Of a stretch of DNA of 64,000 bases, positions 1 through 64,000 are shown piece after piece. A program made the translations under genes and the position numbers. Numbering within the stretch: position 1 is the first letter of the stretch; every line of letters begins with the position of its first letter. Under the pieces are notes generated by a model that had not been told where the DNA came from, did not search any database, and was given only the letters and a program-made list of their open reading frames with translations. The stretch comes from Amphiscolops sp. MND2022 (lineage: Eukaryota), in the NCBI GenBank assembly GCA_964187785.1, contig OZ076409.1:14696001-14760000 (forward strand), written 5' to 3'.

Positions 1-560
1 CCGGACCACCAAATCATTGTCCCCGTCCTAGCAGAAAGGGACCTCGGGACAATCCAGGGCACAGTGGAAACCTTTCCTGCCTTTGAAAGGAAGACACAAT
101 TACTGGTGTCCCCCGCCCTAACGCAAATCACTGAGAAGAAAAGCCATGTCCAGATCACCAACCTCACCTGCCATACAATTACCCTCAACCCGAACACGAC
201 AGTGGCCACCTTCAAAATAATGACTCCCAATCAAGCAAAAAACCTACAACCAATGTCAAACGAACAATTGACACTAATAACCAAATACCCGGACGAAGCC
301 AACAACGTACTGAACCAGCTGTTCCAGGAACCCGGCACTGAAACCAACCGCAGATGGTACCCAACCCCGGAGACATGTGACGACCCGTCCAAGCTGAACC
401 GCATTGAAAGGCGGATATATGACGAAATCACTCAACTCCGTGAAAAGAGAAACTGGACCCAACAGCAGACGACCAACAGCGCAAGGAGTTCCTTGCTAAC
501 TTCAAATGGGAAAACTCAATCCTGAATGAACACGAACAACAACAAATTGAGAACCTCCTT
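1..560 (+). CDS. pol: Upstream part of the Gypsy polyprotein (PR-RT spacer), joined to pol by a 1-nt frameshift near 442-448
   Basis: ORF 64-525 reads ...IYDEITQLREK; the -1 frame then continues without stops as EKLDPTADDQQRKEFLANFKWENSILNEHEQQQIENLLVKYNNVF into ORF 561-4031. Confidence 0.75.
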
Positions 561-3500
561 GTGAAGTACAACAATGTATTCGCCAGACACCGCCTCGACA
601 TAGGCATCAATACTGACTTCAAAATCAAACTCACTCCGAAGCATGATGAACCAGTCTACGCGCAGAGCTTACCTACACCCACCAACCTCAAAGATGACTT
701 GCTCGTCGAACTAGCGTTGATGCAAGAGTACGGGATCATCACGACGTTACCGTACAGCAAGTATTCCTCACCAATATTTGCTCAGCGCAAACCCAATGGG
801 AAACTTCGCATTCTTGTAGACCTGCGCAGAATCAACCACCTCTTGAAAAATGATTACAACCAACATAATCATTTAGTCACCACCATCGCCGACGCCGCCC
901 AGCACATGGCAGGGAAGAAGTACTTCTGCAAGCTGGACTGCTCGCAGGCGTACCACTGTTTGCAGATGGCGGATGAACAATCCATACAACTCTTGGCATT
1001 TAATTTTGGAAGTCGAACCTTTGCTTATCTACGACTGGCACAAGGACTCAACCGATCCCTATCAGCATTCAACAGCACGGTGCGAGAATACGTTGATGCA
1101 CTGGTGAAAGCGGATAAATGTGCCCAATATGTCGACGACATTGGGATTGCTGCCCACACTGTAGATGAGCTACTGTCAAACATTGAAGCTGTGTTCCAAC
1201 AAATCCAAAAAGCAGGACTGAAATTGTCGATGTCAAAATGTGCGTTTGGCCACCCACAGATCAATTTCCTCGGGAGAAACATCACATCAAAGGGTGTCGC
1301 CCCACTTGAAGACAAGATCGACGACTTCCTCAAGAAGATCAAATTGCCCACAACAATCAAATCCCTCCAAAGGTACATCGGGTTTGTCCAGTTCTACAGG
1401 CAGTACATACCACGCCTAGCAGAACAACTCACCCCACTGTACAAACTACTCCAAAAAGACGCCAAATTCCAGTTGACCCAGCAGCACAAGGACTTCATCT
1501 TCGAGATCAACGAAAATCTTGCCAAAGCTGCGAAACTTTCGCTGCGTCTGCCGTTACCCGATAAACAGCTTGTTATAATGTGCGACGCCAGCGAGCATGC
1601 GGCAGGATATGTCCTCCTGATAGAGGACTATACCGAAACAAACGATGGACCACTGAAGACGTACGCCCCAGTATCATTTGGATCCCAACGATTCACGGAG
1701 GGCCAAATGTCCCTAACAATGTACGCAAAGGAATTCCTGGCGATGCATTTCGCATTCGACGAATTCGCACACATACTCTGGGGTGTCAAGAAACCAACAA
1801 TAGTAATGACGGACAATAAAGCACTGACCCGATTTTTTCAGTCTAAACGAATTCCCCCGAAGCTATGGAATTACTGCGATCAGACGCTCCAATTCGAATT
1901 CGTACTTGCCCACGTTCCGGGAACTGAGAACCCTGCTGCAGACTACCTGTCTCGTCTTGACATACGACCAGAAGAAAGAATACACCTCAAACTCAACGAC
2001 GAGATACCAGTCTTCCACGTCTTGATCGACCTGGCATCGAGAACACCCAAGCAGGACGAAGAAGAAGAAGAAGAATACATACCTGATGACCAACACACTA
2101 CCACCACCAAACAAAATGAAGCCATCAACGCCATCCTGGACCAGGTCCCCATGTGCAGCAACGAATCGAGTGGACAGTTTCTCGAGAGGATAGAAACCAT
2201 CCGTCATCAAATCACACCCATCATCACAGGGCAACATGACGAGATGACGTTCACCAGATTCAGACGAAAGCTTCATGACAACGTGGTAAACCAGGTATGC
2301 CCCAACGGGGAGTTTCAAATCATCCAGGATCAAGTCGTAAACCTTGACATCCAACGCATGATTAGAGTTTTGAACCAAAAGGAAACCCTTCCTAATCATG
2401 TGAACTTTGAAAGTCAGTTTTTCCAAAAACTAGTTAAAAACAAGAAAAGACTTGAAGTTGTGAACAACGTTTTATACAGGAATTTTTTTGATGGTACAGG
2501 TAAAATCAAGTGTAAACAAGTTGTCACTACCCCTGAAACCATTCGGAAAATCATTCAATCCCTGCACAATGACCCTCTGCAAGGTCACCCTGGCTGTAAC
2601 AAACTGCTCCATGAACTGCGTAAAAGGTACTACTCACCAAACCTCTCTGAACTGGTACTGCAATACGTCTCGAACTGCCAGGACTGCATCCGCTCAAAAC
2701 CAATCCGAAAAGCTGAAATCACACCACCACTTCAACAAATATACGACCCCTGCAACGGACCAGAAGACATACTAGAAATTGATTTAGTCGGTGAACTCCC
2801 ACCTTCCAACGGATTCACACACATCCTCACTGCATGCGACTACTTTTCGAGGTACCTCTTCGCAATACCAATCCGTAAACCAGACACAAAGTCGGTCGTG
2901 GAAGCACTCATGCAAATCTTTACGCAACACTCGTATGTACCCAAGACAATCTTAACTGATAAGGGAACGACATTCACATCTCAACTGCTCAACTCCCTGA
3001 TGGAGTCTGCCGGTATAAAAATCGAACATGCCTCTGTAAAACACGCACAAACGATTGGGATGGTTGAACGTTCCCATCAAAAACTGAAACAAATTCTCAA
3101 AATCAACAGCTCAGCTGATTCACCACAATGGCACAAATACGTCAACATGGCCGTAATGGCCCATAACACGACCTACCACCAGGCTATCCGATGCACACCC
3201 ACTGAAGTTTTCCACGGACGTGTTCCGTTCAATGCCCTTGACGTCAAATTTGGCCATCCATTAACCGAACAACGTAACACCACTGACGTCACTGGAATAC
3301 TAGATAACATGAACAAACAATTCCAACAAACACATGACAACATAATCGAAGCCTTTCACAAATACAAGAATTACTACGACCGAAAAGCGCAAGCTTCACC
3401 TCTGAAAGTAAATGATTTCACCTTTCTGCTAAACAAAAAACTGTCTCAGCAATCTGAAAAAATTCCATTCAAGGAATTCAAGTGGGAAGGCCCATACAAA

Positions 3501-4031
3501 GTGGTCAAAGTCTTGTCAAATTCAAATTACATCATACGTAAGATTGGCACTCTTCGCACCCAATGCGTTCACAGAATGAGGCTTCGCCCATTCACGCCAA
3601 ACGCACCAATCGAAGACATTCAAGACAATGCATCACAATATTTCGAAGATCCTGACGCTCTCAACGAACAGGAGTTATTTGACAATAACCTACCCGACCA
3701 TGTCCATGAACAGCCACAACAAGTAATACCTGAACAATCAAACTTCAATCATGGAATGATCTACTACGAACGGCAAAACATTGAATCTGATCAAAACATA
3801 TCCATACCTGAAAGCCAAGCTGAAACACAAGAACCACAACCGGATAATGCTAGCATGAACAATCCCGAACACCAAACAAATGATCGCCCTCCAGCGCCAT
3901 CACGACACACCATGTCTCGATACGGGCTCAGACACAACCCAAAACCTACCACGTACCCTGATTTCTTAATGCACGAATTACACGGTACGCCTTCACTGCA
4001 ACAGTTACTTCTGAAAAACAGAAACCTGTAA
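561..4031 (+). CDS. pol: Gypsy Pol: reverse transcriptase, RNase H, integrase with GPY/F module
   Basis: RT LRILVDLRRIN, KLDCSQAYH, QGL, YVDD; RNase H MCDAS, YAKEFLA, TDNKAL, ADYLSR; IN HHCC (H..QGHPG...CQDC), EIDLVG, TDKG, GMVER; WEGPYKV...VHRMRLRPF. Confidence 0.95.
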   Translation: MKYNNVFARHRLDIGINTDFKIKLTPKHDEPVYAQSLPTPTNLKDDLLVELALMQEYGIITTLPYSKYSSPIFAQRKPNGKLRILVDLRRINHLLKNDYNQHNHLVTTIADAAQHMAGKKYFCKLDCSQAYHCLQMADEQSIQLLAFNFGSRTFAYLRLAQGLNRSLSAFNSTVREYVDALVKADKCAQYVDDIGIAAHTVDELLSNIEAVFQQIQKAGLKLSMSKCAFGHPQINFLGRNITSKGVAPLEDKIDDFLKKIKLPTTIKSLQRYIGFVQFYRQYIPRLAEQLTPLYKLLQKDAKFQLTQQHKDFIFEINENLAKAAKLSLRLPLPDKQLVIMCDASEHAAGYVLLIEDYTETNDGPLKTYAPVSFGSQRFTEGQMSLTMYAKEFLAMHFAFDEFAHILWGVKKPTIVMTDNKALTRFFQSKRIPPKLWNYCDQTLQFEFVLAHVPGTENPAADYLSRLDIRPEERIHLKLNDEIPVFHVLIDLASRTPKQDEEEEEEYIPDDQHTTTTKQNEAINAILDQVPMCSNESSGQFLERIETIRHQITPIITGQHDEMTFTRFRRKLHDNVVNQVCPNGEFQIIQDQVVNLDIQRMIRVLNQKETLPNHVNFESQFFQKLVKNKKRLEVVNNVLYRNFFDGTGKIKCKQVVTTPETIRKIIQSLHNDPLQGHPGCNKLLHELRKRYYSPNLSELVLQYVSNCQDCIRSKPIRKAEITPPLQQIYDPCNGPEDILEIDLVGELPPSNGFTHILTACDYFSRYLFAIPIRKPDTKSVVEALMQIFTQHSYVPKTILTDKGTTFTSQLLNSLMESAGIKIEHASVKHAQTIGMVERSHQKLKQILKINSSADSPQWHKYVNMAVMAHNTTYHQAIRCTPTEVFHGRVPFNALDVKFGHPLTEQRNTTDVTGILDNMNKQFQQTHDNIIEAFHKYKNYYDRKAQASPLKVNDFTFLLNKKLSQQSEKIPFKEFKWEGPYKVVKVLSNSNYIIRKIGTLRTQCVHRMRLRPFTPNAPIEDIQDNASQYFEDPDALNEQELFDNNLPDHVHEQPQQVIPEQSNFNHGMIYYERQNIESDQNISIPESQAETQEPQPDNASMNNPEHQTNDRPPAPSRHTMSRYGLRHNPKPTTYPDFLMHELHGTPSLQQLLLKNRNL

Positions 4032-5855
4032 AACACCCATCCCTCATTGCATTTCTCAAACCAACGACTGCCAACAGTAGTCATAAACAGTCTCACTCCT
4101 TGACCGTAAAAGTAATTGTTTTACAATTACGCCCCTGTATACCAGTAATCAACAAGCAGTATTGAAAATTCCGGACAACCTAGTACACAATCCAATTAAT
4201 ACGATTAGATGACCATCCACTTCCGCCAACCCTGTTTGAACTGTCTAATTACTTAGCATCAACTACTACGTAAGAAGCAAACGAACGGTAAGGCCACGAC
4301 TGCAAACGCCAATCATCCCAACACTCGCGGCCCGGAAGCACACGTAGCGCGCAAAAGTGTGAACGATAATTTATTCAATTCGCACCAAAACTACCACATC
4401 AACAATCGAAACGAAACACTTCGCTTAGAAAACCGTCGAAACACAACTAACGAAACGTGAACGGAAACAACGTTCCCTACAAGCGCAAACAAACTAACAG
4501 TGGCGATCTGCTGCCTGGCAAACGTTAGGACAACACAACCAACATTCCACCCATTTCGACTTAAACCCATAGTGCTGGCTGTGTGGGTGCGTCGTCGAAA
4601 AGCGCGCTTGTGTGGTTGGTCGTCACCATACAGATGAAGGTTGCTCTTTAGCAACTGGATTCAGTGTTAGTTTTGTATAGGTGGTTCCGACGGGAATTCA
4701 CCTTTTCCAATGAACTGAACATCAAAAACAAAAATAAAAAAAACCAACCATAGACGATAACACAACGCCGGTAAGAACAAGAACTTACAAAATTCAGAAA
4801 ACAATGAATGCCCGACCCCTTAAAAGTAACCAGATATGCGAAGGCTTCGCCTCGCTTGGGAAAAGATTCAGGAGTACGCGGCCCCAACCTCTGCTTAGTA
4901 TTAAAATCCACACACACCCATAGTTCTCAGTCTAACAACTTCCTACCACCGAAGTTAACATAATGTAAGAACTCGCGATCTTGACGACACACATCACGTA
5001 TGATGACGTCCCAGGACACACATCAACGATGATGACGTCGCGTACACAGACCGCTACATGTAATATATTGAAACACACTAAAATACATGCAAAAATGTCC
5101 CTAAGACTTATAACATGAATATTACATGCACAAAAAAAAGTCATGCATCAAACCAAGGATACACTCCTTGAGCTCTCCTTCATCGAAAGGAACTAGCTAC
5201 TCAGTCACGTACCTTACAGTGCGGCGCTAAGGACTGGAAGGCCAAGGTCTGAATGTCTCGTTACCATTCTCGAGCCCTCACTAACAACTTACATGAAAAA
5301 CCTGGCTCTCGAGTACCATGCAGAGCACAGTTTGACGAGTGAACAATTGTTTATGTTAATGGTTACCGCAGTGACAACCATAACCAACATGAACTTCCTC
5401 AAAAAATTCTCTGTAGACGCCGTAACAATTAGAGCGTAAGTCCACTCGAAACCATAGCGAAGTATGGGTTACCACATACACACACTTAAGAAAGACAAAG
5501 CCAGTCCAGCATCATGCATAAACGTACATACAAACAACAAAAAAAAGCAAGCATAAGAGCAATGCAACTTTAGGTTTCACGTCCTACAAAAAAAATGGAG
5601 TTGTCACACGCAAAACAAGCGAAAAACCTCTTGTGACGTTCTAACTGTCCAGCAGTCCTAAGGAAAAACAAAGAAGAGTACTATGATGGTTGAAACCATC
5701 TATTTAAATTACTAGAAAGTGCAAGACCTACTCAGGCCAAAATAAAATGCAGCATACAAAGCAAATCACAATATCAAGACTCAATATATAAACAAAAAGC
5801 TGAGAACACAAAGAAATATGGAAAGTCTGATTACTAAAACAAGTCCTTCTGCCAA

Positions 5856-6824
5856 CTAATACTCTGTAGAACGGCTGGAACCGCCCTCGTTACTGCTTTT
5901 TTCTAGTGAAAAAGCCCGCCTGCTGGCTTGTACAGGTTCAGTCTCAAAGGTAGCCAGAATGCGTTTCCCTTTCTTGTCCGGCTTCCCACAGGGCCTCTGT
6001 CCGTGATTGCCCCCTGACGTCCTACTGACTGCTTTGCGCTTCGGAGCTGACTCACTCGGACCTGCCGATGTGACCACGACCTCGGATTGCAATTTCGGCG
6101 CTTGAGCTGCTGAACGCCTTGACTTGACAGGACTCCGACGGGGAGCAGTTGGACTCGATTCCATTGTCCGCAACTGATTACAAACAGCAGACACATAATC
6201 GTCAATGACAGGGCGAGTAGGTAGTCCGCCAGTCGTCTCCAGTACAGTGACACAGCGCCCAAGTGATTCGTCAACCCCCCTCTTAACCAATTGGTCCCAG
6301 GGGATAGCTCTGCCTTCATTGGTTAACCGCGAAACCTTCATGTCTGTAGTGCTGCAGTGTCTAACAAAACCAATCATCGAGCGTCGAGAATGCCCGCCGA
6401 AACCACTCGACATCCAGCTTCGAATAAGGTTCAAACTTGACAGCATGATACCGTCATCGAGGGCTGTGTCTCCTACATCCTGAAAATCAGCAGCATACGA
6501 ATCATGGAGCATTCCCACAAAAAGAATCTCCACAATGCCCCAGAATTCTTGGCACCGGTCCCACGAAGGATATGACAGCCACAAAGACATGGCATCGTCA
6601 ATAACTGGCACCACCGAAGCATTGGACTCCCATCGATGCTTGAAGTAGTTGACTACCTCGCGATACTGCTGTAAGATGATGGCACCTTGGTCTCCTCTGC
6701 ATAGATCTCCAAAGCTGAGGACAGAAAGCGTACCCACAAGGATGTCCGTCAGCCGATCCATTGACACCGACTGAATAGCATAAGGATCCAGCGGCAACAA
6801 GCTGAGGTGCTTAACCCACCCTTG
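5856..6824 (-). CDS. Antisense cargo gene exon 7, 3' part to the stop codon
   Basis: In frame with 7379-7689 once the MITE and one TSD copy are removed (IGDYD|QGWVKHL); ends in a basic, Ser-rich tail ...RSTEY*. Confidence 0.78.
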   Translation of the reverse strand, partial: QGWVKHLSLLPLDPYAIQSVSMDRLTDILVGTLSVLSFGDLCRGDQGAIILQQYREVVNYFKHRWESNASVVPVIDDAMSLWLSYPSWDRCQEFWGIVEILFVGMLHDSYAADFQDVGDTALDDGIMLSSLNLIRSWMSSGFGGHSRRSMIGFVRHCSTTDMKVSRLTNEGRAIPWDQLVKRGVDESLGRCVTVLETTGGLPTRPVIDDYVSAVCNQLRTMESSPTAPRRSPVKSRRSAAQAPKLQSEVVVTSAGPSESAPKRKAVSRTSGGNHGQRPCGKPDKKGKRILATFETEPVQASRRAFSLEKSSNEGGSSRSTEY

Positions 6825-6832
6825 GTCATAAT

Positions 6833-7378
6833 TAGGGGGAACCAAATGCTATAAATGCTATTAATGCTATAAATGCTATTTTCTCTTACATTTTGAACTT
6901 AATTGCTATTTTGTCTGTCGCCTGAAAACCAATATTATTTCACACGATAAATAAACATACACTTACTTACTACTTATTTTGTTGGACACCTTGAATGCAT
7001 AAAGCAAATAAATATAACACGCCTACTCATCTTTGTTGTATTTTAAGATCAACTATGCCTAAAATACCGCTTACTAAGCATGAGAAATCTTCAATTTATG
7101 CTCAAAAATATCCATCGGAATTCCGTGTTTTACCAAACGGAGAATTAATTTGTAAATTATGCGACAAGCCCGTTAACTCGGACAAAAATTGGCTTTGTTA
7201 ATTCATCTGAATAATTAACAATATGCATCCAAGTAATTGTTTTTTCAATAGTTTTTGGGCGAGTAAAATACAAAAAAATCAATTTTAAGTGCTATTTTTA
7301 GTGCTATTTTAAAGTTTTTTGAGTGCTATTTAATAGCGCTATAAAAACGTTTGTTAGTGCTATTGTTGGTCCCCCCTA
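6833..7378 (+). mobile_element. Non-autonomous hAT element (deletion derivative) retaining a transposase N-terminal stub
   Basis: TIRs TAGGGGGAACCAA / TTGGTCCCCCCTA; 8-bp TSD GTCATAAT (6825-6832, 7379-7386); subterminal TGCTAT repeats; stub MPKIPLTKHEK...ELICKLCDKPV. Confidence 0.92.
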
Positions 7379-7689
7379 GTCATAATCGCCAATACAAGAC
7401 TCGCACACAGTCCTGAGGAAATTCTCCACTTCTTTATAAAAGAAAGGCTTCTGGCTGACCACGTCGAAGCGGAAATACTGGCCGAACAGCACTTGAAATC
7501 GGGCCTTGTCAACAGGCTTACTTTCGCCCAGTCGCAACTTCAACACGGCGAGGACTTCAAAATCAGGTGGTAACGATGAGGGTTCGACGACCAGACACAA
7601 TAACTCTCGAAGGAAAGCAGCCAACTCCCGCTCGAACCACAAGTTCCGATCTCGCCCAGCAGAACACAAGCGAGGACACTTTGCAACAA
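7379..7689 (-). CDS. Antisense cargo gene exon 7, 5' part (interrupted by the hAT MITE)
   Basis: Acceptor GTGTTTCAG|, phase 1; reads VVAKCPRLC...CESCIGDYD up to the MITE TSD. Confidence 0.75.
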
Positions 7690-7837
7690 CTGAAACACAC
7701 AGGCGAATCACAAACAAAATGTCGAAAAACTACACACCCTAACAACTCAGACGTAGATAACACCCAAATCAACAATTACAACAAAACTAGTACCGACACA
7801 CCCGTACACAAGAAACACTCAAAACTCTTATACTGAC

Positions 7838-8048
7838 CTGTCTCTGCCAGAAATTTCAAAACTGCAAATCGCGGCCTCGACAAAGCATCGCTGAAGACTT
7901 GAGTCTCCATACTGGCTATACTCCGCGTTTCGGACACAGTATTTGACCGGTGAACACCGAAGTAGGCACCGAGGTCGTCCCATCGCTCCACAAGTTCGGT
8001 GCACAGTGCCGACAACTCCTGGAAGCGCGCAGCACCACCACGGACGAA
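7838..8048 (-). CDS. Antisense cargo gene exon 6 (hAT RW-helix-like segment)
   Basis: Acceptor TTGTTTTAG|TTC, donor G|GTCAGT; RFQELSALCTELVERWDDLGAYF. Confidence 0.78.
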
Positions 8049-8167
8049 CTAAAACAAAATTAGCACCGGGTTAGAACAAAGCAGACCACGACCACACATT
8101 ACCACACATACTCACACCAGTCCCCGAAAAAAGAAAAAAATGCGCTAACAAACTTAAAATCAATTAC

Positions 8168-8656
8168 CTCTCGAAGCCTTGGCATATTGTCAAACGACGA
8201 ACCACCGATGACGGCGGCTAAGCGGAACCGGAAATACTCCAACACGCAGAAAGGTTCCAGTCCACTCAACTCTCGCAGAAACGTGCGCCGCAGCAAATCC
8301 TTCAGCCAGTCCACATCGAGACGACGAGTAACCAAAGGTATGGCTGGGTGCGCGATGCTAGCTAACGCACGCCCAAGACGCAGATTCTCTCCCACACTCA
8401 CAGCACACAGACCCGCATGAGACTCCACACAGGCCAGAACAGAGACAACGATCTTGAGTAGTGAGGGTTCCCACTCACCACCCCCAGGAATAGCAGCTAG
8501 CACAACCATCTTGACTGTCAGAGCGTCAAAAATGTGGCAATCCACCCGCTTCAACGAACCATCAGTGCGGACGTGCAGACCAAACCGCGCCCCAGCAGAG
8601 AGTAGATCGCTCAGTTTCTCCATAACAAATGGATACAGGCCGTACAACACAAGACT
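8168..8656 (-). CDS. Antisense cargo gene exon 5
   Basis: Acceptor TTGTTGTAG|AGT, donor GAG|GTAATT, phase 0/0; same frame as ORF 8099-8650. Confidence 0.78.
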
Positions 8657-8788
8657 CTACAACAAACATACAACAGTGACACTTCTCAGCAAGTACTGCA
8701 AACGAAAACAGTAAGCAACTACAAACACGAACTAGCAGACAAGAACCAATATTCACGAACAAAAAAAGATGAACAAAACATGTATTAC

Positions 8789-9351
8789 TTGACATTTCGG
8801 GTATGATAGCACCCTCTCACTGAAAACCAGCTCGCCCCGCATGCTACTGGACCACACTTCCATGGACCGCATAACGCTTGAAAAGTCCCTCAGTTCAACA
8901 AAGTTATTGATGAAGCAGCATAGCCAGAGGTATGAAGCACTGGACTCCGACAACTCGGGTTTCGAACCAGCTGCCTCCTCTTCTAATTCAACCGCAATCC
9001 GCTCTTCAACAGTCAGCTTCACCTCTGACTCCAGAATGACAGGTGGCTCTGACACTCTGGCTGCCCGAATTCTCCGATCCTCGTCCAATGACACGGGCCT
9101 ACAGGACTTGTCCAATAGAGGCCTATTGGACATGATGCGGAAGCGCTGCTCAAGACGAGTGTGCTCTCGCCCTTTCCAATGATCCCACAAGTTGTGTAGC
9201 CCACGTCCGGCAATGCTTAAATCAACGCGGCACAGACGACACCTTGCGAACCCGTCCAACACACGTTTGTTTCGGGGGAAACCAACGAAGGTCCCCACGA
9301 CCCCAGAAACGAAGAATGAGGGTTTCAACGTTTTGATAGCACGCTTCCGTC
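8789..9351 (-). CDS. Antisense cargo gene exon 4, BED-like C2H2 zinc finger
   Basis: Acceptor GTGTTAGCAG|, donor CAA|GTAATA; ARCRLCRVDLSIAGRGLHNLWDHWKGREH. Confidence 0.78.
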
Positions 9352-9511
9352 CTGCTAACACACAACACAAATCACATAGCACCACTGTCCAGCCAAAAAC
9401 TTCCAAAAAAAACGTGTTTGTTCTTAATCAGTAGTAGTACGTTATATACATCTCTTATTTCTTTACCACCTAAAACTAAAACCCCTCACGTGATCTTTTG
9501 AGAGTTCTTAC

Positions 9512-9880
9512 CAGGCTTTGATGTGGAGGCAACAGCAGACGAAGTCCCCCCAGAAGGAACGCCGCTTTTTTCTCCAAACTCAGACGGCACATCAGATTCC
9601 ACTGCCGCACGACGATCGTCCACACTAGAGATGCTCCCAGCTACGGAGCGTGGTAGAGAAGAAGTCTCACCACCACGGGGAACGACAGGAGCTTGACCCA
9701 GTTCTCGCAACGCTTCCTTCAATTTGTCCAGGAATTCCTCGACAGCGAGAGCACCCACTGTCCCTAGCCGGCCCAAACTAGACTCGATTGCAGCCTTCAC
9801 CCACTGCTGAATTTCCCGTTCCACACGATGAAACAATTCAGTGAATTGCCCCACAATGACATCAGCTCGAACGTTGGCAT
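9512..9880 (-). CDS. Antisense cargo gene exon 3 (helical segment plus Ser/Gly-rich linker)
   Basis: Acceptor TACTTTGCAG|, donor G|GTAAGA; same frame as ORF 9486-9854. Confidence 0.7.
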
Positions 9881-10059
9881 CTGCAAAGTAACCCTTAGTT
9901 CACAGCACCTACTTTGGACTCAACGACTGAAGGCATCTATCACCGCCTGGTTATAGAACAGCAACCGTATACTGCATGCATTGGTATCGAACAACAAAAG
10001 AACCAAAAGACCCCCCCCAGCAGATAACCTAGCTTCACAGTAACCGTGAATTCACCTAC

Positions 10060-10281
10060 CAAGTTGCGATGTCAGAAAGGCATCCAGTCGACGAAGGATG
10101 GTCGCCGCCTCCGTCTCAGAACCCTCAGCAGTCCCAGCGACTATCGAAGCACGAAAGCGACGTAAATAACTGACCACGTCGGACATGTTGACATCAGCTA
10201 CAAACACGAGAACGCCCTAATTAAAATGCTACGCCTGACACTCCCTAACATTACGGGACTCAAACTTGAAAGTATGCAAAC
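10060..10281 (-). CDS. Antisense cargo gene exon 2 (two in-frame TAG codons in this copy)
   Basis: Acceptor TTCTTTCAG|, donor G|GTAGGT; reads GLHTFKFESRNVRECQA*HFN*GVLVFVADVNMSDVVSYLRRFRASI...AFLTSQL; phase 1 at both ends. Confidence 0.5.
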
Positions 10282-10359
10282 CTGAAAGAAAGTCTAAACT
10301 CTCCCTTACGCTTTAGACATACCACTGATAGTAGTACAATATACGAAGTGAGCACTTAC

Positions 10360-10780
10360 CAAATTCCTGGGAGAGAACGACATCCAATAAATCGCCTGAA
10401 CCAGCGACATTAGCAGAAGATACACGAGCCGCAAACTGACAGCAGTAACTAGTCTCCAGCAAAAATCCTGATAACTCCAGATAGCCTCCACTTCCACCTA
10501 GCTGAGCCCCCTCTCCGGCCATCTGATTCTCCACTTCAGCGACTAACTCAGCTAATCCGGGACCAAAGGACTGACCTGCCTCATCATCAGACATATTGGA
10601 TAACGCTGGGAGCAAAGGAAAAAACTGATACTCTTCGGGGAAATAATAATCGGCGACGAAGACACGACTGCAAAAGCTCATTCTTCCATTTATTGTTGTT
10701 ATAGACTGATCACCTATTCCAATATACAATGGATACCTGACCTCCTTATCAAACAGTTTTACTCGAGTAAAACTGGACAT
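10360..10780 (-). CDS. Antisense cargo gene of the Gypsy element, exon 1 (MSSFTRVKLF...VVLSQEF)
   Basis: ATG at 10780; donor G|GTAAGT at 10359, phase 1. Confidence 0.6.
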
Positions 10781-11402
10781 TCAAGGAACTATATTTTGGA
10801 CCTACTTCCATCAAATATCAAATGCTAATTACAAGAAGCAGAAAGAAAGCGGTCGTATTTCCCTGCCAAAAAAGATTAATTCCCCTCACAACCTTATCAG
10901 TACATTCGATACCCGAAAAATACAGGACTAACAGTGAAAAAAAAACCAAACAAGGACATATTTTCATCATTGTGGAAGAATGAGCAAAGCCAACGGTTGA
11001 CAAACGAAGGTGAATACTCTCAAATTAAAGCGGGATCAACTTTCAATTCAAACAGTAACTGACTCAAGTGACTTTCACTATAGCAACTCAACAAATCAAT
11101 CAACTGCCGATGATCGATGAAAAGTTGCTTAAACAAACATTACACTCAATGCGCACTACACGGATGACGTGGCTGTCAAACCGTTTCTATAAATAGACTT
11201 CAACTTCCGACTACCTACTATTTGCCTGCCTCACCTTGTCCATTCACGCTTCCGAAAGTTTCCAGAAGCTACATTGCCACCCACGCGTTTCTCTATACCT
11301 TGCATGCCACTTCAGCCGCTGTTCAATACTCCACTCAAACACCTGCTACCTCTCAACTCGACCGCTCACCTTACCCATTACCCCTACAGCTTGCTCTCTC
11401 TC

Positions 11403-11416
11403 AAAAAGGGGGGGAA
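11403..11416 (+). other. Polypurine tract of the Gypsy element
   Basis: AAAAAGGGGGGGAA immediately before the TG that starts the LTR. Confidence 0.85.
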
Positions 11417-12541
11417 TGTCATGCCCGCCAAGCATGAAGGAATTAAACGAACTCTAAAACATTATTTTTATACATCAAACTCCCTAAAATACAGATCATC
11501 ATGAAAATACATTGCAGTAATTTATTCCCCGAACAACACAGTTGAAAGGATAACAACTGGAAGTAACAGTCATCAATACTGAATTCATTCATGTTATTGT
11601 GCATCGTTTAGAAATCAAGACTGAAATATTCAGTCACAACAAGTGATTCCCATAAATACGACTGAAACAATCAGTCATCAGCTATCGTGATAGTTTGTCA
11701 TTTAATCATTCTTCATCCATTTTTTATATTACATGTAAAGTATTACCAGAATATTCAATCAATCATAACAACAACATTTCGTTCATTCATATTAGCAATA
11801 TGTACAATGCCTTTTAGTAATTATCCTCCAAACGATATTTGAATCAGTCACCATGATGATAAGGATACACGGTAGTAAAGCCTCAGTTTAAGAGGTAATT
11901 GAGACAATTGCGTGCTAAAATGACTGGTGCTTGCGGTCATACTAGATCAAACATGAATACTTAAACGCCGATTATCACCCGTCACGACTGTAGCCACCAG
12001 TTGTCAAGTGCAATTAAATAGCAATTAGTAAATCGAATGTCATTGGCTAAATGGAAAGGTGCTAACACACCTTTATAGTTACACAATCGGGTAAAACCGA
12101 ACTCACTCACGAGTTGTAACCATTGATATAACCAGTTGCCTACTACCTTGCTTACGAGTTATCAATCCTTATTTTAACATTAAAACATTTCAATTCAACT
12201 TAAAACTTCCAGACTTTTCATGGTAATTACCAGATCTCAAAGTAGTCAAAATAGACAAGTAAAAACTGAAAATATGGATACATCAAGCGATAACGAAAGT
12301 GAAGCCAGTTTCCCTGAACTTTTATCCAGAGACCAAATGGTAGACCTTGACTCTGACGACGTTTTAACTAGACGTCAAAATGGTAACAGTTATAACATTG
12401 ACCAACGATTTAATGAGATAAATAGACAAATCGGAGACCTTACCAATATCGTCCTTACACTGACCAATCAGTTTGCCTCCGTTAATGGAGAAGGGAACAG
12501 ACTGAATCCAGCAACTACAAGTACTGACGGTCGTTCCGACA
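11417..12541 (+). repeat. 3' LTR (1125 bp)
   Basis: Starts TGTCATG after the PPT and ends CCGACA (TGTC/GACA terminal inverted repeat); followed by unrelated HINE-type repeat DNA. Confidence 0.8.
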
Positions 12542-12558
12542 ACTGGCACTTGAGATAG
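12220..12558 (+). CDS. LTR-encoded ORF, probably the Gag N-terminus (107 codons inside the LTR, reading out into the flank)
   Basis: MVITRSQ... acidic stretch then coiled-coil-like IDQRFNEINRQIGDLTNIVLTLT; open through the LTR end; same layout as the solo LTR at 42354-43782. Confidence 0.6.
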   Translation: MVITRSQSSQNRQVKTENMDTSSDNESEASFPELLSRDQMVDLDSDDVLTRRQNGNSYNIDQRFNEINRQIGDLTNIVLTLTNQFASVNGEGNRLNPATTSTDGRSDNWHLR

Positions 12559-13136
12559 AGGTTAATTAGGCTTTTTTGAGGTCCCCTTCTACATTTTTCG
12601 GCACTATGCGACTTATCGGGGACCAAAAAAAATTGAAAAAAACTTCGAAAAAAATGGGCTTTTTTCAATTTTTCCTCATGCGGGTACTGTAGAAGAGTAT
12701 ACTTGACACTTTGAAGTCTTTTTGCTATTTTTAAGCCTCAGATATGACGCCGACTTGGATCGGTCCCGGTTTGTTATACTTTTAAAACAGTTAAATGATC
12801 GGCCAGTTGCATAGTCTGCCAATTGATTTAGCACTTTACCATTGTTCAGCTTATGTAAAGGATGTTGGTATGGATTGTAGCCGAACAGAATTAAAGAAGA
12901 ATAGTTTTGTAACAGAATAAGATTGAATTCTCAATTGTAATTGGCCAAACGACTTGACAAAGAAGTTTCAATTTCGTAGCAAATATATGACCATCAAACG
13001 CAGTGAGAAGAAATGAAAGTTAGTACATGTAGATTCGGTTATAATCTCAAGCGGCTATAATCCTTTTCGGCCAAAATCACGACTACCGTAACGGATGGCA
13101 TTGATTATTCGTTACGTAATTCATTACGTAATTCAG

Positions 13137-13328
13137 GTGTATGGGGAGTTGCGCAACACGGGGCAGGAGTTGCAGTTCGTGCTGGACCCTGCCCAGAGTG
13201 GCATCGTGAGTCTGGACGGGGGTCCTCTGGCATACACCTACAGACTGAGTCATATCAAACTGCGCTACGGACCCGAGGAGGCCAAGGGCTCTGAGCACTC
13301 TATAGACGGGTACTACTTCGAAGCAGAA
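13137..13328 (+). CDS. CA10: Carbonic anhydrase-related protein (CA10/CA11-like), internal exon
   Basis: CAG|GTG...GAA|GTACGT; LRNTGQ, GGPLAYTYRLSHIKLRYG, GSEHSIDG..FEAE match the alpha-CA fold. Confidence 0.9.
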
Positions 13329-14421
13329 GTACGTATTATCTCCCTACCTCGAAAAAAGTAACCCCCCCACCCACCCACACACACACACTTTTCTAGATGA
13401 TATTGTTTTAGCAATTAATTGGCACTCAATTGAGTTTCCAATGAATCATTTCACGTAATTTCAAAAAAATAATCTCCTTTTTTAATAGATTTATTTGAAG
13501 AAATATTAAACGATATAGCCAATGTTAAATAGCCTTCATGCTGAATTTTTTTCTTCGAAAGTGTGGGGGAAAAGGAAAAAGAGCCGAAAAAAATGTATAT
13601 AATTCTCGAAAATATTTTGCAAGACGTCTGGCAAGATCTCGCAAGACAATGCATTATTCTTGCAAACGGTCTTGCATGACTCTTGCAAGATTCTTGCAAG
13701 AAATGAATTGAAACTGCGAGAGATATGCAAGGAATGAAACTTTCAAGATAATTGCATGCTTCGACTGAGAATTCTGAAACTTTTCGTTGTGTTTTCTCCA
13801 TTGAACATCGCCGAATGATCAACTCCGCTAGTGCCTATTCTCACTATCAGAAGAGCCATTCCAGACTTTTTTATTCAGCTTGCAATTTCTTCCAAATAAG
13901 GGCTTTCTCTTGTTTCTGCTGACTTAAGTCTTGCTGAAAAAAAAAGAAACCCGGTCAAGAAATAAAAGAAAAAGAAACCGATTGACGAAAACAATGCTGA
14001 AAATCTATTCTATATGTTCAACTCAGCACTAAGCGTTTATCAAACTCCATATTAATCATTTTACATTTTTTTTCAAAACTGAATCCAACTTTCGTATTTT
14101 CTACGGAAAGATCTGAAGTTTCCATCAAACTTTTTCATTTTAATCAACCGTCTGAAAAATACGCATATTTTTGCACACAAGAACAGTGTTCTTTATTCAA
14201 TTTGCCCTTATAATATAGCGACAATGAACTACGTAGTTCGCCTCTTTTAGAATATTTGTGGTGCAAAATAAAAAGCAAAGGAAGCTTCTATCGTCTAGAC
14301 TGTATCAAATTTGCATATCTTTTGTGTACATTGAACGTCTGAAGGTCGTCGTCATTGGGTTTTTCTTTCTGTGAGACCCAGAAATTGTATTGTTTGTCAT
14401 TTTCTACTTTGTTGGTTGTAG

Positions 14422-14517
14422 ATGCAGTTATTTTTCTACAACGACTACCTCTTCTTGTCCTTTGAAGCGGCCCTGGGTGCAGCCAACGGGATAGTCGCGC
14501 TGTCCGTCTTCATACAA
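14422..14517 (+). CDS. CA10: CA10/CA11-like exon
   Basis: GTAG|ATG...CAA|GTAAGT; MQLFFYNDYLFLSFEAALGAANGIVALSVFIQ. Confidence 0.9.
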
Positions 14518-14784
14518 GTAAGTCAACACTGACTGAATTTGTAAAAATCATGCACAGACATCCGAAACTGATCAAAAGTGTCAAGTGAAAATTGATTTTG
14601 CGACTGGAGAACTTTTTCCTACGGATTCTAACTTTCATACATACATGCTGGAATGAGTCAGCTAGCAAGCAGACTACTGTAGTCTCAAATATATACTTTA
14701 CTATGTTATTATAGCACAGTTGTTTCGTAGACAAAAGCACATGCAAGTGTCAAAAAACTCAAAGTATCAAACTCACGAAAAACC

Positions 14785-15252
14785 CAAACGACAGAACTGG
14801 CGCGCGGGGACACTTTCGCATTTTTTAACATCCATTATTGCAAAACATAAAAAAATTCAAGGGGGGATCATTTGGTGGCAAAAAAATCGGGAAAAAGTCT
14901 CACAATGCCGAAAAGAACTGAAAGGGGGGACCTTTTGGGATTTTTCAACATCCATTTTGTCGCAAAACATCAAAAAATTGAAGGGGGGATCATTTGGTGG
15001 CAAAAAAATTGGGAAAAAGTCTCACAATGCCGGAAAAAGCTGAAAGGGGGACCCTTTAGTCTCTACCGGTATTATATGTTACGCGGAAAAAGAGGAAAAA
15101 CCTTTTTGGTTCAGTTCGCTACGCCAAATTATTCAATTTGGGACCATAAAATTTTGTAGAACTTTCAAGAACTATTTTGGTCAGTTCGTGTGGATTGAAA
15201 AAAAGAGTCACTATAATAGTCGCGTTTCACTTCATGAAGCGCCGACTAAAAA
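14785..15252 (-). mobile_element. Helentron-like non-autonomous element (HINE), partial
   Basis: Family end ATAGTCGCGTTTCACTTCATGAAGCGCCGACTAAAAA and internal AAAGGGGGACCCTTT subrepeats. Confidence 0.65.
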
Positions 15253-15584
15253 TACAGAATCAAAAACAACACGATTTTCATTTTTTAAAAGTTTTCTTCG
15301 CAAGTTGTCAGAAGACTTCACCATGAACAAAAGGGGAGAAAACTTTCAAATAATGTTAGAACAGAAATGCCCTCGAAGAAAAGCACATCTACCCCTGTAC
15401 GATTGGAACCATAGAAAATGATTTCGAATAAATTATTTTCCAACCGTTTCATTTGTTATGACTTTTTGAAAACAATTTGTGAAAATCATTGTAAAAATCA
15501 TTAAAGTGAGTTCTGTGCTTCAACCGGATTCCTCTCAAAATGTATTGAATGAAAAGTTCTGAATTGCGGTCTACTTTTAACTAG

Positions 15585-15809
15585 GAAAATGACAACGACA
15601 CGAACAACGAGTTCCAGAAGCTGTTCCACGGGCTGAACAAAGTCAGCTACAAGGGGTTGAAAAAAGACGTGGAGGGGATCGACGTTTCTGCCCTGTTGCC
15701 GGACACCTACAATTATATCACCTACCAGGGCAGTCTCACGGCACCCCCTTGTTCAGAGGGAGTTACCTGGATACTGTACAACAGACCCATCAATATTCCC
15801 AAGTGGCAG
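15585..15809 (+). CDS. CA10: CA10/CA11-like exon
   Basis: CTAG|GAA...CAG|GTTGGC; LLPDTYNYITYQGSLTAPPCSEGVTWILYNRPINI. Confidence 0.92.
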
Positions 15810-16550
15810 GTTGGCTAAACCGATCTCAGTCGGAACTGCTGCAATACTTTACATGCTGCAGACATGCATGCAAGGAAATTTTTTCTATTAAACTTGGAAT
15901 TTTTTTTCCACTTCGCTACCAACACAATCACGTTGTATTCACACTTGAATTTCTCAACTACTCAAATGGTACAATCAAAAAAAGAAACAAAGAGTTTGCG
16001 AAATGAAGTGAATTTGCATTAAAATGGCGGTAAATGTGATAGCATCTTAGTTGCGTTCAAAAATAGAACTGCTTCTATATGAAACCGGCAAAACAACGCT
16101 AAAAGTAGCCTCGAACTTTAGGATGCTTCTTCCAAGCAGCTTGATAGAAGTCGCACACAAGAGGGAAACATTTTCAGGTTCACGTTTCCGTAACAGTTTT
16201 AGAAAATCATTTTGAAAGTTTTTGGCAACGTTGAAGAGCATGTAAAAGGCTCGAGCAAATTCTACAGGCGGATAACCTATTTCTACCAAAAAGCTGAACA
16301 CACATAATACTGCTAACGGAAACATTGAAAGCGCAGTATGTTTTGGGAAATCCAATGGAACGAAACAAATGTCTCTGAGATTTTGATCAGAACTACAACA
16401 ACAATTTTTATTTTCCGACCCACATTTTCAATGGGGAGGAAAATCATCATCTGTGTTGCGTTTTTTTTCCAAATTCTGCCAAAACTCCACCTTGTACAAC
16501 TCGTCTCCACTTACTCAGTCTCCCTCCTCAGCCTTCATCCTTCATACTGA

Positions 16551-16693
16551 GATGGGAATAATATCTAAAGTAAAAATGGGATTAAGATCTAAAAGGAATA
16601 AGATCTGAAATTTCAGGATGGGAATAAGATCTTAAGGGAATAAGATCTAAAATCACTAAATTTTAGATCTTATACTTTAAATTTTATTCCCCC
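16551..16693. repeat. GGAATAAGATCTAA subrepeat cluster (MITE-like; related sequence near 31850-31920)
   Basis: Several direct copies followed by inverted copies (TTAGATCTTAT, TTATTCCC). Confidence 0.45.
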
Positions 16694-17796
16694 TCCCAAA
16701 ATAGCTATGGCTCAAGTGATGAAGGCGAAAAGGGAGAAAAATATCCCGGTGCTTAGCGGGCGTCTCGTTTGTTTTGAAATCGAACCAACATTCGAAGAAC
16801 TATTAATTTTTATTGTGAGCAACTTTTTCTTTCCAACCTTAATACGCGGAATCTCGAAAACTTCTCGAAATCGTCAGAAGGAAACCTTACGGGATCAATT
16901 TCATAGTCTTGACATTGTTCTCTGAAATTTATATTTTTCGCTTTTTTTGAAAATGTGTTCACAAAAATGAGCTGTTGTATTTCAGTCATAACAACTTTAT
17001 GGAGTAAAATTAGAGGTATTTACACGTTTCGACTATTTTACGGTGTAAATTCTTCTCCGAAGCGTCTCACGGAAAATTGAAGTTTACAGAACGTTTATTC
17101 CTGGTGTTTTTCATTTCGACCAGCTGCTTGCCAGATAATGCATGGTTTATTGCGGAAATAGCCCAAATTTACAAATATTCCACGTGATTTAAACGTTTAA
17201 AAATTGTTTCGCTGTGAAACATTTTAGTAACAAGTACTTCAGCTTTGTGGTACGCTAATCGATCTTAGACTAAACTACCCTAGAAAATTTAAGTGAAAAA
17301 ACTTCAGAAATCTACTACAGAAATTGTGCTTGTAATCGTGTCCTCAAAAGTTTCAGTCCCAACCAATTTAGCCGAAGACAATATTGTCTCAAAAACACAT
17401 TTGAGTCCTGCAAAAGCAGACATTTCAGTACCGAACATTCATTGCCTGGCTTAGCATATTTTCACCGTTGATACGAAATCTACTTATCTTTCAAGCCTCT
17501 TTTTGTGAGTTATAGAAATTATATCGACGCCAAGTAAAGTGCGAAATGATTTTCTTATCATCTCAATTGTGGTTGGTTTCCAAACTCTTACTTTTAATTC
17601 AAATAGACGGAATTAATTTGACTATTTTGGCAAAGAAAAGTTTGTGACTGAAAAGTTCAGGTACCGCTTAAGGACCACAAACGACTTGAAAATGTCTAGG
17701 CTTTGGTAGAAAATATCACTAGGAATTTTGATTTGAACCAACAATATTCTTGACTCTTCAAATACAATTGATTACAATCCTGATTAGTTTTATTTG

Positions 17797-17962
17797 AAGA
17801 ACCAAAAACATTCTTGGTCCCAATCAACATTCGTAGTGATCTTTTTCAAAATTGTTCGGCTTTCTCAAGTCCTTAAAGATCTTTAAGGACTTGAGAAAGC
17901 CGAACAATTTTGAAAAAGATCACTGCGAATGTTGATTGGGACCAAGAATGTTTTTGATTCTT
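17797..17962. repeat. Spacerless palindrome with 83-bp arms
   Basis: Centre 17879/17880 (AAAGA|TCTTT); two mismatched pairs; inner 45-bp arms perfect. Confidence 0.95.
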
Positions 17963-19498
17963 TGATTTCGACCCACGAGAGGGTATTTGGCAATAGGCTT
18001 CAATGGACCATAGATTATCATTGTTTGATTTTTTATTTGAGCAACGCTGCTCAGGGGTCGACTGTTTAGGCTGTCAAATCACTACTTCTTGGCCTAATTA
18101 ATACCTGCTTCGTTTCCTATCCTAAGCTTCTACCGTTATACTGCTGGACATTACATTCATTTTTAATCAGAATCTCTAGAAATTGATTGCCTAATTCTTC
18201 TTACTAAAAATTATGGGCTGACTTAGTTTGCTGGAATTGTAGAATTTATGACACCGTTCTGAGTAATGAGATTTTATTTCTTTTGAAGTCATTTAGTTTT
18301 TATGAAAGGAAACGCTTTCAGTAGAAGATTTAAGGAAGTATGAATTCCATATGAAAGCTTTATTGTACCAGAATGCTGCTTTTATTCCAAAATCACTGCT
18401 TGTAACTTCATCTTCCCTGGCATCAACGTTTCAATGGAAAATGACAACATTGACAGGGATAGAAAAAATTGATTCAACCGTAAACTTTGCTTATGTATTC
18501 CGAAACTGAATTAATTTTTGCAGAGAGGTACAAAATTGGGGCGGATCTTTTTTGTTTTTCAACATGCTTTGGCGACGAGACGCAAAACAGGCTTCGATCG
18601 GTTTTATATTTAGCAACACAGTTTGTGTTTCAATCAATTGCACTTTCATTTTTTTTCAATTCTGCGCAAAAAAAAACTTTCACTAAAATCAATTGTGCCC
18701 CGTCATTTTCATTTCCGTTTTTTAACGTCTCCGTGTATAGTAGAGGTTGTGGCAAAGTATCATTCTCTTGGTGTGCGTCTATAAACACGACCTGTGTTTT
18801 TCTACAAGTGAAAAAAATTGATTAAGGAATCTCTGAACGTCAATGGCAATGTTTTATTCATAAATTTTGCAAAAATTGCTGCAAAACTTATGCATCTGTT
18901 GTATTCGATCTTCTGCATGGCTTACGACATGCATGAAATACCATTAGGACCAATTTCGTTCTTAAATGAATTTTTGTTGAAAGCTTCGTCGAAAGTACGA
19001 CGCTTATTGAACTGTAAGAATAATCGATAAAAAGATGCAACAGAGAATAAACGTTAGACAACCACCCAGAAAATAGATACAGCCAAGAAAGATAACTATT
19101 TGCACGTAATGTGTCGGTATACGCGCTTTGAGACTTGAAAACTTTGAAGCTTTGGAACATTTGAAGCAACGCTGTGATTCATATGATGACTTCAAACTTT
19201 CCAAAAACTGTTCGCCAGATTTTAAGAGGCACGTCATGATATTTTTTTTCTCTAAATCAGAATTGATGAGGATGTTCAGATATAAATAATGCCTTCTTTC
19301 TCATAGTGAACAAGCCGAGAACAGCTCTAAGTTGGCGCAAAAAATTGATACTAGATTCTGGAACTCCGTTCTGGTGCTCCGGAAGCCAACGCTCTAACCA
19401 CTAGGCCACCTGGCATATTGAGGCAAGCTTTTTTCTATATCGCCCCCCCCCCCCCCATTCGTGTATGTCTCAAAGAAGGTGACTGCAATAGTCTAGCA

Positions 19499-19958
19499 TT
19501 TTTAGTCGGCGCTTTTATTGATAAAAGAGCCCGACTATTACGTTTTTTAAGACAGACTCGAAGCGACGAAATTTTTGTTTAGTTTGTTGATCTAAACGAA
19601 TACCTGGGAAACGCATCTAAGTCGTCGCAAAGGGTCCCCCTTTCAATTTTTACTTTTCAAACGTAACATTCAAAACCGGACGAGACTAAGGGGTCTCCCC
19701 TTTCAATTTTTTCGGCGCTGAGACTTTTCCGATTTTTTTGTCTTCAAAGCCTTCGATTTTATTGAAGTCCCCCTCGTAATATTCGAAGTTAAGCGCTTTA
19801 TCCGAACTTTTGACGTTATATCCGAACTATATTGCGTTTTAGTAAGGAGGAGGCGGAGGTCCGAAAACAGGAGTTTTTCATGTAAACGTACACATATTTC
19901 AAATCTGCGCTTTTCGAGCCTTAGATATAGCGCCGACTTTAGACATTCCCTTCTTGTT
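19499..19958 (+). mobile_element. HINE-like element, full length
   Basis: TTTTTAGTCGGCGC...GCGCCGACT subterminal inverted repeats; ends TCTTGTT. Confidence 0.7.
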
Positions 19959-20082
19959 AGTCTTAACTAAAGCGCAGACTAAAAAGAAGAGCGCGTATAC
20001 CATAACAATTTATATTTTTTGTGGAAACCGTGACGGTTTTAAAAATTTACAGCCTCAGTCAGATTCCATTGCATTGCTTCAG

Positions 20083-20302
20083 ATCCGGAATCTGCGGTCC
20101 AAAATAGCCCGCAACGAACCCCCTCCGCCGGACTTGAGTCCAGACGTAGCTGGGATAGGAGACCTGCCCATGATGGGCAACACCCGGCCCATCCAGGCAA
20201 CCAATAGAAGACTCTCTATCTGGACCAACGTCAGGAGCCGGATGGAACAGGGCAAGGGGCCCGTTTGTGCTACTTCAGAACCATCAGCCATGAAATACTC
20301 AA
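20083..20302 (+). CDS. CA10: CA10/CA11-like exon
   Basis: TTCAG|ATC...A|GTGAGT; IRNLRS...MMGNTRPIQATNRRLSIWTNV (alpha-CA NxRPxQ motif). Confidence 0.85.
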
Positions 20303-20340
20303 GTGAGTTGGGCAAATTTGAATTCAACAAATTTCAAGTG

Positions 20341-20537
20341 CCCGGGTTTCCCTCCCATACAAAAACAGGTCAATCATGCTCTGCCATCATACTCACAGTA
20401 TGAATCCATGCTGATCATACTCTGGGCCATATATGATTCCAGGCCGATCATGGCAAGATCATAGTAAGGAAATTTGTATGATTTGTATGGTGCCATAATA
20501 TGGTCAGATTATGATCGGCCTGGTCGGGAAACCCGGG
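20341..20537. mobile_element. MITE, CACTA/EnSpm-like
   Basis: 12-bp TIR CCCGGGTTTCCC / GGGAAACCCGGG; 2-bp TG on both sides; internal ATCAT/ATGAT subrepeats. Confidence 0.65.
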
Positions 20538-20801
20538 TGTTCAAAAATTGGGATAAATCGACACTAGGATAAGTAGACTCAAAAATAATAGACGATTCCT
20601 AATAGATGAGCTAAAAGCGACAACGTTTTGTATAACGAAATTACCGACAACGAAATTTCTGACGACGAAATTTTTAGTGATCAATCAATTCAACACATCG
20701 AAGTTGTCGATAAACAACCAACTGATTGAACAAATGCTGAAGTGTGAAATCCCACTAATGGTTCGCACTTTTTTCTATTGTTGCTTAGCATTGATGATTA
20801 C

Positions 20802-23089
20802 CAGGGCTGGCAGTTTTACTCGGAGCAAAACGGCGAATTACTCGGGGTAATACTCGGGCATTTAATGTTGTTTACTCGCTAAATTACTCGTTAAATACTC
20901 AGTGTTACTAGAAAAAAGTTATTTCAAAACCTTGTTGAATTTACATAAAGAAACAAAAGTTCACGAATTGAGTCATTGCTTAAAGTCTGGCGCTCATCAG
21001 TGAGGAGTTTATTGTAGTACGAAAAGACTCGCTCAACAGAAGCAGACGAAGGTAGCAAAAAACAATAAGTTTTTGCAATTGTTGCTAAATTTGGAAGTTC
21101 ATCACTGACCGACATCCAAAAATCCAAAACTTGTTGAATTTCGGCCTTCAGGCTTTCGAAAGTGTCTCCCGCGGGACTAGACACAAATGTTCTTGCTTTT
21201 GCACGGTAATGTAAAAATTCGGCCTCAGGTACTTTAGAAATTCCAGGAATCTTCAAAGATTTTGGTGTAACAGAGAAGGAAAGAGATTTGCTGGGAACTA
21301 GAAACTGGACATCTTTGAAATATTGCAAGCCAGGGAAGCAACCATTTTCGCCAAAGTATTTAAGATACTTCGACTCGGCAGAAAGAGCAGCTGTTGAAAT
21401 TTTGCGTATCAGTTCTAGTTGCTCGGAGCTGGTAAAAGTTTCTGTGATTTGATCCAAGATTTCCGTTAATGAATCTGCCAAGAGTTCTTTTTGAGAAACA
21501 ATTTCGAAAAACACATTTTCCAAGTAAGGAAGAGAAATACAACCCAGTGGTAAATCTGACTCAAACAACCTTATAGCATCAATAAAAGGTCGCGCTCGCG
21601 TACGAATAAATGTGCACTCCCACACAATAAATTTGTAATTGCTATCTAAAATTTGTTTCAGCTCCATGGCAGCCTCGTTTCCTTCATCCAAGTCGGTTTC
21701 CAACATTAGAAAGGATTTTTCGGCAGCTAGATAGTCAGTGTGATAATTAGCGACCGCATCAAACATTGCTGTCCATCTAGTGGCAATAGGAATTGGGGGC
21801 AGTTTCCGCTCGTAGCCGGATTGCTCTAGAAAAGTGAGATATCGTTGTTTCCGTGCACCTGAGTGACTGAAATATGCGGCAATTTTGGACGCCCAGTCAG
21901 TGGAAATAGAAAATGATTTCATAAACTCTTTAACTACTAAATTGAAAATATGGGCAATACAGGGCAGATGAAAACAATTTGGTAAAATTTCCTTCAAAGA
22001 GCGTTGGAATGAAGCAAGCATATACGATGCATTGTCTGTGCCGTAAGAAGCAACTTTGTCAAACGAAATTCCGTAATCTGACAGTACTGTTACAATTTGC
22101 TGCGCAACTTTACTCGAATTAACAGGTTCTTTATCGAGAAATACTTCTGCAAGGTACGGTTGTATTTCAGTATTATCTGGGGGTAAAAGTGCAAGCAAGA
22201 CGCAGGACACGTGACGGGATTGCGCGTCGAAAGTTTCGTCGTAAAAAATCATAACAGTTTTGCCCTTGCACTTTTGCTTCAACTTCTCACGGTCGCATTT
22301 ATAACAGTCGTTCAAATAGGGCTGTAATGCTTTTCGTCTGGGGATAGACCCCCCGGAAGTTATATGGCTCTGAAAAAAGTTTCGCATAATCAAATTGTCT
22401 GATACGTTCAAAGGAATATTGGATGCCACGCACGCTCTAATCCAAGACTGAACAGTGTCAATGTTTTGCAGCTTTGCAGCATTTTGTACTGCAAATGAAG
22501 TAGTAAGGGTCAATGGTCGCTTCCGGTTTGAGGAAGAAATGAGATTATTTTTATGTTTTTCAGAGTTTTGATGCCGTTTTATAACGCTTAAACTTTTATG
22601 ATCGATAGCTTTAACGCAAACGCGGCAGAATAGGACACCCTTATCTTCATAAAACTCATTACCCATTTTTTTGGCTCGCGTGAATGCAGTAACAGATGAT
22701 AAATGATTTTGTTTTGCCTTTTTTTGCGCCTTATTAATGAGTGATGTAACATTTGTTGATGTAACAGAATTCTCGTTGACAGAAGTAACAGAATCATCTG
22801 AGTCGGATGAATTCATCATTCGTAGGAAAGATTAAATTGTAGAGAAGTTAGTTATTTTAATTATTTCGTAATTTTCTAGAAAATTCTAGAATTGTTACTT
22901 CAAAATTTCCTTATTCCACCAATCAAATTGCTCAGATCTGCACAACTTCACAACGTCAAAACAATCTGATTCACTTTATAAATTCACTTTATTTGTTTAC
23001 ATGTACATGTATTACTCGCCACTGGTTAATATTGACTAATTACGCGGGAAAGACGCGAAATTACTCGCCGAGTAAAACTGCCAGCCCTG
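20802..23089 (-). mobile_element. Full-length, apparently autonomous hAT DNA transposon in the last CA10-like intron
   Basis: Perfect 22-bp TIRs CAGGGCTGGCAGTTTTACTCGG; perfect 8-bp TSD ATGATTAC (20794-20801, 23090-23097); subterminal TTACTCG repeats. Confidence 0.97.
20924..22819 (-). CDS. hAT transposase (CGGBP1-like N-terminal zinc finger), 631 aa, intact
   Basis: FCRVC...RHQNSEKH zinc finger; FYDETFD, GTDNASYM, PCIAH (CxxH), TRW, PSSASVERVFS (hAT DDE core and dimerisation motif). Confidence 0.95.
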   Translation of the reverse strand: MMNSSDSDDSVTSVNENSVTSTNVTSLINKAQKKAKQNHLSSVTAFTRAKKMGNEFYEDKGVLFCRVCVKAIDHKSLSVIKRHQNSEKHKNNLISSSNRKRPLTLTTSFAVQNAAKLQNIDTVQSWIRACVASNIPLNVSDNLIMRNFFQSHITSGGSIPRRKALQPYLNDCYKCDREKLKQKCKGKTVMIFYDETFDAQSRHVSCVLLALLPPDNTEIQPYLAEVFLDKEPVNSSKVAQQIVTVLSDYGISFDKVASYGTDNASYMLASFQRSLKEILPNCFHLPCIAHIFNLVVKEFMKSFSISTDWASKIAAYFSHSGARKQRYLTFLEQSGYERKLPPIPIATRWTAMFDAVANYHTDYLAAEKSFLMLETDLDEGNEAAMELKQILDSNYKFIVWECTFIRTRARPFIDAIRLFESDLPLGCISLPYLENVFFEIVSQKELLADSLTEILDQITETFTSSEQLELIRKISTAALSAESKYLKYFGENGCFPGLQYFKDVQFLVPSKSLSFSVTPKSLKIPGISKVPEAEFLHYRAKARTFVSSPAGDTFESLKAEIQQVLDFWMSVSDELPNLATIAKTYCFLLPSSASVERVFSYYNKLLTDERQTLSNDSIRELLFLYVNSTRF

Positions 23090-25103
23090 ATGATTACCGC
23101 TTTAAAATGATGGTTTAAACTTCTCAACTCGGATTGGAACAAACAATTCCCAGAAGTTTGTGAAATGTAGAGAGTTCTAGAATAGTTAGAAAAAATACCA
23201 AATTTCTATTCAATAATTCACGAATAATTAACATCTGGAATAATTCAAAATTCAGGAAAATCAATGATCAAGGGAATCCCAACCCAAATTCGAATAACTG
23301 CCATAGAAGTTTACGGCAAAAAAAAACAACTTCAAATTCTGCGTGCATGCATCTACTTTCATCCTCATATATTTGATTCTAAGCTTTCAATTCTAAGCTG
23401 GTAGTCATTGTTGTTCAAACTGTATGGTTCTCTATAAATTCATGAGATATATCCTACACACTACATAAGTTGACATGACAAGTAGCATCTGAAGTTCTGG
23501 CGTATATATTGAATTTATGTATGCATACATGGATGTACATGCAAAGCACATGCATGCGTATCTTTGAAAACTGGAAATGCTTCAAAGTCAAAAGAACCTC
23601 CCAACCATCACTAAAATACTGGAAGGAATCATGCGAAAAGAGAAGCGATTAGCCGCGGGTGGCGGGGGTTCGCGACTTGTTGTTTATACTATAATCCTTC
23701 AAAAACTGTCGGCCATCTTAGAGAATTTTGACGCCAGTTTTTGACGAGTGTTCCAAAAACTTCGTTCATTTGATCACTTAGTTATTCGAAAACCACAGTG
23801 AAATGATGGATATTATAACTAATCCTTGCACGAATTAAGAATCAATTTTAGGCTCGAAGGCTATTGGATTTTAAGCTCTCTGACAGTTTTAATCTTCGCT
23901 TTTAGGAATAGAAATTTCCAGCGGTACTCTTAAAGACGCTAAGTCTTTGGAAAAGTGATATAAATGATGCCAGAGAAATGCAGTATGGTTTTTCTATTAC
24001 AATTTTTATATCCTGCACGCAATTGTGTATGAGACGGCTGTTTGGTAAATTAGGTCTCAAATCCTACCAAGCAGCTTTCTTTGAAGTCAAGCGGCATACC
24101 GATGTTCTAAATGCAACACACCATTTCACCAAACATGTAATGTTAGCTAACAGCTCTCTCCCTACAAATTTGATCAAAATATGCTAATCGAATCAAACAA
24201 AAATCATAAAAACAGCCATAAATTTTTTGAATTTGTGTGTCTCTACTAATACAAACTGGGTATCGTAAACTGTCTCGAATTTCGCATTTTTGGCTGAACC
24301 TACAAACACGATACTTTTGAAGAAATGTTTTGAAGAAGTATGCCAAGTAAAAAGTGCTGAAGTAAACCAAGTAAACCTAAACAAGGTCAAAGACGAAAAA
24401 GACGGAACACAAAATGGTATTTCTACCATTAAGATGAAGACAATATATAATCAGCATTTCCTATTTAAAATTGATGTGCAGGAGAGACAATCAAAAACTT
24501 CCAGATAGCGTATGTATTGATATGCTTTGATAACCTCCCTGGTCGAAGTTGCGGCGAAGTTTTACATGCACCTTCAAAAAATGCCGGCTAATTTTTTTTT
24601 ATAAAACATGGAAAATTCAGGGACCATGCCTGGAAAAATTTTGTAAAATTAACAGGTAACTTGTAAAATTTTTGTAAAATTACCAGGTAACTTGGAAAAT
24701 GCTGGCAGCATTTCAAGGTGTTTTTTAAAAAAATTCCCTGCTCATACACAATTATATATGTCACGGCACGCCGCTCAGATTGAGGCGTGCGTGAACTTTG
24801 GCGCTTGTGTAACATACCATTTTTCTCCAGTTTTGGTATCTTGGCGTTTAAAATGAGATATTTAAGCGTGGACTATTTCTATTGTCACGAACTTCGACGA
24901 ATTATACAGCGGATTCATTGAACTCAAAATTAGAATGAAATTTTTAGATTCCTTTCTAAAAGTTCGAACCTTACGTGAACTGTAAATCTATTTTTTTGCA
25001 GTTCGAAATCTTGAAAAATATATTTTTTTTAAAAAGTGATGAAACTCTATATTTCATTTTCTGTTTCAAAAGCTTGTTATGCAAGTCTGGGTTGATTTTT
25101 CAG

Positions 25104-25363
25104 TAAACACCATGTACAAAAGATCACCATCAGACCAGTCCAGTGACTCACCGTCAAATGGTGTCCCTAGCAGTAACACCTTCGTAGGCCTTCCTTCGTC
25201 ATTGTCATCAGCCAATCAAAACGCAGCAGCTCAAAGCGGTTCTTACGACACGTCATCGAACGCCTTCCCTCAAGCAGCAGTTTCTTCCGCACAACAACAG
25301 CCGCAGTTCGGAACAGATGGAAGTTTCCACAAGCCCTCCTTTTCGAACAATGCACCCACTTGA
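25104..25363 (+). CDS. CA10: CA10/CA11-like terminal exon with a Ser/Gln-rich extension
   Basis: TTTTTCAG|TA completes the phase-1 codon (KYS-INTMYKR); open to TGA at 25361-25363. Confidence 0.7.
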
Positions 25364-26015
25364 GAAGAGTTTACATGTCGAAATGACGTCATCGACTGAT
25401 ATTCATTCAGTCGTCGTTTGTCGTCGAATGTTGAATAATCGTGCGCTGCCCGATAAATATCAATGCCATCTCAAGTGCCTTCGTCTATCTTAGATTTGAT
25501 CGGATCGGATCGGATCGGCTCCCATCCGATTCGCCTCTTCCATCGCAATCCCTCGAATACAATTAATTACGTGCAGTCCTTCTGAAAAGCTATCACAGTT
25601 CCCAAACATAATTATCAGTGTTAAGAATTTTGTTCAATGCAACCAATGCAGTTAATCAAGTATTGATTTAATTCCGATTATTTCGAGTTTATAAATTTTG
25701 TTATTCGAATTATTTTTCAATTTTAATTTTCAACTTTAAAATTCAATTATTCAAAACATTAACTTTCAATTTACCCGAGTTTATGGTGTTCGTGTTTATG
25801 AAAATTTTTTGTAGAAAAAAAATCATAAAATGTTTAACTACGTTAAACTTTCATCAAAATATCTTGACTCGATATAAAAATATTGGATATGCGGTAAAAA
25901 AGTGAAAACGTTTTATAAATACACACTCTCAATTAAACGAAATTTTGAGTGAAAGCAACAAGCAATCAAAAATGTAACCTACCGTACCGTAATCATTGAA
26001 TTACGGTTAATTACA

Positions 26016-26454
26016 AACAAGCCGGGAACGGCAAAAGTCGGCGCAATACCTAATGCTCAAAAATAGCACGAGGACTTCAAGGTGTCTAGTATTCTCTTCT
26101 ACAGTACGCGAAAAACCTAAAAAGTGGCGCTAAAAGGGGGGACTTTGTCGGATTTTCTAACCTCCATTCTGTTGCAAAAAATTGAAGGGGTGACTCTTTG
26201 GAGACACTAATCATTCTCCGAAAAAAAGTCTCATAATGACAAAAAACTGAAACGTGGATCTTTTAGTCTCGCCCGGTATTGTATGTTACGCTGAAAAAAA
26301 AACAACTTTTATAGTTCAGCTCCCTGGGCAAAACGGTCCAATTTGGCCTCTTAAAATTTCGCAAAACTTTGTAGAACAATTTTGGTCAGTTCATGTGGAT
26401 TGAAAAAAGTCACTATTAAGGTCGCGTTTCACTTTATGAAGCGCCGACTAAAAA
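26016..26454 (-). mobile_element. HINE-like element
   Basis: AACAAGCCGGGAACGGCAAAAGTCGGCGC ... GAAGCGCCGACTAAAAA. Confidence 0.7.
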
Positions 26455-26489
26455 TACTTGCCTTCCTGAACCATTTATTATCAAATTCC

Positions 26490-26882
26490 CCTTTCAGTTT
26501 TTCGGCATTGTGAGACTTTTTTTCCAAAATTTTTTTCTCTCCAGAGGGTCCCCCTTCAGTTTCTTTGATATTTTACAACAGAATGGGTGTTTAAAAATCC
26601 CAAAGGGTCCCCCTTTTAGTTTTTTGGCATTGTGAGGCTTTTCGAAAATTTGTTTTTTCGCCAAAGGGTCCCCCTTCAACTGCGACAAAGATGTTGACAA
26701 TTTTAGAAGTGTCCCCCCCCTTTTAGCGCGCCAGGGGTTCGCGTTAGCGGGGCCCGGCGCTCCACTCGGTCCACTTTTTTTGGTTTTTCGATTTTCGAGT
26801 ACTGTGAATTGACACTTGGAAGTCGTTTTGCTATTTTTGAGCCTTGGATATGGCGCCGACTTGGGCCGGTCCCGGCTTGTTT
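26490..26882 (+). mobile_element. HINE-like element, partial
   Basis: Ends GGATATGGCGCCGACTTGGGCCGGTCCCGGCTTGTT. Confidence 0.65.
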
Positions 26883-28110
26883 TTCCATTATCCTTAATTG
26901 GATCTCTTCGAGCGACGAGTTTCGATAGCTCTTTTCACGTCCAGATTGGATTGTTACTTGCTCTTAAACATAAAAGTTGTTATTCTACTTTCCAATCAAA
27001 TAAACATTTCTTTCTAAAGAATATGCACCCTAACCTATACCTTGTAAACATCTTGCTCTCCAAAGGTTAAGCATGTTCTTAACATGGTCTCGAAAGTTTA
27101 CTGACTCTACGTGTACTTAATGGAATGTACAGTAGTGACATTATTGAAAGCAACACAAGGCAAATCTCCAAATCAAATATCTCTAAAACGGCAGCGATTT
27201 TTGAAAAAACAATGGAAGTGAGAGTTTCTTAAATTTTCATCTAGTTCACAAATTTATTTCTGAAATTATGCGATGAAAATTGTGAAAGCTACGATAGGCC
27301 ATTTTAAGCCAAATTTAGAATCTTCTGAGGTTCTTCTCACTTTTGGAGTTTTCGTTCGAAATCATCCTTTTTCCGCATGCTTTTTTGCTTTTAAAAATAT
27401 CACTACTGCATACCTACTTTATGGCTACGTAGTACAGCGCACGCTATTAAAAAGGAAAGGTTGATTACATTCAACCGGCAATTTCGAAGGGGTACCATTA
27501 TGATTATAACATATTTTTTATAAAAAGGAAACCTAGCTGATCCTCCAAAACATTCGACAAGCTAACATGTATCCTCATTCAAATCGTGGCACCTGCTACA
27601 AATTTCTTCAACCCTGAAACTTTAATTTATTTTGACATCAAAGGCTAATCGGTGTTTAATCGGTTTTCAAAAAGGTGATTTTGTTAATGGAAGTAAGATC
27701 TCTCCTTTGTAACCCACTTCAAAAAAATGGTGTAATTGAGTCAGATTTGTAAATCTATGGCTCATCAAACGTAGATTTCAGATCCTCGTTTTTGCAACCT
27801 CTAAGAACTCTTAAAATTCATTGTTTGTTAAGTTATTTCAGTCAGATGAACGTCAAGGTATCACAGGAAAGGTGAAACAACTATGACAAAATTTTGCTGA
27901 ATTTTGCTTACAAAAGTCATTTGCAAAGCAGTGGGATGTTTTCTGCTCTAAACTGGTATCTCCCATCGTCAGTCAAGTTGGTAAAGTTTCATTGCGCGAC
28001 AAGGTTACCCAAGTGAAGGATTTTTATTCTATTCTAATCAACAAAACGGGTCGCAAAATTCAGAAGCGCTTACTACTCTACTTGAGAATCCCGTGAAATT
28101 TTGTAAGCAC

Positions 28111-28420
28111 ATGAATAAAATGCAGGCTCTTTTCTGATAAAATAGAAGAATCAGGGACCGTCTCTGATTCTTCTGTTTAATCAGAAAAGAGCCTGCATTT
28201 TATTCATTTTCCAAGTTTCTATAAAATTCAGGGAAGATTTTCGGACATGCTGAGACGTTTTTAAAGATTTTCTAAGATGCAGGGAAATTCTACAAAATTT
28301 TTCAAGCAGAGGCCCTGCATGAAAAATTTTGTACAATTTCCCTGCATCTTAGAAAATCTTAAAAAACGTCTCAGCATGTCGGAAAATCTTCCCTGAATTT
28401 CATAGAAACTTGGAAAATGA
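28111..28420. repeat. Two abutting imperfect palindromes (28111-28207 and 28204-28420)
   Basis: ATGAATAAAATGCAGGCTCTTTTCTGAT...ATCAGAAAAGAGCCTGCATTTTATTCAT, then TCATTTTCCAAGTTTCTAT...ATAGAAACTTGGAAAATGA. Confidence 0.85.
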
Positions 28421-29499
28421 TCAAGCTCTGACAAAAATTTCCAACAAAAATGTTGAAAAAGACAGATGTTGAAAAAAAATCTTTCACTTTTTCTGAACAT
28501 TCAATCTTGATTCTGACGAAATTGAGTTCTTCTAAAAAGGAGGTGCCTAATATAAGAGCTGAAAAAAAACCTGAACTGCAATTATTTTTTAAAAATATAA
28601 AAATTGGCGAAGATCTACAAATCGAAATTATGCAAAATCATGGTCAAAAATAGTTTCTGGAGTTTGTGTATTGGACAAACAGAACATTTGTATCGGATAC
28701 AGAACGTATCAGGTTCCAGAGTCAGCTCTTCCAGTGGTTTCGTACGAGCTGCCACACAAACTCCATCGTTTTAGGATAACAACGTCTTAAACAAGATTTT
28801 GATAATCATTGAAATCACGAAGAGTTAGGAAGGAACTGTTGAGAAAACAACAGAGGAAAAAACTTTTCGAAGCAGAAAAACTTTAAAAGAGTTGAAATTT
28901 CACCCAAGCAAAATAGCTGTGTCCTATATTCTGCTCTCAAAGTAGGCCTCATGAAAATCTAATAAAACTTTGATATCGACTTTTTATCGGTTTTCCAAAA
29001 CCGGAAAGCAATAAATATTGTGTTTTTCAACAGTTTATATGAAGAAACAATCATTCGTTCCCAAAAAATCTAATTACACGAAGATGTTTGACACATTGGC
29101 ACCCGTAGGCTATTTGTTCACGTCAAACTACAGCCTATGCACTTACAAAAATTGAGGCTCTGGTCGCGGAAACCTGCAAATTTTGCAAGGAATTTGCTCT
29201 GAAGACCCGCCAAATTGTATGGAAATCCTAATAAATTCCTGAAGAACTAGCATTGTATCAGGGAAATATTTAGCGTTAAAGATTCTCTATAAAACTCTCA
29301 GATTGGAGCTAAAAGTGCTTGGCGTATGAAATCATGTTAAAATTTTAAAAGTAGTTTCAACAATGGTGAGCAAGTTTAATACAGGAAAAAGAAAACACTA
29401 CAGGAAACTAACAACGAAAGGTGGCTGCTGAGCCCTTCCTACATCTTTCTGCTGGGCTATTGGTTTTCCACATGTAGAGCAAATGAGGTAAATTGAGGT

Positions 29500-30600
29500 A
29501 GGGTATTCGGCTGAGCAATTCTCAATTAAGAATCAATGTTGTTTGCGAAGTTGCAGCTAAAGATTTCCCCTGGTGCCTTGGATGTGCAACCTGATGTCGC
29601 GATCGGCAGGTCATCCGACCATTTAAGTGCGTTTAGCTCTAGATCTATTTTTAAATTTGACAGAATCTTTTCATATGATATGTTTTCTAGCCGAATCGTA
29701 TGATCTTTTCAGTTTTGGTGGCACCTTTGCATACAGTAAACTGTCAATCAAACTGCGATTTCAGCGTTTGTGGTCTACTTCTTCGAGAAAATCGAGTAAA
29801 TTCATCGAAACCTCTGCTTTTTGTGTTCAGCACTAGCTTCATCTTCTGGTTTGATGTTCGGCTAATTCGTCTTCAAAGTTCGTTTTTAAATCCATTCAAT
29901 TTTTGGATTTACCATGAAAGGGTAGGGTTCCTTCGCACTGACAGGATTCAGCAACTTTGGTTTAACTGCTTGGAAACCCCCAGATGGAGTATAGTCAAGA
30001 GGAAATTGTGGGCAGGCCTTTTCAGATTTCAATTTCGGTTGTAACTAGGTTCGTTTTGATTAAACTTAGAAACCGTATTATTGCGACTCGAATGGGCTCA
30101 AACAACCATGTAGGGACTTCCATTACGTTTTATACCTGTTTCGAACTTTGGTTGGCTGCCTTATTTGAACTATTTGAACTGGAGCATGAACTTGTATTTC
30201 GGAGGAGATTGGGGTCTTTCGGATCAAGGAGACTCGTTCTATTGTTATCCATCCATTTTCTCCATCATTCTTCGTTTGAGTTCCCAGTTAAAGTTTTCAT
30301 GTTTCCATCATTCTATGTATTTGTTGAGATATCCTGCCATCTTCACCGTTGGTTACAGTCTCTCTAATTTCGTTTCCTATGTGAGAAAATTCACCAATCA
30401 GCAGCCAAAGAAGTTCTCCAGTACTTGCGTCGAGACCACCAAGTATCGTTCGTTTTCATGAAACTTGTTTTACATAGTCTAGATTCCTTTTTCTTATTGA
30501 AAAGTCCATGATTTCGTTATCTGGCATAATGGAAATTCCGAAAACCTCCTCGCACGATATTTCTGCCTTCTAGTTGAAAGAATCACAGATAGAGAAAGTT
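29500..30600 (-). pseudogene. Highly decayed coding-like relic, possibly an old retroelement gag
   Basis: Purine-rich minus strand with stop-riddled, protein-like frames (KFHENERYLVVSTQVLENFFGC*...); no diagnostic motif is intact. Confidence 0.25.
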
Positions 30601-31094
30601 TCCACGTTCAGAAGACTTCAGTCTGACTTCTTGTGAATTGATTTTGTTTCGTGACAAAAAACTTCATTTGTGTTCGTCTCAAATCATAAGTCTTGGCGGT
30701 AACTACCCAGTGTTCGAAACCATGGCATCCTTGCCAAGATCCATGGCAAGTTCCTTGGTAGCCTTGACAAGATCTTGCCATGATCTTGCCAAGGATGCCA
30801 TGGCCATGCAAGATCGTGCAAACGCTAAAAATGATCTTGGCAAGGATGCCATGACTAACCATGTTCTTGCCAAGGGTTCCGTGGTAGCAAATCCGTTATT
30901 TTGGTAATTCCCAGTGTTCGAAACCATGGTATCCTTGCAAGATCCATGTTCCCGCTCACCGCTTTAGACGTTATTCCCGTTTTGTATTTAGATATTATTC
31001 CTTAGACGTTATAGCATTGAACCTTTAGCTACTCATCTAGAAAACTCACTCAGATCAGAAACGTTTCAATAAACTGTCCATTAAAAAAGAGACA

Positions 31095-31679
31095 TTTTTA
31101 TTCGGCGCATTTTATCCAAATGAGCCCGATTATTACAGTGGCAAGTTTTTTTTCTTTTTTTTTCGTCAGACCACAGAATGTATGCGTAGTGGACACTTTT
31201 TTACAGAACTAATAAAAGTACTGGACCGGCAAGCGGAATTACATCTGAGTTACTGCAAAGGGTCCCCCCTTTCGTGTACTCAATTTTTAACGTAAGATAC
31301 AAAACCGGACGGGACTACAGGGTCCCCCCTTTGAACTTTTTCCGCACTGTGCGACTTTTTTTTCGAATTTTTTTGTCGCCAAAGGGTCCCCCCGTCAAGT
31401 TTTTTGATATTTTGCAGCAAATTGAAGTTTCAAAAAGCCCAAAGGGCCCGCTTTCTGGTTTTCGGCACTGTGAGACTGTTTCAAAATTCTCATTTTTCGT
31501 TTTTTGAAAAGTTTTTCAAGAAAAGTTCCGAATTTTTTAATGTGTCCTTCAATTTTTTTGCTATTTTGCAACAGACTGGATTTTCAAAAAGCCGAAAGGG
31601 TCCCCCCTTTTACAAGTTTAAAAACAGGGCTTTTTTGAGCCTTAGATAAAGCGCCGACTTTAGACGTTCCCGTCTTGTT
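31095..31679 (+). mobile_element. HINE-like element
   Basis: TTTTTATTCGGCGC ... GCGCCGACTTTAGACGTTCCCGTCTTGTT. Confidence 0.7.
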
Positions 31680-32053
31680 CATATATTTCGAGGCTACTAC
31701 ATCAAAAATCAAATACAAAGTACAGCAAATCTAACATCCAAAGAGGAAGAAAAACCACTGAATACCCTCAAATATTTAGAGACTAGTATAATGTCAAACC
31801 AAAAAACAAAAAGCATCATTGATTGAACAGCCATTCAGCATGAAAACCTGAAAATCTGAGTATTCCTTTAGATCTTATTTTCGTCCTAAAATTTTAGATA
31901 TTCGTTTTTTTGACTTATTCCTCCTTCTACTTTCATAGTCATGCCTGCAGGCCTTCCAATTAAAGAAACAGTGAATTCCAACGGGGAGCAGGAATAACGT
32001 TATTCGTTTAGACGTCATTACCGGAACACTTTTCAGATGTTATTCCTTTGGAC

Positions 32054-32372
32054 GTTATTCGCGCCCCTAGTTGTTCGCGCCCCTAGTTATTCGCCCCCTA
32101 GTTATTCGCGCCCCTAGTTATTTGCGCCCCTAGTTATTCGCGCCCCTAGTTATTCGCGCCCCTAGTTATTCGCGCCCCTAGTTGTTCGCGCCCCTAGTTA
32201 TTCGCGCCCCAAGTTATTCGCGCCCCAAGTTATTCGCGCCCCTAGTTATTCGCGCCCCTAGTTATTTGCGCCCCTAGTTATTCGCGCCCCTAGTTATTCG
32301 CGCCCCTAGTTATTCGCGCCCCTAGTTATTCGCGCCCCTAGTTATTCGCGCCCTTAGTTATTGGCGCCCCTA
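32054..32372. repeat. Minisatellite (TTATTCGCGCCCCTAG) x ~20
   Basis: Direct 16-bp tandem units with few substitutions and no unique spacers. Confidence 0.95.
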
Positions 32373-33517
32373 AATTTCATCTGAGACATGAGCAATAACT
32401 GAAAATCGTTCAATCGAATTTTTGACATGATATCCATCCTTGCAAGGACCATGACAAACCATGGTTATCTTGCCAAGATCTTGCCATGATCTTGGCAAGC
32501 GTTCCATGTATCATGATTAACCATGATCTTGACAAGGGTACCATGGTTAACCATGATTTAGCAAGATTAACCATGATCATGGCAAGCGATCCATGGTTTC
32601 GAACACTGGTATACATTGTAGCACAAAGGAGTAAATGGAGTTACTTTTTCAAACTAATCAACTTCTGAGTAGCCACTTAGCTTTTTGAACCATGAAATCA
32701 GTTTTTCAAGTCAAGCAAGAACAGAGAAACTCAATTGGATATGAATACAATAAAGTAGCTTTGTAGCATAGTTACCCAATATGAATAGCGAAGTATACGA
32801 TTACCGCTATAAGAAAAAATATACGCTAGTGACTTGAATTGGATTCTTTACTCGAGTTTTTTAACGTAGTGTTGTCTGCAAACATTTTTATTTGACTTTC
32901 ATCAGTACAATCAGCCAAATCATTGATGTAAAAAAGAAAGGAGATAGGTCCAGAAAAAGACATTTAGGTCACACGACTAGGTATTTTTCGTAGGCTAGAC
33001 CACTTTCATATACAAAAAATAGACCGATAATGATTGCTTAATTAGCTTTGTAAATATCGGGAAAAGGTTTTCAGACTCCAATATTTCTCAAATTGTTCAA
33101 TAACTTTCGATGATTCAGTTTGTCAAATGACTCTTTCGAATCAGTGGAACAATATTGACCTTTCATTTTCAGGTCAAAATGGCCCCTCGTAAATTCATTC
33201 ACTTCCTTAATATTATTAATATTTGACATTTTCGATATGAACATTTTCAAAAATGAGCGCAACAAAAAACTTTTTTCGCATGGAATATCAGCATTCTTCT
33301 ATTACCATTTTTTGTTCTTCATCATTGAATTAAGTATACTAATGGGCATTAAGAGTTTTCAGAATCTATCATTTCGCTTTTTTTCACAGAGGTATCACTT
33401 TGCCTGTTCTGAACGCCACAGGATGAGTTCGTTCTGGCATGCATTTGGCAAGCAAAGTTTCTATTTTCGCTGAACATAATTTCAAATTTTCATTTTTGAT
33501 TTCATCGTGTCCGTTAC

Positions 33518-34015
33518 TTTTTAGTCGGCGCTTTTCTAGTGAAAAGAGCCCGACTATTACAGTGGCTAGTTTTTTTTCGTCAGACTACAATCTCACTCTG
33601 ATTGATCTACTTTTCTTACAATAGAAACTACCAAAACTACTAAGGCCATAAGGCCCAGTCCGGTCAGCGAAAATTAGTGCAAAAGGGTCCCCTTTCATTT
33701 TTTACTTTTTAAACGTAACCTACAAAACCGGACGAGACTAAAGGGTCCCTCCTTTTGATTTTTTTTCGGCATTGTGCGACTTTTTTCGATATTTTTTTAA
33801 TGTCTCAAAAGAGTCCCCCTTTCGAGTTTTTTTATATTTTGCAACAGAATATATGTTAATAAAGCCCAAAGGGTCAATCTTTTTACATTTTTCGGCACTA
33901 TGCGACATTTTCCGAAAGAAAAAATTCAAAAATTTAAAGTTTTTTTTTCAATTTTTTTTGCGCTTTTTGAGCTTTAGATATAGCGCCGACTTTAGGCGTT
34001 CGTTCACGTCTTGTT
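33518..34015 (+). mobile_element. HINE-like element
   Basis: TTTTTAGTCGGCGC ... GCGCCGACTTTAGGCGTTC...TCTTGTT. Confidence 0.7.
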
Positions 34016-34507
34016 TATTTTTCATCTTCCGCAAGATTACCGATGTTTTATTTGTCTTAGTGTTTTTCAGGATGAACGACAATTTACATCGATCGAACAA
34101 CGGTATGAACTGCGTTGCTGGGTTTCAGTTTTTCAAACAAATTTGCACATTTGAAGCAGAATATTAGGAAAAGCGTCGACTAAAATCTATAGTTATTATT
34201 ATTGATACAAGCTGAATGGTTTCCATGCAGATGAAAAATTAAACAGTACAAAAAAACAACTTATCACTTGTTTCAGGAAGGTTATATAATTCAATGAGAA
34301 AATGCAATGTCGAGTTTACAAAAAAGGTGTTTCCTTGGATTTGATATTTGAACTAATTCCGAGAACTCAGAATTTACCCGATTTTTCGTTTATTCCAGTA
34401 AAGTGGCAATGTAACTAAAAGATCATTCATATGTAGAACCTGTCATATGTATCGAAAAACAGCATAATCAATTTTCATGCCACTCAGCAATCAAGAAAAG
34501 GCGAACA

Positions 34508-34707
34508 NNNNNNNNNNNNNNNNNNNNNNNNNNNNNNNNNNNNNNNNNNNNNNNNNNNNNNNNNNNNNNNNNNNNNNNNNNNNNNNNNNNNNNNNNNNNN
34601 NNNNNNNNNNNNNNNNNNNNNNNNNNNNNNNNNNNNNNNNNNNNNNNNNNNNNNNNNNNNNNNNNNNNNNNNNNNNNNNNNNNNNNNNNNNNNNNNNNNN
34701 NNNNNNN
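34508..34707. other. Assembly gap (200 N)
   Basis: Run of N. Confidence 1.
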
Positions 34708-34828
34708 ATATGGTACTGCTACATGATTGCATGTTAATTAACACAATGGGTTAGCACCGATGGGTTAAATTAGAACTAAAAAGTTTAGCACTAGTTGGCT
34801 AAGGGAGTTTTTGTTTTTTGTTTAAGTT

Positions 34829-37800
34829 TTATTCGCTGATCCAGTTTTGCATTTCTTCGGGCGTCATTTCCAGTAAGTTTGGGATAGCTTCTAATTCCCG
34901 TCTAAGGTCTTCTGTTTTCGTTTCGCTTTTGTCATCTACCTCGCCTTCTGGTTGTTTTTCTACATTTTGCACCATTACATTTTGGCCGTACCAGTTTGGC
35001 ATTTTCTTTGTTCTTTGTCTCGATCTTGTGGTTGTGTCCATGTTTTTGGGTGTTGATGTTGTGGGTTTGTTCTCTTCTTTTTCGTTTTTGTTGTTTTGTT
35101 TATTTTCTGGCTCTGGTTCTTCTTCGTCTGATGATGTCTCCAGTATTTCAATGTTTTCTCTTTGTTTTTCGGGTAGTCCGGCTAGTGACCGGCGTGGTGT
35201 TGCCTGTTTTCTGGGTGATCTGTGTTCGCTTGTTGGTGTTGTCGCGGTGGCTTTTTGTTTGTTGGTTGGTGTGTTTTTCGTAGTTCTTTCGGCTTCCTTT
35301 AGTGCGGCAATTTTCCATTCGAGTGATTTGCTGTCTCCTCTTTGTCGTGTTGTTTTTGGGCTGTGTGTGATGTGCTCTTTCGTTTTTCTTTTGCGATATC
35401 TCGTTTTGAGATAATTTGTCTTCGTCGTTTGGAATCCATTGTAATTGTGTGGTCGCTTTCACTCACAATGCGTCCTTTTCTCTGTGTGAAGTGGCTTTCC
35501 AGCTTTGTGTTTTTTTGTTCTGTTCCTCATCAGAATTGTGGAGTCAGTGTCTTTTTGGAAGTCTTCTGGTGAGAGTTGTAGTGCGCTGTCGTTCTCTAAA
35601 CAGTGTTTTGGTTTTTCTAATAATATTTTTATGGTGTTTGGTTTTTGTCCAAACACGTTTTCGAATGGGCTGCTCCCATTGGTTGTCGCGGCGGTGCGTA
35701 GGGCGAATAGGAGGCGATTTAAACCGGCGTTCCCCTTTTCGGTAAGTATCGTCTTTTCTGCTCTGATGCGTTCGTTTATAGTGCGGTTTAGTCTTTCTAC
35801 TTTACCGTTTCCGCGGTGGTCTCTGATTGGACATTCGACGTGTGAAATGAAAAGATTTTTAAAGAATGTTTTGAATTTTTCGCCGCGAAATATTGTGGCG
35901 GGGTCTGTTCTAATTCTTTTTGGAATGCCATTTTGAGCGATATATTCGTTAAGGATTTCTGTTACTTTTTCTGCGGTAGGTCTATTTGCAAATGATGCAC
36001 TTGGCCATCCGGTTTTTTGGTCTATAGCGACTAGTAAGTATTGTTTATTTTTGGGCGCTATTTTATATGGTCTGGCGAAGTCTAAAGCTAATTCGTCGTT
36101 GAAAGCTTCCGCGGCGGTTAATTTTCCAAAATTTGATTGTGATTTTATTGTTTTTAAATTTTTACCTGAATCTTTGCACTGGTTGCATGTTTGCGCTAGC
36201 AGAACTATCTCTCGATGTATTTGCGGCCACCAGATGTCTGCTACGGCTTGTAGCATCGAGTCTCTTCCGGGGTGGCCCCAGTGGAGGCTTCTGAAGATGG
36301 GTCTTCGTAATTCTTCGGGTATGACTAGTCTCTCGTCGATGTATATGAAATTATTTTCGTCTAAGCAAAGTTCATTGAAGCGATTTTGCCATACCTTTGG
36401 GAGCTTTTTGAATTGTTTTTCGTCGTAATGTTGTAGTAATGTGATAACTTTTTGGAGAGTTTGGTCCGATTCGTAGGTTCCAGCGAGAATGTTTTCCCCG
36501 ATTCTTTGAATGCTTGATTTTAGAGGGGTATTTGAATTTTTGTCTATCAAGGCTAAAGTGATTGGCCTTTTCATTGGTGGTTTTATTGCGATGGCTTGTA
36601 GTTGTTGCTCTTCGCGTTCTCTTTCGGTCATTTTGACTGCTGTAGCGTAATTGTTTTCGTTGAGTGCGTTCTTAATTGTTTGTTTTAATCCGTTCGCGGC
36701 GTCGCTGCTGCTTTGTTCACCTTTTTGCTCCGCGGCGGAACTCTCGTTTCTGATTGGCTACCGTTCGCCGCGAATTGCGTTGCGATTCATCAGTAGATTT
36801 GTCTTCATTTCTGAAACAATATTAATTGTGAACCATTCATCCCATAATGTTTTTGCGTTTATTGAGCTTTCGTTATGAATAGTTGGGTTACGAGATAAGT
36901 AATCTGCTATGCCTAATGTCCTACCTGGTCCGTGTATGACTTCAAAATCAAAAGGTAAAAGTCGATCGACCCAACGTGTGAGTCTGCTGGAATACGTTTT
37001 GTTTCCTTTTTGTCCCTTTAGTATTGTGGACAGTGCTTTGTGGTCTGAAATTATTTTGAATGGTACTCCGTACACGTAGCTGCGGAAGTATTCTACGGAC
37101 CATACTATTGCTAGTAGTTCAAGCTCATTCATGGAATAATTTGATTCTAATTCAGTTAAAAATCTTGATGCGAATGATAGTCGTTGCCATTCGCCATTTT
37201 CTTCTTGCTGGAGTACAGCGCCTAATCCAGCTTTGCTGGCATCACAGATGATGCGTAATGGGCAATCACGTTTAAAATGATTTAGAATTGTTACAGTTTT
37301 CATTTTGTTATTGATTTGTTCGAAAGCTTTATCGTGTTCTTTGTTCCACTCCCAGTTTGTGTCCTTCTTTAATAATGTTCGGAATGGGTAGCAGATACTC
37401 GCCAAATTGGGGGTGAATTTGTTTAGCTGGTTTACGGCTCCCAAGTACGATCTTAATTGTTTTAGATTTGTGGGTTTTAGTCTGTCAGAGATGCCTTGTA
37501 CTTTACTGTTTATCGGTGCGACGCCTTCTTGAGATAGTTTATATCCAACCCATTCGATTTCGGTCGCGGCGAAGTTGCACTTTTCAAGTTTCAGATTGAC
37601 GTTTGCTTCGTCTAGTCTTTTTAGAACTTCTTCTACTTTTTGAATATGTTCCTCTTCTGTTCCGTGGGTGACAATTAAAATGTCGTCAATAAATGCCAAT
37701 GTATTTGAAATACCTGCGAGTGTTAGGTCCATTATTCTTTGGAACTCAGTTGGCATTGTTGTTAATCCATATAATCCAGTCACGAATCTGTACATCCCCG

Positions 37801-39611
37801 TCGCTTCGCGCCAAATATTTGGAAGTTGCAGTGTTTTGAAGAGTCTGAGCTGAGTTCAATTTGTCCATAAGTGTACGTCAGGTCCAGTGATGTGAAGTAC
37901 GTCTTTTCTGTTTTTTTTTTCTCTACCAACCTGTTCTGCTATCATGTCCATTAGATTATCCAGGTTTGGCATCGGATATTTGTCCTTTATGACGTTTTTA
38001 TTGAGTTCTCTCGCGTCCAGTGCGATTTTTACACTGCGATCTTTTTTCACTGTTATGACTGTAGGTTGTAGAAATACGTCTTCTTCTATTTCACCAAACT
38101 TTACTATGTGGCCATCTTTGAGTAGGCGACATATTTCACGCTTTACTGGTTCTTGCAATTGGATGGGTATTCGTCTCTCTTTTTGTTTTTTTTTATTACT
38201 GCATTTTCGTGTAATCGTGCGTGGATTTTGTGATGCTTGATCCTGCGTCCCCTTTCGAACAATTCATGAAATTTTGAATTCATTTCTACTGTCCACTTTT
38301 TTGGTGGGCTTTTTGTTTCTTTACTAATGGTATTTATTGAATTCATTGACTTACCCTTTGTTTTTGGTTCAATGGCGTATTTGAGGTAGTTCAACCAGTC
38401 GAGGCCCACGATTGATTTTGTTCCTGGTTTTGCTACCAAGATTCGCGCCTTTCTTGTGTAGTTTCCGTCCACTTCTAACTCACAAAATATGTATCCAAGT
38501 AAGTTGACTGGCCGCTTGTTGAAATCTACGTATTTCTCATCTTCGGGTAATGGTCTGATGAACAGTTACTAGTGATCCTGAGTCGATCATTAAACAGAAC
38601 TTTTTGCGGTTTATTTTGTCTTTCATCATGAAGGGTGGTGATCCGCTTCCATCGATGCCAAGTACATATTGTTCTTCATTTGTGTCTTCATCTTCTGATT
38701 TTTGTTTATCATCTTCTTCTATCCAGTGTACTCTTCGTGGTGGTTGTTTTGGTTGACTTTTATTTTGAGCACGTCTGCAAACTTTTCCGAAATGGCCCGT
38801 CATGCCACATTGGTTACACTGTTTTCCTTTTTCTCGGCACACTTTTAAGTGATCCATTGTGAAGTTTTCCATTCCGCAGCGAAGGCAGTTTTTCTTTTTA
38901 TTTATTGAACATATCGGCTCTGCTTTTATTTCCCCTTTATTTTCACCATACGACTTCTGTCGCAGTGATCCCTCTTCAAATGCAATTGCGAAGTCCAATG
39001 CTTCCTTTGGGCTATTCTTGGGATCTGTACATAATTTTTCTTGTACAGCCGAATTGCGCATGTTCAAGATGAATATATCGTGGACCAAACTTTCTGTTTG
39101 TCCATCAAAGTCACATTCTGCCGCCATTCCATTTAAGGAGTGCCAGAATTGCTCACGTGTTTCTGCTGGCATTTAATTTCTTGATAGAAAACGGAATCTA
39201 TACAATGTCCTATTTCTCTTCACGTCAAATGTCTCTTTGCAGTTTTTCATTAATTCTTGTAATGAAATTTCAGCAATCTTTTCCCCGCGGGGTATTTATC
39301 CGTAAATGTTTTTCTTGTGCATACCCTAGTGACAGGCATAATACGCTGACGCATTTTCTCTCTGCCACTGCATGGTCCAGATTATTCAAGAGTGCTTTAT
39401 TTCTCTCATTTTCGTTGGTGACTGTTCTCAAAACTTCGGCAATTGAAATTGAGTATTTGGCTGTCATGGCAACGGCAAAGAGGTCGCTCCATTTTCTCCA
39501 TTCTACACTGGGTTTCTTCTGTGTGTCATTCCAGTAGGGGTTCAACCCCGCAACTGCAGAATTTGTACCTTTTGCTGCGTTTTCTTGAGATTCGTTTGCT
39601 CGCAGCGCCAT
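34829..39611 (-). pseudogene. pol: gag-pol pseudogene of the second Gypsy element
   Basis: ORF fragments 39270-39611, 38537-39172, 38143-38472, 37856-38158, 36758-37795, 35459-36631 and downstream tail pieces, in domain order. Confidence 0.9.
39597..39610 (-). promoter_or_regulatory. Primer binding site TGGCGCTGCGAGCA (tRNA-Ser-like 3' end)
   Basis: Follows the LTR terminal CA directly; complementary to ...TGCTCGCAGCG-CCA. Confidence 0.7.
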
Positions 39612-39810
39612 GTTATGGGTTAAAACTTGGGCGTAGCAAACTTCAATTCAATAACGATACTGTAATTCACAAAGGCAACTGTCTGCAATGTTTTTATGTT
39701 TTGACAACTCTTTCAAGCAGGTACATTACGTAAAGTTATGAAATTGGTTTAATTGAATGTTAGCACCAATGTTGTTTTTATGTAAGATGATTGGCATCTG
39801 GTACAAATAG

Positions 39811-40029
39811 TGTGTCAATTTTGTTGATTATCTTTGAAAGCGTTCCATTGATGGTGTTTTTTATAAAAAAGAATGCGGTTGACCAAAACTTTTCAAAGTT
39901 TTATGATTAACAAGCACGCGTGCTTGTTAATCATAAAACTTTGAAAAGTTTTGGTCAACCGCAATCTTTTTCAAAAAACAAAACACCATCGATAGAACGC
40001 TTTCAAAGATAATCAACAAAATTAACACA
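39811..40029. repeat. Spacerless palindrome (head-to-head copies of a dispersed repeat)
   Basis: Centre CAAGCACG|CGTGCTTG at 39918/39919; inner 45-bp arms perfect, outer arms diverged. Confidence 0.92.
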
Positions 40030-42353
40030 TTATTCTTTATGAAAGTGATTATTTTTTCTTCTGAGAAAAAATTGAGACATTACGTTAAGAATGCCACCTA
40101 AACAAGGATGCTATTTTTCAAGTATTTTTCACCGAATTTCAAAAATCTTCCGAAATGTTTTAGTTAGTATCTTGCATTGACTCAAACATTTAGCTATGAT
40201 AAATTGAAACAAGCCGGGAACGGCCCAAGTCGGCGCCATATCCAAGGCTCAAAAATAGCGAAAAGACATCCAAGTGTCAAGTATTCTATTTTACAGTACT
40301 CGAAAATCGAAAATTTTTCGAAAAAATTACATACTCAAAAAATGGACCGAGTGGCGCGCTAAAGTCTCACAGTTCCGAAAAACTGAAAGGGGGACCCTTT
40401 GGGAGTTTTCAACATCCATTCTGACGCAAAACAGCAAAAAAATTGAAGGGGGACCATGTGGGGGAAAAAAAGTCTCGCAGTGCCGAAAAAAATGAAAGTG
40501 GGGAGCCTTTGGTCTCGCCCGGTATGGTATGTTACGCGGAAAAACAGGAAAAACTTTTTTGGTTCAGTTCGCTAGGCCAAATAATGCAATTTGGTGCAAT
40601 AATATTTTGTAGAACTTTTAAGAACTATTTTGGTCAGTTCGTGTGGATAGAAAAAGAAACAAGCCGGGACCGGCCCAAGTCGGCGCCATATCCAAGGCTC
40701 AAAAATAGCAAAAAGACTTCCAAGTGTCAAGTATTCGTTTACAGTAGTCGAAAATCGAAAATTTTTCGAAATTTTTTTTTGAAAAAATTACATACTAAAA
40801 AAATGGACCCTGGCGCGCTAACGTCTGACAATGCCGAAAAACTTAAAGGGGGAACCCTTTGAGGTTTTTCAACATCCATTCTGTCGCAAAACATGAAAAA
40901 ATTGAAGAAAAAAAATTTTTTTATTTTCGGGATAAAATCTCACAATGCCGAAAAAAACTGAAAAGAGGAACCCTTTGGGATTTTCCAACATCCATTCTGT
41001 CGCAAAACATCAAAAAAATGCAGGGGGAACCCTTTGAGGAAAAAAATTTCGAAAAAAAAATCCGAAAAAAATGTCTCGCAGTGCCGAAAAAATTGAAAGG
41101 GGGGACTCTTTGGTCTCGCCCGGTATGATATGTTACGCGGAAAAACAGGTAAAACCATTTTGGTCCAGTTCGCTAGGCCAAATGTTGCTATTTGACACCA
41201 TAATATTTTGTAGAACTTTTAAGAACTATTTTGGTCAGTTCGTGTGGATAGAAAAAAAAGAGTCACTATAATAGTCGCGTTTCACTTCATGAAGCGCCGA
41301 CTAAAAAGAGTCACTATAATAGTCGCATTTCACTTCATGAAGCGCCGACTAAAAACGAACGTCATGTCATAGTGATGATTTCTCACTTCAAAGAAAATTC
41401 AGTGTTTTTTTCTGGTTTAAAAAACAATTCCATCTGTATTGCAAAACCGTGGAAAATGCACTGTCGCGTTGTCTGTCATTGATAAACTAGTTTTTTTCAT
41501 CACAAGCTAAAAATTACTTTTATGCGAATCGTTTTTACCTGCATTGAAATGATTTCACTGAATGTTTCATTTTCTCTGTTCAAGAGATTTCGCTAATTCC
41601 ATGAGTTTTTGATGAGTTTCTTGACTTGAAATTTACTTATTTCGAGTTATCTTACGAAATACAAGGTATTTTGTTCGATCCAAATTTCCAGCCATTGTAT
41701 TTTATAATTTCAGTTTAAACTTTTTCAGTTTGCCTTCCTAAAGACAGGATATATCTCAAGATTATCAGGATATATGTTTTTTTGAAATCTGTGATGTTGG
41801 TTGCGATTATAATTTCTCCGGTCAAATTCAATTTGGTTGCACAATCTCCGAGGTGAATTTGAGATGTTCTGTAAAATTAGCAAAAATCTTATCAATAATA
41901 CCTTCTGTTCCCCGAAGCTAATTCCCAAGAGCCCGGAGAGCGAAGAAATCAGGACACAGTTATCCAATTAGCGTGATTTTGTGGTATGAACTTTCAGCTG
42001 TCATTTGGTTACTGAAGACGACCTGATCATTAAACTGTAGATAGCCAAGCCACGGTCATATATTGGAAAGGAGGCCAAAATCAATTTGTCTTATTCTTCT
42101 ACCATCATTTGTGCAAAAGAACTTGTTCGAGAACTATCACCCCGATGCCTTGAAAATACTTCCACAAATAGTGAATGTCAAATTTACCAAAAAACATGGT
42201 AGCTTAGCATTTTTATATGTCTTTATGAAATACAATGAAGTGGAAAAAAGTCACGGAATGCGGAGACTTGGTTCTGGTAGAAAGAACGTACGGACCACGA
42301 GAGACAAATACATCCTCTACATTTACAAATCTATCTTACCCAGTGTTGAGCTC
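39930..42353 (+). repeat. Copy A of a dispersed repeat (copy B at ~44725-46441)
   Basis: Collinear and near-identical to 44725-46441 once the copy-specific insertions are removed. Confidence 0.9.
40208..41355 (-). mobile_element. Tandem HINE-like insertion (two units plus a duplicated terminal hairpin)
   Basis: AACAAGCCGGG starts at 40208 and ~40658; the terminal ...GCGCCGACTAAAA motif occurs twice; absent from copy B (TTGAAAAAACGAACG at 45461). Confidence 0.8.
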
Positions 42354-43782
42354 TGTTACGACTTGCGTTCGTATCGTTGTTTTGAGTGGAGTTAATCCTA
42401 ACTGATTTTGTAGGAGCGGAGAAACTCCTCGTTTAATTCTCCGTTTCTTCTTCGGCATTTTCTCTCATGTTTTCTCTTGTTTCAGGTTTTAAAAGCTTCG
42501 ACATTTCTCTCTGGGATTCTACAAGGAGATTCTTGATTTCAGAAGTGATCTCTTTTTTTAATTAAACAATTCCTTAAACTCTCTAAGAAGCTACCTTCAA
42601 TCCTGGGGGATTTTGGTTTAGACGGTCCCGCAACACTTACGTCCTGATCTATAGGACAAAAATTTTTCACTACAACTGGTGAAACAAAACCTTCACTTAC
42701 ACTTTCATTGGTTTCTTGCTGATTGTTCCTTCTCTTTTGACTCCTGGTGGTCGACATTTTGATGAAGAAAGATTTGATTCAGATGAATTCAATTTATCTT
42801 TTGAAGCTTTTCCAACAAAGTTGAATGAGGTGAATTGAAACAAAAAAATTGAAGAGCAACTGGTCTTTACAATTAGAAAGGACTGAGTCCCTTAATCATC
42901 AAAATGCGTCGTATTTATACCCTCCTAGCATCATTTGATCACGACTATATTCCAAATTTCCTTCGATCAATTAATCATTTCCTGTTTTTTCGGTGAAAAA
43001 ATCATTATGATCCCAAATTTGCGTCGACATTTCGTCAAATTTTAAGACACGGCAATTTTAATCTAGTATTAGTGATCAACCATGATCATATCATTTCATT
43101 CCGGCGTCCCTTTGCTTCCACCCCAGCAGGAAGTAGATATAACTTCAGTCTGTCAAACCGGAAATGTTTCCCTGTTCTTCTGCTTTGGTTCGTAGGAAAA
43201 TTGACGCGGAAATGACGCTGACGTGAACAACTTATATCTGATTTTGAATTTCAACTTGAGAAATTATGACTAATAATCCTGATTTAGGCAATTTGATGAT
43301 GCTAAGAGAGTAAAAACGATCAGACTTTCGTTATATGTACTTATTTGAACAAAGTAGCACGCATAGTCCTTATTTCTAAATAAATACAATCATGGTGAAA
43401 CGTATTAATAACGTCAAATTAGTTCAACTTCGACAGAAACGTTAAGCAGTAACAGCAATTGCAACCGATAATATACTTGGCTAGAACTCCAAATATGTAA
43501 TCACAACAACACTAGATAGGGGGTATCAAAACAATACAAATGCAGCACTATAAAAATATGGTTCCATTTCCAGAACATTAAAGCATTGAATTTCCTTGGG
43601 ACGTCAAGACGACGTTTGTTTGTATGAAATAGCGCCAGGAGTTTACACTGAGTATTACAAAATACACATTTAAGAAGTGTTCTTTAGAATAAACTGTGAC
43701 TCCTATCTTAAATGATGTGGAAAAGTTTCATTCAAACTAAATCTTAAATATAATATCTAAGTTGGAGATTTATTTGACGACA
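42354..43782 (-). mobile_element. Solo LTR (Gypsy-like) containing a Gag-like N-terminal ORF
   Basis: Minus strand TGTCGTCAAAT...GTCGTAACA; TATAAATA at ~42912-42919; ORF MSTTRSQKRR from 42757 runs to the LTR end with one frameshift and one stop. The left junction is fixed by the empty site in copy B. Confidence 0.7.
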
Positions 43783-44724
43783 GTTAGACGTTATCCCGAA
43801 TGCCTTTTCCTTCTATCCTAATTTTGATTGAATCTATGACTGCATGACGCTCCCAAGCCTAAACCTTTAAAACAGCGTTTACTTCATCATTCTAAGTGGA
43901 TCAATGCGGGTATTCTGATGAATTTTGGACGTAACGTGGACTTACGTATTAGTATTAGCCTTAGTCCACCTATACAGTGGACGTAGCGTGGACGTAAATT
44001 TGGAATGAAAATCAGTTGTCTATCATTGCTGTGACGTCAAATTGGCGGAAAAATTGGAATGATTTCTAATGAGGCCATTAGTATAGGCGGTTAATTGGCA
44101 TGGTTCTCTAGTGCGCATAGACGAGGCAGTGACGTCAGTCCGTATGCCTTCAAATCTTAGTTGCGTCTCACTGACGATAAATGTACATGTATCCTTATTT
44201 CTACCGCCGCCTTGTTTACCTAACGCAAGATTGTCGTCCTAAACCACACTAATTGCTGTTCAAAGTGCACTTAAACTGTCTTTCTTAGAAAAAGCTTAAT
44301 TTCCTCGGCGTGCCATCTCAATGTATTTTCTATCTCAGATCTGATTGATGTTCTTTTTGGAGATGATTTTGGATATGTTTTCATTTAGATTAGCTTATGA
44401 TCTCTTTATTTTAAAACGTGTTTCAATTTAGTTTTCAGGTGGTGAATGTTACTAATTTGACGTGACTGAAACGCTTTACCGGAAATGCGTGAAAAATCAT
44501 TTTAGTCCATTTATCCTTTGTAACTAACTTCGTTTGAATTTTCCGTAAAGTAGACGTATATTTTGCGTTTTAAGTCACAGTTTATTTTGGTAATGAACAT
44601 TAGTTTAGAGTTCTATGACAGTTACCATTTCGGGAAGCGCAAGTTGCATCCGTGCCCTCTTCCGGAAAATTTTCAGCAACAGAGGCACAAACAGCCCTCC
44701 ATCAGACACGTGCTTTCTCTTCAA

Positions 44725-46441
44725 TCAACTTTGAAAAGTTTTGGTCAACCCCATTCTTTAAAAAAAAGGAAAACGTCACCGATGGAACGCTTTCAAACAG
44801 AGATTTTACTCGCTAATTTTTTTTCGCTAATCGCTAACTAACGCTTATTACATATCACTAATCGCTAACTTCCCTAGTTGATAGTCGCTAATCGCTAACT
44901 TTAATTAAAATCTATAGTGAAAAATTTTTATCACATTATGTTTAAAAATCGATCTGAAAAAGATTTCATAACTGTTTAATGTGTAAAAATATGTTTAAAA
45001 CATAGTAAAGTACATAAATATGATAATATATAACAGTTCTTGGGAGGAATCAGTACATCTAGAGACAATTTGTGATGTATGTAATGTAATGTTTGATGCA
45101 AAATCAAGATTTGGTATAGAAAATTTACCAATAGGAAAACACCATTGCTAAGCGGTCGCTAAATAATATGTATTACACTAACTAATTCCCGCTAATGTAA
45201 TCCCTCGCTAGCGCTAAAGCGGCGCTATTAGCGATTAGCGTCAAATCTCTGCTTTTAAAGATAATCAACAAAATTGACACATTATTCTTTATGAAAATGA
45301 TAATTTTTTTGTTCTGAGAAAAAATTGAGACATTACGTTAAAGAATGAATGCCACCTAAAGTGGATGCTATTTTTCAAGTATTTTGCCCCGAATTTCAAA
45401 AATTTTCGGAAATGTTTTAGTTAGTATCTTGCATTGACTCAAACATTTAGCTATGATAAATTGAAAAAACGAACGTCATGTCATAGTGGTGATTTCTCAC
45501 TTCAAAGAAAATTCAGTGTTTTTTTCTGGTTTCAAACAAATACTGTAGTGCAAAACCCTCGAAAATGCACTGTCGCGTTGTCATTGATAAACTAGTTTTT
45601 TTCCATCACAAGCTAAAAATTACTTTTATGCAAATCGTTTTTACCTGCATTGAAATGATCTCACTGAATATTTCATTTTCTGTTCAAGAGCTTTCGCTTA
45701 TTCCATGAGTTTTTGATGAGTTTCTGGACTTGCATTTTACTTATTTCGAAATATCTTACGAAACACTAATTTCCAGCCATTGTATTTTATAATTTCAGTT
45801 TAAACTTTTTCAGTTTGCCTTCCTAAAGACAGGATATATCTCAAGATTATCAGGATATATGTTTTTTTTTTGAAATCTGTGATGTTGGTTGCGATTATAA
45901 TTTCTCCGGTCAAATTCAATTTGGTTGCACAATCTCAGAGGTGAATTTGAGATGTTCTGTAAAATTAGCAAAAAATCTTATCAATAATACCTTCTGTTCC
46001 CCGAAGCTAATTCCCAAGAGCCCGGAGAGCGAAGAAATTAGGACACAGTTATGCAATTAGCGTGATTTTGTGGTATGAACTTTCAGCTGTCATTTGGTTA
46101 CTGAAGACGACCTGATCATTAAACTGTAGATAGCCAAGCCACGGTCATATATTGGAAAGGAGGCTAAAATCAATTTGTCTTATTCTTCTACCATCATTTG
46201 TGCAAAATAACTTGTTCGAGAACTATCACCCCGATGCCTTGAAAATACTTCCACAAATAGTGAATGTCAAATTTACCAAGAACATGGTAGCTTAGCATTT
46301 TTATATGTCTTTATGAAATACAATGATGTGGAAAAAAGTCACGGAATGCGGAGACTTGGTTCTGGTAGAAAGAACGTACGGACCACGAGAGACAAATACA
46401 TCAAATACATTTACAAATCTATATTACCCAGTGTTGAGCTC
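44725..46441 (+). repeat. Copy B of the dispersed repeat
   Basis: Matches 39930-42353 as above. Confidence 0.9.
44798..45251. mobile_element. hAT-type MITE
   Basis: TIR CAGAGATTT / AAATCTCTG; 8-bp TSD CTTTCAAA / CTTTTAAA; CGCTAA subterminal repeats; copy A has the empty site (GCTTTCAAAGATAATC). Confidence 0.88.
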
Positions 46442-49400
46442 ATTTATTTTTTGAAAGTATTTTTCATACTGTATAGCGTGAATAAACTGGAAGAATCCCA
46501 CTGAGCACCGCAATATTTTCGGCGTGGATTACTTTGGAAAAGACGTATTTTAAAAAGGCTCGAGCATAACAAACACTCATTCCGTCAAGAGGTTCAAAAT
46601 GCTAGAATCAGAAAATAAAAAATTGACTTTTTAGTAAATTAGCCGTTTTTGTTTCAGGCAATATGAGAAGCATCTGAGTAGCTATTTTTTGCTTATGCTT
46701 TATGTGGAAACAAAAAATTTTTTGAAACTCAAATTCAAATATCCATAAAGTTACAAAAACTGCATAATACATCATAAATTAGAATTTTACATTTTCGGCT
46801 CTCATTAATCTTCTTTTGAAAAAACACCGAATTTTTAACTACAAGAGAATGATACGATCTCTAATTGCTTTGTAGTCAAACTCTGTGGACAATCATTCTC
46901 ACAAAAGCATTCAAAAATGAACATCAAATGCATCCCCTTTCGAAAACTGAAAAATTTGATTCTTTGATACATTTTCAGCTTCTTCAAAAAATATGCCTTT
47001 TCACCAGAGAAATAGTAGCTGATTCTTTAATTTTTTGTTCTTCAGGATAAAACGTACAAAAACAGAAAAACTGACACTTGTAGGTTCATTTTGGATTTAT
47101 TTCGGAATAAAGCTCGGTACCTCTAATCGGCGATTTTGTTTAAAAAAACGCAGACTAGAGTAATGGCTTTTTAAAAGACCAACGGACTGACATATTTCTG
47201 TAAGTTTCTTTAACCTCATCAGCACACCGAGAAGTCGAAAGATTGACAAAAATTTAGCAAAATTTTTAATGCCTAATTTCTTTACGAATAAAAGCCACAG
47301 CTCGAATCGGTTTTCTGCTCCTGAAAGCCCTTTACCTAAGCTTTCAAATGCACACTAGCTAAGCAGAGAGTCGCCGCCATGTTTTGGGGTGAGATCGCCA
47401 CCCCGGGCTTTCAAAATGCCGGTCGAACTCTTAGCAGAAGCAGGAAAAAAACGTCCATATGCGTTTTCATTGGTGGCAAACTGTGTCACTAGAGTGTGAC
47501 AGTAACTTAGCAAACAGTTGCTGTGTTATTGAGAAAAGGCTAATTTTCTGAAAAGTATTTTTCTGCAAATGTTCACTTTTTTCCTGTTAATTTTTTGCCG
47601 GTGGTTCCAAAAACAAACTATATTGACACAAATAAAAACTCGCCCATAAATAGTCCAATAGATTGTTCAAAAGAAAGACAAACTTTCGTTTTCCTATATG
47701 CTTTTTGCGTTTTGTAATTTTTTGTGAAAAAAATTCGCTGTCCTCATTTGAGGACAAAATCACTAAACGAGGATAAGCTGGTAAAGTAACATTAGCACGA
47801 CCACTTGCAATAGTGAACGAGTGTGTGGCTGTAAAGCAAGGGTTTTTGAGTTCAAATTCCACAAGACATTTTTTTGATTTTCGCAAAAGTGAACAAGACG
47901 TTTTTCTGCGCTGTACGACTTTCAAATTTTCGAAATTTCATCAGAGGGTGTCCGCCTCCGTTTTTCGAACTGTTCGGTTCGAGAGAAGTGTTTAGCGAGC
48001 CTACAGTGTCTGTTTTTTGAGATCTTTGGCACTGTGCAATTTTTTTCAAAAAAAATCTGAATTTTTTCAAAATTTTGAGTTATGTTTCTAGTTCAGAAAA
48101 AAAGATGTTTTCGAGCATTAAGAGTACCCTTTCCGGTAAGTTTCAGCACTGTATGTTATTGAAAAGTTTCACATTAGTTGTCCCTTGATCACTTTAAACA
48201 CATTTGCACTTTTTGAACCGGGCGACGATTACTTACCGACATCTCATACACCACATCGTGTTCCCTCAAATTTGAAAACGTCGGTACTTTTGGGGAAAAA
48301 ACTCAATCTTCTTTAAACAAAAGTTTGCTATGTAGCTTATGACTTCGTTTTACCACCCGGTGGAGATTTATACTCACGGAAACATTCGATGATTGCATGA
48401 AGCATTCGAAAGTTGAAAAATATGGACTTTTTTCCTTTGGGCTTTTTTGGAATTAAAACTGTCCACTAAAGTAAGCCAGGTAGCCAAATGTGCTGAACTC
48501 TGTTAATTACGTTCAATAAAACAATGTGCGGAATTTGTATACAACTGTCGAAAAATGTTTGTTTCTACAGGGGCGTAAATATTAAATTCAGATTGCTCTA
48601 TTGGAAGGTATGTCAAGTAGGTAATTATTTCGTCGTCGTTTATGCGGAATTTCGCATCCATTATAACAATCAAATGTTTTAAAATACCTAAAATGGTCGA
48701 AACTTAATCCCGGAAGGAAGGTTGAACGAAAACATTCAACATTCTTTTAAAGCGTACAAGTTGACAAAATGCCGGAATGAAATTTTTACTGACAACCTTC
48801 ATTTGGGTACGAAATGTGAACATGGCGAAATTCGGAAAACGCGACTGGAGGTAATTTTTCTTTCTCATATGGTAGCATGGGCGAAAAATATTTTGAAAAT
48901 ACCCTAATAAAGGATAAAATAATCTTTTTTAAGTTTGAAATCTGGAATTTTCCCACAAGATCAAATTTGAGAATAAGTTTTTTAGATGAAGCAATCAGAC
49001 AAAGAGGGCGTTTTATAGATCTCTTCAATAGGATTTCCTATAAAGGAAATAGGAAATTTTAACACAGAGGCGAAGCCGTGCTTCGCAAACACTTGCGAAC
49101 TTTTGAAGAAAACCAAATAAGCAATATCATACGGAAAACCAAGGGTAAAAGGAGATTAAAATTTCATCAATTTAACAGCGCCAAAAAATACTCGAAGGGA
49201 TACGCGTGAGCCTCGAAAACCATTCTTCCCCAACTGAAAACAGCAAAAAACCCATTCTTTCTCAACGGAAAACCTTAAACAGAAAATAGAAAAAAATCAA
49301 AATTTTACGAAAACATTTTTGATGGTCTCCGGTAAGTCGCAAAGCCTTGAGGAGTCCTCTCGCAAAACGTTTCGTTTCTTGTAAAAATTGAGCAGGGGCT

Positions 49401-49928
49401 TTCGGTGAAAACAAATTTTAAAAAGTCGCATAGAAAAAAGATCGGTCTTTAAAAAAACGGTCTTTAAAACTAAAAATTGAGAAAAAAAATTCCGAATTTT
49501 TTCGATTTTTTTTAAAGTTTCCGCTAAGTCGCATAGTGCCGAAAAATGTGAAAAGGGGACCCTTTAGGATTTTATAACATTCGTTCTGTTGCAAGATATC
49601 AAAAAATTGAAAGGAGGACGCTTTGGGGACATTAAAAAATTTTTGAAAAAAATAAGGGAGTCTAAAAAATTTTTGAAAAAAATTAGAATTTTGAACAGTC
49701 TCATAAGGCCGAAAATTCTGAAAAAAGGGACCCTTTGGGATTTTTTAACATTCGTTCTCTTGCAAAATATCACAAAAATTGAAAGGAGGACTCTTTGGGG
49801 ACATTTGAAAAATTTCGAAAAAAAGTCTCACAAAGCCGAAAAAAGTCTCACAAAGCCGAAAAGTCTCATAGTGCCGAAAAAAGTCAGAACCTTCTGCTTC
49901 GGAATACTTGTAAAAATATTAGCGCATA

Positions 49929-49997
49929 CCCACGGGTTCGAACACGAAACCTCTGGGTTGAAAAGCAAGCATCTTACCACTAGACCACGAACGCGTG
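49929..49997 (-). other. tRNA-derived sequence (A box TGGTCTAGTGG, B box GTTCGAACC) inside HINE-type repeat DNA; not a functional tRNA
   Basis: Minus strand CGTTCGTGGTCTAGTGGTAAGATGCTTGCTTTTCAACCCAGAGGTTTCGTGTTCGAACCCGTGGG; anticodon and acceptor stems imperfect. Confidence 0.6.
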
Positions 49998-50913
49998 AAA
50001 CGTGCGAGTTGCCGCGTGAAATCAGAGAGTTGTCGCGCGGAAAAAAAAGCACCCGCACTTTCCCATAACACTTGCTTATCGCAAGTGTAAAAAGTTTATA
50101 GGATCCTTGTATTAGTCCACTGATCCAAATTGCATCCCAGTCAGTAAAAATACAGCCATCGGTAAAAAGTGGCAACTAAGAGATACAAAGCACGTAGAAC
50201 TTATTTCATGAACAATTGGTGTCATCGCAAGTCTACTTAGTTTGTCACTCAAGAGCAAATATTTGGAAAAAAGGCGAGCTTGAAATAATATATTATAGAG
50301 GTTTGATTAGTATTAATAAATTAAGACATACGTAGCTCTGGACAACTCATACATTCATACCTTGATTTGTTTGTGAAAGGTTAAAAATATGACCATTTTT
50401 TCACTATTAACACTAACAATTGAAAAAATACAGCCATTCAGAAATAAACATTGTAATGACAACTAGCATCAATGTTTAACATTGCAGTATAAAATTATAA
50501 AATTGTGAGTTATTGATATGTGTTAGTTTGCACATACTGTTAGCTTTCATCCACTGATTTGATTGCATTGTGATTACTCAGATTAATGTACAAAATATAA
50601 GCTAAATTCATACCAGTTTTTTTTCATTGAAAAAAAACTGAAAAACACAGGCAGAGGAAGGCACACTAATCTCAATATGAGAATTCTTCCTTTCGCGGTC
50701 AATGAAACGAAATTCTGAAGAGGCCAAGCAATGCCTAATTATTATACAAATGATCATTTAGATCATCCCGATCACTTGATTCCTATTCGAGTTGTTTCAT
50801 CAATTTCGATTAACTGACATAATCGCCTCTCGGAAGAGTTAGCATGCCACATCGTTTCATTTCAAGAGAGGTGTGTGTGTGTGTGGGGGGGGGGGGGTTG
50901 GAGGGGTGTGAGG

Positions 50914-51207
50914 CTAAAAGCCCTCTGTAGTTTTGTGTTTCTCTACTTTGTATGTCTTCTCTGCCTCGTAGATCTCGTCCTCAATTCTGCAGACGAGAAA
51001 GAGGCAGAAGGCACCAAACAGCACGATGCAAGACGCCCACCCACAGCCGTAGCCCCACCCGAAGTACCATCTCCTCTTCTGGGTGTAGTAGTCCTCGTCT
51101 GGGTCCATTCGCACGTCAATGTGATCAAACACCTGTTCAAACGAGGCAACCAGGGTTGGTTGAAAAACGTTCAAAAGTATTTTTATACGTTTTACATCGT
51201 TTGAGAG
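50914..51207 (-). CDS. TMEM47: TMEM47/PERP-like (PMP22/claudin superfamily), last exon
   Basis: TTTTCAG|CTC, phase 0; WYFGWGYGCGWASCIVLFGAFCLFLV (TM4 signature); stop at 50914-50916. Confidence 0.82.
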   Translation of the reverse strand, partial: LSNDVKRIKILLNVFQPTLVASFEQVFDHIDVRMDPDEDYYTQKRRWYFGWGYGCGWASCIVLFGAFCLFLVCRIEDEIYEAEKTYKVEKHKTTEGF

Positions 51208-51341
51208 CTGAAAACTCAGTTCACTCATCATCACGAAAACTACTGAGAAAACGAAGCTGAAATCAGCAAGCGCAAGCATAATGCCTGCTTACGGACTTTC
51301 TCAGATTTCAAAGGCAAACTACTTTCTCCAATTTGCCCAAG

Positions 51342-51722
51342 TTTTTTAGTCGGCGTTTTCGAAGAAAATCCCGACTCTTACAGTGGCTAGTTTTTTTTCG
51401 TCAGTTCAACGCGTAACGTCCACTTTTTGTGTATTAAGGCAATTAATGCACATTTACCAATTTTTACCATATGTACTTAGTACTTCATTTTCAACGCATC
51501 CAAAGCGTCTAACATGAGATAAAAAGCGTCCCCCCTTTTACATTTTTCGGCACTATGCGACTTACCGGAAACTTCGAAAAAAATTCAAAAAAAAATTCGG
51601 ACTTTTTTTTCTCATTTTTTAGTTTTTTGAGAGCTTTTGTTGTCTCCAGTTGTAGAAAAAGTAGTTTTCGAGTCTTTTTGAGCCTTAGATATGGCGCCGA
51701 CTTGGGCCGTTCCCGGCTTGTT
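51342..51722 (+). mobile_element. HINE-like element
   Basis: TTTTTTAGTCGGCG ... GGCGCCGACTTGGGCCGTTCCCGGCTTGTT. Confidence 0.7.
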
Positions 51723-52185
51723 ATAATTGGTTTTGACGATACTGTCAACTCAGAAAATTCTAGCTACCCGAAAAAATCTTGCTACTTGAGCTACTTGTTT
51801 TCTTCGTTTGGTATTTGAGAACTTCGCTCCAGAAAATTTATAAAACCGTATTGAACAGTGAATTAGGTCGCTTGTAAGCGAAAGCGCCGTAATATTCGAA
51901 TAAGCGCCGACAGCTCAAATTTGCGCCTATCTGATTGGTAAGAAATTAGTTATTTTGGTAACAAAAAAGCCCAACTCTTACAGTTGCAAGTTTTTTTGTA
52001 TCGAACGCTTTACCCGACACCAGAGCAGTTAAAAGATTTATATCCTGTGGAGGTAGTTTGTTGACAAAAGGAGCAACAGATCGTATTTTCCAAAAGTTCG
52101 AAATGTTGAAAAAATTTTGCAGCTTTTGAAAACAAATTCGCTGAACCAATGTTTTCTTGCAAAAAGCGTCGCTTAAGCATTAGCT

Positions 52186-55118
52186 TGGGGGTCAAAATCC
52201 ATCCTCTCCTCCACGTGGTGACCCCTGGGGTAGGCTCTAATGTCGGCTTACATGGCCACTCAGAGCTGAGCTAACGAGGAAATGGTCTGAAGAAGGCAAT
52301 GACAAACCACTTCAGTATTGTACCAACCAAAACCATGAAATCACTTATCGAACACAGACAAAACGGCGTAAACGGAACCCAAAAGGGAGCCGCGCTCGGC
52401 AAGGATCGTGCACCGGGACAGGGCACACAGGGTCGTCACTCAACTACTGTTCCAAAACGTTTAAAAATTGGCACATGGAATGTAAAGACACTCATACAAG
52501 CAGGAAAGTTACAAAATGTCAATAAAGAGATGGAAAGAATGGAAATCGACATACTCGGTATAGCAGAAATTAGATGGCCTGGGTCCGCATGTGGAAAGAG
52601 TGAACTTTACACTGTAATCTACTCAGGAAAAGAAAGCTCGGCAGAGAGTGGGGTAGGTATCATCATAAGTGAGAGGTTGTCGCGGACACTGCTAGGTCAT
52701 AAAGCCATCTCTGACAGGGATAAAGCTGGTAGCAGCAAAGCTCAGCGCCTCTCCGTTTGACTTGTTCATCATACAAGTTTATGCACCGACTGCACTCGCG
52801 GATGATGCGGATATCGAAAAGTTTTATCAAGAGATGGAAATGGCAATGAAGGAAGCGTAAAGCCGAGATCTAACGATTGTGAAGAGCGACTTCAATGCTA
52901 AAATCAGGAAAAGGCAGATCAGGTTGTGCAGTGGGAGACTTTGGTCTAGGTGAGCGAAACGACCGAGGCGATATCATGGCCGAATGGGCTGAGACCAATC
53001 AGCTTGTTATCACAAACACCTGGTTTCCGGACCACAGGCGGAAGCTGTACACATAGGTCAGTCCTGGTGACCGAGCGAGAAACCAAATTGACTTCATCTG
53101 CGTTCAGCGAAGATTTCGGAATACAATTCGAAGTTGCAGAGGGTACCCTGGAGCAGATTGCGACAGTGATCACGTGCCAGTTGGAGCAATATGCGAGGCC
53201 AAGTTGAAAAATGTTAAAAAGGGCTAGAACCAAGAATGTGTATCACTATGACAAAATGGACACAGAATCGCTACAAGACGCCATCAAGGAAATGCAGAAA
53301 GTCAACAATCAGATCAGAAGTGAAAGCCCAGAAGTTCAATGGAATCGATGGAAAGAATCATGCTCAGAGCATTGATCATGTCACTACGAGAAAGCGGACG
53401 AAATATAAACCATGGAAGACTACAGAAATTCTGGATATGATAGAAAATCGACGTCGCTATAAACACAATGCTAAAAAGTATCATGAACTGAGCCGCATAG
53501 TGAAATTACTGTGCATTGAGGCGAAAGAAAACTTTCTGAACACCAAATGTGAGAAGATTGCGCAAACAGTTAACTGCACGCCAAAGCAGTGTCACTGACT
53601 CATCAGGGAGGTCGCTGGTAAAGGCAGAGCAAAACATGTGGCCGCAACCCTCAAAGATGAGACTGGAAAAATACTTTATGATCAAAAGGATACGCTGTCA
53701 CGATGGGAACGATACGTTGCTTCGCTCTATAGAGATCCCAACAGTGATAAGAAAACAATAGCTTTCGAAGGGCAGCTCACAGGTGAGCCAATCATGCGGA
53801 AGGAAGTAGAGTATGCTCTGAAGTGCATGCGCCCAGTGAAAGCCTGTGAATATGGGATTCCAGGCGACTCTGTATGAAGAAGGTAAACTCCCGGATGAAC
53901 TTACACCGAGTGTTTTCGTTCCATTGGCCAAGAAACGTGAAGAAAAAAAGTTAGCGCCGAAGTCAATGAATGTCAGTATGGCTTCGTACCAGATAAGGGC
54001 ACAAGAAAAGCCATCTACGTACTCAGAACCCTTGACGAACGGTGTCGCGAAGCAAACGGCAAATTGTACTGCTGCTTCATTGACTACACAAAAGCGTTTG
54101 ACAGAGTGCGGCATATTTTGTTCGCGATTTTAAGCGAAAGAGATCTGAGAGAAAAAGACTTGAGATTAGAACAAGATCTTAATTTCAATCAACATGCTGT
54201 AATCAAACTGGACAAAGATTTGTCACATGAAGTTCCAATCGAGATAGGCGTCAGACAAGGTGATGTTTTATCTCCGGGCTTTCTCTCCATATACAGAGAA
54301 ATGATTACGAGAAGCATTGACAAAGAAAAAGGCGTGAGTGAATGGCGTCAACTGGAATAACATCCGATATGCTGACGACACTGTGCTCGTGGTTACAACA
54401 GAAAAAGACCTAAAGACTCTACTAGATGTTACCGAAAGAAGTCAAAAATTCAACATGGAAATGAACGTAAAGAAGGCCAATGTTTTAGTTATCTAAGAAC
54501 CAAATCACACGAGTCAATCTAGAGTTGAACGGCCAAGTCATTGAACAAGTTAAATGCTTCAAATATCTAGGCTCCATTATCACAGATGATGGGCAGAGTC
54601 AGCGAGAAGTTTCAACCAGAATAGCTGAAAACAAGCAAGCATTCAACAGAATGAAAACTGTTCTAATCCTAAAGTGACAATGCGGATAAGGTCGCGAGTT
54701 TTGAGATGTTACGTCGAACCTTTATTGTATGGTTGCAAGACTGGGACCCTGATGACGGTAGAACGAAATAGACTGATGGCCACTGAGATGTGGTTGCTTC
54801 GGAGAATGCTGAAAGTTAGATGGATTGATAAAATGACAAATGAAGTACTCCGGCGAGACACAACGAAACAATGGATCATTCAGACTATAGCGAAACGTCA
54901 AGTTTCCTTTTTTGGGCATGTGATGAGGAAGGATAAGATCGAGCAGCCTGTCAACATGTAAAATCATTGGGAAACGATCCAGAGGAAGACAGCCGACAAA
55001 GATCACGGACCAAATCAAAGATTGGACTATTACTTCCTGTAATTACGTTGTTTTCAAGCGTGCAAGGGAAAGAAATCTCATGGTTGCCGACGTCTTTGGA
55101 TATGAAACTTAAAAGAAG
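52186..55118 (+). mobile_element. Full-length RTE-clade LINE with decayed ORF, in TMEM47-like intron 2 (antisense to the gene)
   Basis: APE motifs IGTWNVKTL, ILGIAEIRW; RT motifs FIDYTKAFDRV, GVRQGDVLSP, NNIRYADD, FKYLGS; C-terminal EMWLLRRMLKVRW; (AAG)n tail; 11-bp TSD AAGCATTAGCT (52175-52185, 55119-55129). Confidence 0.93.
52187..52285 (+). ncRNA. HDV-like self-cleaving ribozyme at the RTE 5' end
   Basis: P1 GGGGGTC/GACCCCT; P2 CCAT-CCTC/GAGG-ATGG; P3 (T)CC/GG(T); L3 TCCACGT; P1.1 GG; P4 GCTCT/AGAGC; J4/2 CTAA with the catalytic C at 52271. Confidence 0.85.
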
Positions 55119-55833
55119 AAGCATTAGCTGGCCAGTCATAAGCGCAACAGGCGATAAGCGCGTTTTTTGGTAAAACGTAATTCACTGGTATTGAACAGAT
55201 ATTCAAAATAGTGAACCTTGGATATGACTTGTAAAACTCAACCAATGATGCGGCGCATATTTTCTGTTCAATTTAGCGCTTTACTTCGAACTTCAATGCA
55301 GCTTCAACCAGGAGTTGAAAATTCCTAAGCTTCAATTGAACACAGTTGATCGGTTCAATAGGTACGAGACAAAAGGGCCCCGATCAAAGGCTATAGGGGG
55401 ATTGCTGAATCTTTTCTACCGCCAACTTCAAGTTCCCCAATCCAAGTTTTCCATTATCAGTTTTTCATTTTAAAATAGTGTAATGACTAATTGCTTCGTT
55501 AAGAAATTAATATATTTGATTCAGAAATGCCAATTTTGGCAGTTTAAGGTGTTCTCAATGGGAACTTATTAGGTATAAATGTCAAATTTGGCATTACCAG
55601 TGACTTATTATTTCTTTTGAACACCTTCAATCAAGTTTAATTAGAGGCGGTGAAAGCAGCTCAAAAAATGAGCGCGATTGTATCGGGGCACTTTTGACTG
55701 GTGCGTTCATAACTGTGTAAAATGGGCGCTCATAACTGTCTAAATTGGGCGCTTTTGTCTGTACTCCTGTGTTTGAAAATTACCGCCCCTATCAGGCCAA
55801 TGAGATTTGTAGAACTGTTGAACACACACAAAC

Positions 55834-56105
55834 CCTTGAGAACATGACGACGAAGACGATGAGGGCAACGGACATGAATATGAGGCTGATGAAGGCGAAG
55901 CAAGCGGCCACGTTGGCTGCTGATTGGCTGTTCCAGAACAGACTGACGACGATGGCACCTATCGCGAGCCCTGTCACTGCGAGCGAGATGATGACCAGCA
56001 CTATCACTGACTTCAGCCACGAGGGCTTCGAGTCTATGTCACTGCACACCGTCTTCTCCCGCACTCGGTACTCTCTACCGTTCTCCTCAGTTGTGATGTA
56101 GTGGC
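55834..56105 (-). CDS. TMEM47: TMEM47/PERP-like exon 2 (TM2-TM3)
   Basis: TTCAG|GC, phase 1; donor AGG|GTTTGT; C...PSWLKSVIVLVIISLAV and two hydrophobic helices. Confidence 0.85.
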
Positions 56106-56999
56106 CTGAACAAACGAACACGGAAAACTTGAAGGAGCATTCTCGGAAACGAGTCAGATAACTCGGATAAAAGAAACTCAGAGGGCGGTAAGAAAATAGT
56201 TTCTTATGTGCATAGTTTCTTTTATCAGTTGTTCTATTAACGTATAAAGTTTGTATTGCTTAAAGGCGGAGGATTGAAAACGTTTCTTATATCCAAATGT
56301 TTCTTTTATCCGTGTTTCTTTTATCCGAGTTCGACTGTATTAGCAGAGTTTTGATGACACCGCTAATCGCTAAAGCGCTAATTTCAAAACCGCTATTTTG
56401 CTGAAAACCTCTTACTTCGAACTATTAAATATTTGAATTCAAGAATGTTTTGAATATGAACGATAACTCAATTTTTGCAAGAAAAAAACTAGAATTTTTT
56501 ACTACTGTGTGGGCTTTTACACAGATGAAGAGTGGGTATTTTTCGAGATTCATTTTGGAACTCCTTCTATTTTCCGAGTATTTTTGGGAATTTAGAAAAT
56601 TTATTAGTTGCCGCCAATTTGAATCGCTAATAGAATGGCTGAAAAACCTTCTGCACGGCCGCTAGTTCGTTGATTAGCGCTCTGAAAACTCTGATTATTA
56701 ATTAGAAAGGGAAAAATAAGAACCATTACCTAAAGGGAAAACACCAAAACCTCGAGCTACAATTATTTGTACTATCTCGGAAAAATTCAAAGACTAAAAA
56801 TCTAGTCAAATAAATCATCAACGAATAGTCCCACGGAGACAAATATAAGTACTTTTTCGATAATCATTTCGTAAAAAATGTCAAAAAATTGGTTCCACGT
56901 TTATCAGTCAGAACATAACAAATTCGAACGTAACAGATTCAATGTCGGTCATCCAATAAAAGCTTTCGGAAACTATTCAAAAGGACATCCAAGACTAAC

Positions 57000-57216
57000 C
57001 CTCTGGGTATTTTCTACAACTGGTCCACAGGCCCTGAGAATAGACGTCGTTTTTGCTGTGGGCCCACCAGCCTGAGAAAAGTGCGCAGAGGGTGAATACT
57101 ACGGCGACGATCAGACACAACAGTCCTATCAGACGAAAAGGGCGGCAAATACACTTAGTAACTGTCACTTCATCAAAGTCCTGTTCGTCATCGTAACGAG
57201 GCGAAGCGTTAGCCAT
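57000..57216 (-). CDS. TMEM47: TMEM47/PERP-like first coding exon
   Basis: MANASPRY...RPFRLIGLLCLIVAVVF...W..GLWTSC (claudin W-GLW-C motif); donor G|GTTAGT; the spliced CDS is 260 aa. Confidence 0.85.
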
Positions 57217-57649
57217 TTCACTTCTTCCCACTGACACCTTCAGAGGAACACTTTCTGAAAAAAAAACGACATTTGAACATCGAGACAGAAAGAGAAAGCT
57301 CTGACATTGAGTCTTAAAGAAACCAGGATCTACTGATTGAGCGCAGCTTAAAATTGGTTACACTAATTCCCGTTCACTAATTCACATTTTATATATCAGG
57401 AACATTTAAATAGACCAAAAATATCACATGCAAGTTAAAAACGTCACTTGGTTAGACTTCCAAGAATGTCCTATTGACGTTGCAAATATACGAAGAACCA
57501 CCATAGGATATTAGTTGAGAGAGAAACAATCTCCTGTGCATTTTACACAAGTCCGTATACCCAAGTCGACGCCCCCTCGAAGCATTTGTGCGTAGTACCG
57601 GACGTGGTATTATTTATCAAACAAGTTCTTGTGCGGAAATCCGAAGAAC

Positions 57650-58414
57650 ATAGAGGTTTTTTTAAAAAAAATCAATGTTTTCAAACGATTTCACAAAAGA
57701 ATTGGGTTGTAAGTTTTTTCTAGGTGTTTTTTCACACGAAATATGCTAAATTTTCAAAACATTTCACTATTTAAGGCTATTTCAGGTAGTCATGCCTCGT
57801 GTGAAAGACCCAATTTGGAGCGATTTCTTGCAACTGAAAGTTGAAAATTCACAACGAGCCAAATGTGTCAAGTGCGGGATTGAAATGGTGGCACTGGTCT
57901 CCAGAATGAAAAAGCACCATTTCAGCTAATGCCCAGCAAATGACGAAATTGAGGAGACTGTTCGAGAAGTCAACGGACCCCCTGCAAAGCGAAAATGTCT
58001 AGAGCAAACAACATAGGGCTTGGTATCAACATCGGCAACTAAACAAGAGGCAATCGAACACAAATTGCTAAATTCATTCAACGCGGTGGAAGGCAGTTGT
58101 TCGACTTGGATTTGATGCTGGGTTATCGGCACTGGCTGAGAATATCGCATGCGGCATCGGGAGTTCCTCTGAATTGGAACGTCATTTCTCTACGTTGGGA
58201 CTTATGTACTTATGGATACGTGCGATCACCACTCGGTGTGAACAAAGCGAAGATTCTTGCTTTTCTACATCAAGAACTGAACAAATACAATTTGTTCATT
58301 GATTAATTGTGTTCGGTAAACAAAAAAGGGGAAAACATTCTTCGCAAAAAAAACGTATCGGAAAAAGACAAAAAAACTATTATTCGGAAAAAAAACACCA
58401 ATTTGGCCAACCCT
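57650..58414 (+). mobile_element. Internally deleted hAT transposon remnant
   Basis: N-terminal BED finger MPRVKDPIWSDF...RAKCVKCG...RMKKH from 57792, fused to C-terminal SSELERHFS...LGVNKAKILAFL; right end TTGGCCAACCCTG. Confidence 0.75.
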
Positions 58415-59070
58415 GGTTCCATATAACAAAAAGCCACAACAAAGTGGTCGATACTGTAATCATTTGAACAAAAGCCGTGCGTGACATTTATTTGACCGCT
58501 CCAAAGGCGCGGTTTTTAATAGAGGGTGTCTTTTACTCGAATAAACAACATTTTTAAAAGCGCATGCTGAAAAGTCCCGCATCATCAGCTTATAACATGC
58601 ACTCGTCGAATATTTTTGAGATATATTCGATTGCAAGGTATGTTCGAAAAACCAAATTTCACGAAAAACCAACTGACATCATTTGTTTAGTCATAACATT
58701 GCAATTTAAGCAAAATTCATACCAACTGCTGCGTAATAGGCTTGTTTTGAAACAATTTATACAGACTGTCGTTCTATCGAATACGAAAAGCGCAGTGAGA
58801 CACTTGAAAGACAGGTATTTTTCACACAGTTCTGACCAAAATATATGACCAATATATAGCAATATATGACCAATATGACCGACTATAGCAATATTACCAT
58901 CAGCCACATTCTTCGAAGCCAGTACAATTAGCAATACATTCAACATCAATTCAACAGTACCAAAATTTGCGCAATGGTAATTATAGAGGACCGAAACCTT
59001 TTGGAAACCAATGAAAAAACGAAAGCTTCATTTGACTGCGAGTTGTTTTCGCCCAAAGTAAAAATACGAG

Positions 59071-59538
59071 ATGTTCGCTTTCTTCGTCCTTGGTGTGCTA
59101 GCAGTAGAAGGCATCATTGCTCGACCCTCAGCAAACCAATGCGTGACAACTACCAAGATTATTCGGACTATCAACGACACGTATAAAGTTGATTATCAGA
59201 GAGCCGAAACTTTCATCGTGAGACAAGAACATGAGAACCACAAATGGGCCCAGTCCCAAGTCCGCCGAGCAGGAGGACCCACTTGCCCTCCCAACCCAGA
59301 CAACTGTGACGTCACATGTCTGCTGGCATCTGACTTGTCGGACGATCTGGAAGCAAGTACTCTGATCCAGATATCCAAAGACCCGCACTGTGAATCACAA
59401 TGGCACGCAGTACATGTGCGGGTCACGTCTTGTGCGGGTCACCAATCGCAGGCTCAAATGATGTATCTGCCCATTCAAGTGTTCAGAACGAAGAGCACCG
59501 ATGACGTAACAGTTGTTGTCAAAGACCGGCGGCTGTAA
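59071..59538 (+). CDS. Putative secreted protein, 155 aa, 6 Cys, family not recognised
   Basis: ATG-initiated ORF in non-repeat DNA with higher GC than its flanks; signal peptide-like MFAFFVLGVLAVEGIIA|RP; NDT sequon. Confidence 0.65.
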   Translation: MFAFFVLGVLAVEGIIARPSANQCVTTTKIIRTINDTYKVDYQRAETFIVRQEHENHKWAQSQVRRAGGPTCPPNPDNCDVTCLLASDLSDDLEASTLIQISKDPHCESQWHAVHVRVTSCAGHQSQAQMMYLPIQVFRTKSTDDVTVVVKDRRL

Positions 59539-60536
59539 TAGCTGTCCATCTCTAGTGTGACGTCACTCTTGTTCCGTGTGTACTTTTGGAACGAATACAA
59601 TCACTTTAGATGCAATAACGACGAGGAGAAAGGCGTCAATTGTTGTGATTGACAACCAGCGTTAGGAGAAACAGAAAAAAACGGCCAGTCTGATAATCGC
59701 AGACGGATGGTAGTATTTTGCAACATTTATTAGCTACTTTTAGTTGTATTAGCTACTATTAGCTACTTTCTGGTACTTTGTACGCAGTATAATCTCATCT
59801 AAATTTTTACTTCAATCGTCATTCAAACATTAAATTAAAATTTGATTTGAGACTTTTTCATTCATCATATCAAGAAGTAGAAAGTGTGCAAACTTGTGAC
59901 GTAGAGCACTTCAAAACAGGCGGATATTATCAGACACCCCTGGTGACTTAAAACTAATGTTTCGGTAACTAAAAACCAACCGGCTACAAATGACGCTTCG
60001 AATAGAAAAATTACTGTAATCACTGTACTTCAAACTTTCGAAAGAAAACACGCAAAGCATTCTACACAAAAGTTATGATTCCACTTAAACTAACTATGGT
60101 TTGAATTTCAAGAAACAAGAGGCAAAAATGGTATAGGGTACGACCAAGAGAAAACTTCTGCTTGACATCTCATTGCTTACCAAAGCAGGAAAAGCAATTT
60201 TTGAAGAAATGAACTAGAGAGCGGAACTGAAAAAGATGAACGGAGTGATTCATTCGGACCGACATACAATTGACAATAGGAAATTTTCACATAATCGTTT
60301 TTTGTTGACCATTTCGAAACATCGGTTTTATAAATGAACCACATTTTCACATTTCTACTTACAAAACTTACAAAAAGATGTTTGAAGTAGAAATTTCAAG
60401 CGTCCTTCGAACCTTCAAATCGGAACCAGCAACGTCTATTGTGGTGAAATGAAAGTCATATGATAGCAATATGAAAAGAAAACAAAGGAAAAACTGAGTC
60501 GTTTCCAATTTTTGCTAAAATCAGATCACCATTTTT

Positions 60537-61060
60537 AACAAGACGGGAACGTCCCAAGTCGGCGCCATATCTTAGGCTCAAAAATATTCAAGGAACAACT
60601 ATTGGAAAAATTTGGAAAAAAAATTTTTTCAAAAAAAAATTTTTTGATTTTTTTTCGAAAAAAAGTATTTTTTAGGTCGCACAATGCCGAAAAACTCAAA
60701 AAGAGGCCATTCAGGCTCATTCAACGTTTTCTACAAACCGAAAACTTCAAAAAAATTCATGGGGGTACCCTTTGATAAATTTCGAAAATTTTCGAAAAAA
60801 GTCGCATAGTGCCGAAAAAAAACCCAAAGGGGGGACCCTTTGGTCTCACCTGTACTTTTGGAAGCATTAAAAAATTTATGGTTTAATGCGAGAATCGAAC
60901 CCACGCTCTCCGGCTGGGTCGAAGATGGAAGATGAACAAATATGAAAGATGAACAAAAATTGTAAGAAAAGTGGACCACTCAGTGAGATTGTCAACTGGA
61001 AAAAAAACTACTCACTGTAGGAGTCGGGCTTTTTTCCTTAAGGGAAAAGGCGCCGACTAA
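60537..61060 (-). mobile_element. HINE-like element
   Basis: AACAAGACGGGAACGTCCCAAGTCGGCGCC ... GGCGCCGACTAA. Confidence 0.7.
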
Positions 61061-62011
61061 CAATAGAAGTGAAACTTCCAAACTAGCACAATTGGATGGC
61101 TGACATATATTTGTGATATTCAGTACGTCACATGTTAACAGTCTATTGGAGAAACAATCCGGGAACGGCATAAGTGCGAACGTATCTCAATCCGTCAATG
61201 AATAGTTTTTTTAGTAAAATTCTCAAATATCATAATGTCAAAAGAACCATAAGAGAGACCTCTTGGGCTTCGAGCCTTTCGAACAAAAATGTCAAAAACC
61301 AAAAGGGAACCCTTTCGAACGTAAAAAAAATTTGAGCCAATTTTAGAAATTTTCAACTTTTATTGTTGAAACATCGACCGATTGGAAAAAAAAACACGAA
61401 AAGCCACTATAATAATTGCATTTCATTCCAAACAGCCAGTTATAAAAATCAAAAAGTAGCACTGCCGAAAACCCTATTTAGCTAAAAATTTAAAATAATC
61501 GAAGATACTTTGGATGCTCTGAAGATACTAGGCTGAACGTCTGTTGAAACATTGAGAGCGAGTACTTGATCCACAGAAAATGCAAAAACAAGAACAACGA
61601 ATTAAAATTGAAGTCAACTATTTGTTGCTACCATGTCGCAAAATAATACTACACGATATGGCGTTTCGCATTCGTATTTAAATGCAGGCGAGGCTCTCGG
61701 CGTACGAATATTTAACACTCGTTCAATTTATCTCAGTGAACTCGGCGAATATTTTTGAGATCTTTCGCTTCATCATACAAAGCGCTGCTACGAGAATTGA
61801 ATAGCTAACGACTTCGACTACGTAGTAAAAGTAATAATAACAGCTTGGTTCAATTTTTGACCATAAAATCAATCTCCTCAAGCAATTGCAGTCAGACATG
61901 TACCGAGAAACACTAATACCAACAAAAATTTTGGTATAAAGTTCATTAGGCCTTTGCTCCAAGACCAGGACTACAGTTTTTTAACGAGCGAAAAAAGCGT
62001 TTATTCTCAAA

Positions 62012-62706
62012 TACAAGCCGGGACCGGCCCAAGTCGGTGCCATATCCAAGGCTCAAAAATAACGAAAGGACTTCCAAGTGTCAATTTACAATACTCGAAA
62101 ATCGAAAAACCAAAAAAAAAAAGTGGACCGAGTGGCGCGCCGGGGCCCGCTAAAAGGGGGGACACTTCTGAAATTGTCAACATTTTTGTCGCAGTTGAAG
62201 GGGGACCCTTTGGCGAGAAAAAATTTTCGAAAAAAGTCTCACAATGCCGAAAAACAGAAAGGGGGACCCTTCGGGATTTTTAAACACCCATTCTGTCGTA
62301 ATATATCAAAGAAAATTGCAGTGGGACCCTTTGGAGAGAAAAAAGTCTCAATGTCGAAAAACTGAAAGGGCGACTCTTTGGAAATTTTTTCAACATCCAT
62401 TCTGTCGCAAAACAGCAAAAAAATTGAAGGGGGACCCTTAGGGGAAAAAACTTTTCCAAAAAAAGTCTCGAAGTGCCGAAAAAAATGAAAGGGGGACCTT
62501 TTGGTCTCGCCCGGTATGGTATGTTACGCGTGAAAACAGGAAAAACCTTTTTGGTTCAGTTCGCTAGGCCAAATGGAGCAATTTGGTGCAATAATATTTT
62601 GTAGAACTTTCAAGAACTATTTTGGTCAGTTCGTGTGGATTGAAAAAAAAAGAAAAAAAATCACTATAATAGTCGCGTTTCACTTCATGAAGCGCCGACT
62701 AAAAAA
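62012..62706 (-). mobile_element. HINE-like element
   Basis: ACAAGCCGGGACCGGCCCAAGTCGG ... ATAGTCGCGTTTCACTTCATGAAGCGCCGACTAAAAA. Confidence 0.72.
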
Positions 62707-64000
62707 GGTTAGGCAGACTGTCATATAATAGGACGGGAACGGCATAAATCGGTGTCCCGCTTAAGGCTCAAAAAGGACAAAAGTACTTAAAAGCATGAGG
62801 ATTCGCTTTCAAATAAATTCTCATTTCACAGTACTAAAAATCTCAAAGGGGACCCATTTGGGTATAAAAGGGGGTTTCGGTTTTTATTCTAACCAGAAAT
62901 ATAAATTAATTCGGATAGATGGTCAAAACGTTCAGAGGTAGTGTGCTTTTCATTCGATTTTGGAAGGAAACGAAACATTGAAACAGACAAGATTCGAACA
63001 TCCGCCTCCTCCCTAATAAAACGCAATTTACTAAGGATATAGCGTCAAAAATTCAGAGAGTAGAGAAAGTTACAGAAATGTTTACAGATTTCCGTCAGTT
63101 CGCTCGTCCCAAAAAAACTACTGCTATAGTCGGTTCTTTTCTTCGAAAAGCTCCGACTAATAACTTGATTAAATCAGACGCATTTTGAGGCGAACATCAT
63201 TATAAGTGCAAACTATTCAACTCAGAGCAACAAAATTTAGATGACAAGAGTCCCGTAACAAAACCAAAGAGTAAATATTGCGGTCTCTCGATGTGCAGTT
63301 CTGCGAACCTGCCCTGAGAGTTGAGGGTGGACTACAATTTACGCACATGTAGGGCTCATAGAGACAAAGTGGTATAAAGGCGCCTTGTTTCGCAAATCGA
63401 AACAAGTCGGGGACGTCAGAAGTCAGCACCCCGTTTAAGGCTCAAAAAAGCTAAAGCGATAACTCTTTCTTGAAATAAAAATTTCCCAAAAAATCGCAAA
63501 GTGCCGAAAAACCCAAAGAGACCACCATTTGAGGTTAAAAACGCCCTTTCCTATCCAAAAATGAGTGGAAATCAAAGGGAATCCTTTTGGAAATTTGAAA
63601 AAAGTATCACGGTTTCGAAAATAGCCTATTAAGTTACAAAGCGATTCAATTTAAGATGTCAAACAGTTTGGTCAAATAGTTAGTTTCTCCAGTTTACCCA
63701 GAATATCTGCTTGAGTTTGACATGCAAACTATTGTTTTTATGAGTAAAGAAGTGGCATGAATATCAACAAGACGTTCTGAAAAATGAATCAGAGCCGCAT
63801 GTGCGGTGAACCAGTCGGAAACGGATTAAAATATTCAAAAACAAATTACCTACTTCAGTCATTTGGTCATTTTTGGAGGAACTTTGGCCATTTCAGTTTC
63901 TCAGATCCCAGTAGCACGAATTTGATGCCATTGCCCACATATGATCCTAATATGGTGTAGAATGGCTGTAAAACATTTCGTTCGAATCATACGGACAGTT

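Follow-up and report, generated by a model that had tools for sequence, protein, structure and literature searches.

The question raised by this locus is what occupies the unusually long distance of 7.4 kb between pol and the polypurine tract (PPT) of an LTR retrotransposon, given that the open reading frames in that interval lie on the opposite strand. The window, by which we mean the whole stretch of 64,000 nucleotides that was analyzed, holds most of a Ty3/Gypsy-type element, and an earlier note had read the region between its pol and PPT as an antisense gene with introns. In the best explanation, which we consider quite probable, a second gene, antisense and intron-bearing, is a constant component of this element family and of its sister subfamilies; the element in the window is a dead copy.

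The element is complete and measures 15,628 bp. That the 3′ LTR (11417-12541, plus strand, 1125 bp, TG...CA) pairs with this pol, as had been supposed, was borne out by its partner, a 5′ LTR that sits 2 kb upstream of the window in direct orientation with the same TG...CA ends; the 2 LTRs are 98.84% identical over 1125 nt, and the predicted target-site duplication ACTGG follows the 3′ LTR at 12542-12546 and recurs as the identical five bases before the 5′ LTR. The PBS, as which we read the TGG... directly after the 5′ LTR, and the start of gag also lie outside the window, 2-3 kb upstream, and directly before the 3′ LTR an A/G run forms the plus-strand PPT at 11403-11416. The gag-pol portion in the window spans 1-4031 on the plus strand, with a pol frame at 444-4031 that contains, in order and numbered within pol, RVT_1 (114-278), RT_RNaseH (371-479), Integrase_H2C2 (696-752) and rve (771-863), as well as an integrase C-terminal domain. 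The limits set earlier for pol (reverse transcriptase, RNase H and integrase, stop at 4031), PPT and 3′ LTR were thus confirmed. An intact copy shows the same order of RT, RNase H and integrase, and the gag and pol frames of other copies are long and open, whereas in the window copy single bases missing near 369 and 444 break the gag-pol frame. Considering LTRs, target-site duplication, PBS, PPT and the content and order of the pol domains, we classify the element as Ty3/Gypsy-type. The gag frame of the intact copy matches DUF1759 (26.7 bits, cut-off 25.4), which we take to be a domain of BEL/Pao elements; the RT_RNaseH and Integrase_H2C2 domains of pol point to Gypsy. The host was rightly presumed to be an animal: we obtained 43 matches to the nuclear-receptor domain zf-C4, which is animal-specific, and 0 to the plant-typical WRKY domain.

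Between the pol stop (4031) and the PPT (11403), we predict a minus-strand gene with GT-AG introns. All six introns proposed earlier have GT..AG ends in the window copy and their phases (1,1,1,0,0,1) were right; the acceptor of intron 1 was wrong. At 10283-10282, where it had been placed, 19 of 19 other copies have AA, and the AG is unique to the window copy. Moreover, the exon 2 that it defines (10281-10060) contains 2 in-frame stops, so that the join of 3555 nt and 1184 aa is not open; most copies have these stops at the same position, the first being at aa 157 in 15 of 20. A model with exactly seven exons, 1184 aa, a start at 10780 and an acceptor at 10282 can appeal to the GT..AG found at those positions in the window copy, yet the exon 2 stops and the AA of the other copies refute it for the family, and we hold it to be extremely improbable. 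In the corrected model, exon 1 stays as first read (10360-10780, 421 nt) and is followed by intron 1 (10198-10359), of which both the donor GT (10359-10358) and the acceptor AG (10199-10198) occur in 20/20 copies. Exon 2 then spans 10060-10197 (138 nt), its acceptor preceded by a pyrimidine tract. Further along the minus strand follow intron 2 (9881-10059), exon 3 (9512-9880, 369 nt), intron 3 (9352-9511), exon 4 (8789-9351, 563 nt, the best conserved), intron 4 (8657-8788), exon 5 (8168-8656, 489 nt, phase 0 at both ends), intron 5 (8049-8167), exon 6 (7838-8048, 211 nt) and intron 6 (7690-7837), introns 2 to 6 all being GT-AG. The last exon, exon 7, lies in 2 parts, a proximal one at 7379-7689 and a distal one at 5856-6824, which are contiguous in other copies (1280 nt in total); the distal part encodes a C-terminal domain, predicted to be helical, together with a basic tail of low complexity, and ends with the stop codon at 5856-5858. 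With exon 2 corrected, the frame is open for 3471 nt, or 1156 aa, from a start at 10780, and the pieces read earlier as exons 3 to 8, the last exon being counted as two, do join in a single open frame.

The join from 7379 to 6824 turned out not to be a splice. It skips a 546-bp insert at 6833-7378, which has terminal inverted repeats of 12-13 nt and is flanked by an 8-bp target duplication, the first copy of which lies at 7379-7386 and the second at 6825-6832, so that the whole insertion covers 6825-7378. The insert is missing from the last exon of other copies, and is a deletion derivative of a family found at at least 25 places at 99-100% identity. It is a recent insertion of a non-autonomous DNA transposon, hAT-like by its terminal repeats and target duplication. 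Interrupted in this way, the window copy cannot make the antisense protein.

On either side of the gene, the element leaves room for untranslated and regulatory sequence. The spacer between the pol stop and the antisense stop (4032-5855) is the least conserved internal part, with 89-97% identity between copies, and presumably includes the 3′ UTR of the antisense gene; neither AATAAA nor ATTAAA occurs within 660 nt past the antisense stop in the window copy. Upstream of the gene, the region at 10781-11402 (minus strand) is a candidate for the antisense promoter and 5′ UTR, and contains the stretch TATTTATA near 11190.

If the gene belongs to the family rather than to this one copy, it should recur with the element, and it does. 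Full-length matches to 3.4 kb of the antisense region, at 93-97% identity, occur at no fewer than 31 other places (34 of 470 candidates were scored), and 9 of the 10 copies that were fetched whole are colinear throughout, with LTR, gag, pol, spacer, antisense gene, PPT and LTR in this order. Starting from the integrase instead, the last exon was found 1.9-3.7 kb downstream on the opposite strand at 85 of 86 scored integrase places, which have 92-100% amino acid identity and represent both the family and its sister subfamilies. The antisense gene thus belongs to the family at large, as the earlier note had proposed, and is shared by the sister subfamilies; it is not a nested insertion. Homologues also extend well beyond close relatives: exon 4 has 102 at 52-97% identity, and those of the last exon form 134 representative clusters. 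In diverged families, the first half of exon 3 is recognizable at 34-56% identity and exon 5 at 34-37%, and the exon structure can be followed in the places where reading frames run on into introns. Among the 25 homologue frames running beyond the end of exon 4, 23 have Val (GTN) as the next residue, which is what a GT donor predicts; in diverged families, frames that run past exon 5 likewise go on with Val (GTN), and frames that read through introns 3 and 4 put the junctions at the same points. Where families share only approximately 41% identity in the last exon, 70 of the 96 places of this exon are accompanied by an exon 4 match on the same strand, at a median of 1.13 kb upstream, the same spacing as in the window copy. 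The strongly diverged homologue families include the P0004 type. For one relative, P0056, the scored places of this genome yielded nothing above 28% identity, so the family occurs outside this genome too.

We compared the antisense gene with pol for coding constraint using pN/pS, pooled over copy pairs that are not independent of one another, so that all values given here are descriptive ratios and not tests. Across exons 2-7, pN/pS was 0.22, as against 0.256 for pol; the codons of the antisense gene are thus conserved among copies just as strongly as those of pol. Individual exons differ, with 0.93 for exon 1, 0.94 for exon 2, 0.39 for exon 3, 0.12 for exon 4, 0.13 for exon 5 and 0.33 for exon 6, the range for exons 3-7 being 0.12-0.39. 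Introns diverge between copies by 3.4-5.2%, and exons by 2.2-2.8%. Alignment of the copies further showed that exon frames and splice sites are conserved, with dN/dS below 1, just as expected of a family-level gene: 237 of 240 splice dinucleotides are intact in 20 copies, which differ by 2-5%. Exon 1, which had been read as coding, has no codon constraint. Its ATG at 10780 is ATT in 4/20 copies, 3 of which are otherwise open, and it is open in frame in 16/20, while an ATG in exon 2 (10186) is kept in 19/20. Because exons 1 and 2 are without constraint, the start codon may be the ATG at 10186 instead of 10780; exon 1 is either 5′ UTR or N-terminal coding sequence under weak constraint. We accordingly describe the gene as having 5 or 6 predicted GT-AG introns of 119-179 nt and a predicted product of 1012 aa from the ATG at 10186 or of 1156 aa from the one at 10780, for which the spliced frame is open in 10/20 and 9/20 copies, respectively.

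The predicted protein consists of a low-complexity N-terminus, a C2H2/BED-like finger, a body of approximately 700 aa that is predicted to be mainly helical, and a basic tail. The finger, Cys-x2-Cys-x16-His-x5-His, is encoded in exon 4 at approximately 9161-9241, and its Cys37, Cys40, His57 and His63 are invariant or nearly so; its match to zf-BED is weak, at 14.9 bits (cut-off 20.6; E 0.027). No Pfam family scored above cut-off in any exon, Transposase_28 (PF04195), the TRP28 mark of Retand, was absent from every exon although E values up to 10 were allowed, and a Pfam search for an RNase H-like core or a hAT C-terminal dimerisation domain was negative. Diverged families do not keep the Asp of the “TDG” in exon 5. 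A search among solved structures found no relatives, and 2 AlphaFold models were of low confidence (pLDDT 57 and 55). As the likeliest function we tentatively suggest, independently of any homology, that of a nuclear nucleic-acid-binding factor acting in trans on the transcription of the element, on its RNA handling or on escape from silencing, a proposal that we would sooner doubt than adopt.

Several other explanations for the region were considered. The 5-kb region could be another mobile element, or a gene fragment, nested in a single Gypsy copy. The unusually long distance from pol to PPT is what such an insertion would produce, and a genuine one, the 546-bp insert, is present within the region. 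It is, however, only this insert that is bounded by terminal repeats and a duplication; the 5-kb region as a whole has neither, and its copy number, its colinearity and its linkage to integrase in several subfamilies refute a nested insertion, to which we attach practically no credence. A more serious alternative is that the element acquired a host gene, or the transposase of an old DNA transposon endowed with a BED-type finger, in a single capture event and now carries it along without being served by it. The weak zf-BED match fits this idea, and capture of cellular sequence by retroelements has been described (PMC7264820). Yet useless cargo would decay at the neutral rate in the active lineage, whereas this gene has a pN/pS that equals that of pol and has been kept across subfamilies and diverged families; as to a transposase, hhalign gave a probability of 0.2% between the last-exon family and the hAT transposase in the window, and Pfam found no transposase domain. 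We consider a useless passenger improbable, while a remote origin of the gene from a transposase or a host gene is possible.

The conservation could also stem from something other than a protein, such as a function of the sense genomic RNA, or of an antisense non-coding RNA that gives rise, for instance, to double-stranded or small RNAs, with the reading frames being incidental. Antisense transcription as a regulator in itself is discussed for plant elements in PMC7264820, and exons 1-2 lack constraint at the codon level. Against this, amino acids are spared in one frame only: the pN/pS of 0.22 in the gene frame of exons 2-7 contrasts with 1.06 and 1.86 in the 2 shifted frames, and the single low antisense frame (0.32) has its third codon positions in common with the gene frame. 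In addition, the protein keeps clear motifs at identities as low as 23-40%, and introns diverge faster than exons. A purely non-protein explanation is, in our estimation, very unlikely.

For an antisense gene that is a fixed part of the element, its orientation would explain how introns persist. In the genomic RNA, these introns would read CT...AC and could not be spliced; from how splicing works, each reverse-transcribed copy should then inherit the intron-exon structure intact. Transcription of the gene would start at its own promoter in the integrated DNA, which could lie within the 0.6 kb preceding the PPT or in the 3′ LTR itself, and the transcript would then be spliced as an ordinary mRNA. 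Codons conserved like those of pol would be expected only if lineages that lose the antisense protein stop propagating, which we take to be the probable cause of the pattern.

Extra antisense genes in Gypsy elements are already known from plants and fungi. The plant Ty3/Gypsy aORF-3R (maize Grande gene23, rice RIRE2 and Silene Retand with TRP28) share with the present gene an antisense position between pol and the 3′ LTR, presence in most copies of the family and an unusually long internal region. The gene described here differs by its animal host, its 5-6 predicted introns (the word “intron” does not occur in either of the two plant papers compared) and a far larger product (1012-1156 aa) without Transposase_28 or any other Pfam match. 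Outside plants, an additional antisense gene, brtn, is reported in Boty-like Ty3/Gypsy elements of Botrytis cinerea and Sclerotinia (Zhao et al. 2011, Virology 417:248, as cited in PMC8365987 and PMC7264820). Its hosts are fungi. For HBZ of the retrovirus HTLV-1, the main mRNA undergoes splicing and initiates within the 3′ LTR. HBZ is said to be a nuclear protein that regulates the virus (PMC11963269). Like the gene in the window, HBZ and other antisense genes of complex retroviruses represent minus-strand proteins of retroelements, but HBZ, a small bZIP protein of an exogenous retrovirus, is unrelated in sequence and has a gene with a single intron. The Drosophila telomeric element TART reportedly has introns in its antisense RNA, and we know of no claim of a conserved antisense protein in it. 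Multiple transcription start, polyadenylation and splice sites have been mapped in TART, according to PMC1636488. It is thus an animal retroelement with mapped splice sites, but a non-LTR one. CERV, from the C. elegans Gypsy element Cer1, is said to be a sense-strand product that arises when the genomic RNA is spliced. It resembles the protein predicted here in being accessory to an animal Ty3/Gypsy element, and reportedly has a role in nuclear export of the genomic RNA (PMC10309623), but it is not the product of a separate antisense unit. The literature that we searched contained no animal case of an intron-bearing antisense gene in a Gypsy element. What is new, therefore, is an animal Gypsy family with a conserved antisense gene that is predicted to bear introns.

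The pol frame of the Gypsy element lies on the forward strand at 444-4031 (within 1-4031) and encodes reverse transcriptase, RNase H-like, integrase zinc-binding, integrase core and integrase C-terminal domains, in the order typical of Ty3/Gypsy elements. The 3′ LTR (11417-12541, 1125 bp) begins with TG, ends with CA and has a purine tract directly 5′ of it. The earlier note had paired this repeat with the pol and had predicted an ACTGG target-site duplication, and both expectations held. In the 10 kb upstream of the window we found a 5′ LTR, 1963-3086 bases before the window start, which likewise begins with TG and ends with CA, is 98.84% identical to the 3′ LTR and is followed directly by a TGG... 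primer-binding site; the same five bases, ACTGG, stand on both flanks of the element as its target-site duplication. Given the LTR pair, the primer-binding site, the purine tract and ACTGG on both sides, the element is therefore complete, at 15,628 bp. In an intact copy, gag, a 523-aa frame with a weak match to DUF1759, shares about 50 nt with a pol frame of 1615 aa. Single bases that other copies have near 369 and 444 are missing from the window copy, so that its long gag-pol frame is broken. In family copy L039 (7315-8883, minus strand), the gag frame scores just over the Pfam cut-off for DUF1759, a domain known from BEL/Pao elements, while the pol looks Gypsy-like; a protease domain was not seen among the first 530 pol residues.

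Between the pol stop at 4031 and the purine tract at 11403 lies a minus-strand gene, which the earlier note had modelled as seven exons from 10780 to 5856, giving 3555 nt and 1184 aa. GT...AG is present at all six of its introns in the window copy and the intron phases stood up, whereas the first acceptor and the final join did not; nor is the 3555-nt join open, because two stop codons lie within exon 2 as originally drawn. We aligned the window copy with 19 other copies from elsewhere in the genome. The AG first proposed as the acceptor of intron 1 is AA in all 19 others, and under that model the first stop falls at amino acid 157, at the same position, in 15 of the 20 copies. All 20 copies have an AG at 10199-10198 that follows a good pyrimidine tract. 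With this AG as the acceptor (exon 2, 10197-10060), the frame is open again over 3471 nt (1156 aa); since the acceptor shifts by 84 nt, the intron phases are unchanged. At the join of 7379 to 6824 within the last exon there is no intron. What had been skipped there is a 546-bp insert with terminal inverted repeats of 12-13 nt and an 8-bp target duplication, missing from all other copies. The antisense gene is thus broken in the window copy, yet the family gene has a single last exon of 1280 nt.

The insert (6825-7386 region) derives by deletion from a very young family of non-autonomous DNA transposons: its two ends (1-356 and 355-546) recur with 99-100% identity at no fewer than 25 other places, where 0.3-1.5 kb of additional sequence separates them. 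One array on C5 repeats the first part of the insert eight times at 487-bp spacing. Elsewhere in the window, a 635-aa open frame at 20927-22831 (minus strand) carries a hAT dimerisation domain and DUF659 and is an apparently intact hAT transposase; an enzyme of this type possibly mobilises the insert.

With the corrected model, splice dinucleotides are intact at 237 of 240 positions across the 20 copies. The 1156-aa frame, starting from the ATG at 10780, is open in nine of them, and a 1012-aa frame starting from the ATG at 10186 is open in ten. Exon 1 is open in 16 of the 20, which at such identity mostly reflects shared descent. The ATG at 10780 is ATT in four copies, three of which are otherwise open. 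Either translation starts at 10186 and exon 1 is a non-coding exon or no true exon, or else residues 1-186 form a fast-evolving tail. In the window copy, neither AATAAA nor ATTAAA was seen as a poly(A) signal in the 660 nt past the antisense stop. Six longer annotated proteins contain exon 4, all of them ORFs that read through an open intron rather than spliced products, and no longer annotated protein containing the last exon was found.

The earlier note had proposed that this gene belongs to the element family, and had named conserved frames and splice sites and dN/dS below 1 as the checks. The rival explanation, an independent nested insertion of the gene region, was excluded by the arrangement of the copies. 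Among the 34 of 470 candidates that were scored, a 3.4-kb stretch from the first part of exon 7 to exon 1 is matched in full, with 93-97% identity, at 31 other places, each of which is directly adjoined by the other 1 kb of the gene region. Nine of ten copies fetched with their flanks have the order LTR, gag, pol, spacer, antisense gene, LTR, while gag-pol has been lost from the tenth. With the integrase as query, 86 places came up among 30,684 candidates with 92-100% identity, including near relatives of the window element ("sister subfamilies") with many identical copies; at 85 of these 86, a homologue of the last exon lies 1.9-3.7 kb downstream on the opposite strand. Colinear copies and this linkage to pol together rule out the nested insertion, and the gene is a family-level component of the element. 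A search with the rve family returned other element families (150 of 25,833 candidates scored, compared with the gene's places by eye) and carries no weight.

The LTR pairs of the fetched copies are 96.0-99.6% identical, and the copies differ pairwise by 2-5%, so that much of the difference between copies predates insertion and arose in active lineages. In the genome, many copies of the sister subfamilies score identically for the integrase and keep frames of 1603-1619 aa open, which points to very recent amplification. The 64-kb window holds no second copy of the antisense gene. It does contain a second, degraded Gypsy-type pol at 34832-39172 (minus strand; reverse transcriptase, RNase H and integrase, with several broken frames), which adjoins a gap of 200 N at 34508-34707; close to this pol the window shows no homologue of the antisense gene. 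Two direct repeats (41683-42358 and 45768-46446), each about 675 bp long, share 93-100% identity, lie 4.09 kb apart and could represent the LTRs of a small element. Further repeats are a tandem array at 32031-32434 with a 16-bp unit in about 25 copies, and a dispersed family in pieces of 100-200 bp, 61-91% identical, at no fewer than three sites (14835-15205, 40200-41260 and 62004-62650).

Selection on the gene was described by pN/pS pooled over pairs of copies; the pairs are non-independent and the values descriptive. Exons 2-7 combined gave 0.22 in the gene frame, against 1.06 and 1.86 for the same exons shifted by +1 and +2 as controls. The gene frame had come out at 0.224 in a previous run with 11 copies, and pol gave 0.256 over nine copies. 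Both the contrast between the gene frame and the control frames and its match to the pol value are clear. Constraint is unevenly spread: pN/pS is 0.93 in exon 1, 0.94 in exon 2, 0.39 in exon 3, 0.12 in exon 4, 0.13 in exon 5, 0.33 in exon 6 and 0.24 in exon 7. Divergence between copies is 3.4-5.2% in introns versus 2.2-2.8% in exons.

The best-conserved exon, exon 4, encodes a Cys-x2-Cys-x16-His-x5-His motif whose four ligands are invariant or nearly so in 26 sequences, and matches zf-BED in Pfam weakly and below threshold. An origin from a hAT transposase, considered for this weak BED match and a "TDG" motif, was not supported. No Pfam family scored above cut-offs, and a profile search of PDB sequences found nothing beyond chance. 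Both structure models are of low confidence (pLDDT 57 for the last exon and 55 for exon 4); the last exon is modelled as helices and ends in a basic low-complexity tail. Fold searches with the last-exon model gave zero Foldseek matches at E<=0.001 and only generic helical hairpins in a wide VIA-align search (best Z 5.0). The ESM Atlas yielded low scores or nothing usable.

Relatives of the gene extend well beyond the window element's family. In a library of 1.84 billion proteins, the last exon matched 134 representative clusters, down to 22% identity, all of them unnamed single-exon ORFs of at most 439 aa, and exon 4 had 102 homologues at 52-97% identity; the majority of both come from the Amphiscolops genome or a very close one. 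P0004, a relative 41% identical to the last exon, is found in the genome at 99%, and its type occupies at least 96 scored places among 912 candidates; exon-4 relatives number 2,735 candidates. At 70 of 96 such last-exon places, an exon-4 match lies a median of 1.13 kb upstream on the same strand in coordinate-only searches, the same spacing as in the window element. In these diverged families, ORFs that happen to read through introns 3 and 4 show the same junction positions in the protein. Of 25 homologue ORFs running past exon 4, 23 go on with a GTN codon, and likewise after exon 5. Judged from these comparisons, the antisense gene is older than the family of the window element. Another diverged relative, P0056, has nothing above 28% identity among the scored places in the Amphiscolops genome and is therefore from another organism. 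No exon-4 relatives were found in JGI metagenome or IMG/VR contigs. At C3:56944811-56990774, three P0004-type last exons with identical scores lie 22.3 kb apart on one strand, which suggests that a segment containing such an element was duplicated in tandem.

Extra antisense genes between pol and the 3′ LTR are described for the plant Gypsy elements Grande, RIRE2 and Retand, and one is also named for Boty of Botrytis (PMC7264820, PMC11963269); introns go unmentioned in both plant papers, and brtn, the Boty gene, enters here by citation alone. The Amphiscolops element shares this architecture and probably its logic. Its host, an animal, belongs to a new kingdom, and the gene is unrelated, much larger and multi-intron. 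No animal precedent was found in the open-access PMC and bioRxiv literature.

Given how splicing works, introns that lie antisense to the genomic RNA would go unrecognised there and survive reverse transcription, and because they are invisible in that RNA, the intron-exon structure would be propagated through it. A putative promoter in 10781-11402 or within the 3′ LTR would drive the antisense gene, whose spliced mRNA would encode a putative nuclear nucleic-acid-binding protein that aids the multiplication of the element. The gene's anatomy, its linkage to pol and the pattern of selection on it are documented above. We tentatively propose, at a little under even chances, that an animal Gypsy clade (many subfamilies, with copies in this genome numbering from hundreds to thousands, and represented in at least one further organism) has long co-evolved with its own intron-bearing antisense gene, encoding a zinc-finger nuclear factor that the elements need to multiply. 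If true, they would count as "complex" retrotransposons, in which a spliced transcription unit exists beside the first. The antisense layout described for plants and one fungal group takes a very clean form in this animal: a large gene with 5-6 introns, open in about half of the 20 copies, with codons as conserved as those of pol and kept across subfamilies. A spliced gene would thus be kept intact through repeated reverse transcription by selection on the element, not on the host, and placing introns antisense would be a route open to retroelements in general. Annotation is affected too: predictors will take hundreds of such loci for host genes of unknown function. The family itself, ranging from 23% to 99% identity, offers a rich natural series for working out the role of such proteins.

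Follow-up and report, generated by a model that had tools for sequence, protein, structure and literature searches.

Accessory Genes of Retrotransposons and Domesticated Transposases

Antisense extra ORFs in retrotransposons and transposases domesticated by their hosts are already known. Among plant Gypsy elements, Retand (TRP28, PF04195), Grande and RIRE2 carry antisense ORFs in the position and orientation of the gene described here, in most copies, and these ORFs have been proposed to be DNA-binding regulators; TRP28 is encoded by 97% of Retand clusters and, in the available sections of these reports, is recorded in flowering plants only (PMC11963269, PMC7264820). In animals, bdelloid LTR retrotransposons likewise have a family-specific extra gene after pol, ORF3, whose products are env-like proteins or GDSL or DEDDy enzymes; the word “transposase” does not occur in the accessible portion of that text (PMC5408684). 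VANC, of the MULE-type VANDAL elements, is also an accessory gene borne by an element, and it targets short motifs in the non-coding DNA of that element (accessible part of PMC13317346). Domesticated transposases, for their part, usually keep DNA binding and not catalysis; this is the case, for example, for the hAT-derived ZBED proteins of host genomes, and the Hermes transposase's BED domain binds short subterminal repeats (PMC10368747, in the sections available).

The gene that we describe, hereafter the cargo, is antisense to a Gypsy element, lies between pol and the 3′ LTR and has seven predicted exons. It resembles both an antisense accessory gene and a domesticated ZBED protein, and it is a member of neither an active hAT family nor the TRP28 family, Pfam and profile searches having found no PF04195 match in it. 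Unlike the plant antisense ORFs, the cargo would encode about 1,100 aa, with six predicted introns and a transposase architecture of BED finger and RNase H domain. It matches Hermes and a hAT subgroup with a TRWLS...W..L..YF signature in order and at similar spacing (finger, helices preceding the core, RNase H core, D of C/DxxH and W-L-YF helix); it differs from them in that the histidine, a full DDE triad, RW and TIRs are lacking and no ERxFS is recognised, and in being longer at the N-terminus by about 245 residues and carrying a further conserved module and a basic tail at the C-terminus. As in the ZBED family, a transposase would have been retained as a DNA-binding protein after losing catalysis, with the difference that the domesticator here is another mobile element and that the gene is multi-copy and travels with it. 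VANC belongs to DNA transposons, and its likeness to the cargo is one of proposed action, no relation of sequence or fold being seen.

The domestication of a whole hAT transposase by a retrotransposon would be the novelty: in the literature covered, searched by title and start of abstract and with most subscription journals and Repbase reports outside that coverage, we found no retrotransposon with a domesticated whole hAT or an inactive transposase. Transposases are normally domesticated by hosts; in this case, a transposase appears to have been domesticated by a mobile element of another class, which would have spread it in hundreds of copies. A recognisable finger, a candidate target motif in the same element and several diverged natural types make the function of antisense ORFs in LTR retrotransposons directly testable here. 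Our main reading, to which we give a probability of about one half, is that the cargo is a hAT-derived accessory gene of a Gypsy family, encoding a nuclear DNA-binding protein that binds motifs of its own element and sustains its transcription.

The Host Element and Its Antisense Gene

In the window, i.e., the whole stretch of 64,000 nucleotides analysed, the cargo is enclosed by a Gypsy LTR retrotransposon of 15.6 kb (Table 1), whose LTRs, TSD, PBS, PPT and RT-RNase H-integrase order are all present. The gag frame starts within the LTR and continues through the PBS (window 12184-12541 and the adjoining stretch L021); in the window copy, a stop splits gag, and a frame change splits pol near 444-522. 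The spacer that separates pol from the cargo holds no conserved ORF, and no Rfam match was obtained within 4000-12600.

Table 1. Coordinates of the features of the Gypsy element and its antisense gene (window positions; exons are predicted).
Feature	Position	Strand	Remarks
5′ LTR, PBS, gag	upstream of window, in L021		
Gypsy pol (RT, RNase H, integrase)	444..4031	+	Pfam RVT_1, RT_RNaseH, rve, Integrase_H2C2
Conserved non-coding block, predicted RNA hairpins	4572..4720	+	76-100% identity across subfamilies
25-bp motif, two copies at 29-bp spacing (direct repeat D7), candidate binding site	4986..5039	+	
Exon 7, whole, MITE included	7689-5856	-	
Exon 7, 3′ part	5856..6832	-	helical region; segment W..YP, hATC-like on inspection; additional conserved helical module; disordered basic tail; stop
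hAT-type MITE, 546 bp, inside exon 7	6833..7378	.	TIRs starting TAGGGGG, 8-bp TSD
Exon 7, 5′ part	7379..7689	-	helical region, aligns to hAT insertion domain
Exon 6	7838..8048	-	W-x-x-L-x-x-YF helix and RP.FA.L helix
Exon 5	8168..8656	-	RNase H-like core, degenerate catalytic positions, DxxW replacing C/DxxH (AlphaFold, fold searches, residue counts)
Exon 4	8789..9351	-	BED-like C2H2 finger; helical region preceding core
Exon 3	9512..9880	-	non-hAT N-terminal module: conserved amphipathic helices, low-complexity linker
Exon 2	10060..10197	-	non-hAT N-terminal module
Exon 1, coding part	10360..10594	-	acidic N-terminus, conserved CCQF segment
Polypurine tract	11403..11416	+	before 3′ LTR
3′ LTR	11417..12541	+	TG...CA ends; 98.8% identity to 5′ LTR; 5-bp TSD

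A preliminary description of this DNA had placed the gene at 5856-9351, which corresponds to exons 4-7, and all the peptides it quoted are indeed found on the minus strand in the order given; three more exons lie at 9512-10594, and its length of 1184 aa has to be replaced by 1,094 codons, counted from the ATG at 10594, or 1,156 from a poorly conserved ATG at 10780. The ATG of exon 1 aligns in 11 of 18 copies and its donor site is kept in 15 of 18. In the 18 aligned copies, exons 4-6 measure 563, 489 and about 211 nt and, with few exceptions, keep these lengths and their GT-AG ends across subfamilies; even between copies whose core exons share only about 37-40% amino acid identity, the splice signals, the reading frames and the sizes of the exons are preserved, and exon 4 is the best conserved of all (66-90% identity across subfamilies). 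Splicing is predicted from these conserved signals and from intron-free relatives: the junction of exons 5 and 6 is supported because exon 5 reads into exon 6 without an intron in the relatives P0067 and P0108. The gene family probably extends to other species, since P0067 has no match above 34% identity among the best 150 scored in the 1.07-Gb genome.

A hAT-type MITE breaks exon 7 of the window copy; it is private to this copy (absent in 17/17 other aligned copies) and has 62 matches in the genome, many of them 100% identical. The possibility that 6833-7378 is an intron was rejected on account of its TIRs, its 8-bp target duplication and its absence from the 17 other copies. The MITE is very young; its relatives form an internal-deletion series with ends identical genome-wide, and a tandem array is found on C5. 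Within the MITE, a short frame carries a C-x2-C motif and may resemble the start of another hAT transposase.

Probable Remote hAT Ancestry of the Antisense Protein

As judged from profiles and a structural model, the hAT ancestry of the protein is well supported but remote. The C-x2-C...H-x5-H finger, already recognised in the preliminary description, keeps its ligands in 33/39, 38/43, 34/42 and 35/45 de-duplicated relatives. The profile comparisons suggested there succeeded at the finger when it was aligned to that of a hAT subgroup panel (hhalign P 2.5e-5); the Pfam zf-BED profile itself remained below the cut-off (E 0.03), and the C-terminal dimerisation domain (Dimer_Tnp_hAT) was not detected in the profile tests. 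The panel comprises 61 hAT sequences of the TRWLS...W..L..YF subgroup (L160-L239, L279-L290), selected on that motif; Dimer_Tnp_hAT is found by Pfam in 7 of 8 members tested. A collinear hhalign comparison with this panel gave a probability of 93.3% and a P of 2.6e-7 over 404 columns, with a score of 69.5, to be compared with 47.4 when the motif was masked, 15.1 for the reversed sequence and at most 21.8 in 20 block shuffles; when both the finger and the selection motif were removed, the hAT signal dropped to background. Panels of Tip100, Ac, DUF659, MULE and integrase proteins scored at most 25.9, and HMM/profile tests against Ac-like, Tip100-like, DUF659, MULE and integrase panels returned the finger only or background; profile comparisons of the shallow A7 alignment also returned the finger only (P about 0.001). 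A genome search for DUF4371 matched nowhere and is, hence, uninformative. Of the first reading of the gene as a hAT-type cargo, the place within an LTR element and the hAT-like architecture are supported; beyond the finger and the W-L-YF helix, the sequence match to hAT is not significant alone.

The landmarks of the gene stand in hAT order and at hAT spacing. In hAT transposases, an RW motif precedes a W-x-x-L-x-x-YF helix, an arrangement also seen in our panel. The helix is kept in the cargo (W 19/22, L 21/23, F 21/23, the panel having been selected on this motif), as had been proposed, but the RW that was to go with it is lost (R 2/21, W 0/22). The C-terminal “FW” earlier noticed in QEFWGIV turned out to be a variant of the window copy, the W occurring in 0/8 other copies; upstream of it, the segment SLWLSYP has a conserved W (18/20) and P (18/19).

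An AlphaFold model of the L048 copy predicts an RNase H topology (block pLDDT 60-87), and the top Foldseek matches of the core were an integrase, the ISCth4 transposase and Hermes (E 3.8e-3, 361 columns), ISCth4 being ranked over Hermes. The structural comparison proposed at the outset returned Hermes among the best matches, but as a fold match that is generic RNase H. The exon 7 model is uninformative on the fold (pLDDT 52, low confidence; no Foldseek match under E 1), and exon 7 found no relative among longer proteins; its Atlas neighbours were clusters without a name (0.89-0.90), at low recognition. No PDB sequence scored under E 0.1, no relative was seen in viral contigs, and an alignment search with the finger returned one near-identical protein without a name. 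A strict motif pattern gave only two apparent chance matches in the genome and one non-hAT match in the viral contigs.

The same genome also has free transposase frames that belong to the matching hAT subgroup (L279, L284-L290). L279 and the start of exon 5 have a G-L-x-P-F-x-M segment in common by eye, with weak pairwise support.

Loss of the Predicted Active Site

The histidine of C/DxxH, which belongs to the active site in Hermes (PMC7780238, in the section available), is present in 31/31 sequences of the hAT panel and in 0/35 copies of the cargo, where it is usually replaced by W, T or S; the preceding C/D position is D in 37/65 relatives. At the first catalytic column, D is found in 0/35 copies, with a D two residues on in 20/35; the second column has D or E in 52/71 relatives, and the third, placed by eye, has E in 10/34. 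In no copy are the three columns all acidic, even if the two-residue shift is allowed. ERxFS is not seen in the gene, and RW is lost, which agrees with the earlier statement that intact DE, D, CxxH and ERxFS motifs could not be found. The protein is, thus, likely inactive as a catalyst, because the histidine is absent in 35/35 copies, a full acidic triad is lacking, RW is lost and ERxFS is not seen. That it is both hAT-derived and inactive we consider very probable. Neither in the window nor in L022 is the gene flanked by a pair of TIRs, and the only TIR/TSD set at the gene is that of the MITE. An env-like gene was also considered and rejected, no such match being found in a protein with a finger and RNase H architecture.

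Copies, Selection and Possible Exchange of the Cargo

A genome search with exon 4 returned at least 150 matches, the best 150 of 5,478 candidates. One has to keep in mind that the copies were collected via the cargo, so cargo-less relatives lie outside these counts: in the 20 copies read over at least 20 kb, an LTR pair flanks the gene in 16 and pol is present in 17, the remaining three being rearranged pieces without pol; in 12 further, more diverged copies, pol adjoins the gene in all 12, in the expected orientation in 11. Codon comparisons indicate that the gene is under purifying selection: over exons 4-7, dN/dS was 0.11, 0.06, 0.03, 0.20, 0.15, 0.07 and 0.48 in the seven measurable pairs (0.03-0.20 in six of them), 11 of 18 pairs being saturated at synonymous sites.

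Distances of cargo and integrase are correlated (Spearman 0.73 for 25 elements, the pairs not being independent), and the two trees agree in their main groups, not fully. Sequence divergence is much quicker in the cargo region than in gag-pol; between L034 and L038, for example, DNA identity is 93-99% in pol and 67-77% in the cargo, and dS is 2.6 for the cargo vs. 0.02 for the integrase. This far faster divergence, together with the incomplete agreement of the trees, suggests that old cargo types were swapped between young backbones.

Some individual copies deserve mention. Divergence is very uneven along cargo, LTR and gag-pol in the pairs L034/L038 and L022/L028, suggesting mosaic elements. 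L044, L046 and L058 are rearranged pieces without pol; exons 2-7 are open in L044 and L046, and exon 1 is not recognisable in these two. L136 is an internally duplicated copy with five spacer motifs and two copies of exon 6, and the element start of L026 has two 5′ LTR copies 1.8 kb apart with identical flanking 10 bases.

Conserved Non-Coding Blocks in the Spacer

Two blocks of the spacer between pol and the cargo are conserved where the introns are not. In the predicted hairpins, compensatory changes affect 5 of 32 predicted pairs (z -2.1), with many G-U pairs. The tandem motif has 28 invariant columns in 16 copies and is present in 29 of 304 loci, all of which are element loci.

Proposed Function and Alternatives

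We propose that an ancestral hAT landed between pol and the 3′ LTR in reverse orientation; as the genomic RNA corresponds to the other strand, its introns would come through reverse transcription. Enzymatic activity would then have decayed, finger and scaffold being retained, and the acidic N-terminal module and the basic tail, both read from the sequence, may have been added to the hAT protein. The element would make a nuclear factor from its own antisense transcript; the finger would bind short repeats as the Hermes BED does, for instance those of the tandem motif, and the acidic module could recruit transcription or chromatin machinery in a VANC-like or ZBED-like manner, so that the motif-bound factor would keep the family transcribed, as VANC does in VANDAL elements. 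Granting a hAT-derived and inactive protein, we lean slightly towards a protein that binds DNA in the nucleus and regulates the element encoding it. More tentatively, and with the odds somewhat against it, a retrotransposon lineage may have domesticated a complete hAT transposase as a sequence-specific anti-silencing or transactivating factor, with diverged cargo types swapped between near-identical gag-pol backbones in a VANC-like arms race built from a DDE enzyme.

The ancestry itself may be questioned, as the protein could instead descend from a C/DxxH transposase of another kind (MULE/IS256-like), or its ancestor could have been a host protein of RNase H fold bearing a BED-like finger. Atlas leads indeed point to Mutator/IS256/ISL3 (0.82), and the generic core fold with ISCth4 above Hermes goes the same way; such an origin is nevertheless unlikely given the hAT order and spacing of the landmarks and given that MULE panels reached at most 23.3 in local and 7.2 in global scores vs. 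69.5 and 49.9 for the hAT subgroup, three 20-sequence MULE panels giving probabilities below 1%. An ordinary nested or still active hAT, for which single acidic residues persisting at aligned columns in some subfamilies could be invoked, was looked for through intact DDE residues and flanking TIRs, and neither was found; the lack of bounding TIRs, the histidine missing in 35/35 copies and the strong purifying selection led us to reject it. Selection also speaks against a neutral passenger, as does the correlation of cargo and integrase distances, and all these variants are already largely refuted and very improbable.

If the protein is hAT-derived, it might act at integration rather than in transcription, binding host DNA motifs or chromatin and tethering the integrase complex to safe sites; a conserved finger on a large scaffold would suit this task, and a retrotransposition role has been suggested for plant antisense ORFs (PMC7264820, available part), but target duplications show no obvious common sequence and the cargo evolves far faster than the integrase, unlike a tight partner, which makes this role improbable, if the least so of the alternatives. 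A little less probable is a Rev-like protein binding the hairpin block in genomic RNA for export or packaging: conservation of the block across subfamilies, its compensatory changes and the basic tail of the protein would fit, against which stand the modest hairpin support, the possibility that Gag is the partner of the RNA and the fact that BED fingers are known as DNA binders (PMC10368747, available part). The cargo diverges fast and its types appear to be swapped, in a genome that also houses very young MITEs and free hATs belonging to the matching subgroup; this could also reflect a decoy or dominant-negative subunit directed against free hAT transposases or a host factor, which would shield the element or manipulate host defence without binding its own DNA. 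The resident hATs are so remote in similarity that mixed oligomers are unlikely, and a MITE did insert into the window copy, so we regard a decoy as quite improbable. Binding of the element's own motifs is, for us, the preferred role.

Other Features of the Window and Genome

Elsewhere in the window, exon-like frames at 13092-13361 and 15593-15800 may resemble a carbonic anhydrase-related gene. A dispersed repeat family, probably MITE-like, occurs in both orientations (14807-15252, 26008-26884, 40200-41355 and 60537-63542), and a tandem array of 16-bp units and three long, almost perfect palindromes are found at 32031-32434, 17797-17962, 28204-28420 and 39849-39988. In the genome, MULE transposase frames form a tandem array with a spacing of about 3.5 kb at C10:485821-504262.
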